From Naegleria gruberi (lineage: Eukaryota), in the NCBI GenBank assembly GCA_000004985.1, contig GG738845.1: a stretch of DNA of 64,000 nucleotides; one strand, written 5' to 3'. Both the position numbers and the translations under genes were made by a program. The notes below the pieces were generated by a model. That model was not told the origin of the DNA. It ran no database searches and saw nothing but the letters and a program-made list of their open reading frames with translations. Positions 1 through 64,000 of this stretch are shown here, piece by piece (the first letter of the stretch is position 1; every line of letters begins with the position of its first letter).

Positions 1-114
1 TTTAACTCTAATGCAAAATGCCTTTTATTAATTATAGTAGTTAAGGATCATAGTGGCTATTTTAAACTGGGACTATTATTTGGAAAGTGGACTATTATTT
101 GGAGTGATAACTCA

Positions 115-1458
115 TTGGTTCTAACTTTACCTCAACAAGGAAATGAAAAACTGCTCTACACAATTGAAGAGATAGTTTCTGAGAAGAGATTAGAGAAAAT
201 CACACGAGCTCTTTGTGAAACTATCTGTAGTTGGAATGGAAGAAAGGTGTACGATTTGAAAAGTTGTAATAGTGGTCATTTCATTCTCTCATTTCTGAAA
301 AAGTCTCTACTCTGGGACACCATTTCGCTTTTACCAAAGAGATATATCATTTCATTTACAAACAACAAAACCGATACATTGAAGGAGTATGAAAATAGAC
401 CCATCCCACAAATAGGCCAATTCTCAATAGGAAGGTCTAACCTTTTCTCAAGAAGCGATTGTCAATACATAGATTCGGAAAGATTGAAGGATATTATAGA
501 AAACGTACAAGAATCGCAATTAATTGAGTGTGATGAGTGTGAATTTCTTTCAGAATTGGATTTCATTAGGGATGACATGTTTTTGATTGGTGAAGGAGGT
601 TTTGGTAAGGTGTTTAAATGTCAAGAAAAAAAAAGAAAAGAGTGGAAGGCTTTAAAAATAGTTGAAAATGATATTGAATACGAATTAAGTGCTGTAAGTG
701 TTTAGAAATTGACTTGTTTCAAAATAGGAAAGTGTAAAAAATTCATTAATATTAGACATGAGAATTTGGCACCCGTTGAAGATTATGGAATGTTGGAAAA
801 TGAGCTTTTCATCCTTATGCCTTTCTATGAAGATGGTGATTTGACCACATTTATTAATGAAAAGGGCCACTCCCTGTCTGATAAGAACATTATTCAAATA
901 TTCCACCAAATAGCAGAATCATTGGCCCACTTGCACAAACTCAAAATTATCCACAGAGATATCAAATTGAAGAATATTTTTGTTTCGAACTATGAAAAGA
1001 TTAGTGGTGATATTCATGTTGTTTTGGGAGATTTTGGATGTTTTCTTGATTTGGAAAGCCAGAATGATAATCAACACTTGTTAGGGTCTGAGAGTTATAG
1101 ACCTCCTGAAAAAGAGCAGACAACTAAGGCCGATGTTTGGAGTCTTGGTGTTTGTATTCTTCAACTAGTGTTAATTCAACAAAAGAGCTCCCTAAATCTC
1201 ACCAGTGAAATTCTCTTTAACCAAGAGGATAAGCAAAAACTTTTCCAATCAATATCTGTAAGTTTTGTAATTTTGAATCAAATAATTTATTCTTCAAAGG
1301 ATTCTGATTTGAAAGATGTTCTCACCAAATGCTTAGACTCAACATTCTCATCTCGCATTGACAGTTATGAACTCTCTAACACTTTGAGAATTCTCACTAA
1401 AGTTTATTCTCCAGCAAAAGCAGGAACACAGAGTTCGTTATCTAAAAACTATTTTTAA
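115..1458 (+). CDS. Ser/Thr protein kinase, 5'-partial. Exons about 115..693 and 733..1458. No in-frame ATG upstream of the kinase domain, so the first exon(s) probably lie outside the window.
   Basis: The two ORFs 115..705 and 709..1458 share a frame and are separated only by TAG at 703-705. Gly-loop GEGGFGKV, VAIK-like ALKIV, HRDIKLKN catalytic loop and DFG are present. A GTAAGT donor at 694 and an AAG acceptor at 731-732 give a 39-nt in-frame intron; an alternative is 698..727 (30 nt). Confidence 0.55.
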
Positions 1459-1540
1459 ATCCTAGTTCATCTTTTTTTCACTTTAAAAAAATACACAATA
1501 TTACTTTTACATTGTACATTACTTTAAATACTTTTTTAAA

Positions 1541-2549
1541 ATGATCAAGACTGTTGCTGTTTTACATCCGGAATTAGTTGATTCCTTGAAAAAGGTTAGA
1601 GAACAAAGAGCCTTCAATGTAGAAGAATGGATCGATAAAAAGACAGATTTATTTAATGATTATATGAAGAGATGTGGTTTGAAGGGTAAGTTTATTGTCG
1701 GTAATCATGGCTGACTTTGTATTTGATAAATTGTACTACACATGATCGGATTGATAAATAGCTTGTCTCGTATCTGTTTCTGGTGGCGTAGACAGTGCTG
1801 TTACATTTGCTTTGGCAGAAAGAGCAATGAGAAAACCAAATTCACCAATTAAACAACTACTTGGTGTTGCTCAACCTATCAAATCAACAGAAAAGATTTG
1901 GAAGAGAGCTCTTGAGCTTGAACAAGCATACGGATCAACAGAAGGTGTTAGAGTTGTCTCAGTTGATCAAAGTGAAATTCACACACAAATTCAAGAAAGA
2001 ACAGAAGAAGCTCTCGGTATTAAGAGTGGAGATTTTGCAAGTGGACAACTCAAATCATATATGAGAACACCTGTTGGTTTCTTTGCTGCTCAATTATTGA
2101 GTCAAGCTGGTTTTCCATGTGTAGTTTTAGGAACTGGTAATTTCGATGAAGATGGTTACTTGTTCTATTTCTGTAAGGCTGGTGATGGTGTTGCTGATGT
2201 TCAATTAATTGCTGATTTGCACAAATCTGAAGTTTTCCAAGTTGGTCATGCTCTTAAAGTTCCACTTTCAATTCTTGAAGCTCCACCAAGTGCTGATTTA
2301 TGGTCTGGTCAAACTGATGAAAATGAATTGGGTTTTCCATATGACTTTGTTGAACTCATGACTGAATTAATGGTAAAGACTGAAGAAGAACAAAAAGCTA
2401 TCAAACAATCATGGAGTCCAGAAGCACTCAATCAATTCGAAGAATTATCTGCTGAAGCCAAACTTGTACATAAGAGAAATAATCACAAGGCCAAGTATCC
2501 ATTGAATCTTAACCTCATTCACCCAGTGGGTGACAATTTTTCTTTCTAA
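1541..2549 (+). CDS. nadE: NH3-dependent NAD+ synthetase, bacterial NadE type. Exons 1541..1685 and 1762..2549, intron 76 nt.
   Basis: N-terminal exon MIKTVAVLHPELVDSL...GLK, then GTAAGT...AAATAG. The second exon begins ACLVSVSGGVDSAV (SGGxDS PP-loop). FCKAGDGVADVQLIADL, APPSADLW and LGFPYD line up with E. coli NadE motifs. There is no N-terminal nitrilase/glutaminase domain. Confidence 0.65.
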
Positions 2550-2682
2550 ATAAACTTTAAAGAATAAACTTTTTTTCTAACCTTTACAGTTTGCCTTTAA
2601 AGTACTGTTTACAATTGTAGTAAACTACTAAACTTGTAATTCAAACAAAACTAAACTTCAAAAAAAACAACTACTACACAAC

Positions 2683-3165
2683 ATGAATGCCACACACCAA
2701 CAAACAATTATACCAACCTCAAAAAGTTTAGTTCAAACTATTGGCAACCAACAAGTAAAAAGTCTATACTTGTATAATTATTCAAATACTGTGTTCCAAA
2801 TAAGTACATTCTACAAGGACATAGAGGGACAAGATTATGAGGAACAGGTTGACGAAGAGTTATTTGTCAAACCATTTGATTGGTATTTTATAAAACCAAA
2901 AACTCATCATAATCGAGAAATGCACATTCTTGGTATTCAGTTACAAGATATCACACACAATGTCAATAGTTGTACTTTTTTACTGAGTGAACTAGTGACA
3001 AATTTGAAACATTATTGGAAGGATGAAATGCTCAATCTTCACGACATCAAGTACTCTATTGATTTCAATAATTATAGGCAAGATTTGAATGAGAATGACA
3101 ATATTTTTGTAATTACTAAACATGTTGGTGAGAATATTAATTTATATTATTATAAAAATAAGTAA
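2683..3165 (+). CDS. Hypothetical protein, 160 aa, single exon.
   Basis: ATG at 2683 in an A-rich context; uninterrupted ORF; no family recognised. Confidence 0.35.
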   Translation: MNATHQQTIIPTSKSLVQTIGNQQVKSLYLYNYSNTVFQISTFYKDIEGQDYEEQVDEELFVKPFDWYFIKPKTHHNREMHILGIQLQDITHNVNSCTFLLSELVTNLKHYWKDEMLNLHDIKYSIDFNNYRQDLNENDNIFVITKHVGENINLYYYKNK

Positions 3166-3325
3166 ATAAATTAGATTTAATTGGTGTCAAAAATTATCCT
3201 CAACAACAAACCGCATTGTTAAAAGAGAATCATCAAATGATAGAATATATATTCAATTTTTTGATAATCTCTGATAACACAAAATGGATGATAAAATTAG
3301 AATTTTTAAATTTTAAAAATACAAG

Positions 3326-4768
3326 ATGAGCATGCTTCCGAATTCACTTCTTACTCAAGGACAAGCTCCACCTCGCGAGAAACTCTTTGCTAAATCCAAT
3401 GGATTGGGAGCAGAACAGAACATGACAGCAAAGAGAAGACAAGGATCAAATTTACAATTTGAAGCAAGTAGGTTTCCATACTTATAAAAATTTATATATT
3501 ATTTAAAGTGTTGAGTACTTCAATTCCATCATTATTTGATATGTGTATTAAATTATTACAGAATAATATTGATGATCTACCAACTTTGGAAAATATTGAA
3601 GATGAAATTGTCATTCGTATTTTAAGTAATTGTGAACCACACAAATTGGAAGAAATTGAGAGAAAGAATGAGGAGGAAAATGTAATTTTACAAACTGATG
3701 TATTATGGAAAAGATTAGTAACTAAAGATTTTGGAGGTAAGGATTTTGGAAATTGAAACATTTCAACAATCAAATTGTTTAGCTGGGCTTCTTTCTAAAA
3801 GTTCCGAATACATACAAGAAACCAGACCACATAAGGAACTTTATAATGAATTGAATAGAGAAAGAATGGAAAGAGAGTACAAAATTCAAAAGATCAAGGA
3901 AGATTCAAAACGTATGAAACAGTCATCAACACGAATGATTGGAGCCAAGACAGTAGGTTCCTCTCAAACAATCAATTCTACCAGTTCAAATCCTGTTACT
4001 CAAACCAAACATATTGCCAAAACTATAGATCCAATTAGACAACCATCAAGAATTAGAAACTCCTCAACAAGAAGTAGAATATCCAGTTCATCATCTTCAA
4101 ATGATAGACCAAGAACTACTTCCTCTGCTCCTAGCGGTTCTAAAAAGAGCAAATTGTGGACAAGTTCACTTGGTGGTGACTCTGCAGTCGTGAGAAAAAA
4201 ACCAGAACAAACAAAAAGCTCTGTATTTATTCCAGGAAATGTAACAGCTGCTACCAGAAATCCACCAATGAACATGAATCGATACACTCCACCACCACTC
4301 TCTACTAGTGCACCTCTTGTATATAGACAGCCTGTTGTTGTTTCCAAAGCCAATACTATTGACTACACAAAGAAACGACCATCTTCACCTCCTCAATCAG
4401 ATACAATTGCTGGATCACCTGTTGTAAGCCATAGCTATGTGGAAAATGTTTTTGGCAAAGAGACATCGAAGAGATTTGAAAAGGTAAAACGCCAAGCAAC
4501 CAATGACTCAACCAAACTCAGAGATTCTGCTCGTCGAGGTGTACCTCAAAGCATGCAACCTCCAACCTCTAGCAGTAGTTTTAATCATCGTGTATCAAAT
4601 CAACCTAAACCATCACATCCTCCTCCATCATCTCATAGCTCTTCCTCTCTTGCTCCTCCCCAAAAGAAAGCCAAACCAAACAACTCTTATACACCCCCTC
4701 CTTCAAGATCCACACCACCTTCTGCCAGATCTTCTGAGCTCAATTTCACAATTCCAAAGAGAAGATAA
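3326..4768 (+). CDS. Elongin-A-like (RNA Pol II elongation factor) with an F-box/BC-box-like region and a Ser/Pro-rich C-terminus. Exons 3326..3467, 3509..3736 and 3783..4768.
   Basis: Exon 2 encodes IPSLFDMCIKLLQNNIDDL...CEPHKLEEIE...TDVLWKRLVTKDFG, resembling the Elongin-A box. Introns of 41 nt (GTAGGT...TTAAAG) and 46 nt (GTAAGG...GTTTAG) keep the frame. The long downstream ORF is S/T/P-rich. Confidence 0.5.
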
Positions 4769-4929
4769 TAATTGATTTTTCTTGTAAATTTTTATTGTCA
4801 CAATAAACGTTTTGAGCAATTTTCAAAGGATTTGAATTAAGCAGCAATTTTCAGTAAGAATTTTTCCTCTCGATCCTTGGCACTATTTCACATATTATTT
4901 TGTCGTCATTAGTTCTTTGTACTGGTTTT

Positions 4930-5337
4930 TTAACCAAAGTAATAGACTGTATTGTCAGTGCTTGAGGTATTTCTATTAGTATTATGAAGTTGGTTAACAG
5001 GTCCAAAACAATTAGGGTGTTGCAGGTTTTCAAGTATTGTCTCATCAAGATCGTTCTCATTAATAGAGCCCTCAGATTTAGTGGTTTTAACTTTGTGATG
5101 TTTTTGAGATGAGTTAATTGGAGGTAATTTAACAACAGCTGATCTCTGTGATCTAAATTCCTTCACCATCATTCTTCTTCTCAGCATGGAGTCATCATCG
5201 TATACGACTCGAGGAAGAATTCTTTGACAAGTTGAATACTCGCTCAGTGGCTTAATGGCCGTTCTGTTTTTATACTTTTCATCAAAGCAATACTCTTCCT
5301 CAATACTCTTCATCATTTGGCTTGCGAATCCTCCCAT
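4930..5337 (-). CDS. Hypothetical protein, 135 aa.
   Basis: ATG at 5337 on the minus strand; ORF only; no recognisable domain. Confidence 0.3.
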   Translation of the reverse strand: MGGFASQMMKSIEEEYCFDEKYKNRTAIKPLSEYSTCQRILPRVVYDDDSMLRRRMMVKEFRSQRSAVVKLPPINSSQKHHKVKTTKSEGSINENDLDETILENLQHPNCFGPVNQLHNTNRNTSSTDNTVYYFG

Positions 5338-5609
5338 CTTGAATGTCTAATTGTTTTTTTTTGGTTCTGAACGCATTATTCATTTTGCAGCCCATATGTT
5401 CGGTTGGTGATCCTCGAACTTAACAAAGTGGATTAAGTTGTCTTTTTTATAACAGTAAAACGCACAACCACACCAAATAAGTTTAGATCTTCTACAAGTG
5501 AGGATTGTGAGGAATTTATTTTTTTTTTTGCACAACCTCACACTTCCCTCTCCACCTTCTAGAGAGATTATTGGCCAAGAGTAGTTGTAGGGATTGTTGT
5601 TGAGAAATC

Positions 5610-7603
5610 TCAATTGAGGGGTGTTGAGGAGAGGTCTGCTCGTTTTTGGTCATCCGCAAAGGAGACTGTTTTGGACGGTGCTATATTCTTCCTAAGGTAA
5701 GGTGTGATGGAGAAATTCATTTGGGATTGATGATTCTCCAAACAGTATTGAATAAAAGTCTTTGAGAAACCTGGGAAAGACACTTCAGTTTCATTGAATA
5801 ATTGGGAGATTTTTTCACATTGTTCCTGTAAGATAACTTCAGAGTTTGGCTGGGGTGTATCAATGAATTGGTAATTACTTGCAACCGATTGTAAACTAGC
5901 CTCAACCACACTTGACAGCAACTTTTTGCTAAAAGGATCAATAGATGAGGAGATTGATAATTTTCTTTGAGATGCATAGAGATCTTTCTTTTCTCTGTCT
6001 ATCATAATTTCTCTACTCTTTTCGTACACTGGAGTAGTCTCTGGTTCTTCGGAATGAGTATGAATATCATCTTCTTCAATAACTACTTCATTAAAATTAT
6101 CAGTAAATTCTGTATCTTCTTCCTCTGCAGAAATAGAAGTTTTTTTAAATTCCACAATCTTAATCGAAGATGGCACTATCTTCATTGTTCCATACTCTGT
6201 TTCACTATCTGACGGATCTGAAATCTCATCATCTGAAGTTGAAGAAGAATCAGTATCCTTTTCCTCTTCACTAGATGTTCCACCACCTTCTCCCTTGAAG
6301 GAATTCTTATTACTGTTTAGCTCCTTTGACAAATCCGAAACTAGCTCATTAAGCTTGTGAACAGAGGTTGTCTTTTTCTTTCTTCTCATAACAGTACTTC
6401 TAAAATCCCAAAAATTATTTTCTCCTTCTCCCTCCTCAGAAGAATCAAATGAGCTGTCTGATGAATCAGTTGAACTATTAGAGTCCTTGGACTTGTCTCT
6501 CATCTCCCTCTTCTTTTCAATCAATTCTATTAGACTACTATTCTTTTTTGCTGATTTTATAAATCTATGTTTCAGTAACTCCTTTGCTGATTGTCTTTCT
6601 GAAGGATCCTTTTTCAAACATAGGGAAACAAACTCTTTGAAAGTCTTTGAAAATTTTCCCTCCAGTGTCGGTGGCTCATTCTTTGGAATCAGAAACAATA
6701 TCCTCATTGGATCATCTCCATAATATGGAGGAGATCCCTTTGCCATTTCAATAGCAGTTATACCAAGAGACCAAATATCAGCCTTTTCAGTGTAACCTGA
6801 TTGTTTAATAACCTCAGGAGCCACTATTATTCCTCAAAATAAGCGATTGTATTGAACTTGGAATACTTACTCCAAAATGGTGTTCCTACAAAAGAATGTC
6901 TCTTATTGATTGTACTCGATAGTTGTCCAGCCACACCTAAATCCGCTAATTTAACATTTCCGTCCTCGCTCAATAAAACATTTGCTGCCTTTATATCTCT
7001 ATGGATCAATCCAATAGCATGTAAATATTCCAGACCAAGCAACATTTCTCTCAATATTATTGCTATATATTTCTCATCAAATTTTCCTCCATTTGGTTTC
7101 ATAAGATCCAACACTGACCCTCCACTCAGATACTCCATCACAATTAATAATTTGGTATCCTGAACAATTGAACCATAGACTGAAACGACATAGGATGACG
7201 AACATTGCAACAGAATATGAATCTCTTTTTGTATATCCTCAATATCATCCTCTGCCTTTTCTAAATCTATTGACTTTACAGCAACTATTTGTCCAGTTTT
7301 CTTATTCCTCCTATTATCAGAATATTAAAATGTCACCAAGATCCAAATGACATGAACATACATTTTGTACACTTCTCCAAAAGATCCCTTTCCAACTCGT
7401 TCCAATTTTTCATAATCGGAGCTATTTGCAGAGAAAGGTGCCTCTGCCTCTCTGAAATGATGATGAATATTTGATGATCCTCCTATGCTACCAACATTCG
7501 AAGAGTTAGAAGAGACTGATGAAACAGAATCTAAGGAGGTTAAACTGTTGGCCACAATACTTGAAATTGGTATTCCTTCAGAGACAAATGTTTGAGGTGG
7601 CAT
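5610..7603 (-). CDS. STE20/GCK-III family Ser/Thr kinase (MST3/STK24/STK25-like). Exons 7362..7603, 6871..7310 and 5610..6823.
   Basis: [10 protein letters not shown] in exon 1. Exon 2 reads [30 protein letters not shown]...MEYLSGGS...[11 protein letters not shown]...DLGVAGQL...FVGTPFW. Exon 3 starts (M)[10 protein letters not shown]...[11 protein letters not shown]. Introns are 51 nt (GTATGT..AATAG) and 47 nt (GTAAGT..AATAG). The C-terminal tail is long and acidic/Ser-rich. Confidence 0.75.
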
Positions 7604-7831
7604 ATTATTATTTACAATTTTAAACTCGTATAATTATTTCAATGATTATTACTACAATTAATTCAAGCATCAACACAAAGTGATGGCTTTTTTTTTAAGG
7701 AGAGATGTTTGTGGCGCCTTGTAATAGGAATTTATGAGTTTGACTACAATGTATTTTAACTAGTAACTCTTTTTGTTTAAGGGAGAATGTCCACAAAGAT
7801 CATTGGTTTTGTTTTTACATGTTCTCTGTGT

Positions 7832-8712
7832 TTATTCTATTTTAGCGGATTTTTTCTTCTTTGGTGTTGTGCTAGCAGCAGTTGAAGACTCTGGTTTTTC
7901 GGTGCTGGTGGTAGTGGTTGTATTTCCCTTAATCATGTTATAATAAATAATTTGAGCCATGATGATACCGTTCAAAGCAACAGCCAAACCAGCAGTAATC
8001 AACATGAGTTGGTCGTCAACTTCTTGCAAGGTTGTAAACAAACGAGCAGATGAACCAGCAACTTGCATAAAGGTAGTACTGAAACTTAAGGCACCAACAC
8101 CACCTTGAGAGAAGTTCTTGATGATTTGAGGAACTCTAGAAAAGATGAAGAGTGGAAGAGTGAGAGCAAACAATGATCCAATAACAGTTTCAGTTACATA
8201 AATTGTATCGAAAATGACAAAGTAGAAAAATACAGGGAATGCAACACTTGAGAAGGAAAAGACAATATCATTCTTCTTTGAGTAAACAAAGAAAAAGACG
8301 AGAATGATAATATCTGCATTATACAAATAAATTGAAAGTAAATGAATGTTTTTGTTATCATTAAAAACTTACTTTGGATGATCATGAAAATATATTCGCC
8401 ATAGGTACTAAATGGATAACCACTACGATAGTTGTATCCAAGAGTAATGACTTGACTATTTGATCCGATAATTAATACAGTTGTCTCACTTTAAACATAC
8501 CTGTATATTTCCAAGATAAACATTAAAGCAGACAATCCTTCAACTGATGACTTTTTCATGATGGTAATAATTTGTGGAACCTTGTAAAGAACTGATCCGA
8601 GAATGACCAAAGTTCCCAACAATTTGGACAAAATTAATTTCAAACAATCGGCAGCAAAAAGGCTCTCTGCACATTTCTCACTATTCAAAAATTGTTGAAC
8701 AAATTCACTCAT
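7832..8712 (-). CDS. MPDU1: MPDU1/Lec35-like PQ-loop protein (mannose-P-dolichol utilization defect 1). Exons 8501..8712, 8373..8455 and 7832..8313.
   Basis: EKC..LF..DCLK.ILSKLLG..I.GS.L.KVPQI in exon 1. Exon 2 is small (QVITLGYNYRSGYPFSTYGEYIFMIIQ). A second PQ-loop (SRVPQIIKNF) is in exon 3. Introns are 45 and 59 nt. Confidence 0.6.
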
Positions 8713-8866
8713 TTTTTAATAATCCTAATCTTGGCTCTCAATAACAACAAGTTTTACAAGTATTCTATTCAATATTTGAGCATTTATACTACAACCAAGC
8801 AAAGGCAGTCATTCTACTTCGCCAACCAACAATTATTCATAATTGATAACAATAATATTAAAAAAA

Positions 8867-9293
8867 ATGCTCAAGAATTTATTCCAAAATTCCGCCAAAA
8901 ACGTCTTCCGTCGTTCCAACAAGACAAACATCAACAGCAGATTCCAAGCACGTTCTTCTGCTACATCATCAGGAAATGCCAAGATGTCTGCCACTGGTTG
9001 GGTTTATGAATCACCTAACTTGGCCCAATATACTGCTTTGAAGGGTGCTATGGTTTCTATTTGTATGCGTGGATTGTACGTGTGGAACCTCGTCATGTTG
9101 ATGGGAGAAATGTACGTAGTAATTCTTAGACAATAATTTATTTATTATTTGAATTATTTAAATTATTTACTGATATTACTTTAACGTCAAATTTCAATTA
9201 TTTATTTTATTATTGGATTGGTTTTATTTGGAATTAGTGCTTTCTATCCATTCAGTCTTACTGATTTGCTAAGAGGAAAGAAGAGATGTTAAA
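8867..9293 (+). CDS. Small hypothetical protein, about 100 aa, possibly mitochondrial (basic N-terminus). Tentative 2-exon model 8867..9111 + 9238..9293.
   Basis: ATG at 8867 after an A8 run. ORF through ...LVMLMGE, then GTACGT; AG at 9236-37 restores a short terminal exon. Weak model. Confidence 0.2.
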
Positions 9294-9371
9294 TTGTACA
9301 ACATAATAAACCTTCAATCAAGGGAATCATAATTATTAAAATGGATTATATTACATAATTTACAAAATGAT

Positions 9372-10406
9372 TCAAGAAAGATACAATTGTCTAAATATGT
9401 CAAGGAATTGATTAATTGACATGTTTGCACCTCCACATTGCTCAGTGGCATACTCATAAACGAGCTCAAAGTCTACACCTTCTTCTTCAACAATCAAAGT
9501 CACATATTCCTTCAATTCATCTTTTGGAAGTGGTTTATCTCTTTCTTCAACAGTTGTTCGATATGATAATGTTTCAGTTGCACCAATGTCCTTCTTGTTT
9601 TGAATGCCAAATGTCATATGTTCAGTTCCAGGAAGGAATGGTGCTCTCATTCCCTTATCAATATTGTGGTCAACTCCATAGCCATACCCTCTAATACAAT
9701 CAATTGATCCCCATTCGTCAGGCTTATTTGTCATTCCAAACACCTTTCCATCCAATGGATCTTCATTTGGAACCGGCTCATCATGTACGAGTTGTCCAGC
9801 TGTTGGTGCTTGGTAATAAGTAGAGACTGTCTTTTTTGCTCCATCAACTTCTGGTTCCAAAACCTTTCCAAATCTAAAGTGTGTTGGGTCTCTTATTGGA
9901 GTTTTATCCCAAACATAATTCCTGTTAACTTGTTCTCCAGCTTCCCATGCTTGATGAGAAAGTTTGTACAATTCATTTCTTTCCTTCTCCATTTCATTTT
10001 GATCATACCTATCTATTGGGTAGAGAATATTCTTAGCACTCTCAGAGTAGTCAGTTTTAATACCAAACACCGAATCACCCTTAGCATGATTGTTTATAAA
10101 ATTAGTATGTTTCGCGGAATGGCCAACTGGTTCTCTCTTGTAAATGGCCTCCTTCTTCTCCTTATAATACGAAACAAGGGGAGGTTCATTAGGATGAATA
10201 CAATCCGAGGCAGCGCCATTACTACTTTCAATTTTTCCAAATCTTGTTGGGGGAACATAGTTTGAATCCGGATCATTTTTTGTGTCATATCCATACTTTG
10301 CATTTACTAGAGAATCTGAAACCTTATTCCTCAACAACATTTCATTGCTGGCTCCGAATGATTTGTATTGAGGGAAGGCATCCCTTATCTTTCCGCTTTC
10401 ACTCAT
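9372..10406 (-). CDS. Hypothetical protein with repeated aromatic-FG(K/I) motifs and a C-terminal acidic EF-hand-like helix pair. Candidate axonemal or EF-hand-family protein; assignment tentative.
   Basis: ATG at 10406 (aaaaaaaATG). Single ORF. Motifs RFGK, VFGIKTDYS, FRFGKV, VFGMTNK and TFGIQNK recur at roughly 40-60 aa spacing. C-terminus DELKEYVTLIVEEEGVDFELVYEYATEQCGGANMSINQFLDIF. Confidence 0.4.
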   Translation of the reverse strand: MSESGKIRDAFPQYKSFGASNEMLLRNKVSDSLVNAKYGYDTKNDPDSNYVPPTRFGKIESSNGAASDCIHPNEPPLVSYYKEKKEAIYKREPVGHSAKHTNFINNHAKGDSVFGIKTDYSESAKNILYPIDRYDQNEMEKERNELYKLSHQAWEAGEQVNRNYVWDKTPIRDPTHFRFGKVLEPEVDGAKKTVSTYYQAPTAGQLVHDEPVPNEDPLDGKVFGMTNKPDEWGSIDCIRGYGYGVDHNIDKGMRAPFLPGTEHMTFGIQNKKDIGATETLSYRTTVEERDKPLPKDELKEYVTLIVEEEGVDFELVYEYATEQCGGANMSINQFLDIFRQLYLS

Positions 10407-10628
10407 TTTTTTTAAAAATGTCAAGTTGAACTGTATACTGTTTGGCGCCAAAATACTAGCTGTCACTGTTACTCTCCAAGGAAACCAGGTGAAAACTCCT
10501 TTTTTTAAATATATCAATTAAATTTTCAGCTATTTTGTGTGTTCAATTCTGTTGTCAAAGAAATATGAAAGATAATTTGAAACACAAGCGAAAAGAAGGC
10601 AGGTAAAAGAAAAATTTGAAGAAAAAAA

Positions 10629-13073
10629 ATGAAAGGTTTTACATCTGAAGAACAACAGAATTATGCCCAACACCAAATGGACGTCTCCAACAAGGGACAC
10701 AAGGGATTGGGATTCTCCTCTGCAAAGAAATCATCCTCCACACAACAGCCAGCTGGTAAACATACTATTCTTGGTGGAAAGGTCTCTTCAACCACTTTCC
10801 GTATCTCACCAAGCAAGAAGCAAAAACAAGAAAAGTTGAAAAAGTTGTACCCAGCCATTTATGACTTTTTAGTTTATTGTGAATTGGATAATGTTGCTAA
10901 AGTTTTTGCTGAAACCACTGAAATGGTAAGTTGAACATTTTGTGAATCTTTGATCACTTAGTAATAATTTAAATAGGAAAATTTTGAAGAATTAAACATG
11001 CCAAAGGTTATGGAAGTTTATGAAGAACATTTTGCCAAGTATGGAATTGATCTTTATGGCGACTTTTTGAACTTGGGAGCTGCTTTAAAGCTTGCTAAAT
11101 CAACTAATACAATGACTGACGATGAATCATCAACAAAGAAGGCACCAACTTCTACTACATCTGCTTCCACAAGTCAATCCACAGAATCTTCTCCAAAGAA
11201 GAAATTTAGAAAGACCAAATCTGATTCATCATCTTCATCGTCATCATCAGATTCTGATTCCGATGCTGAAATGAAAGAAACACCAAAGGAAACACAAAAG
11301 TCCAAGAAGGAATCCAGCTCATCAGATTCTTCATCTGATGAAGAAATGAAAGATACCAAGCCTACTCAAACTAAGCCAGCTATCTCAAAGAAGGATTCTT
11401 CCTCATCTAGCTCTTCATCATCAAGTGAAGATGAGATGAAGCCAACACAAACCAAGCCAGCTGTGACAAAGAAGGATTCATCATCCGATTCAAGTTCTGA
11501 CAGCTCATCAGAAGATGAAAAGAAACCAGTTAGTAAGCCAGCTGTACAAGTCAAGCCTATTGTCACAAAGAAGGATTCATCAGATTCAAGCTCTGACTCT
11601 TCATCATCAGAAGATGAAAAGAAACCAACTCCAAAACCAGCTGTTGAAACTAAGCCTATTGTCACAAAGAAGGATTCTTCAAGCTCTGATAGTTCTGACT
11701 CTTCATCATCAGAAGACGAAAAGAAGAAGCCAGCTATCAAACCAACCGTCACAAAGAAGGATTCATCATCTGATTCAAGCTCTGATTCATCTGATGAAGA
11801 AATGAAGGATGCCAAGCCTACTCAAACTAAGCCAGCTATCTCAAAGAAGGATTCTTCAAGCTCAGACAGTTCCGACTCTTCAGAAGATGAAAAGAAACCA
11901 GTTAGTAAGCCAGCTGTTCAATCAAAGCCAGTAACTAAGAAGGATTCTTCATCTGATTCCAGCTCTGACTCTTCAGATGATGAAAAGAAACCAACTCCAA
12001 AACCAACTGAAACTAAACAAGTCATAACAAAGAAGGATTCATCTGATTCATCTGATTCCAGCTCTGACTCTTCAGAAGATGAAAAGAAACCAGTTAGTAA
12101 GCCTATTCAACCAAAGCCAGTAACTAAGAAGGATTCCTCATCTGATTCTGATTCATCATCCTCTTCAGAAGATGAAAAGAAACCAACTCCAAAACCAACT
12201 GAAACTAAACCAGTCATAACAAAGAAGGATTCCTCATCTGATTCTGATTCCAGCTCTGACTCTTCAGATGACGAAAAGAAGCCAGCTACCAAACCAATTA
12301 TCCAATCTAAACCAACCAAGAAAGATTCTTCATCCGATTCTGATTCATCATCCTCTTCAGAAGATGAAAAGAAACCAGTTAGTAAGCCAGCTGTTCAAAC
12401 CAAACCTATTGCTGCAAAGAAGGATTCATCAGATTCAAGCTCTGACTCTTCATCAGAAGATGAAAAGAAACCAACTCCAAAACCAACTGAAACTAAACCA
12501 GTCATAACAAAGAAGGATTCCTCATCTGATTCTGATTCCAGCTCTGACTCTTCAGATGACGAAAAGAAGCCAGTTAGTAAGCCAGCTGTTCAACCAAAGC
12601 CAGTAACTAAGAAGGATTCTTCATCTGATTCTGATTCATCATCCTCTTCAGAAGACGAAAAGAAACCAGCTGTTAAGGCAGTAGAAAAGAAACAAGCTAG
12701 CTCTTCATCAGATTCTAGCTCATCTGATGAAGAAATGAAAGAATCTTCTGATGCTTTGAAGAGAAAGAGAGAAGATACTGAGGAACAAGTTGAAGAACAA
12801 ACTGATGCCAAGAAGAACAAGTTTGAAAATGAAAACAATAGAGGTGTCCCATATCAAAGAGTAAAGAGAGACGAAGTCAAATTCCAAGATGAAAGATTAT
12901 CAGTAAGATCATACAGTTTTGGTTCTCATGGCGAAAGAGCTGTCAGAGATTTGGGCCCAACTAAAGGAAAGGACTTTAGAGCAGCTAAAACAAAGAAAAA
13001 GAAGAGTACGTATAGAGGAGGTGCTTTGGATGTCAATGTTGTTAGAAGCATCAAGTTTAATAATAACAAGTAA
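10629..13073 (+). CDS. NOLC1: Nopp140/SRP40-like nucleolar phosphoprotein with N-terminal LisH motif, about 10 alternating acidic-Ser/basic-Lys-Pro modules, and a C-terminal SRP40_C domain. Exons 10629..10925 and 10977..13073.
   Basis: Exon 1 ends KLYPAIYDFLVYCELDNVAKVFAETTEM with a GTAAGT donor; the 51-nt intron ends AAATAG. The body is SSSDSSSDEE/KKPTPKPTETKPV repeats. The C-terminus GVPYQRVKRDEV.F.DERL.....F.....G.RA..DL....GK.FR..KTKKK...YRGG is the conserved Nopp140 tail. Confidence 0.7.
11880..12660 (+). repeat. In-frame tandem coding repeats inside the Nopp140 gene, about 288-nt units. Two 118-nt stretches at 12168..12285 and 12456..12573 are identical.
   Basis: The string gaagatgaaaagaaaccaactccaaaaccaactgaaactaaaccagtcataacaaagaaggattcctcatctgattctgattccagctctgactcttcagatgacgaaaagaagccag occurs twice exactly, and related units lie upstream from about 11990. 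Confidence 0.7.
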
Positions 13074-14700
13074 ATAATTTTGATAATTTTTACTGTGTTT
13101 TAGTTCTTATCAACAAATTAATATCATTATTTAAGGACGTTAAAAATAATTTCAAATTACTCTTTCCACCCTGAATAGAGTTATTATTTGTTAGCAAAAT
13201 ACTAATGTGGTATTTAAGGATCCAAATCCCACGCGACTCCTTTGCAGTGACCAAGAAAAACAAATAAATTTTTGAGGTCATCATTTTTCATGTTTTCACA
13301 ATAAATATTAATATACATTTATTGTAAGCTTAAATCATTTTCTTTGACACATCATTGAATGCATCTGACTTTTTGTTATTGTTAAAGCTTTTTCTTGCAG
13401 TTAGAAAAGCAATTTCAAAAACATCCATAACATTTTCAATATATAATTTGCTGTTCTCATCATTAACATTTGCCACTTCTAATTCATGATAACTCTTGCT
13501 TCTTAATTATAGTGGTTTTTTGAACAATGCCTAATGATGTTGGATACTAAATATGAAAAAAACAAGATGATAATGTTGTGAACATTTTAATAACTCTTCA
13601 GAGGTTGTTTTATGCTGTAACGAAATGATCATAATGATTTATGAATCATGTGCTTAGAACCTATAACAAAAATATCTAAATCAACAGTTCTATACTTTGA
13701 CATGTAGGTGAAATCATTTTCATGCCCTTTTGGATGTCTAGTAGGGTTGTTAAATAATTTTGCTATTGAGGGTGGTGATTGAAGAGCCCTAGTAATTGTA
13801 ATAGCTTTCATCATCAAATGGATCAATTTTTGAAAAAGATGTTACTCATCCTCTTAAAACAAAAACATTAAATCAAAGTTGTCCATATGGACAAGGGTAA
13901 CAATATTAGTACTATTCATCATTGTGTTTGTCTTATGTTGTTCTAATTTGAATAACCAATCGAAATGCTTATATGTAGTTGTAGTCATTTTTTATCAAAT
14001 ATGAAAATGTAAATTTTACTAAAACCTACCCAATATCACATTGTGTTAATAGGTAATTTGTAAAAAAGTTGGAACAATGATGTCTAATGAATATTGCATG
14101 TAGAAATATTTGTTTGTTGTTTTTATGGTCTTGGTTGTCTTGTTATTACTTTCACCCTCTTTCTGAAATATATTACGCGTGTAACTATGAGATATACATC
14201 ATTACAAAAACACAATACATAATCCCATTGTGCTTGTTGTATGTTTGAATCATCGAACAATTTAGAGAAAAGGAAATTGAAATTTTCTAATATACTAACA
14301 GAAAAATAATCGCATCTCTCTAAGTTACACGTGTAGATTAATTGGTAGGAATAATAATAATTCAAAAAACTTAAAAAACCATTAAAAACAAATCTGCTTT
14401 GGATAATTGGTTATCCAAATGAAAATATCATTTTACCACATTATCTGTCTCCAAATTGGATATGATTAAATGAAATCCAATAAAATAATATTAACTTATT
14501 ATATCTGAAATTTCTATTGAAATCTTATTCTGTGTTAGAGTGGGAATTCTTTAGCCGCTTGTGGTAATTGAGTATAATGAGTAATTTTATTCCTTTCATT
14601 TACTCTTTCTTGGTAGTACCGTTTGGTGGTTTAGTGTTTCTCAATCTTAATTCGAGTTTGAATATAATTTTTGTATATTTTCACAATTTATTTTGTTGTT

Positions 14701-14716
14701 ATATATATATATATAT
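14701..14716. repeat. (AT)8 microsatellite in the gene-poor AT-rich island. A second TA-rich tract lies at about 15146..15170.
   Basis: Read directly: atatatatatatatat. Confidence 0.8.
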
Positions 14717-15039
14717 GTGAACAAAAATTATATTTATCTATGTTAGAAAAATCATTTCCCTATTATTCTTCATCATACTCCTCATCATGCAGTTAAAATT
14801 TAATTTGATTGCAATAATCTAAATGATTAAAAGTACTTTCTTTTTATTAGAAATCAAGTTACCAGCATTAATTGTCTTAAAAATCAATGTTGTTCAACAA
14901 CTTCTATCATATTTATTGGAATCTTGATGATCCAATTTTATTCCATACCATGTTTACCATTTAATATCGAGTAGTAAAAATATGTAAATTAAAAAATGGA
15001 AAAAATGTTTTTTTGAAAAAAATTTCGATAAAAACTAGA

Positions 15040-15067
15040 AATTTATTAGTATTTCAATGAAAAATAC
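15040..15067 (+). repeat. Copy 1 of an exact 28-nt dispersed repeat, aatttattagtatttcaatgaaaaatac.
   Basis: Identical 28-mer at 15040..15067 and 16306..16333. Both copies sit 3-12 nt downstream of an aaactaga motif. Confidence 0.7.
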
Positions 15068-16305
15068 GAATTTTCATACATGCGTTGGTGGGATATGTTT
15101 GTCATATTAGATATTTAATAAAAATAAAATAAAAATTTTCGCATGCATATATATATATTTATGTATATATACATCCGAAAAAATTTTTGTTGAAAGTTGG
15201 TTTATAAGATGGTGGTTAAATTGGTTTATCTGAAAAATCATTTAATGTGATGTTAGATATAAAGATAATGAAATTAATTGAAAATTAAGAAGCAAAAATA
15301 AATTTTCAAAAATTTTATCGATTTGAAATTTAGAAAAGCTTAACAAAGTAATATAAAATACAAAGACCATTAATTTTTAAAAATCTTCTAAAGTTGGTAT
15401 TATCATTATGAAGATTATTGATTGGAAGTAATAATCTTTATGGTAAATTCAAAGAAAATGAATTCAAAGAAAAAACAAACTTTGTAAAAATATTACAAAA
15501 ACACTGTTATTAGAAGTATTAAAAGTAGAGTTGTGATAGTTGTTTATTAAAACAAAGAAAAACTCTTACACCAAGAAATAGACAACTAGATTCATGGAGG
15601 TTGATGGAGTGATAAGTTTAAAAATATATTTAAACAAAATCCCAATAAAATTCGATATGTTTTGCCTGAGATGGGTGGGGTGGTAATGGTATTTCTGAAA
15701 ACTCTATTATTAACTAATTCTTATTTATTTAAAGCACAACTCATTTGATTAAAAAGGTCAACAAATGATCCTATCTTGTTCCTGCTGGTGTTTGAATTGA
15801 TTTTGTTGTGAGTAAATTGATTTTTTTTTACTACATTTCAGAATTACAGATATAGCTTTTCTTTACAATAATCCATCTTAAACCACTTTTTGGATGTTGG
15901 TGACTAAAAAATCAGCAAAAAGCGAAGTTTGGGATAGATATTAATATAGCATCATACTTATAATTATATTCTTGCTCTTCTGAAAATAAAAACTTACATT
16001 TCAAACCTCATCCACAGAAAATAAAATAATTTATCGTTCGTAATATTTGGGAGTGGTATATAAAGGTGTTTGTATTAATAATGAGCTTTTCGGCAATTAA
16101 GAACTCTGTGTAACACTTGATGATTTGGGTTTAGATTGAGTGTTGTTGAGGGGGAGTGTGTTTTAAATAGGCAAATAGGAATTTTGAGTTTTTGGGAGGG
16201 ATAGTTGTTTCAGTAGTTTGGATCAAGTTTACTAAAATAAAAAACAAAAAACTCGCAGAAACTAGAGTAATTTTAACATATCTTGTATTTCCTTTAGAAT
16301 CAAGT

Positions 16306-16333
16306 AATTTATTAGTATTTCAATGAAAAATAC
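16306..16333 (+). repeat. Copy 2 of the exact 28-nt dispersed repeat, about 280 nt upstream of the Zn2Cys6 gene ATG.
   Basis: Same 28-mer as at 15040..15067. Confidence 0.7.
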
Positions 16334-16609
16334 AATTAAGCAAACGTAGGTATTGTGAGTTTCTAGAAACCGTTAATTTATTGGTTGGAATAAATCTTGG
16401 GAGAACAATTATTTCCATTGAAGTTTCAGTGTTTTCTTTAAAATATTGAATTTTTAATAGGTTTATTGAAGAAGATATTTTACAGGTTCGTGATTTTCAA
16501 ATTTCTGAGAAAACTAAAATGAGATAGAATATTTATTGGCACAGTAAGTGAAAGAAGTGTAGTATGTTTTAAAAAAAGAAACGAATTATTTAAAATCTGA
16601 AACAAAAAA

Positions 16610-18103
16610 ATGTACAATCCGCCAGAGGATACTAGTTCGGAACAACAATTTCATCCTATCTCATGTAAAAATTGCAAACGTTTGCACAAAACTTGCAACA
16701 AAAGGTATCCAACTTGTAGCGGGTGTGAATGGAGAAACATTAGATGCGAATATGAGAAACCAAAGAGAGTAACGAACAAGAAGAAAACAAAGTCAGAAGT
16801 AACCTCCATTCAATGGATTGCAAATACGGAACAAAAAACTAGTGATAATATGGATCCATTATCGGATTGGATTGAAATTAGAAAATATATTGATCAGTAT
16901 TTTACAATATTGCATGAAATTAAATTTATTGAAAAAGAAGAGTTAGAACTTTATATGTTGAGGAGTGATAACTCAGCACAACTGCCCAACTTTAAACAGA
17001 TACGTGCTTTATTCTATTGTATAGTGGCACATTTGACACAAATATTAGCTCTTGAATGTGCTGATGATTCACTGAACAGAGCTGTTGAAGCTGTACGTGA
17101 GTTTTTCAACGAATACTCTAATTTTTATGTGGCTTGTTCTTATGGATTATTGGCATTGGTTGAAGTTGGGTATGGAAGGGTGAAGAATGCCAGATTCTAT
17201 TTGAAATTTGTTGATTTTTATATGGATGAACTTGCAAAGGAAGATAGGAATAATTATTATGTTGTTAATTTACAAAAATTACAAATAGTTGTATGTGTGG
17301 ATGCGAAATTTGATTCTTCTGTGAGCTGTGTTGTTAGAGATTGGTTTTATATTTTAGGAAAATATATTGGTATCGAGCTCCCAAAAGAATGGAAAGATTT
17401 TATTGTTCAAGAAATAGATGAAAATAATTACATACTATTTATTCAAATGCTGCAAGCACTCATTCAAATAGGAAAGTTAAATCTAAAAGATGAAAAAACA
17501 GTAAGATTTTATAACGAAACTGCAGACATGCTTTATCATGGAATACGCATAAGAATTCTTACTGAGATGAACAAGAGTCCAGAGTTGGTGGAAGAAAGTG
17601 CCTTGAAAATTGTTCATTTAACTGAGTCAGATATGTTTTCGGTATCTCCTGGATTTCTATCAAACTCTATTGCTGCATCTGCAAAAGTAATTCTTCACAT
17701 AGTTAGACTGATAGAAATGGGCCATAGAAAGAATTGTGATGAATTTTCGATACATGGACCAATTAATTATTTTCAAATTTTATCTAAAATTTACAGAGGC
17801 TTGCAAATTATGGGAAAACGATTCAGGAAAGTATTTCTTCTTCAGGGTTCAACAATCAAGGAAATTGAAATTATTTTAAATCAATATTCTCTTAATTCTC
17901 CTTTGACAAGAGTTGATATGAACAATATTTCGTCAGAAAATAGTGGACCATCAATTACAGAATTCTTCCAGATTATTTCAGCAAATAAGGACACTTCTGA
18001 ATATGAACGAATGCAATATGAGCGAAATGTATTCAATATTTTACAACATATACAATTGCCTAATAGCAAACCAACAAGTAATTACCCACCTATGGGTTTG
18101 TAA
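16610..18103 (+). CDS. Zn(II)2Cys6 binuclear-cluster transcription factor, single exon, 497 aa.
   Basis: N-terminal CKNCKRLHKTCNKRYPTCSGCEWRNIRCEY is the six-cysteine Gal4-type cluster followed by a basic linker. Long uninterrupted ORF. Confidence 0.7.
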   Translation: MYNPPEDTSSEQQFHPISCKNCKRLHKTCNKRYPTCSGCEWRNIRCEYEKPKRVTNKKKTKSEVTSIQWIANTEQKTSDNMDPLSDWIEIRKYIDQYFTILHEIKFIEKEELELYMLRSDNSAQLPNFKQIRALFYCIVAHLTQILALECADDSLNRAVEAVREFFNEYSNFYVACSYGLLALVEVGYGRVKNARFYLKFVDFYMDELAKEDRNNYYVVNLQKLQIVVCVDAKFDSSVSCVVRDWFYILGKYIGIELPKEWKDFIVQEIDENNYILFIQMLQALIQIGKLNLKDEKTVRFYNETADMLYHGIRIRILTEMNKSPELVEESALKIVHLTESDMFSVSPGFLSNSIAASAKVILHIVRLIEMGHRKNCDEFSIHGPINYFQILSKIYRGLQIMGKRFRKVFLLQGSTIKEIEIILNQYSLNSPLTRVDMNNISSENSGPSITEFFQIISANKDTSEYERMQYERNVFNILQHIQLPNSKPTSNYPPMGL

Positions 18104-18198
18104 ATAAATTATTAAATCATAAACTCCAATTAAATAAATAATAGAAATGAAGCTTACAACAACAGCAAACAATCAATTCTGATTTCTGTTAAAAAAAA

Positions 18199-19898
18199 AT
18201 GCAAACTACCAAACGTTCCGTTTCCGTGGTTACTTCCTCCTTGAAGCGCACTCTTGCCAGTGGTCAAAAGAGAAATTTCTCATCAGGTATCGTTAACAAT
18301 GGTGTTAACACTGAAAAATGGGCTGCACAATTGAATGCCTCTTTAAAGGATGTTGATCCTGAATTGTTTGATATCATTGAACACGAAAAGAATAGACAAT
18401 ACAAGGGTTTGCAATTGATTCCATCAGAGGTAAATATATTTTAATTATAATTTTGATCATAAAATTTCGGAACGATAATTAATTTGGAATATTATATTTA
18501 AACATTTGATGACGATTCATAAACAATTAATACCAACAACAATTTAAATAATACCAATACTTGTTTAATAATAATAACAGAACTTTACTTCCAAGGCCGT
18601 TTTGGATGCTTTGGGATCTGTCATGCAAAACAAGTACAGTGAAGGTTATCCAGGAAAGCGTTATTATGGTGGTAATGAATATATTGACATGTCTGAATCT
18701 CTCTGTCAAAAGAGAGCCCTTGAAGCATTCAATTTAGATCCAAAGGAATGGGGTGTTAACGTTCAAAGTTTGAGTGGTTCTCCAGCTAACTTTTATGTTT
18801 ACACTGCTTTACTTCAACCTCATGATAGAATTCTCTCATTGGATTTGCCACATGGAGGCCAGTAAGTTTTTTTCACACATACACTCAATTCAATCTTTCC
18901 TTAGTCTTTCACATGGTTACCAAACTCCAACAAAGAAAATTTCTGCAGTCAGTATCTATTTTGAAACATTAGGATACAGATTGAATGAAGAAACTGGTTT
19001 GATTGATTATGCCAAGATGGAAGAATTGGCTGATTATTATAGACCAAAGTTGGTTGTTGCTGGTGCTAGTGCTTATTCTCGTTTGATTGATTATGCTGCC
19101 TTCAGAAAGGTTTGCGATAAGCATAATGCTTACCTTGTTTCTGATATGGCTCACATCAGTGGTTTGGTTGCTGCTGGTGTTATTCCATCACCATTTGAAC
19201 ACTCACATGTTGTCACTACTACTACTCACAAGAGTTTGAGAGGACCAAGAGGCGCCATGATCTTCTACAGAAAGTCAATTGAAGGTCTCGAGGATAAGAT
19301 TAATGCTGCTGTTTTCCCAGGTCATCAAGGTGGTCCACACAATCATACCATCTCTGCTTTGGCTGTTGCCTTAAAGATGGCTACAACCCCAGAGTACAAG
19401 GAATATCAAGAACAAGTTTTGAAGAATTGTAAAGTTTTGACTGAAGAAATGAAAAAGTTGGGCTACAAGATTGTCAGTGATGGTACTGATAACCACTTGC
19501 TCCTTGTTGATTTGAGAAATAAGGGTGTAGATGGTGCTAGAGTTGAAGCTGTTCTTGAACGTTCGAGCATTGCTGTCAATAAGAATACCGTCCCAGGTGA
19601 TAAATCTGCTATGGTTCCAGGTGGTATCAGAATGGGTTCACCTGCTTTGACAACCAGAGGATTTTTGGAAACTGACTTTGCTCAAGTTGCCCAATTTGTT
19701 CATGAGGGTATTCAAATTGCTCAAAAGACTAAGGTTGAACTTGAAAAGCAAGGTCTCAAGAAGGTTAAGGACTTTAAGGATCATTTGGATCAAAACCCAG
19801 ACGCTGTTGGTATTACTCAATTGAGAAATAAGATTGAATCATTCAGCAAGTCATTCCCATCCATTGGTTTTGACAAGGAATTCATGAAATACAAATAA
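18199..19898 (+). CDS. SHMT: Serine hydroxymethyltransferase, probably mitochondrial. Exons 18199..18429, 18581..18861 and 18905..19898.
   Basis: R/S-rich presequence [17 protein letters not shown]. Exon 2 reads [33 protein letters not shown]...SGSPANF...LDLPHGG. Exon 3 starts (H)[14 protein letters not shown] and includes [11 protein letters not shown] (PLP-lysine region). Introns are 151 and 43 nt with phases checked. Confidence 0.85.
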
Positions 19899-20081
19899 AT
19901 CAAATAGCTTTAAACTCATAATTACTAGATATAGAATATGATATATTTAAAAGATCAAAAGTATACTTTCCATCTTTGGAGATTGAAATTAACATTCGTT
20001 CCATTTTTGTAACATGAACCAGAAAAGTTACAATAAATAGTGAATCACATCAGAAGAGTATTTAATATTCTTTTAGAAAAA

Positions 20082-21246
20082 ATGAAATCCCTCTGTTTGA
20101 ACGTTACGTTTTGTTTTCATACCTTCTTTGAGATTCTTCAATCACTATGTCACCTGTTATTATTCAGTACTGCAATCATGTTTAGAGAGCATGCAGAGAG
20201 AATGAATTCCCATCTCCTATTGAATCGATCAGTGATGTACTTGGTTATTGGAGTTTCCTTGATGTTATTAATTCTACTTAAGGTTTTTGTTTGGGTTTCT
20301 TCAATTTTGACCTTTAGAAAATTGTCATACAGAGTTGAAACTGACTACCATCCACTCTCCTCTGATGAATGTTCATCAGTCAAGTTGGTAGAAAGAGTCA
20401 ATTCAAGATCATGGATTCAAAACATCAGATTATTGTACTATATTAGAAAATCCATTCATTCTAACATTTTTGTGTTTGCCTTATCAACAATTTCATTTGC
20501 CTCTATGGTTTCTTGGTATGTTGTTTTTTCGTTTATTCTAATGTTCAATATTGTACGAATCAACTTGTTGTTACTTTTCCATTAGTGTAACGTTGAGTAT
20601 TCTCTTCATTCTATACTATTACACTATTGAATATGTCTTGATCACTTGTATTACTTCACTTGTTGTAACTATTTTAAGCATACCAATCAATACTTTCCTC
20701 TTCCTTCATTCCTTCATCAATGAATCTCTCAACAAGTTGGGTCACACAGCTGGAGAGTCATCAAACCCTCAACATGATGAAGAAAACAAATTCACTCACA
20801 ACACAACCATTCAAACACCTCGTTCCACCATGTCTCAAGATGAAAAGGGAAATGAAACGTCCTATGAATCTTCCATACTTTCTGGAGGTGATGGTTATTC
20901 AATTATTAATAGTGAAACATCTCATCTTATTACAAGTGGTGGTGGTGGAGCAATATTTGAGAGAGATCACAATTCTTTGGAGGATAAAGATGAGAATGAG
21001 GCAAGGCCCTTCTTTACTACCTCAACAAGTTCCTCTCCAATGCAAATCAAATTAGATCATCACCATCAACAACAATTTGATAATCCATTGCAAGGAACCT
21101 CCAATTTCACTAATTTGGTTCAGGATGATCCACCCCAAGAAATTCAAAAACCACAACAAGTCAAACCAAAAAACAATAATGCAAATAATAAGAAACTAAA
21201 GAAGAAGAAGAAACAAAATCTAGCCCAAATTGAAACTCTTAATTAG
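20082..21246 (+). CDS. Polytopic membrane protein of unknown function with a hydrophilic basic C-terminal tail. Exons 20082..20515 and 20586..21246.
   Basis: Two ORFs in different frames (20040..20585 and 20551..21246). A GTATGT donor at 20516 and a CATTAG acceptor at 20584-85 (70-nt intron) join them in frame. First in-frame ATG at 20082 (aaaaaATG). Multiple hydrophobic segments. Confidence 0.4.
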
Positions 21247-21419
21247 ATGATGGTCCATGCATGATATGAAGTGAAAATAAAACATAAATTCAATCAGTTA
21301 AACTGCCCTACTAGTCTCTAAAAGTGAAGGGAAGAAACAAAAGATCTTACCTAAATCACAAATCAAAAAAAATCTTTTATTTCATGTGGATATAATAATA
21401 TTTAACCATCAAATCATGC

Positions 21420-22628
21420 ATGATAGTAACAACAATGGATAGTTTAGAAGCAACAACCACAGCACCTGTAGAAGAAGAAACAACTGCTGGCACATGCTCT
21501 TCTTCGGTTGTTTGTAACGAAATATCATCATGGAATAATACAACAACAACAACAACGAAATATAATAATGAGGAGGAAATAATTATTGTTGAAACTAACG
21601 ATGATATTGATGATGCAAGTCCAATACAATCGGAAATTACTCAACATCCCATGTTCTACTTTGATGATTCACAAACAGATGCAGGAGATGATATTCATTA
21701 TACAACTTCATTACTAGCTAGTAATACCAATAATAACAGCAACGTTCATTCTCCATATGGAGTTAGACTTGTTGCAAGGAAAATTGGTAACATTCTTCAA
21801 ACCTCAGTTAGTAGGACTATCAGTGGAGGAAAATCTCTGTTGGGAGCTGTTAGAAAACCATTAATGACAGGTAATGATGAACATTTTGAGGTTATTATTA
21901 CTGATCCCAATAATGTTAATAGTGAAATTATGCAATTTAATACAATGCAGAGAAAGGTATTTAATCTTTCTGCAGTTTATTCTAAAGTAATTGGATGGAG
22001 AAAGAAAGCTACCAGACAAATAAGGAGACGTATCAATAATTATGATGATAATTATTTACATCCTCCCACTCAATTGAGTGATAATCATCTCACTAGACCT
22101 TTTAGAAAAAGAAAACGGAAAGTTCCAACATGTTCCACTTGTATTATTCCACAAGAAATTTGGGCCTACAATGTTCTTCCCTACATGAGTTGGACTGACA
22201 AGTTGATAATGAGAATTGTCTCCAAAATGTTTCTCATAATGGTTCAAGAACAGGATGAAACATGGAGTGAATTATTTGAAGCAAAGAGTTTAAAGTACTT
22301 TGGTGAACCAACTGATTTGTGGAAAAATACACATAATTACTTTTACTATGATTTGGATGAGGCAATAGTAAAACAATATTTTGAGGAAGTTCTTTTTGAA
22401 CGATATAGGAAAATATACAGACATTTTTTCAACACACTTAAATTATCCTACCAACAAGATTCCCAAGCAATTATTTCATCCAGTCATACAAATATTGAAA
22501 GACAAGAGAGTTTTATTTCGTACTTATCATCTAGTAGATCAATTTCTGAAAGAAAGAAACAAGTCAACCAAAGAAAAAATCTATCCCAACAAGAGTTACT
22601 CAAAAGCGTTGAACACAGAAGTAAATAA
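21420..22628 (+). CDS. F-box-like protein, hypothetical. May continue by splicing into the downstream transmembrane ORF (22703..23412).
   Basis: F-box-like motif IPQEIWAYNVLPYMSWTDKLIMRIVSKMF. ORF stop at 22626-28, but a GTAAAT donor at 22621 plus a TTAACAG acceptor at 22701-02 (82 nt) would fuse it in frame to ORF 22381..23412. Confidence 0.4.
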   Translation: MIVTTMDSLEATTTAPVEEETTAGTCSSSVVCNEISSWNNTTTTTTKYNNEEEIIIVETNDDIDDASPIQSEITQHPMFYFDDSQTDAGDDIHYTTSLLASNTNNNSNVHSPYGVRLVARKIGNILQTSVSRTISGGKSLLGAVRKPLMTGNDEHFEVIITDPNNVNSEIMQFNTMQRKVFNLSAVYSKVIGWRKKATRQIRRRINNYDDNYLHPPTQLSDNHLTRPFRKRKRKVPTCSTCIIPQEIWAYNVLPYMSWTDKLIMRIVSKMFLIMVQEQDETWSELFEAKSLKYFGEPTDLWKNTHNYFYYDLDEAIVKQYFEEVLFERYRKIYRHFFNTLKLSYQQDSQAIISSSHTNIERQESFISYLSSSRSISERKKQVNQRKNLSQQELLKSVEHRSK

Positions 22629-22677
22629 TAACAAGTATTCACTTGAAAATGATGGAAGACCAAGATCTCCCAATGAG

Positions 22678-23412
22678 ATGTACCTGTACATGACATTAAC
22701 AGTTGTGTGCTGTATACTATTTTTTGTCTTTTTAAATATTCGGCTCGTTCATCCGTATTGTAATAACTTAATAGAGAGTTATTATGCTGGAGAGGTAAAA
22801 TTAACTGAGGCAGAAGCTTCCAGTTTGCTACTCTCAGAGGTTTTTAATAATGGTGTAGTCTTGTGCTCACCCTTACTTTCGATTTTAGGACTCTTCACTC
22901 TATATCTTTTAAGATCCACACATATGGGAGTGCAATACACAAAGTATGCACTCAGATTTTCTCCTAGGTATTTTTTGATTGGAATTGGTGTTTGGAAATT
23001 TGTAACACCGTTCATTATTTGGCTATTCAGTTCATTTTCAGTTATTCTATTCGTATTGTATCTGGTTTTTGAAACAATTCCAGCTCTAGTTCCAACAATA
23101 CCAATAATGATTTTACATTTGGGTTTAATTTTAGTATTTGGTTGGTCAATTCTCTACTTTTTTGTCATGTTCATTACATGCTCATTGGATAGAAAGTCAC
23201 TTATTGAAAATGCCATGACTTGTATTTATGGCATTTTCATGATTTCATCCCCAATTGCTTTCTATGTACTATTAGGATTGGGTTTTAGTAGTGGTTACAT
23301 AGCAATACCATGTTGCGTATTCTTTTTAACTCTACTTTTATATGGAATGAATTATCTCAATTATTTGGAAGATTTTTTCACTATGAACGAGGATAAACTG
23401 CCATTCTCTTAA
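22678..23412 (+). CDS. Multi-pass transmembrane domain ORF. Either an independent gene starting at ATG 22678 or the C-terminal exon (22703..23412) of the F-box gene.
   Basis: About 8 hydrophobic helices (VVCCILFFVFL..., LGLFTLYLL..., IGIGVWKFVTPFIIWLF...). Only 50 nt separate it from the upstream stop. Confidence 0.35.
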   Translation: MYLYMTLTVVCCILFFVFLNIRLVHPYCNNLIESYYAGEVKLTEAEASSLLLSEVFNNGVVLCSPLLSILGLFTLYLLRSTHMGVQYTKYALRFSPRYFLIGIGVWKFVTPFIIWLFSSFSVILFVLYLVFETIPALVPTIPIMILHLGLILVFGWSILYFFVMFITCSLDRKSLIENAMTCIYGIFMISSPIAFYVLLGLGFSSGYIAIPCCVFFLTLLLYGMNYLNYLEDFFTMNEDKLPFS

Positions 23413-23514
23413 TCACATTCAGACCAATATGCAAGAGCAGGAATGCCAATACTATTTTATAATAAAAACCAATATTTAAAAAAAAATTCATTAAAAAAAA
23501 AGTTCAAAAAAAAA

Positions 23515-25442
23515 ATGAATGATAATACGGATTCGTCAGCATCAGCAGGAGGTATTTCAAGTTGGAGAAATGCTTCGGGAGCTGATGAAGAGGATAAACC
23601 AAAACCAACATCATCATGGCTCGGATTGACAAGAGTTAATAAAGTCAACGAAAAATATAGGACCAATCAATCAAGAGATTTGGCTCTCCGATTTTTAGAA
23701 GAACAAAGTGATGATGAAGCAGATGATATTTCTAAAAAGAGAACCTACGATGAGATGGAAAACGATGATAATATCGAGGAGGAAGAAGACATTTCTAAAA
23801 GAACAGATGAAACTACAGCTGCTGTCATTAATATTTGGGCTAAAAAACAAAAAATCAATGAGGAAAAGGATGTCAGATTGGGAAATGTTTGGGTTATGAG
23901 TAATTGTAAAGTCAGTGTGGAAAAGGCATCACTCTCTGAAAATATTGTTGAATGTTTAAAGAATAATAGACACAACCCAGTTCGTGAATTATTTGCAGTT
24001 CAGAGAGCTGTTGTTCCTGTTTTAATTGCCATGACAAAGAGTGGTGTACCTGGTGACATTTGTATTGGTTCACCAACTGGTAGTGGTAAAACTCTTTCCT
24101 ATGTATTGCCAATCGTAGAAGTTTTATCATCACTTAAATTTACAAAACTGAGAGCTATTGTAATTGTACCAAATTCTCAATTGGTGAAACAAGTAACACA
24201 AGTTTTTAGATCATTTGAAAAGTATACATCACTTAAAGTGAAATCATTGAATCCTTACAATAGATTTGAATCAGAACAATCTGACTTGGTTGACTCTTTA
24301 ACTGGTGATTCAAAAGTTGATATTCTTATTGGAACTCCTTCTCTTTTTGTTGAACACATCAAAAAGACAAAGAATTTCACGTTGGAACATTTGAAGTTTT
24401 TAGTATACGATGAAGTTGATACCCTATTATCAGATGAACATTCTTCTTTCATTAAGGTTATTGCTGATACATATTATAATTGGTAAGTATGATGTCCTTA
24501 TTTATAACAATAATAATACTTGACAATATACAGCACATCTGTAATTAGTAGAAGAGCCAAAACTCAAATTATTCCAAATATTCCTCTTCCTGTTGCCCAT
24601 TCATTTGCTAGAATTATTTGTTGTTCAGCCACTATTACTTCCCATGCTGGTAAACTTGATATCATTAGATTGAATAGACCTCAATTCTTTACATATTTGG
24701 CTCCAGCTAAATTGAGATCAGCAGAAGATATGTCAACATCATTGGACGATCCTCTTGTTGGTAAAAAGTATTACATTCCAGATACATTGGCTGTAAGTAC
24801 TCTATTATTAATTGAATGATTTTTAATGTCATTTAGCAATTCATTGTCAAGTATGAAGCTGTTACTAAACCACTCTATCTTATTGCTCTTTTATTGGATA
24901 ACAAGTGTAGAAGCAAAAAGACACTTGTATTTTGTAATGACAGTCAGACAGCTCATAGATTAAATTTACTACTTGAAACTGCCGTCAGTGAAGGGGCTTT
25001 CAATTCCAAAGATGCTTTTGGTATTGCTCCAGAACTCAATACAAAATTCTCTGAATATTACAATCCAAAAGATAAGAAGTCTACAACCATACTGAATAAT
25101 TTCAGAAAGGGACATTTCAATGTATTAATTTGTACAGATGTTATTGGAAGAGGTTTTGATATTGAGGTTGATTTTGTGATAAACTATGATGCTCCTCTCA
25201 CCTTAAAGACTTACATTCACAGAATTGGTAGAACTGCCAGAGCTGAAAAGGAAGGTACTTCATTTACATTCTTAACTGGACCTGAAATCGAGACATACAA
25301 ATCCAAGTTGACTTCAAGAGCAGAAATGAGCAATCTCTTGGAAGAATTTATCATTCCTCACAGACGTTTGAACAAGTTTGTGGAACCATTCAGACACATT
25401 TTGGATAAGTACAAGGAAAAGATTGAAAAAAGTAAAGATTAA
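23515..25442 (+). CDS. DDX51: DEAD-box ATP-dependent RNA helicase, DDX51/Dbp6-like. Exons 23515..24482, 24534..24792 and 24837..25442.
   Basis: Q motif region [10 protein letters not shown], motif [11 protein letters not shown], motif II VYDEVD, motif III SAT in exon 2, HRIGRTAR (motif VI) in exon 3. Introns are 51 nt (GTAAGT..TACAG) and 44 nt (GTAAGT..TTTAG). The N-terminus is acidic/basic low-complexity. Confidence 0.8.
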
Positions 25443-26882
25443 TCCTTTTTCTCTTTATTTTCTTCTGGTTTTTGTTTTCTAAAGAAACTGACGCCCAACA
25501 ATAAAACAGCAATACCAACAATTGCGCCATAAACAACAGCTATGAGAGGTGCGTATTGTTTTCTATTGTGATAGGTAATCATTTCATGATAATTATAGAT
25601 GGATTGAGAGTGTTGTTTGAATGAGTTGATCAAGGCAACAATTTCATTTCTTTGCAATGTGTGGAAGACATGATCACCATCCAAATTAATCTTGAGAGCA
25701 GTGGCCAATCCCAAAACATCTAATTTAGCCCACATTTTGCATTTTTCACATGCAACACAATCCATAATTGAGGAAATATTTCTAAATGATGCCTTCATTT
25801 GAGTTCTCAAATCAGCCATTTCTTCACTCTTGAACATTTGTTTTTCATCAAAAGCAATTCCACACATTTTGTTTTCCAAGAGTTTGGACATTAAGGCTGA
25901 AGTTTCCAAATCTTCCATTTCATTTTCAGTATTAAAATTGTATGACTTTAAGAATGGTGCTGCCTTTTGAAGGGCTCTCAAAGTAAAAGTGTACAAAAAA
26001 TATAAATTCTTTACACGATCAGGGAATGGCAAAATAGCCTTTTCAAACATTTCATAGTTAGGAGTGTAGGAATCATAGGTTGGATTCTCATCATGACCAA
26101 ACTTGAGAGTGTAATATCTGGCGATTTTCATTGTGATGGAGATGTGGAGTCCTGAAATTAATTTGTAAAAAACTCGTTCCTCAAAGCACATGTCATTTAA
26201 ATTTCTATTCACAAAACAGTTAACTCCATAAATAGCGTTCCAAACTCTGGAAGCTTCCTCACCAGAATATCCTGTTCTAGTTTCTGGATTCCTCAAAAGA
26301 TTAATATATGTAAGCTTTGCTCCATCTCCTTCTTTCTTTGTCCAACAATCAATATCCTCATCTTGCCACTTTTGTACCTTTTTTCCTTGAGAACTCAACC
26401 CCAAAAACTTATTCACCTTATCCGTAAGTATAGGTGTTGATTTTTTCCAAGATATTGGTATTTCATTTTCATCACATTCACAAACAGAACATCCACCTTT
26501 TCCTGTGCATACTTTTTTCATTGCCCAGAAGGGACAAGGACTAGAAAGGTCAACTTTGAAAATTTTAAAGAATTGTTTAGACTAAACAATTAAATTATTC
26601 TCTTGTATATGTATATAAAAAACATACAACCAATTCCTTAAGTATTGGGAAAATCTTTTCATTATTATTTTGCTCTATTGAGGCAATTGTACAATTAGCA
26701 TCTTCCAAAATTTGATCCGATCCAAAAACATATGTTGATGGTTTAATTTTCAACAAATCCTCCAATCCAATACAATACGACACATTAATCATCATACAAA
26801 CCATCAACATTACCATCACTGTACTCAATACCAGTGATAATGTTGAAATCCTTCTCGGAATTGTTTTTGCTCGTTGTTGCAT
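25439..26882 (-). CDS. ERO1: ER oxidoreductin ERO1. Exons 26628..26882 and 25439..26581, intron 46 nt.
   Basis: Signal-anchor [14 protein letters not shown], then [22 protein letters not shown] | [19 protein letters not shown], then [24 protein letters not shown] (the CxxC shuttle/active-site region). Its 3' end overlaps the DDX51 stop by 4 nt on the opposite strand. Confidence 0.75.
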
Positions 26883-27099
26883 TTTTTATTTTGTAATTTT
26901 GGCAAAGATCGGAATCTTACCCATCATTGCACTATTCTTATTATTATTCATAATTGGACACGTGTTGGTGCGTGAGGAAAAAATTCAATATCCATATGCT
27001 TTTCCAATTCCTTGCACATCCATATATCGAATAGTTTTTTAATTTCGAGTTATTTATTTTAGACCTGATAAATAATCGAATAAACCATTTAAACTTTTG

Positions 27100-27117
27100 A
27101 TTGGTCAGATGACGTCA
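27100..27117. promoter_or_regulatory. Candidate composite promoter element: inverted CCAAT box (ATTGG, 27100..27104) immediately followed by a perfect CRE/ATF palindrome TGACGTCA (27110..27117) in the ERO1/MetH divergent intergenic region.
   Basis: The sequence reads gattggtcagatgacgtcattt, about 215 nt upstream of the MetH ATG. Any function is inferred. Confidence 0.25.
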
Positions 27118-27325
27118 TTTATTTGTTGAGGACAATATTCTCGCTTTATTTTCCTGTGCAGAGAGATTCTCTAAGCTTCTTACCAGAGAGGAATTTTCTC
27201 TGCTTTTTACTCGCCCACCACAACTTGACAAAGCGAAATATCAACTCCACTTCGTTCTCCACTCTCTAAACAAATCCCACACAACTTCAAAAAAAAAATT
27301 CAAAAAGACACTCTCTACATATACA

Positions 27326-30300
27326 ATGGTCACCCGTAAGGAATTAGAAGAAATCTTTAAAGAAAGAATTCTCATCATCGATGGTGCTATGGGTACCATG
27401 ATCCAAAAATACAAGCTCTCAGAAGCTGATTTTAGAGGTAGGTAATGATGTTCGGAACATTTTAAATTCAATTATATCAAATATTCTTACTTGTGATGAA
27501 TAATTTTAGGAGAGGAATTCAAGGATTGGAATTGCGATTTGAAGGGTAACAATGATATGTTGTGTATTACACGACCTGAAATTATTGTTGAAATTCATGA
27601 AAAATACTTGGAAGCTGGAGCAGATATTATTGAAACTAATACCTTCTCATCAACAGTTATTTCTCAAGCCGATTACAATGCACAATCATTAGCATATAGA
27701 TTAAACTTTTGCGCAGCTCAGTGTGCTAAAAAAGCTGCCACAAAATATACTCAACTCACACCTGAAAAGCCTCGTTTTGTTGCTGGTGCTTTAGGTCCAA
27801 CAAACAAGACCGGTTCTATTTCTCCTAGTGTTGAAGATCCTGGTTTTAGAAATATCTCTTTCGACGAATTATATGAAGCATATTTCGAACAAGTTCGTGG
27901 TTTAGTTGATGGTGGTGCTGATATTTTGCTCATTGAAACTATTTTCGATACATTAAATGCAAAGGCTGCTGCATTTGCTTGTATGGATTATTTGGAAAAG
28001 TTTAATATTGATATGCCAATTATTATTTCTGGTACAATTACCGATCAAACTGGTAGAACCTTGTCAGGTCAAACAACTGAAGCTTTCTACATTAGTATGA
28101 TGCATAGTAATATGCTTTGTATGGGTCTCAATTGTGCATTGGGTACTGTTCAAATGAAGCCTTTCGTTAAGGCATTGTCTAACATTGCTGAATGTTTTAC
28201 TCATGCTTATCCAAATGCTGGGTTGCCTGATGAAATGGGTCAATACAGACAAACTCCGGAAGAAATGGCTCGTCAAGTTAAGGATTTCCTTGATGAAAAA
28301 CTCGTCAACATGATTGGAGGTTGTTGTGGTACTACACCAGATCACATTAGAGCTTTGGCTCAATTGGCAGCTCAATACAAACCAAACCAAATCAGAAAGC
28401 CACAAGAACCTACTCATGATATGAAATTATCTGGATTGGAACCAATGATTTATTCTAAGAATTCTAACTTTATCAACGTTGGTGAAAGATGTAACGTTGC
28501 TGGTAGTATTCGTTTCAAGAAATTGATTATGGAAAATAAGTTTGAAGATGCCTTGTCTATTGCTAGAAACCAAGTTGAAGCTGGTGCTCAAGTAATTGAT
28601 GTTAACATGGATGAAGGCCTTTTGGATTCCAAGAATGTCATGAAGAAATTCTTGTACTTGATTATGAGTGAACCTGAAATTTCCAAGATCCCAATCATGG
28701 TTGACAGTTCTAAATTTGAAGTTGTTGAGCAAGGTTTGAAATGTATTCAAGGTAAATGTATTGTCAACTCATTGAGTTTGAAGGAAGGTGAAGAAGATTT
28801 CATTGCCAAGGCCAAGAAGGTCAAAAAGTACGGTGCTGCTGTGGTTGTCATGGCTTTCGATGAACAAGGTCAAGCTGCCGAATGTGCCAGAAAGGTTGAA
28901 ATTTGTACTAGAGCTTACAAGATTTTGACAGAAAAAGTTGGATTCCCACCAGAAGATATCATTTTTGATCCAAATATTCTTACAATTGCCACTGGTATTG
29001 AAGAACACAATAATTATGGTGTTGAATTCATCAATACTATCAAGATTATCAAGGAAACCCTCCCATATGCTAAAGTATCTGGTGGTGTATCAAACTTGTC
29101 ATTCTCTTTCCGTGGTTTAACTCTTGTCCGTGAATCTATGCACAGTGCATTCTTGTATCATGCCATCAAGGCTGGTATGGATATGGGTATTGTAAATGCT
29201 GGTGCTTTGCCAATTTATGATGAAATCACACCAAAGATCCTTCAATTGTGTGAAGATGCTATTTTGAATAGAAATGAAAATGCAACTGAAAATCTTTTAA
29301 GTTTTGCCTCCGAATTGAGAGAAAAGCAAGCTCATGGTGAGGATATTGAAGGACCAAAACAAAAGGAAGTTTTGGCTTGGAGAACTGGCTCAGTTCAAGA
29401 AAGACTCAAACATGCCTTGATTAAGGGTATTGTAGATTTTATTGATTCAGACGTTGAAGAAGCAAGACAAAATTTGCCATCTCCACTCTCTGTTATTGAA
29501 GGTCCATTGATGAATGGTATGAATGTTGTTGGTGACTTATTTGGTGCTGGTAAAATGTTTTTGCCTCAAGTTATTAAGAGCGCTCGTGTCATGAAGAAGG
29601 CTGTCAAGTATCTCATTCCATACTTGGAAAAGGATAAGGAAGAGAAGCGTCTCAGAGGTGAAGCTACTTCTTCATCAGCTGGTAGAATCTTATTAGCCAC
29701 TGTTAAGGGTGACGTTCACGATATTGGTAAGAATATTGTTGGTGTAGTCTTGGCCTGTAATAACTTTGAAGTTATTGATTTGGGTGTCATGATTCCTCCT
29801 GATGTTATCGTTCGTGAAGCAAAGGAAAAGAATGTTGACATTGTTGGTCTCTCTGGTTTGATTACTCCATCTTTGGATGAAATGGCTACTGTTGCCAAGG
29901 AAATGCAAAAGGGTGGATTGACTTGTCCACTTCTTATTGGTGGTGCTACTACATCTAGAACCCACACTGCTGTCAAGATTTGCCCACAATACGATCAACC
30001 ATGTATCCATGTTTTAGACGCCAGTAGAAGTGTTGTTGTTGCCTCAAGCCTTTTGGATAATAGATTGAGAGAAGAATATATGGAAGAAATTAATGAACTC
30101 TATGAAGAATTGAGGGAAGAGCACTACGACTCACTCCTTGAAAGAAAGTTCGAAAATATTCAACATGCCAGACAATCCAGACTTGCAATAGATTGGGAAA
30201 AGCAACCACCTGCAAAGTCTCCAACCTTTTTGGGTGAAAAAGTTTTGGACAACTTCCCTCTTGACCAACTTGTGTCTCATATTGATTGGTCTCCATTCTT

Positions 30301-31162
30301 CTCAGTGTGGCAAATTAAGGGTAAATATCCACACAGAGGTTACCCAAAGATTTTCAACGATCCTGATGTTGGTGAAGAAGCTAAGAAACTCTTTGATAAT
30401 GCTACCAAGATGTTAAAATCTATTATTGAAGAAAAGAAACTCGTTGCTAGAGGTATTGTTGGTTTCTACCCAGCCAATACAAATGATTCCAAGAGTTTGG
30501 ATGATATCGAAATTTATGATCCAACTTGTCCAGAGGAAAAGAAGCAAATTGGTACATTCTATGGTCTTCGTCAACAAGCTGAAAAGGAAAATGATGAAGA
30601 ACCATTCATGTGTATTTCTGACTTTATTGCTCCAAAGACTACTGGATTGAATGATTATATTGGTCAATTTGCTGTTTCCATCTTTGGTGCTGAAGAATTG
30701 GCTGCTAAATATCAAGAAGATGATGATGACTACTCATCCATTATGGTTAAAGCTCTTGCCGATAGATTGGCAGAGGCCTTTGCTGAATTATTACACGAAC
30801 TTGTCAGAAAGGATTATTGGGGATATTCTCCAGAAGAAAAGTTGGATACTGAAGATTTGTTGAGAGTTAAATATCAAGGTATCAGACCTGCTCCTGGTTA
30901 TCCATCACAACCTGACCACACTGAAAAGGAGACAATGTGGAGAATTGGTCAAATTACTGAAAAGACTGGAATTAAATTGATTGAAGAAAGTTTGGCAATG
31001 TGGCCACCTGCATCCGTATCTGGATTATACTTTGCTCACCCAGAAGCTAAATACTTTGCTGTTGGTAAGATTAGTAAGGATCAAGTTGAAGATTACATGA
31101 AGAGAAAGGAATGGGCTGATATGGATTATGCTGAAAAGAAATTGAGCACAATGCTCTTCTAA
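27326..31162 (+). CDS. metH: Cobalamin-dependent methionine synthase (MetH/MTR). Exons 27326..27437 and 27510..31162, about 1255 aa.
   Basis: Exon 1 [27 protein letters not shown]...DFR(G). The 72-nt intron is GTAGGT..TTTTAG. Exon 2 reads [17 protein letters not shown]...[11 protein letters not shown] (Hcy-binding domain), then the pterin-binding domain, the B12-binding region [10 protein letters not shown]...[10 protein letters not shown], and the C-terminal AdoMet activation domain. Confidence 0.9.
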
Positions 31163-31268
31163 GAAATATAATGTTTACAATTTTAATTAACTACACAAAA
31201 ATTTGTTTTTGAATCATTTTTCTTCTCATCATCAATGACGTACTTAAACTTATTAATAGAAAGCAAAA

Positions 31269-31691
31269 ATGAAAAAAATGGCCAATAATCATAGACAATT
31301 AAAGTCATCACTGTTTGGAAGTGCTTCGGAAAAGGATACCTCCTCCAAACCAACAACTGGGTATCGGGATAGAAGTGTAAATGAACAGGATGAAGATTTG
31401 CAAGATTCTGAATTTAATCAAGTTGCTTTGGAATTAGGGCAAACCAGTCAAGCATTGAAACATATAGCAGGAGAGTTGAAAGATGAAGTTTCCCAACAAG
31501 TTTATGGACTCAAGGGAACAAGTACAAACATGACGGAAACCAATGTAGGAATGAAAAAAGTGATGACCAGGATGGAACAAGTTTTTGATGTGAGGACCTG
31601 GAGTCAAATGTGGACTTTGGTTTTGATAATTGTTGGAGTCTTTTTCTTTTTCTACTATTTGATTAGATTTTTAGTTTATTATTTCAAGTAG
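31269..31691 (+). CDS. Tail-anchored SNARE-like protein (Bet1/Sft1-type Qc-SNARE candidate), 140 aa.
   Basis: Heptad-like SNARE segment ALKHIAGELKDEVSQQVYGLKGTSTNMTETNVGMKKVMTRM followed by a C-terminal TM anchor TLVLIIVGVFFFFYYLIRF. Confidence 0.4.
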   Translation: MKKMANNHRQLKSSLFGSASEKDTSSKPTTGYRDRSVNEQDEDLQDSEFNQVALELGQTSQALKHIAGELKDEVSQQVYGLKGTSTNMTETNVGMKKVMTRMEQVFDVRTWSQMWTLVLIIVGVFFFFYYLIRFLVYYFK

Positions 31692-31872
31692 TAGAGTTTT
31701 TAGTTTCTCTTTAGCAGATAATATTTAGAATTATTGAGAGAAGATTTGTAAAATAATATAGATTTTGTAAATAAGTTAAAAGAAATATTTATACATTAGG
31801 CCAACACAACTGTGTTGTAATCAAAATTGATTAACACATCAATCATTAAAATACACAAAAAAAATTACAAAA

Positions 31873-33360
31873 TTAATCCTTCTTCAAATAGAATCTTCTG
31901 TGCTTATCGTCGACTCTATCCAAGTAATAAGATCCTGAATCAATATAATCGGTAGGATTTGTGGCAACAAAGTCATGCTTCAAATATGTTTCCATGTTAG
32001 CATCCATGATGGAAGAATATTGTTCTGGGCTTACTTCAATTCTATTGTTAAGACGATTTGGTAAATCAAGGATATTCTTAATGTCATCCAATTGATATCT
32101 GTGTTTCTTGTGAGTAGTTTCTCTTCCTTGCAATTCAAACATGGCACTGGCCAAACCAGATCCGTATGAGAACATATTAATACGCTTATCTTGGAGTTCT
32201 TGACCCTTCAAACCAACCAATGAAGCAAAACCAGCGTATAAAGAAGCAGCATAAGTATTACCCAATTCTCTTGGAAGATAAGTACTTGGAGATACCTTTT
32301 GTTCATAAATCTTCTTAGTTAAATTAATAAAGAATTTGCTTGATTCGTTATCATTGTAAGTCTCTTCTCTTGGAGCAGATTTGGTGAACTTTTTAATTTG
32401 ACTCTTAGTTTCGGCATCCTTAACATTGTATTTAGCACAAATTCTATCAAATTCTTGCTCACTGGTAGTCAATGCAAAATCGGAATAAATCATACGAGCA
32501 AATGACTTTTGAACCAACTTGTTGTATGGAGCATGGAAACACAAATAATCCAAATCAGCAACAGCAACTGGTTCTTCATGTCTAGCTCTTAATCTTTCAT
32601 AACAAATATCCAAAGCTCTCAAATAACAAATATTTGAATATTGACCATCAACAGTTGGGAAATAGCTGGTCTTGACTGGTTTGTAAAAATCATAAGCATG
32701 TTCCATGTGGAATGCCTTCAATCTAAAATCATTAAAAGCCAAAGGAGCATCTCTACCCAACAACATGGCAACAGCACCTGCACCACCAGTTGGTCTAGCT
32801 GGTCCCTTTTCATATTGAGCAATATCTACAGCTACAACAACACTATAAACATCATTCTTTTTACAAGTAGTATGTTCGGAATTGAGCCAATACAAGGCAT
32901 TGAACAAGGCATTAGTAGCACCATAACAAGCATTAATAGTATCAATACCTTCCATTTCTGAAGTATCAACTTGTGGGAATTGTTGCATAATAAAACTCTT
33001 AATAGACTTGGATTTATCAACTGGTGATTCTGTGCCAACTTCAAGTCTCTTAACTTGTCTTGGGTCAATTGAATACTTTTCAAATAAACGTTTTACTGCA
33101 GTCATTGCCAATGAAACAGTATCTTCTCTTTCAAGGTCAACAACAGCCATTCTACTTTGAGCCAATCCGATAGTGTACTTTCCTTCACTCACACCATCAT
33201 GTTGTTCCAAAGCTGATTGTGAAACAAATCTATTTGGGAAGTATGTTTCCATGCCAACAATACCAAAATGTGGATTTTGAGGTGAAATATTTGTAGAAAA
33301 GTGTTTGGCTGATTGATGATTCTTAATCAATCCTCTCAAAGATTGTCTGCTCTTGTTCAT
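31873..33360 (-). CDS. HMGCS: Hydroxymethylglutaryl-CoA synthase, single exon, 495 aa.
   Basis: Family motifs VGMETYFPNRFVSQ, LEVGTESPVDKSKS, NACYGATNALFNA (active-site Cys), MEHAYDFYKP and YGSGLASAMF. Clean ATG at 33360 with a short basic N-terminal extension. Confidence 0.9.
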   Translation of the reverse strand: MNKSRQSLRGLIKNHQSAKHFSTNISPQNPHFGIVGMETYFPNRFVSQSALEQHDGVSEGKYTIGLAQSRMAVVDLEREDTVSLAMTAVKRLFEKYSIDPRQVKRLEVGTESPVDKSKSIKSFIMQQFPQVDTSEMEGIDTINACYGATNALFNALYWLNSEHTTCKKNDVYSVVVAVDIAQYEKGPARPTGGAGAVAMLLGRDAPLAFNDFRLKAFHMEHAYDFYKPVKTSYFPTVDGQYSNICYLRALDICYERLRARHEEPVAVADLDYLCFHAPYNKLVQKSFARMIYSDFALTTSEQEFDRICAKYNVKDAETKSQIKKFTKSAPREETYNDNESSKFFINLTKKIYEQKVSPSTYLPRELGNTYAASLYAGFASLVGLKGQELQDKRINMFSYGSGLASAMFELQGRETTHKKHRYQLDDIKNILDLPNRLNNRIEVSPEQYSSIMDANMETYLKHDFVATNPTDYIDSGSYYLDRVDDKHRRFYLKKD

Positions 33361-34045
33361 TTTGATCTTCTGTCTTTGTGTGTGAAAAAGATGACTGTGT
33401 GTTAACGCGTTTTTTTTGGGTGGAATTTTTCTGATTGTTGCTGGTAGTTCCCGAATTTATTGCTGTTCGGGCAAGTGAATAAGAATGCTACTGGAAGAGA
33501 GAAAGATTAAAAAACCGAACAGTTGCTGCAAGATCTTTTCTGAGTACGATCAAGGAGAATTTTATATTATCAAATGGTGATACAAAGATGACAAGTGTAA
33601 AAGTGTGAAGAAATTTTAGAGAAATCACAAGCTTACACGATGGTGGTGTGCGAAGAGAGAGACAACGAATAACAACCTTTGGCAAGTGTTCGGGAACCGA
33701 AGCTTGGTTGAAGAATTAATATTTGGATTCTCTGAGAAGCTTTTTAATTGTGGCGATTTTTCGTTTTTTGGAAAATTAGCTCAGTTTTTCATCATTACAC
33801 GGCTTAAAGAAGAAATAGAGAAGCTGTAGTTTATTGTTTTTTATTGTAAACAATGTTTGTTTTAATTAATTAAAAGGAAGATTGAAATTCCTTTCGCACG
33901 GTTTTAAAACCGTAGTTGAGCTCACTTGTTACAATTCAATTAAAATGGTAATAAATAGCAGTTATTATTACAGAGATCTATGTGTTTATTAACATGTTTT
34001 ATTCAAGTTCTTGTCAAAGGTTTAATTAAAGTCAATTACAAAAAA

Positions 34046-35692
34046 ATGTCTCTTAATGCCAACAGCAAGCCATTTGTTCCTTCTTTTTTGAATGTTTTTC
34101 CGAATACTGCCTCCTCATCATCATTACCAGTATCAACAACAAGTAATTCTTCTTCAAATAATCATCAAACACACAAATCATCAAGGAGTAAAAAGTCTTC
34201 ATTATCCTCGGAACCTAAAAGAAAACAAGGGAATGCCAATATGGCCGGTTACAATTTGAATTTTCCCACTGTTGCTAGTGCTGACAATGAAGAATCACCT
34301 CAACAATCAGCAAAATTTTCATATAAAGACATTTTGACAAGTACACCAATTAGTTTGCTTCCCAATAATTTAGAACCTACATTCAATAATCCTGTAATTA
34401 ATCAAAAGACTCTATCACCACAGAAAACTTCCGAAACCTCCAAAGCATCTCTGAAGCAAGTTGTATCTGATATTCCTATAGTGGAAAAGAAGAAGAATAA
34501 GAAATTTACATTGGCAGATCATATTGGTGAAGAAATATCAAGGAAAATCAATTTTTCATCCTCTAATACTAATTCCCATGAAAAGTCTACAGTTTCAAAA
34601 CAAGCAACAAAAACAACCAAAAAGGAAATTCCAAAGGATGACAATACTAAAAAATCATTGTCAAAAATGAATCGAGTTGAAAAGGCGTTTCTTTCTAAAG
34701 GAGATATGAAGGGAATGAAACCAATTAGATTGGAAATTCGTTCTGAGGATGCATCCAAGATTACCAACGAAGATGTCTATAATGCATTCATTAAAGCTGT
34801 GACTCATTCAACTAATGAGGAATCAACAGAAGCTCTTGTTACAGTTCTTACAAAAAAGAAAAAACCAAACAAACTAAAGAAATTAATCTTAAAGGAAAAG
34901 GAAATTAGAAAGTTGCATAATATTGCTCCAGGCGAATTTTTGGATGTTAAGAAATTTTTAAAGAATTTGAAAGAGGATACAGAGACTGAATCAGTTGTAA
35001 TTGAAATAGTACCTGAAAAAACAGAAGAAACAACCATATTAGAAAATTCAAAAACAATATTAACAAAAGAGGATGACTCATCTGATGGAGAGGAAAAGCT
35101 TGTTGCAGATGATGAAATGGACATCCTCTCTATTGCCGAGTCAATGGAGGTTGTTCTCAAAAATTCAAATGAAAGAAAAATTAGAGAATATGTAAATTAC
35201 CCTCTGGATCCTGATTATGAGAATATCATTTTTCAAATGTTGACCAAACTTCAATTCTATCAGTTCAGATTGAAAAAAACAGATAAGAAAAAGTTCAAAC
35301 AAAGATTGAGATATGTGATTGGTATAAGAGAGGTACTCAAGGGATTAAAACTAAAACATATCAGAGCCGTAGTAATTGCTCCAAACATTGATAAGGTTAC
35401 TACTCCAGGTGGACTTGACACAAAGATTGAGGAAATTATTCAAAAGTGTAATGAACAAGAGCTACCAGTATTCTTTGCTTTGACAAAGAAGAAACTTGGA
35501 ACTGCCATGAAAACTTCAACCAAAATTAGTCTAGTTGGTTTGTATAGTATGGATGGTGCTTTTGATGAATTCAAGAAGGCAAAACAAATTGTGGAGGAAA
35601 AATTACTTGCCATTGAAAAACAAAAGAAAGAGCAAAACAGATCCGGTTCTGTTTGTACAGAACAACCTGGAAATGTTGATTTGAAGAATTAG
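34046..35692 (+). CDS. SECISBP2: Lys-rich protein with a C-terminal L7Ae/L30e-type RNA-binding domain; best resemblance to SECIS-binding protein 2 (SBP2).
   Basis: C-terminal region RLRYVIGIREVLKGLKLKHIRAVVIAPNIDKVTTPGGLDTKIEEIIQKCNEQELPVFFALTKKKLGTAMKTSTKISLVGL has the L7Ae-fold signature and closely parallels the SBP2 L7Ae module as I recall it (from memory, not database-checked). A long K/E/S-rich N-terminal region precedes it. Confidence 0.45.
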   Translation: MSLNANSKPFVPSFLNVFPNTASSSSLPVSTTSNSSSNNHQTHKSSRSKKSSLSSEPKRKQGNANMAGYNLNFPTVASADNEESPQQSAKFSYKDILTSTPISLLPNNLEPTFNNPVINQKTLSPQKTSETSKASLKQVVSDIPIVEKKKNKKFTLADHIGEEISRKINFSSSNTNSHEKSTVSKQATKTTKKEIPKDDNTKKSLSKMNRVEKAFLSKGDMKGMKPIRLEIRSEDASKITNEDVYNAFIKAVTHSTNEESTEALVTVLTKKKKPNKLKKLILKEKEIRKLHNIAPGEFLDVKKFLKNLKEDTETESVVIEIVPEKTEETTILENSKTILTKEDDSSDGEEKLVADDEMDILSIAESMEVVLKNSNERKIREYVNYPLDPDYENIIFQMLTKLQFYQFRLKKTDKKKFKQRLRYVIGIREVLKGLKLKHIRAVVIAPNIDKVTTPGGLDTKIEEIIQKCNEQELPVFFALTKKKLGTAMKTSTKISLVGLYSMDGAFDEFKKAKQIVEEKLLAIEKQKKEQNRSGSVCTEQPGNVDLKN

Positions 35693-35717
35693 AATATTTT
35701 ACATTTTATTTTACAAT

Positions 35718-36752
35718 TTATAATCTTAGCATGTTGTCATCTTCGGTTCCTTTGATTTTTCCTTCAAACCATGTCAGAATGGCTGTAAAATGTTTCAAAT
35801 CCACATTAATTTCACCAAGAGAATCAATAATATTGTTAGACTCAACTTTAGGTTTGTTATTGTCACTCAATAACGTCAATAATTCCTCTGTCCTTTCACA
35901 AAACTTTTCTTCCTGTTTGTTCAATTCCTTTCCTTTGAGTGTTTGATAGAGTAAGAATGCTGCCAATTTAATATAATGTCTTTTTTCCAATGGATTTTGT
36001 AATTTCCTAGGCTTTTCTTTTCCCAACGCAAGAATGTCAGCAAGATCCATCAATTTTAAGCTTGGTAATGCCTTTTGTTTTGGATCAAAACCTCTTTCAA
36101 TTTTCTTTGTTTTTCTCAGTAATATTTTGAGAATAAATTTTGCTCTCTTTTCACTAGATTGGAAGCTTGGGTAACTATTCATAAATTCATTAATGTGCAT
36201 CTTGTTGTCTTCTCCTCTTTCAACACATGAGTAAGACAATTGAGCCATCTTGTTGTTTTTAAATTCTGTGAAATTTGAATTGATTGAATCAAATAATATA
36301 AAACGATCGTCCTTATCATCGAGAAGGGCAGGATCAAATTGAGGCTGATCACTAGGTGACCCAGTGAAAGAGCCAGTAAATGAAGATTTGATAAATGAAG
36401 ACGACAGGCTAGGACTGTCGGAACTAGAATTGTCGTTATTTGAGGCAGAATTTGATGCTGCTGTTGATAGAACTTCACTATTGTGGTAGTCCTTCCTTAG
36501 TGATTCAAATCTCATCTCATAATAAACGTCATCGAAGGGTATTTCAGTCGAGTATTCCTCTTGGATCACCTTAGAAGGAAGTCGAGGGGATTTTGGCACC
36601 TGTGGAGACAATGTTTCTTGCAAGCTATAATTCGGAGGTAAACTATGAGAGACAATTCTCTTGGTAATTTGCTCTGGTTGTGGTAATTTGATTGCATCCC
36701 CAAAATCTAAGGCTATAAGTCTGTGCTCTTCTACTGAGCATGCTGTACCCAT
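35718..36752 (-). CDS. Hypothetical protein, N-terminal MGTACS (N-myristoylation consensus), 344 aa.
   Basis: ATG at 36752; MGxxxS start; Ser/Asn-rich middle; no family recognised. Confidence 0.35.
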   Translation of the reverse strand: MGTACSVEEHRLIALDFGDAIKLPQPEQITKRIVSHSLPPNYSLQETLSPQVPKSPRLPSKVIQEEYSTEIPFDDVYYEMRFESLRKDYHNSEVLSTAASNSASNNDNSSSDSPSLSSSFIKSSFTGSFTGSPSDQPQFDPALLDDKDDRFILFDSINSNFTEFKNNKMAQLSYSCVERGEDNKMHINEFMNSYPSFQSSEKRAKFILKILLRKTKKIERGFDPKQKALPSLKLMDLADILALGKEKPRKLQNPLEKRHYIKLAAFLLYQTLKGKELNKQEEKFCERTEELLTLLSDNNKPKVESNNIIDSLGEINVDLKHFTAILTWFEGKIKGTEDDNMLRL

Positions 36753-36924
36753 TTTTTTTGAATAATTACTGTATTTTAACAGGTAGTATTTATTAGCAAC
36801 AGTTTTTAACAACTTTAGAATGAAAGAAAAGAACTGGTCATTATCATGTTGAACAGAGTTTAGCCCCACATTTTCTTATCAAGGTTTGGCGCCAAAATGG
36901 TTACGAAAATAAAGCAAAAAAAAA

Positions 36925-38316
36925 ATGAACGAACCAACCTCATGCAAGGATAGCTTGGATACGCAAGCCATTCTTCAATCTTCATCTTCATATTCGGGTA
37001 CATCATCATTTAATCCCATCATATCATCAGTTCAGGATTACTTAAATCAAGCAAACACAAAGAAGGAAATAGGGTTTGCTGATCTCTGTTTGTCTGACAA
37101 ACAAAAACTTGCCCAAATGTTTAAAAAGCTGGATGACAGTCACAAGGAAGCCAGAAAATACAAAAAGTTATATGAGGAAGAGGCACAAAAGAATGAGGAA
37201 TTAATTCAAAAGTATACTGAACAACAGGAAATATTTGAACGAGAGTCAACCGAGTTGAAAGGAAAATACAATATTAGCCTTTCTAAACTTAAAAAATTGA
37301 AAGACAAGAGTGATGTAATCATAACAAGATTGGCAGAAGAAAGAGAGAAGGAGCAACAAGAAAGAGTTTCAGAAGTCTCTTTTTTAAGAGAAGAAAATAA
37401 GCGAATGTTGGAAAGATATGGAGCTCTCCAAAGAGATAACGTAAAAATTCAAAGACAAGTGGAAGAATTAGAAATCAATAGAATGTCACTAGTGTTACAA
37501 AAGAAGGAAACAAGGGAATTGTCAACACAAACTGAAACTGAACCAACTCTGCCAACAGAAGAAAAGGAACAACAAACAAGTACCATTGTTTCCACACCAG
37601 TCAAGTTGAGTGAAACAAAATCAATTGCTCTTGAAAAAAAGATACTCGATAAAAAGACTAGAGATTTAGAAGCTCTGTTAAAAAAGCTTTCTCCTGAAAG
37701 GGAACCAAAAGTCACACAAAAGGATACCATTCAAAAGGAAACAAAATATTCACCAACAAAAGAAGACAGAAGGAAAGATGTTTCAATAGAAAACTCTCCT
37801 TCAATATCAGACATTTCTAACAAATCACCTCTACTAGACTATTTAGCCACTCCAAGGAAGGGAAGCAAAGAGTCCACCCATCTCACAACATCAAAGAAAG
37901 TTATTGACAGAACGGTGGATGATTCTGATTTGCTCAATATTGTACAAAAGTCAGACAAGATTAGAAAAGAATCACCACACAAACTCATTACAAACCATGT
38001 TAATATTGTTTTTGAGAGAGAAGCATCTTCAAGTTTTGATAAGGACTTTATGTTGGAAGACCCAATCACCAAACAACCTCCCAAACCAGAAAAACATCCT
38101 GAGAAGAGGAATAATAGCTATTCGTTTTCAGAATCATTTATTACTGATAGTGATTATTCAGATTCAGAAGATGAGGGAGAATACTATGATGAAGATTCAT
38201 TGCTTAATGTGGTTAAAGTTTTGGAACAACAACAAAATATGAGAGCCTCTTCCTCCATTTCCTCATCTTACGCTGTTACTGATTCTTCAATTGAGGGTAA
38301 AAATTGGTTTGAATAA
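36925..38316 (+). CDS. Coiled-coil protein, hypothetical, 463 aa.
   Basis: ATG after an A9 run. Long K/E-rich heptad region (EEAQKNEELIQKYTEQQEIFERESTELKGKY...) with an acidic Ser-rich C-terminus. Confidence 0.35.
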   Translation: MNEPTSCKDSLDTQAILQSSSSYSGTSSFNPIISSVQDYLNQANTKKEIGFADLCLSDKQKLAQMFKKLDDSHKEARKYKKLYEEEAQKNEELIQKYTEQQEIFERESTELKGKYNISLSKLKKLKDKSDVIITRLAEEREKEQQERVSEVSFLREENKRMLERYGALQRDNVKIQRQVEELEINRMSLVLQKKETRELSTQTETEPTLPTEEKEQQTSTIVSTPVKLSETKSIALEKKILDKKTRDLEALLKKLSPEREPKVTQKDTIQKETKYSPTKEDRRKDVSIENSPSISDISNKSPLLDYLATPRKGSKESTHLTTSKKVIDRTVDDSDLLNIVQKSDKIRKESPHKLITNHVNIVFEREASSSFDKDFMLEDPITKQPPKPEKHPEKRNNSYSFSESFITDSDYSDSEDEGEYYDEDSLLNVVKVLEQQQNMRASSSISSSYAVTDSSIEGKNWFE

Positions 38317-38399
38317 TTTGCACAGTCATAAGTGAAACTACAATTGAGAGAAACAATGTGGCTTGTTGCTTTATATTTTTCTTCACCAACTTCAAAAAA

Positions 38400-41300
38400 A
38401 TGAGCAGAAATAAAAATGCGCTCAAGAGAGCAGCGATGAGTGGAATTTCGTTCGAAGAGGATGAAGAGAATCAACAAGACAATACGTTTGAAACAACTTC
38501 CGAACAAAATCTTGAACAAGAAATTAATGATGACTATGAAGAACAATTAAAAGCACAAGAATTATTTTTAAAACAACAAGCTAAACCTTCTGTTCAACAA
38601 GTGAAAAAATCCAAATTTGCCATGGAGAAGGAACAACGAGCATCACAGAATGATGCACCAAAGAATATTCTCCGAATTTTTAATAACACAACTATTGTAG
38701 AGAGAGACATTTCTAAAAGTTCGATCACTTTACCAACAATTCCTAGTCAACCACAACCTTTTCCAACTTTAAAACAACCCACACTAACATTCTTGGGAAG
38801 AAGAAAAAAGCAAGAGGAAAAAACTAAACCATTGGAAAAATCAAAACAAACACTGGCACCAACAATTGAAAAGCCAGTATTGGAAAAAATTGAAAAACTA
38901 AAACATGTTCAAAATGAAAGAGTCTCAGAAGAAGACTCTATTGATAAAGAAAGTGACAAGATGCTTTCTGAAATGTCTAATGAAGAAATACAAGAGGCTC
39001 AAGAACAGATTTTAAAGAATTTTGATTCTTCCCTCATTAACTTGCTCAAAAATAGAGGATTGAAAAAGAAGCAGGCAAAGGAGAAATCTACTTTTAATCC
39101 TAAAGATATCACACCAAAAGAACCAGTTAAAATGTCACAAGAAGAAAAGAAGGAAATTATTGAAAAGGATATTACTGAAATTATTGAAAAAATTAAAGAT
39201 AGTTTGAATCCAAGTGAACTCAAAAATGTAAAAGATGAAGAGGAAAAGCTAAAGTGGATTGTTGGTGGTCAAGAGATTATTGCCGAGTCTGAGGAAGAAA
39301 AAAAGGACAATAGTAGATTCAAGCCTCTTAGATTTGATTTGGAAGGTAACGTAATCGATAAGAACAAAGAATACCACGTCCAATCAGGTCTTTACCATCA
39401 TGGAGGAGATCAATCGGAAGCTGGTTATACTATTCTTGAAATTTTCCAACTTATTAGAAGCAGTGTGATCAATCAGAGAATAATTAATATCAAGCTTCTC
39501 TCTTCAATCATCAAAAAAATTGGCTCAAACAATTCATTTGAACTCATTGAATATTTAGAATCCAAGTATGAATTATTCAAGACGATATTTTGGTTTGGAT
39601 ATGCAGATGCTACAAATGGGAGTCCAACCGTTCTCCACAAAAATCTAAACCTAATTACTGTAACATCAGAGCTCGTTAGAACACTGTTATCTACCCTCTA
39701 CTCGAAACAAGATGAGATAAATCAAATGATTACTCGAGATTCATTTGATTTTGGTTTACATACACTCAATAATTCCATTTCCGAAAAAGTAGACATTATC
39801 AAAAAGTATGAAAAGGATATTACCCAACATGTAATTTCTGACATGGTGTCAATTTTAGAATGTGAGGATGACAATACTTTGTTAGAATGTGTTTTGGATT
39901 GTTTAGCTCTATTTTCAAGGTACTCTTTGACCGTTGCCTCAAAGATAGTTCAGGAAATGCTTAAAAAGTTTGCTTTTAAGGGTTTTAATAGCTCACTTTT
40001 TTACAAATCGCCAAGATTGGCAACAAATTATGCCAAGATGTGTTCTGCACTTGCTTGTCATGGAAAGAATATTTGTGAAAGAATTATTAAGAATACTAAT
40101 ATTATTGATATTTCTAAACAATATTTGACACTTTGTCTTTCAGAACAAAATGAAGAATTGTTAGAATTTTGTAACGAGTTGGTATCATTTATAGTTGCCT
40201 GTACCAGTTACAAGATCGTCAGTGTTATGCATCTATTCTGTCAAGAAATGTTTCCAAATCTTGTTACCATCATCCAGTTAGCCTTTAAGAAGAATCACCA
40301 AGCCATAAGATTGTCAAAACATTGCTTATTTTTGATGCAAGTCTATATGGAATCAAAGTCAGCACTCTCCTTCCCATCCTTTGAAGATAAGGACGAAGTA
40401 GATGAAAATTCTATTGGTCATTTGGAAAATTTCATTTTGGAAGATTGTCCATTATTAGCTGTCAAGGCCCTTAAAAGTGGTATGGAATCTTTGTGTATTA
40501 GATTTCTGTACTTTATTTGCACGTTTTATGATAATTTTTATTGTAATCCAAACAGTGATTTCGCAAGATTTATTTCCAAGGATGATATTGACACAACATC
40601 ACAAATTCTTATGGTAATGAAAAGAGTAGAAAATAGAGTATTTTATCAAGAGATCTATCAGTGGGCTGAATTAATTTTGAATCAATTAGAAAGTTTAGAA
40701 AACTCTGCAGATAACTTTGAAACCATTACCAAATTACTTGCAAACATTACATCTGTTGTAACCATTTGCTATTTTAGTTCCAAGTCATTCAAGCACCTGT
40801 TTGGAGTTTTGTATAATGATATTCATTTCGAGTCGCTATTGTTGAGAATTTACAATTCAGTATTTACCAAGTATTTGTTTACTAAGGAGTTTTATAGCAA
40901 GTCCCTCTTTTCAGAGAATCCTCTCAGATACAAGTACTTTATTCTAAGAGAACGTTTTTTCAATCTGAGCTTTTACTTTTTAAAGTTGTATACATATGAG
41001 AAAACAAGACTCAAGGATTTAATTTCTAGTGATCAGATTTGCAATTTGGCTTTGTTTACCTCTTCCTTACTCGAACCAATCAAATTCAAGGGTGACAGGT
41101 ATCTTTTCTTTTACATTTTACAAACATTTGTATTGAATTATCACCCTACCCTTTTGAATTACTTGGATAAGGATTTGTTTGAAGTTTCACAAAGCGAATC
41201 TGAGAAGGATAATATTATTGAAAGTAACAATATTCAGGTTGGAGCTCCTTTCCATTCACAAGAGTTTGAGCCAACTAGTCCAAGTGATTGGATTTACAAA

Positions 41301-42173
41301 TCAATTGAATACTATTATATTAACAGATTGGATGAAACAAAGAATGTTGGTCTAATTGTTGACACATTGAAATTTATTTTAACGCTTACTTATGGATCGA
41401 ACTTTAGAAATGACCCACAATTTTCTACTTCATCTCAACAATCTTACATTAATGTATTTTATCCAAAAGTTATTCAATTTGCAAATATTATGAAAATATT
41501 CCTTATGGATACTGATATTTTCTTTATTGATTCAGTACAACAGTTATTGCAAACATGGGTTGATACATATTTTGAGGAACAATATTTACTTCAAAAAGCG
41601 AACTCTTACCCATACGCTACAAATCCATTCAGAGGATTTGCTAAAATGGAGACCATGGAAGATATTTTCTTCCAAATGTTTAAAGATTTTATTGAACAAC
41701 AGACATCAGCATCATTTAATCAGTCAACATTTGCCCAGTATGTTCTTAGCTTCTTTGTACACACCAATATTTGGAGTTCAAAATACAGAAATCATATTGT
41801 GAATGAGTTGACCTTTAAACAAATCAGAGTTTTAAATATTGGAAATGAATGGTTGAGCAAACTCTCTATATTCCCAAATGAAACTAATTTGGATCTGATT
41901 GTACTGTATTTGAAGAGATTTCTGGCTGTGATTTCAAAAGAGGACTTGGAGGGCTGTTTTATTTTCAAATATATGGCCTATCATGTTTGTGCAAGCCTTC
42001 CATCCCTATCAGCTGAGTGGTCAGTCGAACAAAAATCAATCATTTCCATATTGTTTGAATCTGTTTCAAATGAAGCTGTCAAGAATTATATCCTCCACAT
42101 ACTATCCGAAAAGAATAGCTTATCATCTATTGACCAACTTATTGAAAGGCTAAAGGAAAGAAAAATAAGATGA
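38400..42173 (+). CDS. RPAP1: RNA polymerase II-associated protein 1 (RPAP1/Rba50-like), single exon, about 1257 aa.
   Basis: The segment FKPLRFDLEGNVID...SGLYHHGGDQSEAGYTILEIFQLIRSSVINQRIINIKLL matches the RPAP1 N-domain signature (HHG..AGY..E...L.RS....QR). Large helical C-terminal region. Confidence 0.55.
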   Translation: MSRNKNALKRAAMSGISFEEDEENQQDNTFETTSEQNLEQEINDDYEEQLKAQELFLKQQAKPSVQQVKKSKFAMEKEQRASQNDAPKNILRIFNNTTIVERDISKSSITLPTIPSQPQPFPTLKQPTLTFLGRRKKQEEKTKPLEKSKQTLAPTIEKPVLEKIEKLKHVQNERVSEEDSIDKESDKMLSEMSNEEIQEAQEQILKNFDSSLINLLKNRGLKKKQAKEKSTFNPKDITPKEPVKMSQEEKKEIIEKDITEIIEKIKDSLNPSELKNVKDEEEKLKWIVGGQEIIAESEEEKKDNSRFKPLRFDLEGNVIDKNKEYHVQSGLYHHGGDQSEAGYTILEIFQLIRSSVINQRIINIKLLSSIIKKIGSNNSFELIEYLESKYELFKTIFWFGYADATNGSPTVLHKNLNLITVTSELVRTLLSTLYSKQDEINQMITRDSFDFGLHTLNNSISEKVDIIKKYEKDITQHVISDMVSILECEDDNTLLECVLDCLALFSRYSLTVASKIVQEMLKKFAFKGFNSSLFYKSPRLATNYAKMCSALACHGKNICERIIKNTNIIDISKQYLTLCLSEQNEELLEFCNELVSFIVACTSYKIVSVMHLFCQEMFPNLVTIIQLAFKKNHQAIRLSKHCLFLMQVYMESKSALSFPSFEDKDEVDENSIGHLENFILEDCPLLAVKALKSGMESLCIRFLYFICTFYDNFYCNPNSDFARFISKDDIDTTSQILMVMKRVENRVFYQEIYQWAELILNQLESLENSADNFETITKLLANITSVVTICYFSSKSFKHLFGVLYNDIHFESLLLRIYNSVFTKYLFTKEFYSKSLFSENPLRYKYFILRERFFNLSFYFLKLYTYEKTRLKDLISSDQICNLALFTSSLLEPIKFKGDRYLFFYILQTFVLNYHPTLLNYLDKDLFEVSQSESEKDNIIESNNIQVGAPFHSQEFEPTSPSDWIYKSIEYYYINRLDETKNVGLIVDTLKFILTLTYGSNFRNDPQFSTSSQQSYINVFYPKVIQFANIMKIFLMDTDIFFIDSVQQLLQTWVDTYFEEQYLLQKANSYPYATNPFRGFAKMETMEDIFFQMFKDFIEQQTSASFNQSTFAQYVLSFFVHTNIWSSKYRNHIVNELTFKQIRVLNIGNEWLSKLSIFPNETNLDLIVLYLKRFLAVISKEDLEGCFIFKYMAYHVCASLPSLSAEWSVEQKSIISILFESVSNEAVKNYILHILSEKNSLSSIDQLIERLKERKIR

Positions 42174-42186
42174 TTCAATAAAGAGT

Positions 42187-43474
42187 TTATTTAGTAAATC
42201 TGGAAGGTTTGGAATACAATGCAGGTGGAAACATGACCTCCTTAATATTTTGGATTATTCCACGATTGTAAAAGCTCAAATCAAGAGATTTTCCATTTGT
42301 TGCCATATCAATCATTCTCTCTAACATTTTCATCTTCCATTCCTTTCGCACTTGCTTTTTCTTTTCAGTATTCTTCTTTTGAACTTCGTCTTGAGATTCC
42401 TCTTCTTCCTCTTCTTGATAGAGTTGATCATAAAGCTCTTGCAAATTGAACATTTTTCCTCCATTCTTTTTCTTTGTTTCAACATATCTGGTAACAACTT
42501 TCCACAACTCTTCCAAATCCTTCTTCTTGAAAGTTTCGCTAGTGGTGGTATTTGTGCAAACTAAATAGAAATGATAAAGCCAAAATCCAAAAATCATCAA
42601 TCCGCATGCTGCAATAAAGAACAATTGAGCAATTATCATAATGTGACGAGAGAGCATATATTGAATAATAATTGAAACAGATGCAGAAACTCTTTCTCCC
42701 TTATTATTCATAAATGTAGAACTCCACAAATTTTCCTCATCCACCAAACTCATCAATGTTTGAACATAAATATAAACTGCATAAACTACTAGAAGGAAAT
42801 TGCAAATCAAAAACGAGTGGAACCATCTATAATTCAACTCACCAACATCATTATTCAGCCATCCACAATAGTGATCAAATTTAGCAACACATTTTCCAGA
42901 AAGAGGACAGTGTTTAGAACGAGCTGGTCGAACAATATCACAAGTTGAACATTTTCTCTCGGAAATGTACATAACTTCATCGTATGGGAACGATTTTTCA
43001 AATTGTCTTTCCGTCTTTTTGGTAATAAATCCAGGATCAGAGAAGGAGGCAATCAAGAATGAACAATAGGTTATGATAAGTGCAACAAGGCCAGTGTAAC
43101 GATGATATTCTGGGATGTAAAGATTCGGAATTTCTCTGAATACTGTTACCAAGTAGAGAGCAACATTGATGCTGATAAGAGCCAAATAAACAATCTGTAC
43201 AGATAAATACGTAATAAATTAATGTATAATTTTGTGATCTAAATCTTACCTGCAAAATCGGATTTCTTGTATGGAGGAAATACTTTTCTGCACGTTTCAA
43301 ACATCCAATTCCGCAACACATTGAACAAATACGTTTAGGGCATTGTGTTAGGAATTTGTAGAATTTTCCAATATATCCATTCTTGTGGAAATCTGTTGGT
43401 CCCATCAAGAGTGTATACAGAATGAGGCCAGCCAATAGAGCATAACCATACAGAAAGATGAGGATTCCTAACAT
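42187..43474 (-). CDS. DHHC-type palmitoyltransferase with variant DHYC motif. Exons 43250..43474 and 42187..43194, intron 55 nt.
   Basis: Cys-rich domain CSTCDIVRPARSKHCPLSGKCVAKFDHYCGWLNNDVG flanked by TM helices. GTAAGA..GTACAG intron, phase 0. Ends 13 nt from the RPAP1 stop (convergent). Confidence 0.7.
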
Positions 43475-43649
43475 TTTTTTTGAAGTTTTTATTCTTTGTT
43501 ATCTTGGCTAATGAATCATGGTTGTTTCCTCATTATTATCAATCCTGTGTGTGATGGATCCATTATTGTTGTAATAATTGTGACCAGAGAGTGTTGAAAA
43601 CCTGGTTGGGTTTAGGTCGAATTATTCCTATTATCTACAACTTGTCAAT

Positions 43650-44075
43650 CTATTTGGTATCTGAAATTTTCTTCAAAATTTGACTCATTTGATGTTTGAG
43701 GACTGGCTGACCTCTGTTATTGGTTCTTCTCATGTATTTTCTCTTCTTTTCTCTTTCGTAATGTTTACGTTGGAGTTCCTCCTTGGCCTTGTTTTTTTCC
43801 TCTATTGCCTGTTGTTTTTCCATTTGTTTTCTTTCGAATTCCTCTCTTTCTTTTTTGAATGGATCTTTCTTGGTTTCCTTCTTTTCCTTCACTTTTTCCA
43901 TCTTTCTTTTATGTTGTTTGATAGAATCATCAAAATCATAGCCCATCTTGGAGATAGTCTTGAGATAAGAGTAGGCAACCTTCTTCTTTTCTTCCTTGTC
44001 CTTTGAAATTTTATTTAATTTTCTTTTATATTCAATATCGGACTTGCTTTCTGTGAGTCTTTCCAAGTTATTCAT
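43650..44075 (-). CDS. Lys/Glu-rich basic coiled-coil protein, nucleolar-type; hypothetical.
   Basis: ORF 43650..44144; first in-frame ATG at 44075; KEKKETKKDPFKKEREEFERKQMEKQQ-type composition. Confidence 0.3.
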   Translation of the reverse strand: MNNLERLTESKSDIEYKRKLNKISKDKEEKKKVAYSYLKTISKMGYDFDDSIKQHKRKMEKVKEKKETKKDPFKKEREEFERKQMEKQQAIEEKNKAKEELQRKHYEREKKRKYMRRTNNRGQPVLKHQMSQILKKISDTK

Positions 44076-44342
44076 TTGGGGTTTGTTTGTACCCCTCTTT
44101 TTATGTGGTAGGCATTTTTTTGTTGTTTTTTTGATCTTCAACAAAGCTATTAATATTTCTCTTAAATCTCGTTGGTACCTCTTTCATCTCCAATTAAGGA
44201 TCATTTTATTTCATAACGGTTGCGAAATAGACTTTAAAAAAACTACAACAACAGGCGTTAAGGAAATTCGTTATTAATCACAACAATAAACTCCTCATCA
44301 AATCTTCATCTCTTGGTTATAGTAATAAAATAGCTTGTAAAT

Positions 44343-45059
44343 ATGCTCTCAGCAAGGAAAAAAGTTTCAGAAAATCCAGTGGATGTTCTTGGCAATAATC
44401 ATACATATGGCAAAAAGGTTGTTCCTGATGTTGAAGGGGCTCTCAAAGTAGTGCTTTCGTGGAAGGAAAATCAACCTCATAGAGATGAAACACCAGATAG
44501 AGATTTTAAGAAATTAAATGTGCTTAGTTTAAAGGAAAAACAAGTGTCTTCCTCTCAAATTTCGAACTTTAGAAAAAGTCACGATGCAAGAATAACCTCC
44601 CACAAGAAGGAAAAGAAAGCAGATCTTCTCCCTTCGGATGTAGATCCAAGCTTTGCTTATGGACATAGGAATGTTTTTGACCAAAAAGCTAAAGATTTGA
44701 TGGAACATCGATTCGCAGAGGAATGGGCAAAGAAAAAGGAAGAAACTGATCGTAGATTTAAGGAAGACAAAAAGCAAGAAATGTTATCATCTGTAAATAC
44801 AAGAGCAAAGTTGGATATTATGAAACGATCAGAGGATGCCAAAATCAAATTAACCCCCAGAGAGGACGATAGTTCCAATCAATTCAAAATGACAAAATTC
44901 AAAAATGTTCCTTCAAAAGTTGATTGTAAGAGAGATAGTCATCCTGGATATTCATTTAACAACAATGATACCTCCAATGGAGGTATTGATAATCAACACT
45001 ACAACAACCACAACAATCGCCATAGAACTGAATACACAATACACGTTGACCACGATTAA
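44343..45059 (+). CDS. Hypothetical protein, 238 aa.
   Basis: ATG at 44343; single ORF; basic, with an N/H-rich tail; no family recognised. Confidence 0.35.
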   Translation: MLSARKKVSENPVDVLGNNHTYGKKVVPDVEGALKVVLSWKENQPHRDETPDRDFKKLNVLSLKEKQVSSSQISNFRKSHDARITSHKKEKKADLLPSDVDPSFAYGHRNVFDQKAKDLMEHRFAEEWAKKKEETDRRFKEDKKQEMLSSVNTRAKLDIMKRSEDAKIKLTPREDDSSNQFKMTKFKNVPSKVDCKRDSHPGYSFNNNDTSNGGIDNQHYNNHNNRHRTEYTIHVDHD

Positions 45060-45644
45060 TAAATATTTTCTAAATAGTAATATTTTAAATGTATATATTT
45101 TAAATATTGAGGAACATGAAGAGCTCAATTAAGAGTGCCATTTCGGCGGGGTAACTTTCGGTATAATACAGTAAGGATTAGAATCTAAAAAATCTTATGT
45201 TTCCATCCACTACAGCAGCTGATTCTGAGGTTATTCATGTGGTCTCTAATAGTGCATCTCAACAGAAGGAATCATCATCTGAATCACCCTTAGTAGCATT
45301 CTTTGTTTCATTGTGAAATAGAGTAATCAAATCGTACCACACATGTCAGATCACAAAGCTCGTCCCAAGAGAATCACATCAAATGATTGGGATTTTGGTA
45401 AGTCCAGAAGTTGATCACAACCATCTCAGCAGTGGCATACCCAAATTAAGCATCACTACGAAATGGATTGTTCAATCATTGAATTATTCAACAGAAATGA
45501 GACCCTCAAAGGATCAACAAGATGTTTAACTGAGTAGAAATGATATACATTATTTATGTCAAAAGGTTGTCTTATCAATATCCCGCCAATTTTAAAATTG
45601 AATTAAAAAATTACAGTTCAAACCAATCACAACATCTTTAAAAA

Positions 45645-47809
45645 ATGAATGAATCCCTAAATTTGAGCAGTATCATAAATGAGGAGTCGATTAATAACTC
45701 TAACAATGAATATCTAAGAAAGAGTTCAGATAGTGAAGAGGATATTTCCAAGACTGTAGAGGAACATTATAATCACATTCATGTTTGCGTACGAGTCTCT
45801 CCTGTACCAGGTATGTAGATTTCTCTAGTATCATTCATGTTTTATTGAATCAAATAGCTGAGGAAGCGAGTGCTAATGCTCAAAATATTGTTGAAATATC
45901 GGATGTAAACAAGTTGATTGCCTATCACCCTGAAAGTAGAGAGGGTTTGCTCTATTCATTTGACAATTGTTTTGATTCAGAAACAACAAACAACACAATC
46001 TTTGAGAGTGTTTGTGTACCAGTATTGAATGCCGTGATTGAGGGTTATAATGGAACTATTATTTCCTATGGATCTTCTCGAACAGGAAAAACTGAAATGA
46101 TGATTGGAAATGAAAGAGAGGAAGGAATTGTTGATTTGACATTCAGAGAAGGCTATTCCTATCTCTCTTCAGTTTCTGACAAGGTGGATTATAGTATTTC
46201 TTTTTCTTTCTGGGAAATGAGTAATGATTCGATTTTGGATTTACTTGATTTGAATGAGGGGAAAGAGCTCAAATTAAAAAGAAGTGGAAAGGAAGGGGTA
46301 TTTATCACAAATCTATCTGAACATCAAGTTGACAGTTGGGAGCATCTTCAATCACTAATTGATAATGGTATAAGAAGAAGCCAACAATTGACTGCTCAAA
46401 GAAAAATTAGGTTGCACTCCTTTATGAGATTAAGGCTCACAAGAAACAATTACGATCACCCAGAAGAGGATGTCTCATCTTCTTTTATGTTTGTAAACTT
46501 GAAGGGTACCGAAAGAATTGGTAAAATTGGAGCAAAGGGAGATCATATGAAGGAAGGAGCAAGTTTAAACATGAGTATGATTGCTTTCGGTAACGCAATT
46601 CACAATGTAGTCAACCACACACGAGTTAAAAAGGATACAGCTATCAATATTAACAGTTTATTTGGAGACTCTCAAGTAACTGCCATGATGAGCGATTCTC
46701 TTGGTGGAAAGAGTGCCACAGTAATTATTGGATCTATTTCTCAAACGGAATTCCACTATCTTGAAACAATGGAAGTTTTGGAAAATCTCAGAATTGCAAG
46801 ACACATCCTCTCAAAACCTGTAAAACAAGTCTTGAACTCTAAAATCAAAAAGCTCTATAATAAGATTAAAAAACTCGAAACAAGCATTCCAGAAGATAAA
46901 CTAGCCCCTGGCCATCCCCCAACTGAACAGCAAGAGGAATTGGAATACTACAAGAGATTATACAGGAAATACCTTGATGGATTGGTAGATGACGAAGATT
47001 TGGACAAACCAATGGAAACAAATCCTTCTCTTCAAGATATTCCTGAATTGGAATTATCAAAAACGGATCAATTATGGAAACAAAATGATGCCAAGAGTCA
47101 GAGACATGGTATTCGTGCCACAGTTTATAAACCCTCATCACTTCAAGGGAAACCAAAGGAAACTTACAAAGGACAATGGAAAGGTCATCAAAAACATGGC
47201 TACGGAGAGGTTGATAATGAAAAGGTAAATTATAAAGGTGGTTGGGCAAATGATAAAAAGCATGGTAAGGGATCCCTATATTCAAAGGAAAAAAACAGAA
47301 GAGTATTTCTGGGAGAATTCCAAAACGATAAGAAGCATGGAAAGGGTGTATTTTATTATGAAAATGGAGAAATTTATGACGGTGAATGGAAGGACGACAA
47401 AAGGTGTGGCTATGGAGTCATGTACTATCTTGATGGAACGAAATATGAAGGAGAATGGGAAAATGATATGAGAGGAGGTAATGGAGCCTGTGTGGAAAAG
47501 AATGGAGATAGATTCGAAGGTTCCTTCCTGAATGGATTGAAGCATGGTCCAGGAGTGTATTACTATATCACACAAGGTCAAAAGTATGTTGGGGAATGGT
47601 TTAAAGGTGTTGCAAAGTGTGGTCAACTATATTCAGATATTGATTATACAGAAGAAGGAATGGACAGTTTTGAGAGCTCAACAAAAATTCCAGAAAATCA
47701 ACTGCAAGATAGAATGAAAGTTATTGAAGATGCAGTCACATCTGTTCGTATTCAAATGCAACAAGAACATTTACTCCCTTCTGCAATAAGAGAAAATATT
47801 TACGAGTGA
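45645..47809 (+). CDS. Kinesin-like (degenerate motor) domain fused to about 7 C-terminal MORN repeats. Exons 45645..45810 and 45858..47809, about 705 aa.
   Basis: Exon 1 ends IHVCVRVSPVP (kinesin beta1-like). The motor-like region has a P-loop GSSRTGKT (canonical GQTxSGKT), a switch-I-like RKIRLHSF and a switch-II-like FVNLKGTERIGKIGAKGDHMKEGASLNMSMIAFGNAIHNVV (canonical DLAGSE). Then YKGQWKGHQKHGYGEV, YKGGWANDKKHGKGSLY, GEFQNDKKHGKGVFYYENGEIYDGEWKDDKRCGYGVMYYLDGTKYEGEWENDMRGGNG are MORN units. Intron 47 nt. Confidence 0.6.
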
Positions 47810-47856
47810 ATCAGGATTGAATTTAAAATAGATACGTGGCACTATCAACCAAAAAA

Positions 47857-48219
47857 ATGTCTGCAACCACCGAAAACAAAGTCACTTTCAAGATTACTTT
47901 AACATCACACCCAAAGCAACCTTTTAGAACGTATGTAAATAAATGATTGACCATTTCCGATCATTGAATTAATCATCACACATATTGTAACAATTAATAA
48001 TAACAATCAAACGGGATTAGAATCAAGGTTCCTGAAAGTGCACCATTCACTGCTGTTTTGAAGTATGCTGCTGAAGAATTCCAAATTTCTGCTGAAACTA
48101 GTGCAATTCTCTCCAATGATGGTATCGGTATTAATCCTAGTCAAACTGCAGGAAACGTTTGGCTCAAGTATGGTACAGATTTACGTATTATTCCAAGAGA
48201 CAAAGTCGGTGGATTTTAA
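47857..48219 (+). CDS. UFM1: Ubiquitin-fold modifier 1 (UFM1). Exons 47857..47930 and 48021..48219, intron 90 nt.
   Basis: [24 protein letters not shown](T)[65 protein letters not shown] is near-identical in pattern to metazoan UFM1, including the VG-xx C-terminus. Confidence 0.8.
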
Positions 48220-48394
48220 TTAAATTATATTTTCTTGAACGGATTTTAATGATTTATTCAGGACTAATTAGTTGTGCCATCAATAACCCATTATCAACCT
48301 TCTCCATATTCCATCTAAAATTTTAAATATTGGATTTGAAAATATTCCGAATATCAAGAGTATGAAACCAATTTCCAACTCCTCTACTATATCG

Positions 48395-48607
48395 TTAAAT
48401 CTTTTCCGATGATTGTTTTAAATCAACCTTGATGGTCACATCTGGCTTCAAAATTCTGTGGGCAACTTCGGCACCCAAGAAGATACTGGCAATACTCAAA
48501 GATGTAATCAAGAGAAAACGACTAGACGATTTTTTAAGTGGGATTGCGCTCTTGGCAAGTTTTTGTTCCTCTGCAGGTGCTTGACCTGGTTTTTTGATTA
48601 TTTTCAT
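48395..48607 (-). CDS. Small single-pass/tail-anchored membrane protein, 70 aa, hypothetical.
   Basis: Basic N-terminus, hydrophobic FLLITSLSIASIFLGAEVA, short C-tail. ATG at 48607. Confidence 0.25.
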   Translation of the reverse strand: MKIIKKPGQAPAEEQKLAKSAIPLKKSSSRFLLITSLSIASIFLGAEVAHRILKPDVTIKVDLKQSSEKI

Positions 48608-48871
48608 TTTTTTAATATTTAAATCAATTGTTGTTACAAACAGTTATTATTTTCTGATTAGAAACAGAATATGTTAAATATATTAATTTAACTTTTAAAT
48701 CTGTGTTTAAATCTCAAAAATATTAGTATCATCTGGACTATAAATTCTCATATTTTGATAAACAACTATTAAAATTTCGCGCCCAAATTTAAAATTTAAA
48801 AAAAAAATACAGTGTTTTCAGTTTAAACACATTTAAAAACCGAGTGATCTTATTGTTGTTGCTATTCTATT

Positions 48872-50251
48872 ATGACTACTCCTAACAACAATGGAGGAGT
48901 ATCCATGAATCTGTCCACAACATTAGATTCAAACACGCCTCCACTACCTCCTCCAATGCAAGTTGGAATGTCATCAAGTCCTAGTTTAGGTTTCAATCCA
49001 ACACCGGCTTCAATGATTCCACACCATCACCACCATCAATATCAACAACAGCAACATCCTAATACATACATGATGAATTCACCTTCTTCTTCTTCTCACA
49101 CAATTCTGCCATTTGGACCAACACCTACAATGGCAAGCCAATCTCAACAATCTTTCCCTTCACTAATTTCTCCCATCTCGAATCCATTTCCTTCCATCCA
49201 TACCTCTATTCCACCAACACATTTTCTATCCATGAATATGGCTTCACAGCCATCTCTTGCCACAACAGGTTTGGACAAAAGACGAAGAAATCCCTCCTCC
49301 AAAAGAAGTTTGGAAGAAGAAGATGAGGAAGACAATCAAAACAATATTGAAATTGATGATTCGGGTGACCAAGAAGAGCCTCCAACAACAAGAGCAAAAC
49401 CAATCGAATTAAAATTACAACATCAACAACAACCAAAATTCGTGGACAATAATGCAAAAGGATGTAATTGTAAAAAAACTGGTTGTTTAAAACGATATTG
49501 TGAATGCTTTCAGAACAATAAGAGATGTACCATAAAATGTCGTTGTCAGGGTTGCAAAAACTATCATGAATGTCCTGATTTACATAGAGTTTTGGAAAAA
49601 CAAACAAAATCTGGAGCAGGACCACAAACTTCAACTAGTGCAACACAAAGAAAGACTCAAAAAAGAAAAACCAATCTGGTTTCGCAAGCTCCACCTAGCT
49701 CTTCAAATAATACCACTCAATCAAGACCGCCAATTGGAAGTCCTTCAATATTAGGTGGAGGTATTGTTATGGCTCATGGAAGTGTGTCACAATTCAGTCC
49801 CTTAACGTTTACTAACCCACAAATTGCTTCATCTCTTCATCAAAATTCATTAAGCTGTATTTATGGGGAGGAAAAGATTGTGGAACTTTGTAAAAAACTA
49901 GTATTGGCTGCTATTCAACAAGAACAGGTCTTTAAGGATGAATGGAAACAAGATAATTCTGCACCAAAAACACCGAAATCAGCTAGAAAAGAGGGTAATC
50001 AACAAGTTAACAACTTTTTACTTTGTGACGAGGATGACATGCACCAAGCAGCTCAACCACAGACAAGTTCTAACAGAAAAGTTTATCCAAAAGGATTTGA
50101 GAATGCTCTTGGAATATCTTTGAATGGACGTATCACATCAGAGTTTAAACATTTCCTCTTATCAGGAGTGCAAACATTGAAATCCCAACAACAAGCAACC
50201 GAAACTCAAAACATTCTAAATAATAGCATGAATGGTATGCAGTATCAATAG
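48872..50251 (+). CDS. CXC (tesmin/TSO1-like CRC) domain DNA-binding protein.
   Basis: AKGCNCKKTGCLKRYCECFQNNKRCTIKCRCQGCKNY is a CXC cysteine-rich domain. Flanks are Pro/Ser/His-rich. Confidence 0.5.
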   Translation: MTTPNNNGGVSMNLSTTLDSNTPPLPPPMQVGMSSSPSLGFNPTPASMIPHHHHHQYQQQQHPNTYMMNSPSSSSHTILPFGPTPTMASQSQQSFPSLISPISNPFPSIHTSIPPTHFLSMNMASQPSLATTGLDKRRRNPSSKRSLEEEDEEDNQNNIEIDDSGDQEEPPTTRAKPIELKLQHQQQPKFVDNNAKGCNCKKTGCLKRYCECFQNNKRCTIKCRCQGCKNYHECPDLHRVLEKQTKSGAGPQTSTSATQRKTQKRKTNLVSQAPPSSSNNTTQSRPPIGSPSILGGGIVMAHGSVSQFSPLTFTNPQIASSLHQNSLSCIYGEEKIVELCKKLVLAAIQQEQVFKDEWKQDNSAPKTPKSARKEGNQQVNNFLLCDEDDMHQAAQPQTSSNRKVYPKGFENALGISLNGRITSEFKHFLLSGVQTLKSQQQATETQNILNNSMNGMQYQ

Positions 50252-50415
50252 AATAAACTCAGAGTAAATTGATACATTTGTCTAATTATATTTGGACTTC
50301 TAAACCTTATTAATATCATTAACATATTTTAAACGAAAATGCAAATTAAACTCATCATTTCCCGCCAATAAAAAATTTTAACGTTCAAAAATCAGAATAT
50401 ATTTATTTAAAAAAA

Positions 50416-51192
50416 ATGCAAAATCAACAACAGGATGATAAAATGGAGCTGTCATCATCGCAGCAAGTAGAATTTATTGATAAATTTATGGGCAGTCCTG
50501 TGCTCTCTATTATAGAGGATCTATACAATATCGCACAAGCTTTTATTTCGGATGGCTATGACCACTTTCAACAAACACTTTTAAATCATATAATATCATC
50601 AAATCCTAATATGACAAAAGATGAGGCAAAGGAAATTGATAGAATGTTAGATGATGCTGTGGAACGAATGTTCAATATGAGTATTCAATCCCTAAATTCA
50701 CAATTTGACATTTTTGAACAATTTGTAAAAACGTATTGCTTTAACGAACCACAAATTCCAACCGAATGCCAGGAATCTTTTTGTAAATTAGTAAACCAAG
50801 ATATTATGGAACTCAATAATGAGGCTTCCAACACAGTGGAAGATGAGGACATTTTGAAGTTAATTTCCGAAATTAATCAAATTCAAGAACAAACAAACAG
50901 TTCTTATTCTGAATTGTGTCAAGGTATCACACAAAGTAGACAGTTATTACTGCAACGACAAGAAATTGACAAACACCTTCTCTATTATCATGAAAACGTA
51001 CAAAAGATTGATTTCATTCATGAAAAGCTTAGACATTTTTCAATTGATTTGGAAGAGACAATCAAGTCATTAATTGAACAAGGTAAAAAACTGCACGAAC
51101 AATACGTGAATACCAAGCAAGTTTATGAACAATTCTTTGGACTTCCAGCTAGAGAAGCTGATGCAAAAGAAAGCTATTTCCTGAGGAAATAA
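50416..51192 (+). CDS. Hypothetical protein, 258 aa.
   Basis: Single ORF; ATG after an A8 run; no family recognised. Confidence 0.3.
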   Translation: MQNQQQDDKMELSSSQQVEFIDKFMGSPVLSIIEDLYNIAQAFISDGYDHFQQTLLNHIISSNPNMTKDEAKEIDRMLDDAVERMFNMSIQSLNSQFDIFEQFVKTYCFNEPQIPTECQESFCKLVNQDIMELNNEASNTVEDEDILKLISEINQIQEQTNSSYSELCQGITQSRQLLLQRQEIDKHLLYYHENVQKIDFIHEKLRHFSIDLEETIKSLIEQGKKLHEQYVNTKQVYEQFFGLPAREADAKESYFLRK

Positions 51193-51374
51193 TTGCCACT
51201 ATAATCATCCACCCTAAGCCTGACTTTAAGTCACCTAAGAACTAATTAAATTTATTATTTATTCTTCATCCATATTCCTATAAACTTTGAAAATATATTC
51301 ATTTCAGTTCGTCATAGTAACCACAGTACACTTGAAAATCAATTCCACAACATCATATTACTCTCCATTCAAAT

Positions 51375-51767
51375 CTAATTGTCAACCTTGACTTGACCAA
51401 CTTTTGGTCCTTGTGGATCCGATGCAGAAACAATTTTAGCACTTTTATCATAAAAATAAAGAACTTTGGATCTAACAAGATTTTCCTCTTCAATTTCCTT
51501 TTTCAATGAATTAAATTGTCTTCTACAATCCAAATATGATTCTTTAAATTCAGCACACATTATTTCTGGCTTGTTGTTTTGATATTCACGTTCACATTTA
51601 GCAAACAATTGCAACAAATCTTGACATGGTTTTTCTGGAACGTATTCCTTGTTGGAAAATAATACTGGTGCATTACTAAAATAGCTTTGTGTTGTTAAAA
51701 GGTTGGAGATGTAATTTTGTGTAATTTCTTCTTCCGATTTATGTTTTTCCTCTTTATTTCCGTCCAT
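51375..51767 (-). CDS. Twin Cx9C (CHCH-domain) protein, likely mitochondrial intermembrane-space.
   Basis: CQDLLQLFAKC and CAEFKESYLDC are two Cx9C pairs. 130 aa; ATG at 51767. Confidence 0.5.
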   Translation of the reverse strand: MDGNKEEKHKSEEEITQNYISNLLTTQSYFSNAPVLFSNKEYVPEKPCQDLLQLFAKCEREYQNNKPEIMCAEFKESYLDCRRQFNSLKKEIEEENLVRSKVLYFYDKSAKIVSASDPQGPKVGQVKVDN

Positions 51768-51831
51768 TTTTTAATAAAATAATTAAAAATTAATCAATTA
51801 TTAAACTTTCAATTTTTAACTGTTTTATTGG

Positions 51832-53235
51832 TTAAATAATTTGATTATCAATATTTTTAATATCTAAAAGATGGTATGAAAGTACACTGTCAAATGAACC
51901 AATGCCATATTCATACTGTAGAGTTGATGATTGATTATTTAAATACTGGGAAGCATGCTTATTCATTGTCGTTTTCAAAATATCTAAAAATTCGCTGTTT
52001 GATATTTCTATCTGGTGAGACAATTCGCCCACTACAACACTACAATTCGTCTTTTGCTTTTTTGTAAAAATTCTCAATAACGTGTCAAAGTATGAGAAAC
52101 ACAACTCAATCATTTCACATGTAACCTCCACTCCACACACAAACATTGAATGACTCTCAGTCGAAATTACAAAATCTCTAATTAAAATGATGATTTGCTT
52201 TAGCAAATGGGGTATAAAATCCAAACGTTCATCCAGAAAATCAATGAGAGGTCTGAGCTTATTCACTATATGATCAGGTTTCGTCTTGGCAGTATTATAT
52301 TGTGGAGAAACTAGCACAGCCAATAAAAATGACTGTACGATGAAAGAGCAAGAGGGTCCTCTAGTGTGTTGAAGAATCCTTTCTTCAATTTTCTCTAATT
52401 CTTTCGTGGCAGCTTCTATTTTTTCTTTCCTTCTTTGCTTTTCCTTCTTGTCGAATGCCTCTTCAACTTGTGGTAATTCCTTCCTCTTATTGAATTGAAT
52501 AATGTATTGATTAGAGTATTGAATCCATTCCTTTTGAAAGTTGAGAATGTATTCCTCTTGGTTATCCCAATATTTAGTCTTCATCCATTTGAGAGCTTGT
52601 TTGGCACAATTTTCCAAAATTTCAATGGATGGAAACTTTCTATGTGAAATTTCATTTCTTACATCCACCAATAGTTTTGGACAATCAGCTTGTCTTGAAC
52701 CAAGAGCTAAACTAGATGACTGTGTCTTCTTACCATCCTTACTGAACAAATTGACAAATCTAACAATGGCATTGCTCAAAGCCTGTTCCTTAATCGATTT
52801 AATATTCAATCTATTATGTTTTGAATCAATCCTCTGATCGATCTTTAATGCTTCCAAGAATAAATAGCTCGATTCTACTATTGTGGAAGTTTGAATCCTA
52901 AATTTACTCTTCCAAACACCCAATATTTCAATTGATTTTTCTCTCAATGATTCCTTTTCCCTAGTAGGGCTATTATTCATCCAAACTCCATCATCCGAAA
53001 ATAAATTCCTCTTTACAAATAACCACTCATTCCAATCATACCACGATACGAGAGGACAATCCTGATTATTAAAATCCAAATTATATCGCACCGATTGTTC
53101 ACATTTGTACTGTTTATCTTGTTCTCTGTGTTGTTGTTGTGTGGAGTAGAGTTGTGAGCCCTCTCCTTGATTTTTCCTTTTCGTTGATGGTTGCAAAGTT
53201 TGTTGTTGACAATCAATAGGTGTCTTTCTCTTCAT
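51832..53235 (-). CDS. LAS1: LAS1-like pre-rRNA processing endonuclease component.
   Basis: The N-terminal domain pattern W.DWNEW..V...LF, NAIVRFVNLF and ISHRKFPSIEILENCAKQALKWMKTKYW parallels Las1 conserved blocks (W..W.EW, RFVN, HE.TH..LPSL...AL.WL..YW). Confidence 0.5.
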   Translation of the reverse strand: MKRKTPIDCQQQTLQPSTKRKNQGEGSQLYSTQQQHREQDKQYKCEQSVRYNLDFNNQDCPLVSWYDWNEWLFVKRNLFSDDGVWMNNSPTREKESLREKSIEILGVWKSKFRIQTSTIVESSYLFLEALKIDQRIDSKHNRLNIKSIKEQALSNAIVRFVNLFSKDGKKTQSSSLALGSRQADCPKLLVDVRNEISHRKFPSIEILENCAKQALKWMKTKYWDNQEEYILNFQKEWIQYSNQYIIQFNKRKELPQVEEAFDKKEKQRRKEKIEAATKELEKIEERILQHTRGPSCSFIVQSFLLAVLVSPQYNTAKTKPDHIVNKLRPLIDFLDERLDFIPHLLKQIIILIRDFVISTESHSMFVCGVEVTCEMIELCFSYFDTLLRIFTKKQKTNCSVVVGELSHQIEISNSEFLDILKTTMNKHASQYLNNQSSTLQYEYGIGSFDSVLSYHLLDIKNIDNQII

Positions 53236-53384
53236 TTTTTTAGTAGGAAAAGAGGTTGTTATATTCTCATCTATTCCATGAATTATAACAAACTCTTTTA
53301 ATAATCTAATATATTTTCAAGTAATAATTAATAAATCATGTTAATATAATTAAATTATTTTAGAGTTTGATATGTTTGAAAAAA

Positions 53385-55474
53385 ATGAAACGGTTATCCA
53401 TTAAAAGGTTACAGCAACCTTTTAGTTTTTTAAAACAACAACAATCACTTCTCCGAGTGTCATCATTATCATCAATTCATCACAATAAGAGTAGGCAAAA
53501 TATTCTAGTACAACATAATAGTAGTAGTACTATTAATGACATATTTGCAAGAAAAAAGTCTACTGCTCATACTTCTTCGGCGCCATCATCGTCTGTTACA
53601 AGTAAAAGTGCAAATTCTTCCTCTAATGCCAATAATCAGGAGTCTACAACAGATGTAAAGAAGATTTTAACACATTTGAGTTCCTTGTTGTGGCCAAGGG
53701 ATTCATCTCTGAAAACTCGTGTTGTGGCAGCTATGGGACTCCTAATTGGTGCCAAAATTTTCAATGTTTCAGTACCATTTTTCTTCAAGAGAGCAGTAGA
53801 TTCATTTGGACCAGCCACTGAAACAATAATACAGGATCCGGCTGTTTTTATGACAATGGGTCCAATTTCAATGATTATTGGTTATGGTATTGCCAAGACA
53901 TTGTCTTCTCTTTTTACTGAATTGAGAGGAGCTGTGTTTGCCAAAGTAACTCAAGCATCCATCAGATTAATTTCTCTGGGAGTTTTTAGTAAATTATTGA
54001 ATATGGATTTGAACTTTCACCTTCAAAGAAAAACAGGAGCACTCACATCAACTATGGATAGAGGAAAAAGAGGAATTAACTTTTTAATGACTAGTTTATT
54101 GTTTAATATTGTTCCAACAATGCTAGAATTATCAATTGTAACAGCTATATTTTACATTAATTACGGACCTAGTTTTGCTCTTACAGCTCTTGGATCTGTC
54201 ACTTTATATGCAGCATGGACTATAACTGTAACTCAATGGAGAACCAAGATTAGAAAACAAATGAACAAGGCAGAAAATGAAGCTAGTGGAAAGGTAGTTG
54301 ACTCACTTATTAACTATGAAACTGTCAAGTATTTCCAAAATGAAAAATATGAATCTGAGAAATATGACGAACACTTGAAAAAGTATGAACAGACCTCTTT
54401 GAGTATTGCCTCTAGTTTGAGTGCACTCAATTTTGGACAAACTTTTATCTTTTCCTGTGCTCTTACTTATATCATGTATATTACTGCCAATAAGATCACT
54501 ACAGGAGAGTTAACTGTTGGTGACTTGGTTATGGTCAATACATTACTCTTCCAATTGTCTATTCCACTCAACTTTTTAGGTACCATGTATAGAGAAACTT
54601 CTCAAGCCATAACAGATATTGAGAATTTATTTACCTTATTGGATTCAAAGAATGATACGCAAGATAGCTCAGACAAGGAATTGATTATTGGAGGTCCAAC
54701 TGATACTGAAATTGAATTTAGAAATGTTTCATTCTATTATGATCCTAATAGAAAAATTCTAGATAATGTATCATTCAAAGTTAAAGCAGGTACAACAATG
54801 GGTATTTGTGGACCTAGTGGAAGTGGAAAGTCTACCATTTTGAAGCTCATTTATAGATTTTATGATCCAACTGAGGGACAAATTTTCATCAATGGGCAAG
54901 ATATTAAAACAGTATCTTTGGAGAGTTTGAGAAAACATATCGGTGTCATTCCACAAGATTGTGTATTATTCAATGATACACTCAGACACAATATTGAATA
55001 TGGTAGACTTGGATGTTCAGAGGAAGATATAAAAATGGCTGCTAGTAAGGCAAAACTTAGTGAAATTATTGAACGTCTTCCAAAGGGATTAGAAACTCCA
55101 GTTGGTGAAAGAGGACTCAAATTATCAGGTGGAGAAAAACAAAGAACAGGTATGTAATTAAGTTTCAATTTAACTCAGCATTCTCTAAAGCTATTGCACG
55201 AGCAATTCTCAAGTCTCCAAAGATTTTGTGTTGTGACGAATCAACCTCTAGTCTTGATTCAAATACGGAGAAGGAAATTATGAAATCAATTGAGGAGTTG
55301 TTTGGTAAGACCACTTCCATAATGATTGCTCACAGATTGTCAACAATTCAAAGAGCTGATCAAATTATTGTTTTGAACAATACTGGTAGTATAGCCGAGT
55401 GTGGTTCTCATGAAGAGTTAATTTCCAAACATGAAGGAATATATGTAGAGATGTGGAAGAGACAAGTTCATTAA
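53385..55474 (+). CDS. ATM1: Mitochondrial ABC transporter ATM1/ABCB7 type. Exons 53385..55149 and 55191..55474.
   Basis: Presequence-like N-terminus; six-TM ABC-B core; Walker A GPSGSGKST; signature LSGGEKQR(T)|AIARAILK. Intron 55150..55190 (41 nt, GTATGT...CTAAAG); an alternative acceptor at 55177-78 would insert AFSK. Then CCDESTSSLD (Walker B variant) and AHRLSTI (H-loop). Confidence 0.85.
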
Positions 55475-55475
55475 T

Positions 55476-57335
55476 TTATAAATTATTTTCAGTATCTGTT
55501 TTAACCTTCTTTGCTTCATTTGTATTGTCATCATCGTCCTCTGCTGATGGTGATTTTCTCTTTTTCGAATTCTCTTCTGGTTCTTCAGAATTTTCATAAT
55601 TGTTACTACCTTCAGATGAGGAGGGTTCTGGAGGAGAAACTTCCAAACTTATTGTTTCCAAAAAGTGTTGTGATTTCTTTGTGTGGTCTTTCTTCAAGTC
55701 TTCCAGAGCTAGGGAAAGATATTTCAAATCAAATTCTGAAAGTAATCTACACGATTTCCACACAAATACTACGCTACTGTTAACCATTTTTTCAGAATAC
55801 GAGTGATGAATTTCTTCCTTTACACAAGGAACAATATAATCTTTGAAATTATACGATCTGAGAATATTATCCGAGCTCCTTAAAAACTTATCAATAGATG
55901 CTTGAGAAATGTCACATGTTAAAAATTTAGCCATTTCAGTATTCTTGAAGGATTGATCAACCTTAGTTGATGGAGGGAAAACGGATTCATGATCTTTGAA
56001 GTATGGTGTACATCCATTGGATTTCCAGTTGGACCAGTGTCGTTCTCTGTCGAGAATAGTTTCTAGTAAGGTGACTGATTCTGGATCGTATTTTCTTACG
56101 ACATTCAGAGTTTTGTCCTTCAAGGTTTTGAGTTCACTCAAATAGAAGGATGGCTCTGAATTTTTCTCCAACAACCTGTAGATTGTTACCAATAATTGAA
56201 TTAGTACTTGTCTCCTAAATCTAACATCATCTAATTGTAAATCGAATAGTGTTCTATTCTTTAAGAGTTTGATAGGAGAAAATAAATCTTGAACTAGTGC
56301 TGACTCGTGGTTGGTTGATTGATTATTCTTCTTCAATTGTTTCATGGTTTGAATGTTTGTTGTGAATCTAGTGTCCAAGCATTTCAATATTCTATCAACT
56401 TCACGCGAAAATAAACTCCAACTTGGACATTCATCATTTCCTCTTGGATAACTATTATAGAATGATGCAAGTGTAGATTGAAGTTCCAATATTTGAATTA
56501 TATGCACTTGAAGTCCCCAATAAATTTCAAAATCATCCTGTGTATTGCTTGAATCCTCATTGTTATCATTTAAAATTTGTTGTTCCAACAATGAGTGATG
56601 CTCCTTGTTAAAGTGACCACCCTTATTGATACAGGCATCATGATTATATGGAAGTACGGAAGCAACAAACAATAAAATTCTACCACAAGTGACAGAATCC
56701 TCAATTTTTGATACCTTTTTCGATGCAAATACGCCTCTCACTGTTTTGAGTAATTCTAGAGCTCGAATTTTATAATCGGAACAGCATAATCTCAAAACTT
56801 CAATAAAATCATTCCCCTTACTTCCATCCATACAATAATTGAAAATTTGTTCAATTTGTTTGGCATGATTGAAATGATTACAATATTCCGACAGAATTAA
56901 AATTGGTATGATGGACATGGCCTTCTTTTTCTCTTCATCATGTTGCTCACTTTTTAGTGAATGTAATGTAACTTTAGTAATTTCATCCAAGAAGGAAAAA
57001 TTAATTTCTGTCGTTAATCCTTTCGACAACCTAGCTTGTTCATACAATAAATAAATTTTCAAACTACTCCTAACTAGTGATTCCAAACTTTCAGCATTTT
57101 CATTAGATAATTGCTCCACAAATTCACGCGAATTTATTTCTCCCTCCGTAGTAGTTGTTGATGAAATGATATCCTTCAAATTCTTTTTGAAACTCTTCAT
57201 AAAATCGAGAGGAATTTTAAAAACATTCACCAATAAATTTTCCAACATGGTTTGTTGTTTCGGATCATGATCGAAAAAATCACACAACAAGAGATTGACC
57301 AAGTGATGTGATGATTTTGAAAGTATTATTTCCAT
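55476..57335 (-). CDS. THO complex subunit 1 (THOC1/Hpr1)-like protein, tentative; about 620 aa with an acidic C-terminal tail.
   Basis: Long helical ORF abutting the ATM1 stop by 1 nt on the opposite strand. FEIYWGLQVHIIQILELQ and overall architecture resemble the efThoc1 domain. In-frame ATGs at 57335 and 57365. Confidence 0.35.
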   Translation of the reverse strand: MEIILSKSSHHLVNLLLCDFFDHDPKQQTMLENLLVNVFKIPLDFMKSFKKNLKDIISSTTTTEGEINSREFVEQLSNENAESLESLVRSSLKIYLLYEQARLSKGLTTEINFSFLDEITKVTLHSLKSEQHDEEKKKAMSIIPILILSEYCNHFNHAKQIEQIFNYCMDGSKGNDFIEVLRLCCSDYKIRALELLKTVRGVFASKKVSKIEDSVTCGRILLFVASVLPYNHDACINKGGHFNKEHHSLLEQQILNDNNEDSSNTQDDFEIYWGLQVHIIQILELQSTLASFYNSYPRGNDECPSWSLFSREVDRILKCLDTRFTTNIQTMKQLKKNNQSTNHESALVQDLFSPIKLLKNRTLFDLQLDDVRFRRQVLIQLLVTIYRLLEKNSEPSFYLSELKTLKDKTLNVVRKYDPESVTLLETILDRERHWSNWKSNGCTPYFKDHESVFPPSTKVDQSFKNTEMAKFLTCDISQASIDKFLRSSDNILRSYNFKDYIVPCVKEEIHHSYSEKMVNSSVVFVWKSCRLLSEFDLKYLSLALEDLKKDHTKKSQHFLETISLEVSPPEPSSSEGSNNYENSEEPEENSKKRKSPSAEDDDDNTNEAKKVKTDTENNL

Positions 57336-57399
57336 TTTTTTTGTAAAAGAATAATTCAAACACATATTATATTTAATATTTAAAATTAGATATTAAAAA

Positions 57400-58929
57400 A
57401 TGCAACACTCGACCGAATACAAACAGAGACAAGAGGACTTTGTTTCCAATATAAGAGGAACTACACCCTTGGAAATATTTGGTTTATCATTCTCTGTTAT
57501 TTTGGTTCCATTATTGGAGCAATTTGTAAAAGTTTTTCTGATCCGAAGATTTAATTGGAAGAATAACAATACCATTCTGATAGGATTGGAAATTATTCTT
57601 AAAATTGTATTTTACTATGCCATTCAGACTGTATTTGTTTTGAATGAACCTGTTTTTTCAAAGACCTTTTCTATTAATTTGATTTGTGTGTGGCTGTTCA
57701 TGATTGTGACATGCTTGATATTCAAATACTTGGGAAAAGTGAATAATAAGAAGGAAGAGTATGATGTTGAGGAGAAACAAGTTCTACCTCAACAACAACA
57801 ACAGCAACAACACATAGAATTCTTATCAGAATATAGACATAGTATGCAATTGTCAACAATTATGGCCATTTTAATGGTGGATTTTACACTCTTTCCGAGA
57901 AGATTGTGTAAAGCAGAAACATTTGGATACACCTTAATGGATTTGGGAGTTGGAAGCTTTGTGTTTAGTGGAGCTATTGTTTCCAGTTCTGCTAGAAAAG
58001 TCTCTGGAACAAGTCAAAATTTATCAATTTCCAAAATAATGCACTCTCTCATTCCATTAGTTTGTTTGGCCTTCTTTAGATTTTTCACTGTCCAAACTGT
58101 AAACTATCAAACTCATGTGACAGAGTATGGAACTCATTGGAATTTTTTCACTACACTTGCTTGTTTATTGATTTTGTCAATTGTGGCAGATTTTGTAAAT
58201 ATAACATCAAATTGGAAGAGAAGTATAATATCTGGATTTTTATGTATATTCACTCAACAAATACTACTCTCATACTTTAACATGCAAGATGTAATTCTCT
58301 TTAAAGAGAGATCCAATTTTATATTGGCAAACAAGGAAGGTTTTGGTACAATACTGGGATATTTTTCAATACACTTGTTGGGTGTTGGCATAGGTCAATT
58401 TACCTTCTCAAATCATAAGCATTCAAAATTCTATCTGACAATAATGACCATATTTTCTGTATGTACCATACTATTAACCTTCCTTCCATTCTTCTATTTT
58501 GGAGGTAATCAATTTATTGAATCCCCAAATAATTCCCTTGACAGAACCTATCACTATCAAATTAGCTATTCATTCTTTCAAGAAACTAATTTACTCTTTT
58601 CAATTTTGATTCCATCTAGAAGGATGACAAACTTTGGATATGTTATTTATACCATATCTTTTAATATTACACTAGTGGCCCTATTTTATTTGGTGTCAGG
58701 TGTCACTAAGGAATTACCTACCAAAGGACAAAGTCACGTGAGAGATTCTATGAATTTCAATCCTCTTTTTTCATTTTTATTTGCGAATATTATGACAGGT
58801 TTACTCAATTTATCTATTCATACGATTGATGCATCCTATGTTACAGGTAGTTTAGTTATAATTAGTTATGGAATAATTGTTTGTCTAGCTGATATATACT
58901 TATTCTCAAAGAAAAGAAAGGTTTTCTAG
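57400..58929 (+). CDS. GWT1: GPI-anchor inositol acyltransferase GWT1/PIG-W.
   Basis: N-terminus YKQRQEDFVSNIRGTTPLEI parallels Gwt1 KQRKEDFVTGLNGGSITEI. About 12 hydrophobic helices; 509 aa; single exon. Start codon only 35-65 nt from the divergent THOC1-like ATG. Confidence 0.65.
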   Translation: MQHSTEYKQRQEDFVSNIRGTTPLEIFGLSFSVILVPLLEQFVKVFLIRRFNWKNNNTILIGLEIILKIVFYYAIQTVFVLNEPVFSKTFSINLICVWLFMIVTCLIFKYLGKVNNKKEEYDVEEKQVLPQQQQQQQHIEFLSEYRHSMQLSTIMAILMVDFTLFPRRLCKAETFGYTLMDLGVGSFVFSGAIVSSSARKVSGTSQNLSISKIMHSLIPLVCLAFFRFFTVQTVNYQTHVTEYGTHWNFFTTLACLLILSIVADFVNITSNWKRSIISGFLCIFTQQILLSYFNMQDVILFKERSNFILANKEGFGTILGYFSIHLLGVGIGQFTFSNHKHSKFYLTIMTIFSVCTILLTFLPFFYFGGNQFIESPNNSLDRTYHYQISYSFFQETNLLFSILIPSRRMTNFGYVIYTISFNITLVALFYLVSGVTKELPTKGQSHVRDSMNFNPLFSFLFANIMTGLLNLSIHTIDASYVTGSLVIISYGIIVCLADIYLFSKKRKVF

Positions 58930-58937
58930 AGTGAATA

Positions 58938-59585
58938 TTACAGTACAGAAGAACCCTTTCTCTTTTTGTAATCATCATCCTTAACTACGTCAGACAATCT
59001 TGGAGAGGTTTGTAAAAGTGGGCAATCCGTCTCATAGGGCGTGAAATCATAAAATAAGGAGCATTCATAGTCACACTCTTCAGTGATTACATTTTCAAAA
59101 AGGTTCAACTTTTTCTTAGCATCTACAGATCTTGAAGAAAGTGGCAATTCAGGTTCGTCCTCTTGCTGTAAATTAATTTTTGGTCCAGAATTGTTTTTTC
59201 CTCCCACATAATGCCCTGATTGAGGGTTAAATCTAAATATCGATTTTAAAGTATTGTTCAAATCTCCTGGTTGATTTCCAACTTCATTTCCTGGAGCCAC
59301 ACTATCTTTCCAAAAAGAAACACCAGTTACACTTCCTCCATGTCTTTCCTTAATTTTTTGTTCAATAGTGTATAGATTTGTTGATTCCCGAACACGAATT
59401 TGAAATCCCATATTGTCCCAATTCATCAATCTTACTTTTACAAGAACCCACCTATCCTCAACTTCGGCAAAAACTTCTGGTGGGGGTGGTGTATAATTCT
59501 TTGACATTTCAATAAGTAATTGGTCAATCTTATTGTTTTGATTCCGTTTGGAGGCTCCTCCAGATGCTGCTCTCTTTTTAGGCAT
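58938..59585 (-). CDS. Hypothetical protein, 215 aa.
   Basis: ATG at 59585; possible beta-grasp-like segment WVLVKVRLMNWDNMGFQIRV; no family recognised. Confidence 0.3.
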   Translation of the reverse strand: MPKKRAASGGASKRNQNNKIDQLLIEMSKNYTPPPPEVFAEVEDRWVLVKVRLMNWDNMGFQIRVRESTNLYTIEQKIKERHGGSVTGVSFWKDSVAPGNEVGNQPGDLNNTLKSIFRFNPQSGHYVGGKNNSGPKINLQQEDEPELPLSSRSVDAKKKLNLFENVITEECDYECSLFYDFTPYETDCPLLQTSPRLSDVVKDDDYKKRKGSSVL

Positions 59586-59770
59586 TATTAATAATATTGC
59601 TGGAATGCTTTTATAAAGGATGTTGTACTCGTGGTTGAGGTTTGGTTATTTTTTTGTAGTATTTGGCGCCAAAATAAATGCCAATCAATGTGGATCACCT
59701 ACATTTTTTGTTCAAATTTCCAGTAATTAAAAGAATGAACACAAAAATAAATTCACAACAAGTAAAAAAA

Positions 59771-60640
59771 ATGCGTTTCAAAGCCAACCTCACCAATCAA
59801 AAATTATTATACTCTATTGTGCAATGTATGGAAAAAGTGGACAAGACAGGAATCATTCGTCTCAGCAAGGATAAAATAATACTGATCGCCAGACAAACTG
59901 ATGGTGAAAATACTCAAGTTCATGGTGTTGTGCCATCTGTAAATTTATTTTCAGAGATGAGGATACAATCCAAACTCCGAAATGAAATTGTGATTGAAGT
60001 ACAATTGAAAAATCTATCTGCAGCTTTAAAATCTGCCAATAATGCACTTGCGATTGTGGCAAAATTAACAAAAAAACAAGAAATTGGATATTTGAGCTTT
60101 GAAATTAAAACACAAGTAGCAAAAGGAAAGGAAACTTCAAATGTTGTGACAGTCGTTCAAGATGTTCCAATTAGAGTACTTTTACAGGAGGAAATTCAAG
60201 TCAAAGTTGTAGAACCAGACTTTTCATCACATTGTCAAAATCCGCTCATTATTAGTTTACCAAAACTAAAAGAGATGAAATCTGTTATTGATAAGATGAA
60301 ATCAACTCATAATGGTACAGTAGAAGTATCTGGATCACCTACAGGGCAACTAAGGTTATTAGTGACTAGTACATTAGTTTCAATCAGAACTATTTATAAG
60401 GGGCTTAATGTTAAAGCCTCTCCTCCTAACACAATCAATGAAGTTTACACTTCAGAGATTACAGTCAAGCTGAAATCACTCTCTAGACTTCTCCATGCCC
60501 ATAATGCCAATCCAACTGATGTGAATTGTATCTTTGCTGATGGTACAGCACTCATTGTTGATGTCTATCTTGAATCGAATGGTGAAGGGGATGAAGCCCC
60601 AAAAAGCTACCTGACTTACTATATTACTGCAGTTCAATAA
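59771..60640 (+). CDS. HUS1: Checkpoint clamp subunit HUS1 (9-1-1 complex). An alternative upstream in-frame ATG lies at 59678.
   Basis: MRFKANLTNQKLLYSIVQCMEKV matches the HUS1 N-terminus (MKFRAKI....L..F.R....I.KL). LPKLKEMKSVIDKMKSTHNGTVEVSGSPTGQLRLLV matches the HUS1 LPVLKTMKSVVEKMK block. Confidence 0.65.
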   Translation: MRFKANLTNQKLLYSIVQCMEKVDKTGIIRLSKDKIILIARQTDGENTQVHGVVPSVNLFSEMRIQSKLRNEIVIEVQLKNLSAALKSANNALAIVAKLTKKQEIGYLSFEIKTQVAKGKETSNVVTVVQDVPIRVLLQEEIQVKVVEPDFSSHCQNPLIISLPKLKEMKSVIDKMKSTHNGTVEVSGSPTGQLRLLVTSTLVSIRTIYKGLNVKASPPNTINEVYTSEITVKLKSLSRLLHAHNANPTDVNCIFADGTALIVDVYLESNGEGDEAPKSYLTYYITAVQ

Positions 60641-60741
60641 GATTTAAAATCAACTAGGAAATTGTAAATAAATATAAATTATTATTTTTATTAAAAAAGG
60701 TAATAATTTTAAGTAATATTTAATTAATTTAATTTACAATA

Positions 60742-61308
60742 TTATTCCTTGTTTGTAAGGACCAATAATATTAAAACACCAACAACTACGTATTTAACAG
60801 ATGGATAATCATTCATAATAATTGTCACCATACCAACATATGGTAAAATAGACTTCACTCTTCCGACAATGTGTCCTCTATTCAACCACTGCAATCCTGG
60901 ATTATAAATTCCATATCTATCATCGTGTGGGTTGTGATCTCCCTTTGTCAAAATTTTTACATTTTCATCCTCCTTTCCTTCAAATAAATTAGTTTGATTG
61001 TGAGTATTGTGCAATCGGATCACTCTGTGTACTATTGGAATTTCCTTTCCCTCCAACTTGTAAACAACAATGTCTCCAATATGAACAGGATCCGAGCTCA
61101 ATGAAAGAAACAAAATATCCCCTCTATAAAAAGCAGGTTCCATACTACCAGTCAAAACAACAACAATCGGAGATTGACAATTTGTATAAATTGATAAGGA
61201 TTTCCAAATAATCAGTGCACTACACAGCACAAAAGCAAGAGAAACAATCTGACTCAAAAATTCTCTTGCATTAAATCCTTTAAATTGTTCGGAGAGTGAT
61301 GAAAACAT
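60742..61308 (-). CDS. SEC11: Signal peptidase complex catalytic subunit SEC11.
   Basis: IVSLAFVLCSALIIWKSL (TM), VVVLTGSMEPAFYRGDILFL (catalytic Ser box), IVHRV and TKGDHNPHDD are the SEC11/SPC18 boxes. ATG at 61308. Confidence 0.8.
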   Translation of the reverse strand: MFSSLSEQFKGFNAREFLSQIVSLAFVLCSALIIWKSLSIYTNCQSPIVVVLTGSMEPAFYRGDILFLSLSSDPVHIGDIVVYKLEGKEIPIVHRVIRLHNTHNQTNLFEGKEDENVKILTKGDHNPHDDRYGIYNPGLQWLNRGHIVGRVKSILPYVGMVTIIMNDYPSVKYVVVGVLILLVLTNKE

Positions 61309-61436
61309 TTTTTTTATTTTTCTTTTAAAAAGTCTTACCAACTTTCATTATTCAATACACGTGTAATAGCAACAATTCTTTAATATTGTCATTCTATATT
61401 TTGATGTAGTCAGAATTTTGATTACTGGATGTTATA

Positions 61437-63009
61437 ATGATAGACATGATATGGACTTTAAAAAAAATGAAAAAACTAATTTCAACCACGAACAGTTGTC
61501 TCAAGTTTAGATCATCAACATTACTCATCGGAAGATCAAACTCTTGTTATAAAAGAGTTGATCAACAGGTGAATAACTTATCATTGAGAGGAGAAAAAAT
61601 AATGAGAACATTCTCTACTAGAGTTTCTTCTTTGATGGATAATAATCAACAAACGGATTTGGAAAAGGCAGTATTTGCAGAAAAACAAGAATTATTCAGA
61701 AAAGCTCTATTAGAATCAGTGATTAATAAGGGAAATAAGGATACCAAATTTTATTGGGCTTGCTTTTCTGCTTTGGCGTCATTTGGTACTTTAGGATTCG
61801 AAGTTCTTTTCAGAATGTTGGACATTCCATTCATTGGCTTTGGTTACGCTGCTCTATTAACTTGTTATCTTTTGTTTAATAGATCTGCATCAATGTTATC
61901 AAGTGGTTCCAATATTGCTGCATCAATGGTAAGTATTTTGTTGTGAGCTTTTATTCAAACTTATTGAAATAACTTTATAAGGGAGGAGTTGAAATTTTAC
62001 CAAACTCTACAATTCCAGAACACGCCAGAGTTTATAGAATGGTTGAAGAAATTACCAATTCAGTTAAATTAAAAACCATTCCAAAGGTTTATTGGATTGA
62101 CTGTGATGAAGCCAATGCATTTGCATCTGGATACTCTATCAAAAAGAGTTGTATCACGGTCACAAAAGGATTAGCCTCAATGCTAAATGATGATGAGTTG
62201 AAAAGTGTTATTGGTCATGAAATGGGACATGTACTAAATGGTGATATGAAAACTGGTACATTAATTGCAGGAATGATTTCATCCTTTGCAATAGCTGTGG
62301 ATTTAACCAGACATTTAAAGAGTAACCAAAGTAGCAATAGCTCCAAATCCAGTAGTAGTAACAATAAGGGAAAAGATAATTCCCAAGCCATTATTGGATT
62401 AATCATCTTACTATCATACGTCACACTCTTGGCTGGTAAATTGTTATCAGTGGCAGTAAGCAGACACAGAGAATATGCATCAGACGCTATTGCCGGTGCT
62501 TTAACTCATCCTTACTATATTAGAGATGCTCTTCGTAAGATATCTAATCAGCATAACAAACCAACGTTTAGCTCAATTTCAAAACTGCCAACATCAGACT
62601 CTACTAATCACTTGATGTTTTTCGAGAGAGAAAAACTGACCTCATTAACATCAACACATCCTTCCATGGAGGAGAGATTTGCTAATTTAGATAAATTAGC
62701 AAGCTTTGACGTTGAAGATTTTAGAAAATTAGCCAAGGTATGTTTAACCTTATTAAGATGTGCTATAATTTCATTTAGGTTTCAGTTATGAGAGATGAAC
62801 GTGCCAAGAATACTATTCTTGGTATAATGTTCTTGTACTGTTTATTTATTATTTTCTTAATCTACAATATTGGGGAGGATACAGTTTTAAAGTACTTGAA
62901 TGAAGGTTCTGAAGATATTTCAAAATTAATTTCACAAGGTCCAACATATTGTAAGGAGCTTTTGGAAAAAACCTGGAAAAGTATTTTAGTGTTACTTTCT
63001 AAACCTTAA
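61437..63009 (+). CDS. OMA1: M48-family zinc metalloprotease (OMA1/HtpX-like), probably mitochondrial. Exons 61437..61928, 61982..62737 and 62779..63009.
   Basis: The presequence-like region contains MRTFSTRVSSL. Exon 2 reads GGVEILPNS...VYWIDCDEANAFASGYS...VIGHEMGHVLNGD (HExxH) ...REYASD. Introns are 53 nt (GTAAGT..ATAAG) and 41 nt (GTATGT..ATTTAG). Start codon uncertain (61437 vs 61600). Confidence 0.6.
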
Positions 63010-63048
63010 TATACTTCACTTGACAAAAAGTTCTTGTATTTTTAACGT

Positions 63049-63981
63049 TTATTCATCAATAAAATCGATAATACGTTGCATTGTTGCTCTGGCTTCAGGA
63101 ATATAATAGCTCAACAATGGATAAATGTGTGGCATCATTTCATCAACAATTACCTTGACAGATGGGTGCTCAATTTCATTCAAAACTTCCAAAAACTTGA
63201 CACTTTCAGCAGTAAACTCTTCGTCCTTACTGTAGACGGCCAATAATTTGGTTGAGTGAACTCTCTTGTTAGCATTTTTCCATGTATTCAATGGGGAAAG
63301 ATTAGTTTCAGTCTTATAAAGTTTTTCCATGACAGCCAACAATTCACGTGTACACAAGAGGTTATTCTTTTCATTCATTGTTGAAGCAGCCATTTGTCCG
63401 CTCAGGTCGTATACACCTGAAATAAGGATGGCAGATGAAGGCATATCCAATTGTTGATCTTCAGCTATACGAAGCAAAAGTGAAGAAGCAATACCAGCTC
63501 CAAATGAGTCACCCATAATAACTATATCCTTAGCATTGACATTCTTTTCATTTATGAGCCATTTGTAAGCTTCCAAAGCGTCATTAACTTGCTCGGAAAA
63601 ACTGGAAGCAAAATTCTTATTGTCTTTCTTTTCAACATCAGTGAGAGGCATCTTTCTATAATTTACAGAAAGAATGTTTAACAATGAACTATTCAAACGA
63701 TTTGACATGAATTCTACAATAGATCTGATTTGCAAACCATCATGAACTCCAGCAAATCCACCTCCACCATGAATCAACAACATTGTCTTGGCAGTCTTTG
63801 ATTTTCCAAAATCCAAATAAAAACTATCACGAAGTTTAACAAATTTTGAATTACGGAGTGATGACACTTCTTCCTTTTCCAATACATTATAAAGACTAAT
63901 AGGAGGAGCCATATTTAAATTCACATTTTGACGTAAAATAACAGGATCATTAACTTTTTTAGCATTGTTAAAACGGATCAA
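63049..63981 (-). CDS. Alpha/beta-hydrolase fold-3 esterase/lipase (arylacetamide deacetylase/HSL-like). The N-terminus may extend beyond the window; first ATG at 63912.
   Basis: Oxyanion-hole HGGGGFAG, nucleophile elbow GDSFG, and C-terminal D/H catalytic-triad candidates (IVDEMMPHIY). ORF still open at the window edge. Confidence 0.55.
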   Translation of the reverse strand: MIRFNNAKKVNDPVILRQNVNLNMAPPISLYNVLEKEEVSSLRNSKFVKLRDSFYLDFGKSKTAKTMLLIHGGGGFAGVHDGLQIRSIVEFMSNRLNSSLLNILSVNYRKMPLTDVEKKDNKNFASSFSEQVNDALEAYKWLINEKNVNAKDIVIMGDSFGAGIASSLLLRIAEDQQLDMPSSAILISGVYDLSGQMAASTMNEKNNLLCTRELLAVMEKLYKTETNLSPLNTWKNANKRVHSTKLLAVYSKDEEFTAESVKFLEVLNEIEHPSVKVIVDEMMPHIYPLLSYYIPEARATMQRIIDFIDE

Positions 63982-64000
63982 GTTGAAATAAGTTTGAGCT

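Follow-up and report, generated by a model that had tools for sequence, protein, structure and literature searches.

A stand-alone NadE-family gene with a spliceosomal intron in Naegleria gruberi and its probable membership of an old eukaryote and giant-virus subfamily

The window, i.e. the whole stretch of 64,000 nucleotides of Naegleria gruberi DNA that was analysed (contig GG738845.1, assembly GCA_000004985.1), contains on its plus strand a two-exon gene predicted to encode a NadE-type NAD synthetase. Translation of the window confirmed all coordinates of the gene as initially predicted, with the ATG at position 1541, preceded by in-frame stops, and the TAA stop at 2547-2549. The spliced coding sequence comprises 933 nucleotides and specifies a protein of 310 amino acids. 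The gene and its principal motifs are arranged as follows.

1459..1540, plus strand: 5′ region, A/T-rich and short intergenic, between the stop of a kinase gene (1456-1458) and the NadE ATG
1541..1685, plus strand: exon 1, 145 nt, encoding aa 1-48 and the first base of codon 49; N-terminal helices
1686..1761, plus strand: predicted spliceosomal intron, 76 nt, phase 1, GTAAGT...AAATAG, GC 31.6%
1762..2549, plus strand: exon 2, encoding aa 49-310 and the TAA; PP-loop ATP-pyrophosphatase core and C-terminal helices
1779..1796, plus strand: PP-loop S55-G-G-V-D-S60, compared with S48-GGQDS-53 in E. coli NadE; invariant in 15 orthologues
2175..2198, plus strand: K187-AGDGVA-D194, within CKAGDGVAD (aa 186-194), aligning to E. 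coli FTKYGDGGTD
2280..2300, plus strand: A222-PPSADL-228, the equivalent of the NadE 'PTADL' loop, aligning to E. coli APTADL

The segment 1686-1761 has the attributes of a spliceosomal intron as far as these can be read from the DNA. It has GT..AG ends; the unspliced frame reaches a stop after 57 codons and is restored solely by removal of the intron; and the resulting exon junction, in which CGLK is followed by ACLVSVSGGVDSAV, is matched by orthologues across the splice site. Exon 1 is likewise supported by homology, as the N-termini of orthologues are homologous to it and its translation (aa 1-58) yields a tblastn match of 2e-17 at the Naegleria lovaniensis locus. In N. lovaniensis the intron lies at the identical codon and in the same phase, and exon 1 there also comprises 145 nt and ends after K48 in phase 1. 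In line with the initial annotation, which had the 76-nt GTAAGT..AAATAG intron at the right coordinates and described it as dividing the N-terminal helix from the PP-loop, the AF2 model places the intron position between the helix 27-44 and the strand 49-54, directly before the PP-loop. The Willaertia orthologue is intronless. Since the intron occurs in Naegleria only and is missing from Willaertia, its gain postdates the arrival of the gene, and the best explanation is a gain within Naegleria, later than the presence of the gene in the heterolobosean ancestor.

The genomic surroundings are those of a eukaryotic nuclear gene. Two upstream ORFs on the plus strand, 115-705 and 709-1458, show a match to Pkinase (2e-31) and have GTAAGT introns of their own; this protein-kinase gene ends 83 nt before the NadE ATG. 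The neighbours of the NadE gene are ordinary host genes with introns, and the GC content is host-like. Moreover, two independent metagenome contigs match positions 1-3055 of the window, including the intron region, with an identity of 99.7%. Contamination or an assembly artefact was ruled out on three grounds: the flanking genes bear introns, the position of the NadE intron is conserved, and independent contigs match. Thus, the statement of the initial annotation that the gene is not contamination was borne out, as was its view of a single-domain NadE-family gene in a eukaryotic nuclear context. The neighbour genes of the window were absent around the N. lovaniensis and Willaertia orthologues.

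The product lacks the glutaminase domain that accompanies the synthetase domain in Qns1/NADSYN1. A Pfam search of the 310-aa protein did not reveal a CN_hydrolase domain, and tblastn of the whole 64-kb window with a human NADSYN1 probe of approximate sequence did not reveal a nitrilase/CN_hydrolase; this approximate probe matched the synthetase domain alone, at 1767-2342 (E 0.011). The kinase gene lies so close upstream (83 nt) that a nitrilase exon would not fit in between, and none was found there. Correspondingly, the genes and transcripts of orthologues encode about 300 aa, no CN_hydrolase gene adjoins the orthologues inspected, and the top matches are not two-domain Qns1 enzymes. The claim that the gene encodes the synthetase domain alone, with roughly 310 aa, therefore held, given the missing CN_hydrolase and the kinase gene directly upstream.

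Assignment to the NadE / NAD synthase family rests on concordant sequence profiles, the PP-loop, the predicted fold and the ligand motifs. The Pfam profile NAD_synthase (PF02540) matched aa 32-287 with 116.8 bits (cutoff 21; 1.1e-33), and TIGR00552 (nadE) scored 112.1 bits, above its cutoff of 63.65. The E. coli-type equivalog NF001979 / PRK00768 scored 80 bits against a cutoff of 250; the archaeal/short-type equivalog NF010587 / PRK13980 was the best-scoring model with 125.6 bits, still below its cutoff of 255. As the cutoffs of both single-domain NadE equivalogs were missed, exact functional equivalence is not guaranteed. The AF2 model (pLDDT 85.9), which starts with helices 10-23 and 27-44, predicts a NadE fold, consisting of a Rossmann-like alpha/beta core and C-terminal helices. 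In a Foldseek search of the PDB the best 46 matches were all NadE-family synthetases without a glutaminase domain (E down to 1.8e-16, TM to target 0.68-0.89), and human two-domain NADSYN1 ranked 47th.

Across the subfamily, in which mean column identity is 60%, the predicted catalytic residues are conserved. The PP-loop, R150, T173/E178, K187/D190/D194, K203, PSADL and H290-K291 align with the corresponding motifs of E. coli NadE; T..E, TKxGDGxxD, K, P(T/S)A(D/G)L and HK are the substrate/Mg-binding motifs in the B. subtilis and E. coli NadE structures. Residues that do not vary within the family include K187, G189, D190, G191, D194, A222 and P224-S-A-D-L228. We take the K187-AGDGVA-D194 loop to be the equivalent of the NadE 'TKYGDGGxD' substrate/Mg loop, and the low confidence of aa 186-191 in the AF2 model is consistent with a mobile loop. 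The alignment to E. coli NadE, as initially described, stands at the level of motifs and does not extend to the protein as a whole (80 bits against the equivalog cutoff of 250; phmmer 37 bits). In addition, a helical insert at about aa 250-268 is missing from E. coli-type NadE, and the conserved part of the family stops 7-19 aa past the HK motif, with this short tail predicted to be disordered.

Among known systems, the protein is matched best by the short archaeal/Francisella type. The short, NH3-dependent NadE proteins of archaeal/thermophile type (PRK13980; P. horikoshii PH0182, 2e18; H. pylori 1xng) have the same fold (TM 0.80, target-normalised) and are likewise single-domain proteins of 250-310 aa without glutaminase. 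Common motifs are the SGGxDS PP-loop, the loops GDG and PSA(G/D)LW and the HK near the C-terminus. However, the Naegleria protein is only about 26% identical to them, and its family differs by a conserved extra N-terminal helix motif (R20..F25..W30..K34..N39.Y41), by the signatures GTGNxDEDGYLxYFCKAGDG and ADLHKSEVF, and in that its genes are intron-containing eukaryotic nuclear genes. E. coli and B. subtilis NadE (PRK00768; 1wxe, 1nsy) belong to the same superfamily, with the same predicted chemistry and aligned catalytic motifs, whereas overall identity is about 20%. Qns1/NADSYN1 (6ofb) has a homologous synthetase domain fold, and the Naegleria protein would carry out the same last step in making NAD; it is without the CN-hydrolase of Qns1/NADSYN1 and about 25% identical to the human synthetase domain as represented by the approximate probe sequence.

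We next consider the reaction. The most likely function would be that of an NAD+ synthetase: the PP-loop would use ATP to adenylate the nicotinate carboxylate of deamido-NAD (NaAD), and the adenylated intermediate would then be amidated by free ammonia as the presumed donor, yielding NAD+, AMP and PPi. The enzyme is probably cytosolic. The sole indirect support for amidation of NaAD comes from the domain partners of bacterial relatives, the nearest of which are mostly fused to a 2OG-Fe(II) oxygenase and often also to a NaMN-adenylyltransferase-like domain; the fusions to the latter appear to link the subfamily to the route NaMN -> NaAD -> NAD. The same fusions would fit either order of reactions, and so could accompany an enzyme that amidates NaMN to NMN like the Francisella NadE, without being specific for NaAD. 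In favour of such an NMN synthetase, the F. tularensis NadE* (3fiu, NMN synthetase) is the best PDB sequence match (6.7e-20) and the second-best structural match (TM 0.89, target-normalised), and a functional shift among NadE homologues has been described (PMC3376133). However, the likeness to 3fiu is strong just over aa 166-246, the generic catalytic core, and the N-terminal region is barely alignable, whereas P. horikoshii NadE is an equally good match over the full length. Moreover, the best NCBIfam match of the fused adenylyltransferase-like domains, although below cutoff, is TIGR00482, the NadD-type NaMN adenylyltransferase, which fits the classical route. We thus regard an NMN synthetase as improbable. 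Alternatively, the protein might be a synthetase subunit that works with a separate nitrilase-like glutaminase in a two-subunit, glutamine-dependent enzyme. This would agree with its affiliation to the short NadE proteins of archaeal/thermophile type, among which two-subunit enzymes are found, and with the helical insert, which coincides with the region assigned to the alpha-18 contact helix by De Ingeniis et al.; an extra helical insert is found in branches that include two-subunit glutamine-using enzymes (PMC3376133). The distinguishing mark of the two-subunit enzymes, however, is an extended C-terminal loop (De Ingeniis et al. 2012, PMC3376133), and this loop appears to be absent here, since the family ends 7-19 residues past HK with a tail predicted to be disordered. 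As a CN_hydrolase gene was found neither in the window nor beside the orthologues inspected, a two-subunit arrangement seems quite improbable. A stand-alone NAD+ synthetase is the function that we prefer.

Orthologues with 54-76% identity are present in Heterolobosea, Amoebozoa, Breviatea, Preaxostyla, Blastocystis, alveolates and Hemimastix. The genera are Naegleria, Willaertia, Acrasis, Percolomonas, Pharyngomonas, Planoprotostelium, Pelomyxa, Vannella, Vermistella, Protostelium, Dermamoeba, Luapeleamoeba, Pygsuia, Paratrimastix, Blastocystis, Selenidium, Colpodella and Hemimastix. Beyond Naegleria, identities range from 54 to 67% in Heterolobosea and at least five other supergroup-level lineages, and many of the orthologues are 'complete' transcriptome ORFs of about 297 aa. 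The Planoprotostelium and Paratrimastix genes carry introns of their own, the positions of which coincide neither with each other nor with that of Naegleria; as the supergroups have no intron position in common, an origin in LECA is neither supported nor contradicted by the introns. Copies with 45-49% identity were also found at eight loci in giant-virus metagenome bins, on contigs that bear viral hallmarks, and a fold search of BFVD for NadE in cultured or UniProt-listed viruses returned distant PP-loop enzymes only. The distribution is patchy, and phagotrophic or anaerobic protists are numerous among the carriers. Reviews regard the two-domain glutamine-dependent synthetase as characteristic of all eukaryotes (PMC3376133), and eukaryotic NAD synthases have been treated as one monophyletic group (PMC4217691). 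The textbook restriction of eukaryotes to the two-domain enzyme does not cover the stand-alone NAD synthetases of protists. Searches of the literature on Naegleria, protists or giant viruses in combination with NAD synth(et)ase or NadE yielded no account of this clade; one apparent match, Alsmark 2013, was discarded, as the term is absent from its text.

Bacteria are the nearest relatives that are neither eukaryotic nor viral, with 33-44% identity in an exhaustive HMMER search. The fusion proteins among them, from MAGs of Alphaproteobacteria, Myxococcales, Obscuribacterales, Chthonomonadales and Peregrinibacteria, have 585 to about 1400 aa and combine the NadE-like part with 2OG-Fe(II) oxygenase/PhyH, with or without the NaMN-adenylyltransferase-like domain. 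They have the N-terminal helix motif and the C-terminal helical region in common with the Naegleria family, and differ in the motifs GTTNxDEGAYLGFFGKASDG and PTGDM in place of GTGNxDEDGYLxYFCKAGDG and PSADL. In a tree built by neighbour-joining only, this bacterial-type clade was monophyletic in 84% of replicates and lay outside the eukaryote core in 93%. The Naegleria query grouped with N. lovaniensis and Willaertia (83% bootstrap); Naegleria, Willaertia, Pharyngomonas and Acrasis lay near one another, with heteroloboseans and amoebozoans intermixed. The eukaryote core clade was recovered exactly in 19% of replicates, and support inside it was poor. The giant-virus clade (91% support) adjoins the core and is not interleaved with it, and the subfamily as a whole excludes the human and type-F sequences. 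In this tree the bacterial relatives thus form a sister clade, and not one that contains the eukaryotic genes.

The initial annotation had read the combination of a single-domain NadE and an intron as the signature of an ancient or lineage-specific horizontal acquisition. An uptake of bacterial nadE by the Naegleria lineage or a recent ancestor, followed by intron gain, would agree with the single-domain architecture being the prokaryotic norm (PMC3376133), with an intron that postdates the arrival of the gene, and with bacteria as the nearest non-eukaryotic, non-viral relatives. However, the orthologues across Heterolobosea and at least five other lineages, together with the giant-virus MAG copies, contradict a lineage-specific event, and the gene is not nested within a bacterial donor clade. 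A close prokaryotic donor was not found either: a motif-based scan that covered the genomes of 185,579 prokaryote species, and that detects only sequences with YFCKAGDG or GTGNxDEDG and was therefore complemented by the HMMER search, returned just three loci with 28-30% identity, and the best bacterial sequences stand apart in their own clade. On these sequence comparisons bacterial import in its lineage-specific form is refuted, and we consider such an uptake highly improbable. An 'ancient' acquisition may have taken place; it is indistinguishable from losses of a gene that early eukaryotes already had, and from spread mediated by eukaryotes or viruses.

Taken together, the data make it likely that the locus is a bona fide two-exon nuclear gene of Naegleria, encoding a stand-alone NadE-family enzyme of an old subfamily of eukaryotes and giant viruses, and that the gene would have been in place already in the heterolobosean ancestor. 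The subfamily may itself have spread by eukaryote-to-eukaryote or giant-virus transfer, with the Naegleria copy stemming from a transfer into an ancestral heterolobosean. This would account for the patchy distribution, enriched in phagotrophic amoebae and anaerobes, for the giant-virus copies beside the eukaryote core, for the mixing of heteroloboseans with amoebozoans and for intron positions that differ between supergroups. However, the proximity of the four heterolobosean genera in the tree is consistent with vertical descent in Heterolobosea, the viral clade lies outside the core, the Naegleria gene sits amid ordinary host genes with host-like GC, BFVD lacks a matching protein of a cultured or UniProt-listed virus, and the resolution of the neighbour-joining tree is too low for a decision. 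Such a transfer is a serious possibility, albeit short of probable. Only tentatively do we suggest that early eukaryotes, possibly LECA, had a second, stand-alone ammonia-dependent synthetase beside Qns1 that persists in many free-living and anaerobic protists, was lost in familiar lineages such as animals, fungi and plants, and was captured by giant viruses; on balance we think this rather unlikely. If it were true, the notion that eukaryotes possess exclusively the two-domain glutamine-dependent enzyme would be overturned, and in some protists the stand-alone enzyme might be the sole NAD synthetase.

Many protists, in their nuclear genomes, and giant viruses appear to encode a second, one-domain form of NAD synthetase. 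The carriers include the gut parasite Blastocystis and Naegleria, the genus of the brain-eating amoeba N. fowleri. Provided that the enzyme is active and that the host lacks Qns1 or depends less on it, NAD synthesis would be tied to free ammonia and not to glutamine, the enzyme would offer a target in parasites without a human counterpart, and the subfamily would present a clean test case for distinguishing ancient eukaryotic genes from virus-mediated spread.

For the window itself, the analysis provides a correct gene model. The locus is apparently represented in the protein collection by an exon-2 fragment alone: the exact 310-aa product was not found there, and a 240-aa exon-2 ORF called from metagenome DNA was present, the sole 100% protein match being the exon-2 ORF of metagenome ERR1078381. 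The GC content is 33.5%, and identity to N. lovaniensis amounts to 76%.

The NadE gene lies in DNA of 33.5% GC that is eukaryotic in character, with short GTAAGT..AG introns. The gene and its upstream neighbor comprise the following features.

1-1458, plus strand: 3′ portion of a gene for a protein kinase (Pkinase, 2e-31) that contains two or more short GTAAGT..AG introns, at about 694-726 and 1258-1300
1541-1685, plus strand: exon 1 of the NadE gene, 145 nt, ATG at 1541; unspliced, translation reaches a stop after 57 codons
1686-1761, plus strand: intron of 76 nt (GTAAGT...AAATAG), whose excision restores the frame with 1762-2549
1762-2549, plus strand: exon 2, giving a spliced CDS of 933 nt and a product of 310 aa

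Stops in frame are present 5′ of the ATG, and the sequence across the splice junction (..CGLK/ACLVSVSGGVDSAV) aligns colinearly with that of orthologues on both sides. Moreover, two independently assembled metagenome contigs match positions 1-3055, including the intron region, with 99.7% identity. These results therefore confirm the coordinates, motifs and intron proposed in the initial annotation, and the intron is genuine. The 83 nt separating the end of the kinase gene from the NadE ATG on the same strand exemplify the tight gene packing in the Naegleria genome.

The intron, located after K48 in phase 1, is common to the N. lovaniensis orthologue (L001 4001-5513), exon 1 being 145 nt in both genes. 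It thus arose within the genus, before the two species diverged. The N. lovaniensis gene contains two further introns, after V68 (phase 0; 210 nt) and after A238 (phase 1; 194 nt), both rich in CA/TA repeats. With three introns here and one in the gene under study, intron number is therefore variable within Naegleria; Willaertia magna has none. The three introns of Planoprotostelium and the two of Paratrimastix all differ in position from that of our gene, and comparison of Naegleria, Willaertia, Planoprotostelium and Paratrimastix revealed no position common to different supergroups.

An upstream nitrilase exon, or best matches to two-domain eukaryotic enzymes, would have spoken against a stand-alone synthetase. 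Neither was observed: the adjoining kinase gene ends immediately before the NadE gene, tblastn with an approximate human NADSYN1 probe revealed no CN-hydrolase in the 64-kb window, and the gene models of orthologues, like the 'complete' ORFs in transcriptomes of many protists, all encode about 290-320 aa.

Searching with the Naegleria protein yielded 3,157 matches, led by N. lovaniensis (76% identity) and Willaertia (67%). Next comes a large set of sequences with 54-65% identity, whose named sources are Acrasis (two paralogues), Percolomonas, Pharyngomonas, Planoprotostelium, Pelomyxa, Vannella, Vermistella, Protostelium, Dermamoeba, Luapeleamoeba, Pygsuia, Paratrimastix, Blastocystis, Selenidium, Colpodella and Hemimastix. 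Long metagenome contigs with such genes carry eukaryotic neighbors, e.g., CDC50, ubiquitin and Arf. Given these protist orthologues, the gene is not Naegleria-specific, and its description as lineage-specific does not hold. Fifteen members show a mean column identity of 60% with 81 invariant positions. Taken together, the gene marks a eukaryotic subfamily that is strongly conserved but patchy in distribution.

The subfamily extends to giant viruses. A scan of IMG/VR yielded eight loci with 45-49% identity over aa 16-298, seven of them designated giant-virus MAGs (GVMAG), and UniProt-listed viral proteins (BFVD) gave no match. Two relatives from the exhaustive HMMER search reside on gene-dense, intron-free contigs with intein-containing RNA polymerase Rpb1 or ribonucleotide reductase. 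At two giant-virus loci (L020 6007-8041, L023 5968-8019) the NadE-like gene is directly followed by an NAD-dependent UDP-glucose/GDP-mannose dehydrogenase, surrounded by GDP-mannose dehydratase, glycosyltransferase and glycan-synthesis genes. This pairing, conserved in two bins, suggests that the virus replenishes NAD for making glycans.

Among prokaryotes, a motif scan of 185,579 genomes returned only three loci (28-30% identity). In the exhaustive search, the nearest relatives past the eukaryotic and viral sequences (33-44% identity) fall into three size classes: about 585 aa, with a NadE-like and a 2OG-Fe(II) oxygenase domain; about 1,100-1,400 aa, with an added cytidylyltransferase-like domain whose best NCBIfam match, NaMN adenylyltransferase, is below cutoff; and about 330 aa, including a Streptomyces 'NAD(+) synthase'. 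Their names and contexts are bacterial (Alphaproteobacteria, Myxococcales, Obscuribacterales, Chthonomonadales, Peregrinibacteria).

In a neighbor-joining tree (188 sequences, 292 columns, 100 bootstraps), the query groups with N. lovaniensis and Willaertia (83%); the remaining heteroloboseans are close by, intermixed with amoebozoans, resolution of the eukaryote core being poor. The giant-virus clade lies outside this core (91%). The bacterial-type clade is monophyletic (84%), and a clade with at least 90% of the core eukaryotes is free of bacterial-type members (93%); both groups unite before classical NadE, type-F and human sequences (94%). Hence, the eukaryotic genes are sister to the bacterial group and not nested inside it, and the evidence does not show the bacterial-to-Naegleria transfer proposed initially. 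What stands of that interpretation is a single-domain, intron-bearing, domesticated-looking NadE in a eukaryote that is not contamination; its E. coli-like and lineage-specific character does not.

The bacterial relatives include a large uncharacterised family of NadE-like proteins fused to 2OG-Fe(II) oxygenase/PhyH (P0129, P0133, P0135/P0273 at L010 8001-11606, P0146 and about 80 other representatives), often with a NaMN-adenylyltransferase-like domain and a further unassigned region of ~300 aa, and labeled simply 'NAD(+) synthase' at NCBI. The gene that follows P0133, encoding 576 aa, overlaps the P0133 stop codon, suggesting a split form of the long fusion. P0154 (1375 aa; L011 8001-12128 / L012 7534-11661), a bacterial-type NadE-like/NaMN-adenylyltransferase-like fusion, lies on a eukaryotic metagenome contig beside E2F, Rad21 and BEACH-domain genes and may have entered a eukaryote, already fused, by a transfer of its own. 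A NadE of Candidatus Uhrbacteria (CPR; L003 4001-4831) displays the eukaryote-type motifs GTGNRDEDG, ADLHKSEV and KPSADLWGG at only 30% overall identity and branches just outside the entire subfamily.

Eukaryotic NAD+ synthases have been treated as one monophyletic two-domain group, Aureococcus excepted (PMC4217691), and we found no description of a single-domain eukaryote/giant-virus NadE clade in the literature. Several subfamily members are already annotated 'NAD+ synthase'; the gene is a member of a known enzyme family with orthologues in databases, and the wider eukaryote/giant-virus pattern is of moderate interest and seems not to have been reported.

As to function, Pfam detects NAD_synthase (1.1e-33) and no other domain in the 310-aa product. 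NCBIfam TIGR00552 (nadE) is passed (112 bits, cutoff 63.65); the whole-protein, single-domain equivalog models NF010587 (archaeal/short type; 125.6, cutoff 255) and NF001979 (E. coli type; 80, cutoff 250) are not reached, the latter contradicting an E. coli-like enzyme. Alignment to the actual E. coli NadE sequence matches the PP-loop S55GGVDS60 with S48GGQDS53, FCKAGDGVAD (K187/D190/D194) with FTKYGDGGTD, P224-SADL with PTADL and H290-K291 with HK; T173/E178 and K203 are kept. In contrast to E. coli NadE, the Naegleria protein has an added helical insert at ~aa 250-268. With the AF2 model (pLDDT 85.9) as query, the first 46 PDB matches in Foldseek are without exception NadE-family synthetases that lack a glutaminase domain, and the two-domain human NADSYN1 comes 47th.

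The protein is best read as an NH3-dependent NAD+ synthetase homologue of the cytosol, on the basis of its fold, its motifs, the lack of a glutaminase domain and, in relatives, a Rosetta-stone link to NaMN adenylyltransferase. In the proposed reaction, the NaAD carboxylate would first be adenylated with ATP at the PP-loop, after which AMP would give way to ammonia; we infer the substrate, the nitrogen donor and the cytosolic location. A rival reading is an NMN synthetase as in Francisella, whose enzyme (3fiu) is, together with Pyrococcus horikoshii NadE (2e18), the nearest solved structure. The protein could alternatively belong to a two-subunit glutamine-dependent enzyme; by the criteria of PMC3376133, the shortness of the C-terminal tail beyond the HK motif, which is predicted to be disordered, would speak against this.

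The proposed NH3-dependent synthetase of Naegleria has no N-terminal extension. Some subfamily members carry one of 20-80 aa (P0089, the second Acrasis kona paralogue; P0121; P0130), and that of Acrasis, starting MIRVVRPIILRPLTKRLYSTPKK, resembles a mitochondrial presequence; one copy may therefore be targeted to an organelle in some protists. Other relatives reach about twice the single-domain length – P0125 (633 aa), P0153, P0163, P0229, P0260 (about 555 aa) – with composition and motifs like the eukaryote/virus group. P0125 and P0153 each contain two NAD_synthase stretches (Pfam), and the relatives of about 555 aa match best over their C-terminal half.

What the first reader, a model, noticed from the sequence alone, without database searches (positions are those of the whole stretch)
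13074..16609. 3.5 kb gene-poor, extremely AT-rich island in an otherwise tightly packed region
Elsewhere in the window genes are under 300 nt apart. Here about 3.5 kb lies between the Nopp140 stop and the Zn2Cys6 ATG with no ORF of 100 codons or more. The island contains (AT)n tracts at 14701 and about 15146. It also has an exact 28-nt repeat (aatttattagtatttcaatgaaaaatac) at 15040 and 16306, each preceded by aaactaga. Minus-strand stretches look protein-like but lack start codons, for example ...YHELEVANVNDENSKLYIENVMDVFEIAFLTARKSFNNNKKSDAFNDVSKKMI-stop ending near 13338, and 13629..13826. A TATATAAAGG box sits at 16057. Candidate explanations are: a multi-exon gene with atypically long introns missed by ORF scanning, a non-coding RNA locus, a decayed mobile-element remnant, or a long regulatory region for the transcription-factor gene.
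Basis: seen in the sequence. Interest (0 to 1): 0.5.

Follow-up and report, generated by a model that had tools for sequence, protein, structure and literature searches.

The report
Intergenic spacer holding a decayed pseudogene
The 3.5 kb gene-free, AT-rich stretch is an unusually long but otherwise ordinary spacer in the amoeba Naegleria gruberi; its left end holds the wreck of a duplicated orphan gene, and the rest matches nothing recognisable.

Summary
Window 13074-16609 is the only long ORF-free gap in the window (3527 nt; the next is 1038 nt, the median 97 nt). The window is Naegleria gruberi, not a yeast. The island's GC (25.9%) is close to that of the other short non-coding gaps (27.3%), so only its length is unusual.

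The protein-like minus-strand pieces are real. Positions 13333-14124 (-) are an unprocessed pseudogene of the orphan gene NAEGRDRAFT_76460 (538 aa). Four pieces score 32-64 bits; the best score from shuffled controls was 30.8. The 61-nt intron is kept at the same position. The start codon is ATG->ATA and the splice acceptor is AG->AA. Exon 2 has a ~136-nt deletion and a +1 frameshift that creates a TAG. About 120 nt are inverted and about 245 codons are missing.

The other 2.7 kb has no coding signal, Pfam domain, Rfam family, tRNA or dispersed repeat. The 28-mer is a two-copy, ~44-nt local duplication.

Best reading: decaying formerly genic DNA plus the upstream region of the Zn2Cys6 gene. 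Low interest. A centromere or origin role for the 19-22% GC core cannot be excluded, but nothing supports it.

The parts
13074..16609 (.). ORF-free, AT-rich intergenic island between two plus-strand genes
   Evidence: Largest gap without a 100-codon open frame. GC 0.259. No coding-level dicodon score.
10998..13073 (+). Left flank: SRP40/Nopp140-like gene
   Evidence: Pfam SRP40_C, E 1.8e-19.
16610..18103 (+). Right flank: Zn2Cys6 transcription-factor gene
   Evidence: Pfam Zn_clus, E 2.2e-5. 100% identical to an NCBI 'predicted protein [Naegleria gruberi]'.
13333..14124 (-). Unprocessed pseudogene of the NAEGRDRAFT_76460 (P0006, 538 aa) family, convergent with SRP40
   Evidence: Exhaustive HMMER hit, E 5e-8. 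Cluster membership. Collinear tblastn pieces of 63.9, 40.4, 35.0 and 32.3 bits, against a null maximum of 30.8. DNA identity 72-80% to the metagenome copy L001.
14030..14094 (-). Exon 1 remnant (residues 1-22, 59% identity); first codon is ATA instead of ATG. About 30 nt of upstream similarity continues to 14124
13969..14029 (-). Retained intron remnant, 61 nt as in L001. GTAGGT donor; the acceptor aligned with L001's AG is AA
13656..13968 (-). Exon 2 remnant (residues 23-173). It has a ~136-nt deletion, a +1 insertion near 13790 that creates a TAG, and in-frame stops at 13854-13856 and 13842-13844
13525..13645 (+). Inverted internal segment of the pseudogene. Residues 179-215 (32.3 bits, with stops) and probably residues 442-459 (23.9 bits, noise level on its own) read on the plus strand. 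Residues ~198-441 are missing
13333..13470 (-). C-terminal remnant (residues 487-530, 42% identity, 40.4 bits) with a TAA stop at 13333-13335
14601..15600 (.). AT-rich core, GC 0.22. The window's 500-nt GC minimum (0.192) starts at 14975
14700..14716 (.). (TA)8.5 microsatellite
15128..15191 (.). Imperfect palindrome around an imperfect (AT)12.5 tract at 15147-15171
   Evidence: I3; DNA fold -10 kcal/mol, z -2.4.
15029..15072 (+). Copy A of the short direct repeat (exact 28-mer at 15040-15067)
16295..16337 (+). Copy B of the short direct repeat (exact 28-mer at 16306-16333), 273-315 nt upstream of the Zn2Cys6 ATG
16057..16066 (+). TATATAAAGG, 553 nt upstream of the Zn2Cys6 ATG. Significance unknown
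   Evidence: Most ATG ORFs in the window have no TATAWAW within 400 nt upstream.
15447..15626 (+). Marginal second match to the C-terminus of the same family (residues 472-534). Not established
   Evidence: 26.2 bits against a null 95th percentile of 25.4. A small profile puts its best hit at 15537-15602, P about 0.05. No DNA-level support.

Best explanation
The island is a long non-coding spacer in the Naegleria gruberi genome, made at least partly of decaying, formerly genic DNA.

Shown:
- Its left end (13333-14124, minus strand) is an unprocessed pseudogene. It is a DNA-level duplicate of a Naegleria-specific orphan gene (NAEGRDRAFT_76460 family) that still carries the family's 61-nt intron.
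- The copy has lost its start codon and its splice acceptor.
- It has acquired stops, a frameshift, a ~136-nt deletion and a ~120-nt inversion, and it has lost about 245 codons.

Inferred:
- The remaining ~2.7 kb is DNA under little or no coding constraint. It comprises the dead gene's former upstream region, possibly older unrecognisable remnants, the SRP40 3' region and the promoter/5' region of the Zn2Cys6 gene.
- Its composition has relaxed to the AT-rich level of non-coding DNA in this genome.
- The two-copy ~44-nt repeat, the (AT)n tracts and the imperfect palindrome are local duplication or slippage products of such DNA.
- No dedicated function beyond ordinary transcription signals for the flanking genes is needed.
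For: - Organism and flanks.
- Pseudogene homology: the 70-aa open frame hits P0003 at E 5e-8 in an exhaustive search of 1.84 billion proteins. P0003 clusters with N. gruberi XP_002668624.1 / NAEGRDRAFT_76460.
- tblastn with that protein gives four pieces (63.9, 40.4, 35.0, 32.3 bits) that account for one rearranged copy; three are collinear on the minus strand and the 32.3-bit piece lies inverted between them. The best score in 60 Markov-shuffled islands averaged 21.8 bits and peaked at 30.8.
- DNA-level identity of 72-80% to an independent copy, L001, includes ~30 nt upstream of the start and an intron of identical length and position.
- Disabling lesions are read directly from the alignments.
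- Rest of the island: dicodon scores stay at noise level. ORF lengths fit chance. No Pfam domain in six frames. No Rfam family or tRNA. No similarity to neighbouring genes. No dispersed repeats.
- GC equals that of the other non-coding gaps.
- Published figures for N. gruberi (57.8% coding, mean gene 1,677 bp, 5.1% repeats; PMC9928731) imply a mean spacer near 1 kb. A 3.5 kb spacer is therefore long but not extraordinary (my inference).
Against: - The pseudogene explains only 792 of 3536 nt.
- The negative homology results for the other 2.7 kb are weak.
- No transcription data, no genome-wide copy counts and no sister-species sequence could be examined.
- The parent gene is only a predicted protein of unknown function.
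- The exact 28-mer inside an otherwise diverged region could reflect constraint rather than a recent duplication.
Confidence: 0.7

Rival explanations
1. Extended cis-regulatory region of the Zn2Cys6 transcription-factor gene. The right-hand 1-2.5 kb would carry enhancer or promoter modules, with the duplicated ~44-nt element as a repeated binding site and the TATATAAAGG at 16057 as a distal core promoter with a long 5' UTR. This is compatible with the pseudogene occupying the left end.
For: Both flanking genes are on the plus strand, so the island is upstream of the TF gene. Copy B of the repeat lies ~270-315 nt before the ATG and copy A 1.27 kb further up. The 28-nt core is exact while the flanks are unrelated. 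There is a single TATATAAA in the island.
Against: Other genes in the window manage with spacers of about 100-300 nt, and most lack any TATA-like motif within 400 nt. Two copies cannot distinguish constraint from a recent micro-duplication. The repeat has no CGG-type half sites typical of Zn2Cys6 binding (sequence inspection plus general knowledge). No expression or conservation data are available.
Confidence: 0.2
2. Remnant of a mobile element. The NAEGRDRAFT_76460 family would be the cargo or transposition gene of a Naegleria-specific element, and the island would be a dead insertion.
For: The family exists in at least three copies, two of them decayed: the island copy, and the metagenome copy L001, which lacks residues 199-308. 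The intact copy sits on a small 13-kb contig, as repeats often do. A weak 31-nt, 74% inverted pair lies near the island's edges, at 13133-13163 and 16264-16294 (I1).
Against: No transposase, integrase or reverse-transcriptase domain in the island or in P0006. No relatives in viral or metagenome contigs. The inverted pair is at chance level for AT-rich DNA (44 such pairs). No target-site duplication was seen. Similarity to L001 ends ~30 nt upstream of the start codon.
Confidence: 0.12
3. Unannotated non-coding RNA gene or genes, or a long non-coding RNA, transcribed from the island.
For: A large non-coding space. One window (15114-15233, minus strand) folds better than shuffles, z -4.3.
Against: No Rfam family at gathering threshold; at E<=1 the only hit is a chance-level miRNA match at E 0.29. 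No tRNA. The z -4.3 window is the (AT)n palindrome, whose DNA fold has z of only -2.4. Mean z over 114 windows is -0.41.
Confidence: 0.08
4. A chromosomal maintenance element, that is a centromere core or replication origin, located in the 19-22% GC core.
For: It is the lowest-GC segment of the 64 kb. It is gene-free, with palindromic AT tracts. [quoted passage not shown]
Against: The composition is only ~5 points below ordinary spacers. Spacers of this size are probably numerous genome-wide (inference). There is no satellite or repeat architecture. Nothing positive links the island to segregation or replication.
Confidence: 0.03
5. A functional multi-exon protein-coding gene missed by ORF scanning.
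For: Real protein homology on the minus strand, and a retained intron.
Against: ATG->ATA, acceptor AG->AA, in-frame stops, a +1 frameshift, a 136-nt deletion, an inverted segment and ~245 missing codons. Dicodon scores are below those of every tested real gene. No predicted protein contains the 70-aa frame: the best hit is only 61% identical.
Confidence: 0.02

Closest known systems
Unprocessed (duplicative) pseudogenes, or 'gene relics', in compact microbial eukaryote genomes (for example the gene relics described in Saccharomyces cerevisiae intergenic regions; cited from memory)
   Same: It is a DNA-level copy of a cellular gene and retains intron and upstream sequence. It is disabled by start-codon loss, stops, frameshift and deletions. 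It sits in an otherwise anonymous, over-long intergenic region and partly explains that region's length.
   Different: The parent family is a Naegleria-restricted orphan of unknown function. The copy also carries a small internal inversion. Most of the spacer remains unexplained.
Short AT-rich regional centromeres of protists (for example the ~2 kb centromeres of Plasmodium falciparum, or low-GC diatom centromeres; cited from memory)
   Same: A gene-free, kilobase-scale local GC minimum.
   Different: GC is only slightly below ordinary spacers here. There are no data on uniqueness per chromosome and no CENP-A data, and a pseudogene occupies part of the island. The resemblance is compositional only.
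Long upstream regulatory regions of fungal transcription-factor genes (for example WOR1 or EFG1 in Candida albicans; cited from memory)
   Same: An over-long spacer upstream of a Zn2Cys6-type regulator in a compact genome.
   Different: Different organism (Heterolobosea). No binding, expression or conservation evidence. Part of the spacer is demonstrably a dead gene.
Decayed DNA-transposon or MITE remnants
   Same: An AT-rich, non-coding, multi-copy gene family with degraded members.
   Different: No transposase-like domain, no terminal inverted repeats above chance, no target-site duplication.

Membership tests
Unprocessed pseudogene | Statistically significant homology to a protein-coding gene family | tested here: met
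   E 5e-8 in the exhaustive HMMER search. tblastn pieces of 63.9, 40.4, 35.0 and 32.3 bits against a shuffled-island maximum of 30.8. DNA identity 72-80% to copy L001.
Unprocessed pseudogene | Disabling lesions that preclude the parental product | tested here: met
   ATG->ATA, acceptor AG->AA, in-frame stops, +1 insertion, ~136-nt deletion, inverted segment, ~245 codons missing.
Unprocessed pseudogene | Intron and flanking sequence retained (as opposed to a processed retrocopy) | tested here: met
   A 61-nt intron remnant at the same position and of the same length as in L001. About 30 nt of upstream similarity.
Unprocessed pseudogene | No functional transcript or protein | not testable with these tools
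   No expression data are accessible. No predicted protein in the 1.84-billion-protein library contains the fragment (best identity 61%).
Transposable-element remnant | Transposase, integrase or reverse-transcriptase homology | tested here: not met
   No Pfam hit in six frames at E<=1. P0006 has no Pfam hit above threshold and no PDB hit at E<=10; its PHROG hits are weak short matches (best E 0.0072) to families of unknown function.
Transposable-element remnant | Terminal repeats (TIR or LTR) and a target-site duplication | tested here: inconclusive
   Only chance-level inverted pairs (31 nt at 74%). The ~44-nt direct repeat does not bound a homologous unit.
Transposable-element remnant | Multiple dispersed genomic copies | not testable with these tools
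   The full genome is not available. At least three family copies are known. None elsewhere in the window.
Known non-coding RNA families (Rfam) and tRNA | Covariance-model match at the gathering score, or an ARAGORN call | tested here: not met
AT-rich regional centromere | CENP-A occupancy; one such region per chromosome | not testable with these tools
   None of the passages of the 2026 preprint I read report a centromere DNA map for Naegleria. It is the lowest-GC stretch within this 64 kb only.
Protein-coding gene (intact) | Coding-level codon/dicodon statistics and an open, spliceable frame | tested here: not met
   The island's maximum 40-codon dicodon score is 20.6, against peaks of 37-61 and means of 15-34 in real genes. 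Lesions as listed above.

The most novel reading that the evidence does not exclude
The 19-22% GC core (about 14.6-15.6 kb), with its (TA)n tracts and imperfect palindrome, could be a functional chromosome element. It could be the centromere core or a replication origin of this ~1.56 Mb N. gruberi scaffold, embedded in pseudogene-bearing DNA. I found no report of centromeric DNA sequence for Naegleria, though I read only passages of one preprint.
Probability: 0.03. Interest if true: 0.7.

Novelty: new member of a known kind. Interest (0 to 1): 0.15.

Why it matters
It matters little beyond annotation. The island gains one unannotated pseudogene of a Naegleria-specific orphan family (NAEGRDRAFT_76460-like). 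This shows that the family has intact and decayed copies, and it partly explains why one spacer in a gene-dense region is over-long.

There is also a methodological point. A word-indexed protein search missed a homologue that an exhaustive HMMER search found with a 70-residue fragment. Negative homology results on decayed, AT-rich DNA should therefore be treated cautiously.

If the AT core were shown to bind CENP-A or ORC, the locus would become interesting, but nothing here points that way.

Tried and rejected
- Yeast origin: rejected. The Zn2Cys6 ORF is 100% identical to a Naegleria gruberi protein.
- Known ncRNA or tRNA: no hits.
- Structured RNA: the only z < -4 window is the (AT)n palindrome.
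- Coding gene: dicodon scan at noise level; ORF lengths fit chance.
- Pfam on the conceptual pseudogene and on all six frames: nothing. PDB sequence search: only a chance ParE2 hit at E 0.3.
- Word-indexed homology searches with chimeric island ORFs: nothing. One search was later shown to be a false negative.
- Exact-protein contig look-ups for window proteins and P0006 failed; N. gruberi is not in that index.
- Dispersed repeats or duplicates of neighbouring genes inside the island: none.
- Extension of the 28-mer repeat: it stops at ~44 nt. The 28-mer is absent from JGI metagenome contigs.
- P0006 relatives in viral or metagenome contigs: none.
- P0006 function: no Pfam hit above threshold, no PDB hit and only weak PHROG matches to families of unknown function. 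The single-sequence AlphaFold model is too poor to search with (pLDDT 37.8).
- Second family fragment at 15447-15626: marginal, P about 0.05; not claimed.
- A MAFFT alignment of short pseudogene pieces to P0006 was unusable.
- The Fritz-Laylin 2010 genome paper is not held. No paper mentions the parent gene's identifiers.
Full report
**Observation.** Between the stop of the plus-strand ORF 10998-13073 and the ATG of the plus-strand ORF 16610-18103 there is no open frame of 100 codons. This 3527-nt gap is the largest of 42 such gaps in the window (next 1038 nt, median 97.5 nt). The next-largest gaps contain strong coding windows, probably small exons; the island does not.

The other reported features also check out:
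- (TA)8.5 at 14700-14716 and an imperfect (AT)12.5 at 15147-15171.
- The exact 28-mer at 15040 and 16306, with no other copy in the window at up to 3 mismatches.
- TATATAAAGG at 16057.
- The 'aaactaga' prefix is only loosely shared. One copy is adjacent and the other is 39 nt away, and the 8-mer occurs five times in the window.

**Organism and flanks.** The right-hand ORF is 100% identical over 497 aa to an NCBI 'predicted protein [Naegleria gruberi]' on a 1.56-Mb contig. Its only other relative is a 38%-identical N. gruberi paralogue. The window is therefore from the heterolobosean amoeba Naegleria gruberi, not a yeast. Pfam confirms SRP40_C in the left gene and a Zn2Cys6 cluster in the right gene.

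**Composition in context.**
- The island is 25.9% GC.
- The pooled short non-coding gaps of the same window are 27.3% GC.
- ORF-covered DNA is 34.5% GC.

The AT-richness is therefore essentially that of non-coding DNA in this genome. Only the core at about 14.6-15.6 kb (22.0%; 500-nt minimum 19.2% at 14975) is the window's extreme. Published figures for N. gruberi are 57.8% coding, mean gene length 1,677 bp and 5.1% repeats (PMC9928731). These imply a mean spacer near 1 kb. A 3.5 kb spacer is long, especially for this very dense window (83.6% covered by long ORFs), but probably not rare genome-wide. That last step is my inference.

**Negative tests.**
- No Rfam family at gathering thresholds in the whole window. 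In the island at E<=1 there is only a chance-level miRNA match (E 0.29) on the (AT)n palindrome.
- No tRNA or tmRNA.
- Sliding-window folding gives a mean z of -0.41. The single outlier (z -4.3) is again the palindrome at 15128-15191, whose DNA fold is unremarkable (-10 kcal/mol, z -2.4).
- A dicodon model trained on the window's long ORFs gives real genes 40-codon peaks of 37-61 and means of 15-34. No frame of the island exceeds 20.6, which is comparable to antisense noise in real genes.
- Open-frame lengths in the island match order-1 to order-3 Markov simulations (P 0.18-0.77). There is only a mild, post hoc excess of minus-strand frames in 13074-14420 (P 0.03-0.08).
- No Pfam domain appears in any of the six frames at E<=1.
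- No fragment of a neighbouring gene and no dispersed repeat was found.

**The pseudogene.** Two word-indexed searches with concatenated island frames found nothing. An exhaustive HMMER search with the 70-residue open frame 13632-13841 (-) did find a match. It hit P0003 (134 aa) at E 5e-8 with 61% identity over 46 residues. The two other hits are internally repetitive proteins matched only over short stretches and look spurious. P0003 comes from a 985-nt ENA metagenome contig (L001). At 90% identity it clusters with XP_002668624.1 / EFC35880.1 / NAEGRDRAFT_76460 (P0006), a 538-aa N. gruberi predicted protein on a 13,269-bp contig.

tblastn of P0006 against the window places these pieces:

| P0006 residues | Window position | Strand | Identity | Score |
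|---|---|---|---|---|
| 1-22 | 14094-14029 | - | 59% | 35.0 bits |
| 23-173 | 13967-13656 | - | 33%, with gaps | 63.9 bits |
| 179-215 | 13525-13635 | + (inverted) | 46% | 32.3 bits |
| 487-530 | 13470-13336 | - | 42% | 40.4 bits |

A probable piece for residues 442-459 lies at 13592-13645 (+). It scores 23.9 bits, which is noise level on its own, but it is collinear within the inverted segment. In 60 Markov-shuffled islands the best score averaged 21.8 bits, with a 95th percentile of 25.4 and a maximum of 30.8. The four main pieces are therefore real.

At the DNA level the island matches L001 at 72-80% over 144, 101 and 44 nt. The match includes ~30 nt upstream of the start codon.

The alignment with L001 shows these lesions:
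1. The family's phase-2 intron is retained at the same position and length (61 nt; 14029-13969). The copy is therefore a genomic duplicate, not a retrocopy.
2. The initiator ATG is ATA (14094-14092).
3. The acceptor AG is AA. The nearest AG is 1 nt downstream and would shift the frame.
4. About 136 nt of exon 2 are deleted.
5. A 1-nt insertion near 13790 shifts the frame and creates a TAG.
6. There are further in-frame stops at 13854-13856 and 13842-13844.

Together with the ~120-nt inversion and the loss of residues ~198-441, this is a thoroughly dead, unprocessed pseudogene spanning 13333-14124. It is convergent with SRP40.

L001 is itself a second damaged copy. It is 97.7% identical to P0006 over residues 23-198, but it lacks residues 199-308 and is frame-shifted afterwards. 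The family therefore has several copies in different states of decay.

The family's function is unknown:
- Pfam gives only sub-threshold hits.
- There is no PDB sequence hit.
- PHROGs gives only weak matches (best E 0.0072) to short families of unknown function.
- There are no relatives in viral or JGI metagenome contigs.
- The single-sequence structure model is unusable (pLDDT 37.8).

**The remaining 2.7 kb.** Nothing recognisable was found in 13074-13332 or 14125-16609. A match to the family's C-terminus at 15447-15626 (+) is marginal. It scores 26.2 bits against the null 95th percentile of 25.4. A small C-terminal profile again picks 15537-15602, with P about 0.05. It has no DNA-level support, so I do not claim it.

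The 28-mer belongs to a ~44-nt, 88.6%-identical direct duplication (15029-15072 and 16295-16337) whose flanks are unrelated. With two copies only, it may be a recent micro-duplication or a short cis-element. It was absent from JGI metagenome contigs. A genome-wide count could not be made.

One TATATAAA is not informative. Most genes in the window have no TATA-like motif within 400 nt of their ATG.

**Interpretation.** The best-supported reading (confidence ~0.7 for the island as a whole, ~0.95 for the pseudogene) is an over-long spacer composed of decaying, formerly genic DNA plus the ordinary 3' and 5' signals of the flanking genes. The composition has relaxed to the non-coding level of this genome.

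Rival readings:
- A genuine extended regulatory region for the Zn2Cys6 gene (~0.2). This is compatible with the pseudogene.
- A dead mobile-element insertion (~0.12). No transposase, termini or target-site duplication were found.
- An unknown ncRNA (~0.08).
- A centromere or origin function for the AT core (~0.03). In the one Naegleria kinetochore preprint I read, the passages shown describe kinetochores by microscopy and report no centromeric DNA sequence. Nothing positive points to such a function here.
- An intact multi-exon gene (~0.02).

**Limits.**
- N. gruberi is not in the contig look-up index.
- The demonstrated false negative of the word-indexed search means further relics in the unexplained 2.7 kb cannot be ruled out.

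**Verdict.** This is an unannotated pseudogene inside an ordinary, if long, intergenic spacer. It is a new member of a known kind and of low interest.

Noticed in passing
whole window; 16610-18103: The window is Naegleria gruberi (Heterolobosea), not a yeast. The Zn2Cys6 ORF is 100% identical to an N. gruberi predicted protein, and its only detectable relative is a 38%-identical N. gruberi paralogue.
   Followed up: yes
L001:1-985 (ENA metagenome ERZ929261): This 985-nt metagenome contig carries a second NAEGRDRAFT_76460-like copy. It is 97.7% identical in protein over residues 23-198, but it lacks residues 199-308 and is frame-shifted afterwards. The orphan family therefore has several copies, some decayed.
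   Followed up: partly
method: The word-indexed protein search returned nothing for a query that contained the pseudogene. An exhaustive HMMER search with a 70-aa piece found the homologue at E 5e-8. Negative results of the indexed search on decayed AT-rich sequence are unreliable.
   Followed up: yes
window 15128-15191: An imperfect palindrome is centred on an imperfect (AT)12.5 tract. It sits inside the lowest-GC 500 nt of the window (19.2% at 14975) and gives the only strong folding outlier in the island (z -4.3 as RNA, -2.4 as DNA).
   Followed up: partly
window 14174-14195 and 14314-14335: A 22-nt inverted repeat (82% complementary) with a relatively GC-rich ACGCGTGTAAC / GTTACACGTGT core, spaced 118 nt apart. 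It lies 80-240 nt upstream of the pseudogene's former start codon. It could be a relic promoter element or a MITE-like unit.
   Followed up: no
window 13120-13197 (-): The 64-aa open frame between the SRP40 stop and the pseudogene stop gives a noise-level match (23.9 bits) to P0006 residues 439-464, out of order with the rest of the pseudogene. It also has the island's highest dicodon score (20.6). It may be another displaced fragment or chance.
   Followed up: partly
window 20040-21246 and 21420-23412: Pairs of long ORFs abut or overlap in different frames on the same strand (20040-20585 / 20551-21246; 21420-22628 / 22381-23412). They look like single genes split by short introns or frameshifts.
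   Followed up: no
window 47810-48847 and 18104-18773: The next-largest 'gaps' contain windows with coding-level dicodon scores (46-49). They probably hold short exons or small genes rather than true spacer.
   Followed up: no
window 12500-12720: The SRP40/Nopp140-like gene is built of ~96-99-nt tandem units encoding acidic Ser/Asp/Glu runs alternating with Lys/Pro-rich stretches (families D1-D5; translation).
   Followed up: no
window 31873-33360 (-): This HMG-CoA synthase ORF has its best solved-structure matches in two ~450-aa HMG-CoA synthase entries (2f82, 7cqt; E ~1e-116) and carries an N-terminal extension of about 30 residues that lies outside those alignments.
   Followed up: no

Follow-up and report, generated by a model that had tools for sequence, protein, structure and literature searches.

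Does the reading frame at 34046–35692 of this Naegleria gruberi DNA encode a SECIS-binding protein 2 (SBP2), and might it therefore take part in the insertion of selenocysteine (Sec)? The first-pass annotation had proposed as much for the 64-kb stretch analyzed here, which we refer to as the window. With about 33% G+C, the window has the content of an ordinary eukaryotic housekeeping region, including genes for cobalamin-dependent methionine synthase, HMG-CoA synthase, ERO1, SHMT, a MORN-repeat kinesin, RPAP1, a DHHC palmitoyltransferase, Las1, an ABC transporter, THOC1, GWT1, an M48 peptidase and an SRP40/Nopp140-like protein.

The proposed frame was confirmed at its coordinates. An uninterrupted open reading frame runs on the plus strand, where all features of this gene described below also lie, from 33980 to 35692, giving 570 residues counted from its first ATG. 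Within it, the ATG at 34046 (MSLNANSKPFVP...) opens a product of 548 residues that ends at a TAG stop (35690–35692), and no intron is needed to read this coding sequence, whose assignment to SBP2 draws on the open frame, on identity with a deposited protein and on the match to human SBP2. Residues 66–548 are 100% identical to a 483-residue NCBI entry named "predicted protein [Naegleria gruberi]", which maps to a 1.56-Mb scaffold. The deposited entry begins with MAGYNLNFP at an internal ATG (Met66, 34241–34243), and its gene model is thus 65 codons short at the N-terminus, missing residues 1–65 together with the motif LNANSKPFVP. The proteins of N. fowleri and Willaertia begin a few residues upstream of their LSAD motif. 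Because these orthologues open just before the conserved LSAD-type motif, we prefer the start at 34046, which gives a better gene model than one beginning at Met66. The in-frame ATG at 33980 was rejected as a start, since the 22 additional residues it would supply have no counterpart in the orthologues.

To which family does the product belong? Pfam recognized a single domain, the generic L7Ae/L30e/S12e/Gadd45 family PF01248, at residues 413–495 with 32.9 bits (E 5e-8), above the gathering cutoff of 22.1 bits. A domain of this kind could also be read as that of a generic L7Ae kink-turn protein of the RPL7A, RPL30, NHP2 or SNU13 type, extended by low-complexity sequence and unrelated to selenocysteine, and one homologue indeed carries the JGI name "ribosomal protein L7Ae-like RNA K-turn-binding protein". 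A phmmer search against all PDB chains pointed elsewhere. Human SBP2 (7zjw_B) was matched with an E-value of 5.5e-29, well outside what chance would give, aligning query residues 268–515 with SBP2 residues 523–765, whereas the sole other match below E 1 was ribosomal protein L7a (RPL7A) at E 0.18. A profile built from the N. gruberi, N. fowleri and Willaertia proteins found SBP2 alone (E 6e-36), and no NHP2, SNU13 or RPL30 structure scored under E 1 against PDB in either the phmmer or the three-protein profile search. RPL7A, RPL30, NHP2 and SNU13/15.5K share the kink-turn-binding fold family PF01248 with the Naegleria protein, but they are single-domain proteins without a K-rich domain or an RRFRDY block, whereas the Naegleria product is a 548-residue multi-module protein whose homology continues beyond the L7Ae module for 150 residues toward the N-terminus, into motifs found only in SBP2. 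The generic reading is effectively refuted by the phmmer and profile searches against PDB, and we regard it as having almost no chance of being correct.

The identification as SBP2 agrees with the wider family. An exhaustive HMMER scan of 1.84 billion representative sequences returned 1155 relatives at E<=1e-3. At the stricter E<=1e-10 there were 581, and the alignments of many of these cover query residues 268–525, which comprise the K-rich and L7Ae regions together. Named homologues include SECISBP2 of gecko and milkfish and a JGI entry called "selenocysteine insertion sequence-binding protein 2"; proteins from one choanoflagellate and two molluscs are also among the named representatives. 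Orthologues were identified in N. fowleri (769 residues, 47% identity) and Willaertia magna (552 residues, 38%), and the Willaertia SBP2 locus gave no informative synteny. Only one family member was found in N. gruberi by the protein homologue and HMMER searches. Between the human and Naegleria proteins, identity is about 33–40% across roughly 250 C-terminal residues.

What separates SBP2 from other L7Ae proteins lies upstream of the L7Ae fold. Takeuchi et al. (2009; PMC2673426) defined the RNA-binding domain of SBP2 as a K-rich domain, the block 624-IHSRRFR-630, which they termed "characteristic of SBP2", and the L7Ae module (R672–I749); the human K-rich domain spans residues 516–544 with the core 526-AKKPTSLKKIILKER-540 and is required for binding to both SECIS and the 60S subunit. 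The Naegleria K-rich domain, LTKKKKPNKLKKLILKEKEIRKLHN, occupies residues 268–292 (34847–34921) and aligns with residues 523–545 of human SBP2, bearing out the lysine-rich stretch that the first-pass annotation had placed ahead of the L7Ae module. Over the core, residues 271–285 (KKKPNKLKKLILKEK) are identical to the human sequence at 10 of 15 positions. The Naegleria LILKE is the counterpart of human IILKE535-539, and the deviation at the end of the core is the replacement of Arg540, termed universal in PMC2673426, by Lys285. The second block is RKIREY at residues 377–382 (35174–35191), which both the phmmer and the profile alignments match to RRFRDY and which corresponds to human 624-IHSRRFRDY-632; the same human block is designated FRDY629-632 in PMC2746813. 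We scanned for motifs in the best 150 family representatives together with the N. gruberi protein (151 sequences), and the pattern R[RK][FIL]R[DE]Y was present in 61 of the 150 representatives against 0.02 expected.

The third element is the L7Ae kink-turn RNA-binding module (PF01248) at residues 413–495 (35282–35530), which contains YVIGIREVLKGLK and GGLD and corresponds to approximately residues 660–745 of human SBP2. Its segments YVIGIREVLKGLK...APNIDKVTTPGGLD...FFALTKKKLG align with LVLGLREVLKHLK...SPNCEKIQSKGGLD...VFALNRKALG in the human protein. The module itself was correctly recognized at first pass. It does not lie at the extreme C-terminus: the peptide quoted in the first-pass annotation (VIGIREVLKGLK...ISLVGL) corresponds to residues 424–499, and about 50 residues follow downstream. 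In all three elements, K-rich domain, RRFRDY block and L7Ae module, the product is therefore specifically homologous to SBP2. Because this homology covers the SBP2-specific parts and the best matches are SBP2 rather than proteins of the NHP2, SNU13, RPL7A or Gadd45 type, the reading as a SECIS-binding protein 2 is supported.

Is the protein under constraint as a working SBP2? Comparison with N. fowleri and Willaertia revealed a mosaic (identities given in that order). The K-rich domain (residues 268–292) is 88% and 76% identical, the surroundings of RKIREY (residues 373–412) 78% and 58%, and the L7Ae module (here residues 413–515) 88% and 63%, while identity in the linkers is 10–36%. Between the K-rich domain and the RKIREY region lies an acidic, poorly conserved linker at residues 293–372 (34922–35161) with 30–36% identity and low pLDDT; the matching human linker segment is likewise less conserved (PMC2673426). 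This distribution shows purifying selection to be concentrated on the K-rich, RRFRDY-block and L7Ae modules, and such mosaic conservation would be expected of a functional modular protein, not of a decaying one. AlphaFold2 modeling of the full protein from a four-sequence alignment gave a mean pLDDT of 42.5 and a pTM of 0.21, values too poor to serve as evidence for a fold.

Upstream of residue 268, neither profile nor pairwise alignments gave any significant similarity to vertebrate SBP2. Because nothing aligns significantly there, the QLDL449-452 part of the Sec-incorporation domain was not detected; Donovan and Copeland (2009; PMC2746813) reported that the QLDL motif is likewise absent from Drosophila and Dictyostelium. 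Within Heterolobosea, a block at residues 206–253 (34661–34804; KMNRVEKAFLSKGDMKGMKPIRLEI...NEDVYNAFIKAV) is conserved, with 69% identity to N. fowleri and 56% to Willaertia. It may be the counterpart of the QLDL region and so form the N-terminal portion of the domain for Sec incorporation; because it has no significant match in vertebrate SBP2, we infer this assignment only tentatively. Closer to the N-terminus, a block at residues 69–99 (34250–34342), in which NFPTV is followed after about 15 residues by FSYKDIL, stands out from its flanks, with identities of 54% to N. fowleri and 31% to Willaertia against 14–35% in the flanks. A motif pair of [DE]FPxL and SY[SK]x[IV]L about 20 residues apart recurs in several SBP2-family representatives, and NFPTV...FSYKDIL (residues 72–97) is the Naegleria version of it. 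Because a BLASTP comparison of the N-terminal 150 residues with gecko SBP2 was not significant, we claim N-terminal homology for short motifs only.

A 2013 study of the selenocysteine machinery of N. gruberi is said to list in its abstract PSTK, SepSecS, SelD/SPS2 and EFSec together with an SBP gene, confirmed by RT-PCR. Because that abstract reportedly includes an SBP gene, the SBP2 of N. gruberi, like the rest of its selenocysteine machinery, is already known and not new. At first pass, such a system had been considered notable for a protist or fungal genome. This is the weak part of the proposal: N. gruberi belongs to the heterolobosean protists rather than to the fungi, and the system had already been published for this very species. 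PMC4561486, PMC8450103 and PMC8038987 all cite the study in question (da Silva et al. 2013, Mol Biochem Parasitol 188:87), and the tRNAscan-SE 2.0 paper names it among the sources for its eukaryotic tRNA-Sec set, taken from genomes with identified selenoproteins. Mariotti et al. (2015; PMC4561486) used SPS2 as a marker for Sec use and described the N. gruberi SPS2 as fused to a methyltransferase domain, as well as a NifS-SPS fusion. Leitsch et al. (2021; PMC8038987) name the large thioredoxin reductase (TrxR) of Naegleria as a predicted Sec-containing enzyme.

Within the 64-kb window, ARAGORN found no tRNA, including tRNA-Sec, and no Rfam family reached its gathering score; lowering the Rfam threshold to E<=10 brought up neither a SECIS nor a tRNA-Sec in the window, nor any further credible RNA. 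A scan of the window for in-frame TGA codons yielded five weak candidates. Those at 9372–10517, 45785–47809 and 62039–62791 were rejected, as none belongs to a selenoprotein family, and the scan and candidate check together revealed no convincing selenoprotein gene in the window, which also holds no gene for eEFSec, PSTK, SepSecS or SPS2. For the genome as a whole, these predicted companions are supported by the literature. A window devoid of Sec-related elements by ARAGORN and Rfam would be in keeping with a leftover gene, in decay, in a lineage that has given up selenocysteine, as described for some nematodes and insects; PMC4114682 documents such remnants of the Sec machinery in other organisms. 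Decay is nevertheless hard to reconcile with an intact SBP2 frame in which the linkers have diverged but the functional modules remain 76–88% identical to N. fowleri and 63–76% to Willaertia, or with the SPS2 and Sec-type TrxR reported in Naegleria (PMC4561486, PMC8038987). We therefore consider a remnant very unlikely, and a functional SBP2 remains the preferred reading.

How does the Naegleria protein compare with characterized members of the family? Human and rat SECISBP2 (cryo-EM structures 7ZJW/7ZJX) have the same order of modules, namely the LSAD motif, a long disordered region, the K-rich domain, RRFRDY and L7Ae. The human protein is longer, with 854 residues against 548, and we found neither its upstream QLDL/SID motif nor the vertebrate-specific QEPP and IWKK elements nor its C-terminal extension in the Naegleria protein, which differs from human and rat SECISBP2 also in the heterolobosean-specific conserved block at residues 206–253. 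The short SBP2 proteins, such as Drosophila dSBP2 (313 residues) and those that PMC2746813 describes from green algae and slime moulds, share the K-rich and L7Ae core, which suffices for SECIS binding (PMC2673426). They have no N-terminal extension, whereas about 265 residues, including the LSAD motif, precede the K-rich domain in Naegleria. Drosophila dSBP2 also has SVRVY where the Naegleria protein has LILKE, and in swap experiments LILKE-type sequence versus the Drosophila SVRVY correlated with binding to form 1 SECIS (PMC2673426).

The SID/RBD core and the N-terminal LSAD motif are common to the Naegleria protein and SECISBP2L, and a motif scan adds elements of the EFPxL...SYSxxL type. This resemblance raises another explanation, in which the protein belongs to the SBP2 family without a role in Sec insertion and acts instead as a post-transcriptional regulator or a general kink-turn/mRNP factor, a role that has been considered for vertebrate SECISBP2L. 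In vitro, the C-terminal part of human SBP2L did not sustain the incorporation of Sec, and its binding to the GPX4 SECIS was only weak (PMC2746813); the Naegleria protein, for its part, has no detectable upstream SID motif, and its long N-terminal extension bears short motifs of the SBP2/SBP2L type. On the other hand, the split between SBP2 and SBP2L lies within animals, and in invertebrates that have SBP2L only, SBP2L is thought to perform the function of SBP2 (PMC2746813). N. gruberi, in which one family member was found, is moreover reported as a maker of selenoproteins, and because selenoproteins are reported there, some SBP2 activity is needed. A family member without a role in Sec insertion is thus improbable in this organism. 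Since the duplication has been placed within animals (PMC2746813), the Naegleria gene is a pre-duplication homologue and an orthologue of neither SBP2 nor SBP2L.

How the protein would act can be proposed by analogy with the characterized mammalian and Drosophila proteins. The L7Ae module, together with the upstream K-rich domain, would bind SECIS hairpins of selenoprotein mRNA 3'-UTRs at their kink-turn-like core, and the same surface would alternately accommodate the 60S subunit. The SBP2 complex would then recruit eEFSec-GTP-Sec-tRNA(Sec), so that an in-frame UGA would be read as selenocysteine. RNA binding, ribosome binding, the recruitment of eEFSec and the identity of the target mRNAs are all predicted for the Naegleria protein from its relatives. 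Taking identity and mechanism jointly, we are highly confident that the frame is the single SBP2-family gene of N. gruberi and that its product would act through SECIS, the 60S subunit and eEFSec in this way.

The restored N-terminus poses a further question, namely what the LSAD motif does. LNANSKPFVP lies at residues 3–12 (34052–34081), within the peptide MSLNANSKPFVPSF, and is conserved in the orthologues and in human SBP2; N. fowleri has LSADSKPFVP and Willaertia LNASSKPFFP, and HMMER pairs the N. gruberi motif with 16-LSADVKPFVP-25 of human SBP2 (phmmer domain 1). Donovan and Copeland (2009; PMC2746813) described the "LSAD15-26" motif, to which they assigned no function, as apparently restricted to deuterostomes, plus tick and Trichoplax, and classed protist SBP2 proteins as having no N-terminal extension. 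Because the motif is present in Heterolobosea, its range reaches far beyond animals.

LNANSKPFVP also resembles a PAM2 motif, for which the consensus is LNxxAxEFxP (PMC7356810); in eRF3, PAM2-N reads L69-N-V-N-A73-x-x-F76-V-P78 (PMC2854688). The Naegleria sequence agrees with PAM2 motifs at Leu3, Asn4, Phe10 and Pro12 and shares with them its terminal position in a predicted disordered region. At position 7, where PAM2 motifs have Ala, the Naegleria motif has Ser and human SBP2 has Val; at position 9 the Naegleria motif has Pro. The small Ala at position 7 touches the surface of the MLLE domain, and a bulkier residue is said to be unfavorable (PMC7356810).

In the 151 sequences, comprising the best 150 family representatives and the N. 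gruberi protein, a strict PAM2 core pattern after that of ELM matched 32 against 0.9 expected from shuffled sequences. Among these 32 matches, 19 fall within the first 60 residues (0.03 expected), and several of the others lie at the extreme C-terminus of family representatives. The KPFVP tail of the Naegleria motif is presumably also that of eRF3. Many family members have the full PAM2 consensus, with LSVDAKEFVP, LSVNAAEFVP and LSASAAEFVP as examples of the PAM2 type, and a looser pattern finds the motif in 63 of the 151 sequences with the consensus L-S-A-D-A-x-[P/E]-F-V-P. In our literature search, of incomplete coverage, no paper connected SBP2 or SECIS to either PAM2 or PABP. From these sequence patterns, we tentatively suggest that the LSAD motif of SBP2 might be a PAM2 motif, through which SBP2 would dock to poly(A)-binding protein at its MLLE domain, a proposal we consider possible but somewhat more likely to be wrong than right.

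The main result carries little weight by itself, as it turns a "predicted protein" into the SBP2 of N. gruberi, for which the use of selenocysteine had been reported before. The practical gains are a functional name for the deposited protein and a corrected start codon, with 65 N-terminal residues restored. For the family, Heterolobosea appear to have an SBP2 with an N-terminal extension and an LSAD motif, which the 2009 survey held to be nearly confined to deuterostomes. If the LSAD motif is indeed a PAM2 motif, it would give a first function to the N-terminal region of SBP2, which is dispensable in vitro for Sec insertion, and it would suggest PABP-dependent control of the translation or stability of selenoprotein mRNAs. 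The connection of the poly(A) tail with SECIS-dependent recoding of UGA would then be at least as old as the common ancestor of Heterolobosea and animals.

The gene for SECIS-binding protein 2 (SBP2) in Naegleria gruberi (34046-35692, plus strand, 548 aa) is represented at NCBI by a model of 483 aa that starts at the internal Met66 (window 34241), leaving out the 65 N-terminal residues (window 34046-34243 region). The omitted N-terminus includes a motif conserved in Naegleria, Willaertia, and human SBP2. At the other end of the gene, the stop codon is separated by only 25 bp (35693-35717) from the stop codon of a convergent gene on the minus strand (35718-36869; 383 aa when the listed ORF is read from its first GTG, without a Pfam match), and the 3' UTRs of the two genes must either overlap or be extremely short.

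We examined three TGA-ended ORFs in the window as selenoprotein candidates: one without a Pfam match (9360-10517, minus strand), a kinesin-MORN ORF (45773-47902, plus strand), and an M48 peptidase ORF (61973-62827, plus strand), whose frames stay open for 3, 30, and 11 codons beyond the TGA, respectively. None of the three is a member of any known selenoprotein family. No SECIS was found for them, and their TGA codons are most likely ordinary stops.

Elsewhere in the window, 10998-13073 encodes an SRP40/Nopp140-like protein whose coding sequence is made up of Ser/Asp/Lys-rich units, imperfectly repeated in tandem at about 96, 192, and 288 bp, across 11304-12671. The most AT-rich stretch (14001-16000; 24% G+C versus about 33% elsewhere) contains no ORF of at least 200 aa; at 14704-14751 it carries a short tandem repeat rich in TA. 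A 497-aa ORF (16610-18103) weakly matches the Zn(2)-Cys(6) binuclear cluster domain (E-value 2e-5; 24.9 bits, cutoff 21), a family that is fungal by name; the host here is a heterolobosean. A full-length cobalamin-dependent methionine synthase with five MetH domains is encoded by a 1207-aa ORF (27539-31162), and a gene for serine hydroxymethyltransferase (18774-19898) lies about 7.6 kb away. The two enzymes serve one-carbon metabolism, and the proximity of their genes is probably coincidental.

The N-terminal LSAD motif of SBP2 (LNANSKPFVP, 34052-34081) looks, by sequence, like PAM2, the motif binding the MLLE domain of PABP. A strict regular expression for the PAM2 core matched 32 of the 151 SBP2-family representatives, against an expectation of 0.9; most of the matches are N-terminal, and some lie at the extreme C-terminus. 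The literature searched contained no link between the LSAD motif and PAM2. A second N-terminal motif pair in SBP2 consists of NFPTV followed, after about 15 residues, by FSYKDIL (34250-34342), and other SBP2/SBP2L-family representatives (such as P0049, P0102, and P0124) have a similar pair, [DE]FPxL and then SY[SK]x[IV]L some 20 residues on. The NFPTV/FSYKDIL-type pair may be related to the vertebrate 'DFPE' motif.

Follow-up and report, generated by a model that had tools for sequence, protein, structure and literature searches.

Does a kinesin-like head with altered catalytic motifs, joined in one polypeptide to an array of MORN repeats, still work as a motor, and in which cellular structure does it serve? 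The question is raised by a gene at 45645..47809 of a 64,000-nucleotide window from contig GG738845.1 of Naegleria gruberi (GCA_000004985.1), which an earlier note, made from the letters of the DNA, had described as a degenerate kinesin fused to MORN repeats and as an architecture that it did not recognize. The kinesin-MORN fusion itself is a correct finding, yet it is neither a new architecture nor a new kind of protein, because its orthologue is the Kinesin-MORN of trypanosomatids, which cryo-EM has already located at the radial spoke 2 (RS2) base. In trypanosomatids it has a name, a localization, a knockout phenotype and solved structures.

The gene starts with an ATG at 45645 and ends with a TGA at 47807-47809; its spliced coding sequence of 2118 nt is translated into a protein of 705 aa. 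Its features are as follows:

45645..45810, + strand: exon 1, Met1 to Pro55 and the first base of Ala56 (ORF list and spliced translation)
45811..45857, + strand: phase 1 intron of 47 nt, GTATGT...ATAG; the unspliced exon-1 frame meets a stop at 45816-45818
45858..47809, + strand: exon 2, one uninterrupted ORF that runs from the rest of the motor-like domain through linker and MORN3-like module to the C-terminal helix and the TGA stop
45774..46807 (including the intron), + strand: kinesin-like motor domain, residues 44-372, from beta1 to alpha6 (Pfam PF00225, AF2, Foldseek)
46070..46093, + strand: P-loop GSSRTGKT, residues 127-134, aligned to faYGQTGAGKT of Giardia kinesin-2
46403..46417, + strand: switch I equivalent KIRLH (for SSRSH), residues 238-242 (HMMER alignment to 2vvg_A)
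46496..46513, + strand: switch II equivalent NLKGTE (for DLAGSE), residues 269-274 (HMMER alignment)
46808..47059, + strand: neck-like segment and linker, residues 373-456, with two AF2 helices and the family-conserved motif LAPGHPPTEQQEEL
47060..47743, + strand: MORN3/CFAP207-like module, residues 457-684, with the pre-MORN motif LWKQNDAKSQRHGIRATVY, the repeats and a C-terminal helix
47165..47554, + strand: six MORN repeats, residues 492-621, matching [YF]xGx[WF]x5-6GxG
47585..47623, + strand: seventh, degenerate MORN repeat, residues 632-644 (YVGEWFKGVAKCG), ending in AKCG (repeat map)

The two-exon gene with its intron at 45811..45857, as proposed in the earlier note, is real and its coordinates are exact. 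The orthologue of N. lovaniensis is interrupted by an intron at the same codon position and in the same phase, that of Willaertia magna is intronless and reads as a single ORF straight across the N. gruberi junction, and transcriptome-derived orthologues (Percolomonas and other MMETSP data) are likewise continuous there. Exon 1 encodes a low-complexity N-terminus and then beta1, a strand of the kinesin-like domain that carries the N1 motif HIHVCVRVSPVP; the IHVCVRVSPVP motif lies in this exon. Its place in the gene is further supported by the Pfam Microtub_bd match from residue 34, by the Kinesin match, which begins at residue 50 and therefore starts in exon 1 and spans the splice junction, by an AF2 strand at residues 46-51 (pLDDT ~90) and by the colinearity of the orthologues. 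We accordingly rejected the possibility that exon 1 belongs elsewhere, given the intron shared with N. lovaniensis and the intronless junction of Willaertia. The possibility that the kinesin and MORN parts are separate genes was also rejected, since both domains lie inside the one ORF of exon 2.

The predicted protein matches N. gruberi XP_002683191 (D2UYB8) at 100%, but this public model wrongly joins the upstream CFAP77 gene to exon 2 of the Kinesin-MORN gene. CFAP77 was rejected as a part of the latter: it has its own stop at 45057-45059 and no orthologue carries it, and tblastn found no CFAP77 within 5 kb of the Kinesin-MORN genes of N. lovaniensis or Willaertia. The gene structure given here corrects this chimera, which confounds both a published expression value and a published label. 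The same model (XP_002683191.1, JGI 56509) has a log2 fold change of -8.585 in amoebae versus flagellates and is the second most flagellate-enriched kinesin in the table, a value that was measured on a model also containing CFAP77 and is therefore not specific to the Kinesin-MORN gene. Velle et al. list JGI 56509 as 'kinesin 7'.

The matches to the Pfam Kinesin, MORN and Microtub_bd models are above chance, and the scan that had been proposed as a check found the first two in one protein. Kinesin (PF00225) matches residues 50-366 over profile positions 1-321 of 327 (2e-54; 185.3 bits against a cutoff of 29.3), and Microtub_bd (PF16796) matches at 1.4e-14. An AF2 model has an overall pLDDT of 77, with both domains near 90 and the motor domain at ~85-94, and in Foldseek searches this domain aligns with many kinesin motor structures at a TM of 0.8-0.89 normalized to the target. 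By profile above the curated threshold and by fold alike the head thus belongs to the kinesin superfamily, and the N-terminal motor fold that the earlier note had seen is borne out.

The alignments likewise bear out the altered catalytic motifs. The P-loop GSSRTGKT retains the generic Walker A GxxxxGKT, with Ser-Ser in place of the kinesin-specific Gln-Thr of GQTxxGK[ST]. In switch I, KIRLH is the weak equivalent of SSRSH that had been pointed out: both serines are gone, and the Arg and His are kept. In switch II, NLKGTE departs from DxxGxE in that Asp has become Asn; Ala has become Lys, and the Gly and Glu are kept. This loss of motifs suggests that the head has probably lost its ATPase activity. 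As the Walker A is intact and conserved, nucleotide binding may well persist; the same motif would also be compatible with residual nucleotide turnover. Outside the nucleotide pocket, the L12/alpha5 region reads FGDSQVTAMM against the canonical YRDSKLTRLL, so that the Arg of YRDSK is replaced by Gly and the Arg of LTRLL by Ala, while the equivalents of K252 and K256 are Ala and Met. With several basic residues of the canonical face replaced, the head may have a binding partner that is not the microtubule lattice. Compared with canonical motors, the best motor-only matches being Giardia kinesin-2 (2VVG), Plasmodium kinesin-8B (7Z2A) and KIF18A, the N. gruberi head thus shares the fold, the Walker A, the Gly and Glu of switch II, the Arg and His of switch I and the alpha4 consensus, and differs by GQT to GSS, SSRSH to KIRLH, DLAGSE to NLKGTE and the absence of the basic L12/alpha5 residues. 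In place of the coiled-coil stalk of canonical kinesins, its tail is a MORN3 module.

Between the two domains, the linker has AF2 helices at residues 384-398 and 412-428 and a low-confidence stretch across 443-487; in the family alignment, Pro409 and Glu415 do not vary, and the linker and the motifs before and after the MORN repeats are conserved. The C-terminal module is predicted by AF2 as an array of beta-hairpins (pLDDT ~90), and Pfam MORN (PF02493) matches it in six stretches (1.9e-24). The earlier count of about seven repeats holds, with six clear ones and a degenerate seventh. The module aligns end-to-end with human MORN3 (8j07_c1, residues 9-231 of a chain of 240; E 1.4e-34), with 9fqr_MS and with Chlamydomonas FAP207 (7jts_m, 19-221 of 256 aa; E ~1e-34), which gives substance to the suggested relationship with radial-spoke MORN proteins: the C-terminal 230 aa cover essentially the whole of MORN3/FAP207. 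They have in common the N-terminal non-repeat motif LWKxxDxKxQRxGxRxxVY, seven repeats, the AKCG cap and, after it, an IPE..L.D helix. MORN3/FAP207 is a standalone protein of ~240-256 aa without a kinesin domain, whereas the N. gruberi module makes up the C-terminal third of the 705-aa fusion protein.

The identity of the whole protein becomes apparent in comparisons with PDB chains. By phmmer, its best match is 9e5c_4y (E 6.3e-73, query 42-653 against chain 7-624), followed by 9y6s_8a (E 2.5e-65) and then by plain kinesin motors at ~1e-40. The two chains also lead the Foldseek search (9e5c_4y, E 1.9e-51, TMq 0.62; 9y6s_8a, E 3.8e-50, TMq 0.66), with 686-688 aligned columns; motor-only matches reach a TMq of ~0.44, and both domains therefore superpose together on these chains. 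PDB 9E5C is the 96-nm axonemal repeat of Trypanosoma brucei and 9Y6S the 96-nm doublet repeat of Leishmania tarentolae, both by cryo-EM, with Kinesin-MORN chains built in each, deposited as 'MORN repeat-containing protein 3' (chain 4y) and 'Kinesin-MORN' (chain 8a), respectively. The trypanosomatid protein (T. brucei Tb927.10.14570, L. mexicana LmxM.31.0420, L. tarentolae LtaP32.0450) has 717-718 aa against the 705 of N. gruberi and the same order of kinesin-like head, linker with a PxTExEE motif and MORN3-like module. The folds align end-to-end at a TM of 0.62-0.74, with an identity of only ~24-26%, and the two share the derived motifs xLKG in switch II and RWH/RLH in switch I. They differ in the first residue of switch II (Asn in Naegleria, His in Euglenozoa) and in the kinesin profile score, 185 bits in Naegleria versus ~100 in T. 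vivax, alpha4 and L12 being more canonical in the former. The motor domain by itself scores slightly higher in HMMER comparisons with kinesin-2 and kinesin-8 motors (145-139 bits) than with the trypanosomatid chains (126-122). CENP-E motors, contrary to what the 'kinesin 7' label would suggest, score below the kinesin-2 and kinesin-8 motors (118 bits), and no affinity diagnostic of a kinesin family was seen in this comparison. Orthology therefore rests on the architecture (a kinesin-like N-terminus and a MORN3-like C-terminus in one polypeptide), the shared derived substitutions of the catalytic site and the full-length match, and not on motor-domain phylogeny.

The search for orthologues that the earlier note had called for found the same fusion in other Discoba. 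An exhaustive HMMER representative search recovered named fusion orthologues only in Discoba, in Heterolobosea, Euglenozoa and Jakobida; when the family alignment was used in a word-indexed homologue search, only heteroloboseans came up, and the fold-based search covered PDB structures. A beetle match (P0031) was rejected as a fusion orthologue, being a tandem kinesin without MORN repeats. In a family alignment of 13 members, including T. vivax, Eutreptiella, Stygiella and heteroloboseans, Lys271 of switch II and His242 of switch I are invariant and the two switch I serines are absent throughout; most members have Arg-[Trp/Leu]-His in switch I. The GK[TS] of the P-loop is kept in 12 of the 13, and the Andalucia orthologue has lost its P-loop wholly while retaining the fusion. 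Switch II begins with Asn in most heteroloboseans; Pharyngomonas and Euglenozoa have His at that position and jakobids have Asp. The helix alpha4 (EGASLNxSxxAFGNAIHNV) is well conserved among heteroloboseans. The presence of the fusion in all three major discobid lineages points to an ancient remodelling of the RS2 base.

What the trypanosomatid protein does is known from several sources. A T. brucei kinesin-MORN::eYFP fusion gives a signal on the axoneme (PMC5540225), and Table S1 of the L. tarentolae study places Kinesin-MORN under RS2, together with CFAP206, RSP8 and RSP15, with a periodicity of 96 nm and the entry 'appears in model: Yes'. In a Leishmania study, its deletion in L. mexicana resulted in swimming at 4.44 um/s, as against ~7-9.9 um/s for mutants scored as normal, with growth and motility scored as slow and a normal flagellar length. 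Searches of the literature for the trypanosome protein by PDB code, gene ID and name surfaced only PMC5540225; a Leishmania/Crithidia paper on the 48-nm repeat makes no mention of it, reviews and a central-apparatus preprint contained nothing relevant to it, and no report of its localization in Naegleria was found. The flagellar link is axonemal in T. brucei and Leishmania and one of flagellate-stage expression, obtained with the chimeric gene model, in Naegleria. FAP207 belongs to the bases of RS1 and RS2, is modelled at both spokes and uses p28 to dock IDAc (PMC12399478), whereas in Leishmania Kinesin-MORN is given as specific to RS2, a spoke with which IDAc is not associated. As IDAc is off RS2 in Leishmania and docked by FAP207 in Chlamydomonas, the RS2 base has been remodelled in the Leishmania lineage.

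Taken with the orthology, these data make it likely that N. gruberi Kinesin-MORN is an axonemal structural protein that occupies the RS2 base once in each 96-nm repeat, with a non-cycling head and a MORN3 docking module; the RS2-base position in Naegleria would follow from that of the orthologue. The guess of a flagellar microtubule-associated scaffold was in this respect well aimed, the orthologue being axonemal, built in 9E5C and 9Y6S and a listed RS2 component. The C-terminal beta-sheet would do the job of MORN3/FAP207 in docking the base of the spoke stalk and its neighbors on the A-tubule. Lacking the two serines of switch I and the aspartate of switch II, the head would be a fixed, rigor-like anchor or adaptor that does not cycle as a motor, although its conserved GxxxxGKT may let it keep a nucleotide bound.

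The idea of an unusual but active motor, one that moves along microtubules of the axoneme or cytoplasm and attaches to cargo or membrane by its MORN array, could draw on the confidently predicted fold, on a Walker A that nearly all members keep, on the retained switch I Arg and switch II Gly and Glu, which include the salt-bridge pair, and on a neck-linker-like segment after alpha6. We nevertheless regard it as very improbable: no member has the switch I serines, the heterolobosean and named euglenozoan members are without the switch II Asp, Andalucia keeps the fusion without any P-loop, two cryo-EM models have the orthologue as one fixed chain in each 96-nm repeat, and AF2 shows no evident coiled-coil dimerization stalk beyond two short helices. 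That the protein acts away from the spoke base, at basal bodies, rootlets or transient cortical microtubules, is harder still to credit, as the protein has, over its whole length, an RS2 protein of the axoneme as its orthologue and the flanking motifs specific to MORN3/FAP207 are conserved across Discoba. The amoeba-to-flagellate transition of Naegleria also builds transient cortical microtubules, and induction at the flagellate stage does not tell the axoneme apart from whatever else is assembled de novo at that time.

Less easily dismissed, though still unlikely, is a head that sits at the spoke base as a protein-protein adaptor (to CFAP206, CCDC39/40 or perhaps an inner-arm dynein) or a nucleotide-sensing regulatory module, rather than as a binder of the tubulin lattice. 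The partial replacement of canonical microtubule-binding residues in L12/alpha5 and alpha4, the conservation of the P-loop despite the loss of catalytic residues and the detachment of IDAc from RS2 in Leishmania, unlike in Chlamydomonas, are in its favor, but the Microtub_bd and Kinesin profiles still match well and the conservation of alpha4 among heteroloboseans speaks for the lattice. A related and comparably doubtful proposal is that of a Discoba-wide synapomorphy, whereby an ancestral MORN3/CFAP207 captured a kinesin head that became a nucleotide-binding, non-hydrolysing module. Here, the invariant switch II Lys would substitute for the interactions with Mg2+ and the gamma-phosphate, and the head, as a sensor of the ATP/ADP state or as a rigor clamp, would reshape the RS2 base and the way in which this is coupled to inner-arm dyneins; were this true, Kinesin-MORN would be a pseudo-motor that regulates the axoneme.

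Returning to the proposed fixed head with a docking module at the RS2 base, the kinesin-plus-MORN3 fusion, so far discussed for trypanosomatids, now extends to a free-living heterolobosean. Naegleria assembles its flagella synchronously and de novo, and could serve for studies of the role that a kinesin head with altered catalytic motifs has in the axoneme. By analogy with the Leishmania knockout, loss of the protein in Naegleria should leave flagella that are assembled and beat more slowly.

The N. gruberi Kinesin-MORN gene encodes a spliced product of 705 aa, with a kinesin-like domain followed by MORN repeats, and it sits between two other genes in a window of 33% G+C:

44343..45059, plus strand: CFAP77, an axonemal outer-junction protein (Pfam PF14825, 2.5e-23), directly upstream, with its own stop codon
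45060..45644: spacer from the CFAP77 stop to the Kinesin-MORN ATG, 585 bp, AT-rich, with ORFs of at most 48 aa on either strand
45645 (ATG) onward, plus strand: exon 1, 55 codons; the unspliced frame would hit a stop at 45816-45818
45811..45857, plus strand: intron, 47 nt, GT..AG, phase 1, after the PVP codons
To 47807-47809 (TGA), plus strand: exon 2, 1952 nt
47857..48219, plus strand: Ufm1 gene, downstream, with one short intron (Pfam PF03671, 5.2e-41 on the hand-spliced translation)

The kinesin-plus-MORN architecture proposed in the earlier note holds at the coordinates given there and is no chance match: Pfam recovers Kinesin (2e-54, 185 bits against a cutoff of 29.3; residues 50-366 against profile positions 1-321 of 327), MORN (1.9e-24, six stretches) and Microtub_bd (1.4e-14). 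The estimate of about seven repeats also stands, as a regular expression counts six canonical MORN repeats between residues 492 and 621, followed at 632-644 by a seventh that is degenerate. The MORN half is, on sequence grounds, a MORN3/CFAP207 module rather than an unspecific array of repeats: the stretch from about 457 to 684 aligns with nearly all of human MORN3 (9-231 of 240; E 1.4e-34) and of Chlamydomonas FAP207 (19-221 of 256), and the alignment takes in the non-repeat flanks LWKxxDxKxQRxGxRxxVY and AKCG.

The intron, too, is upheld by comparison with relatives. The 710-aa N. lovaniensis orthologue, whose N-terminal start resembles the one proposed for N. gruberi, is interrupted by an intron identical in codon position and phase (locus L001, about 5190..5270); the Willaertia magna orthologue (L003, 5001..7034) is one uninterrupted, intronless ORF across the junction, and the transcriptome-derived Percolomonas orthologues are likewise continuous there. 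The translation of exon 2 shows 100% identity to XP_002683191.1/D2UYB8, an 863-aa public model annotated 'kinesin' that splices ORF 44343..45059 straight to exon 2 and omits exon 1, and is thereby left without motor strand beta1. This model is wrong, being a chimera of two unrelated flagellar genes; CFAP77, with its own stop codon, was ruled out as part of the Kinesin-MORN gene. The 5 kb around the Kinesin-MORN genes of N. lovaniensis and Willaertia contain no CFAP77.

Against all PDB sequences, the top match is the 718-aa chain 9e5c_4y, deposited as 'MORN repeat-containing protein 3' (E 6.3e-73; query residues 42-653 on chain residues 7-624), followed by 9y6s_8a (717 aa, 'Kinesin-MORN'; E 2.5e-65). 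Both are full-length matches, ordinary motor domains appearing only from about 1e-40, and belong to the 96-nm doublet repeat of T. brucei (9E5C) and the 96-nm repeat of L. tarentolae (9Y6S). An AF2 model built from a 10-sequence alignment (mean pLDDT 77; motor and MORN domains near 90; low confidence at the N-terminus, L11 (275-280), part of the linker (443-487) and 653-674) again returned these chains at the top in Foldseek (E 1.9e-51 and 3.8e-50; 686-688 aligned columns). Their TMq of 0.62-0.66, as against about 0.44 at most for motor-only matches, means that both domains superpose simultaneously. The protein is thus homologous over its full length to trypanosomatid Kinesin-MORN (717-718 aa vs 705 aa). 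The earlier note had not recognized this architecture, which in trypanosomatids is already named, localized, knocked out and structurally placed. Table S1 of the Leishmania study lists Kinesin-MORN (LtaP32.0450; LmxM.31.0420; Tb927.10.14570; 717 aa) in radial spoke 2 (RS2) with CFAP206, RSP8 and RSP15, at 96 nm periodicity and with the remark 'appears in model', and has no separate CFAP207 entry. Its deletion in L. mexicana gave 4.44 um/s swimming, a slow score for growth and motility and normal flagellar length; mutants scored normal swam at about 7-9.9 um/s. In T. brucei, kinesin-MORN::eYFP labels the 9+2 axoneme (PMC5540225). FAP207 has been described as an RS1 and RS2 base component that docks inner-arm dynein c (PMC12399478); IDAc in Leishmania is not RS2-associated.

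Aligned by HMMER with kinesin-2 of Giardia and kinesin-8B of Plasmodium, the protein shows the substituted catalytic motifs reported earlier:

P-loop: canonical GQTGAGKT, N. gruberi GSSRTGKT; GxxxxGKT of Walker A preserved
Switch I: canonical SSRSH, N. gruberi KIRLH; two serines gone, Arg and His retained
Switch II: canonical DLAGSE, N. gruberi NLKGTE; Asp to Asn and Ala to Lys, Gly and Glu retained

With both serines of switch I and the Asp of switch II gone, ATP hydrolysis by the head is predicted to be impaired. An active motor appears very improbable. Basic residues of L12/alpha5 are known microtubule contacts from kinesin-1 mutagenesis, and here the change of YRDSKLTRLL to FGDSQVTAMM removes several of them. 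That the head instead binds non-tubulin partners or serves as a nucleotide sensor is a somewhat better prospect, though still unlikely. Least probable is a non-axonemal flagellate-stage role in Naegleria. In Table S1 of Velle et al. 2022 (PMC9036621), JGI 56509 (XP_002683191.1, 'kinesin family 7') has a log2 fold change of -8.585 in amoebae vs flagellates, the second strongest flagellate enrichment among the 35 kinesins listed in that part of the table; value and label both belong to the chimera of CFAP77 and Kinesin-MORN. The scores do not support the 'kinesin-7' label; the motor scores 118 bits with CENP-E vs 145 bits with kinesin-2. The spacer 45060..45644 presumably holds the promoter of this gene, induced several-hundred-fold in flagellate differentiation.

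The analysis establishes the architecture, the flagellate-stage expression and homology along the whole length to a protein built at RS2 into two axonemal cryo-EM models. Beyond these, we posit that Naegleria flagella would carry one Kinesin-MORN copy per 96-nm repeat at the RS2 base, where the MORN3-like sheet would dock the base of the spoke stalk, as MORN3/FAP207 does elsewhere, and the kinesin-like head, unable to cycle, would serve as an immobile anchor or adaptor that may have nucleotide bound. Without the protein, beating would slow, while flagella would still assemble. The earlier description was essentially right overall, as was its guess of a flagellar scaffold, the trypanosomatid orthologue being axonemal and built into two 96-nm repeat models at RS2. 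The trypanosomatid architecture was already known and the Naegleria gene was in databases, though mis-modelled; what we add is modest, namely the Naegleria orthology assignment, the gene-model correction and an apparent Discoba-wide distribution with switch-motif changes in common.

That distribution comes from an exhaustive HMMER search with the heterolobosean alignment against 1.84 billion cluster representatives, taking full-length single-stretch matches, and from a separate search:

Heterolobosea: Pharyngomonas (representative search); Naegleria, Willaertia, Percolomonas (separate search)
Euglenozoa: Eutreptiella, Trypanosoma vivax (representative search)
Jakobida: Stygiella, Andalucia (representative search)

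All named full-length fusion matches are from Discoba, though lower-scoring fusions elsewhere could hide among the many multi-MORN proteins; four further matches are metagenome or Logan contigs, and a beetle match was rejected as a tandem kinesin. In the 13-sequence family alignment, spanning jakobids to trypanosomes, every member has Lys271 (xLKG of switch II; 46502..46504) and the switch I residue His242, the switch I form Arg-[Trp/Leu]-His is common to most members, and 12 retain Walker A GK[TS]; conservation extends to the linker motif LAxGxPxTExEE and the flanks of the MORN3 module. Switch II opens with Asn in most heteroloboseans, with His in Pharyngomonas and the euglenozoans, and with Asp in jakobids. 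Derived features held in common in this way support a single origin of the discobid fusions; a caveat is that the motor domain by itself scores marginally higher with kinesin-2 and kinesin-8 motors than with the trypanosomatid chains, which evolve fast. The invariant Lys271 lies in the gamma-phosphate-sensing loop, where canonical DLAGSE has Ala. As the kinesin part of the Andalucia godoyi protein (ANDGO_03307) has degenerated to a sub-threshold Pfam score of 21 bits, with its P-loop deleted, nucleotide binding by the head seems dispensable in one lineage at least, where the linker and MORN3-like module are retained. The database name of this protein, 'Phosphatidylinositol 4-phosphate 5-kinase 6', looks wrong.

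Downstream, the order Kinesin-MORN to Ufm1 is kept in N. lovaniensis (L001, L002) and not in Willaertia (L003). Further along, ORF 48872..50251 (plus strand, 459 aa) combines low-complexity regions rich in His and Gln with a cysteine-rich stretch that, judged by eye, resembles a CXC/tesmin-type domain.
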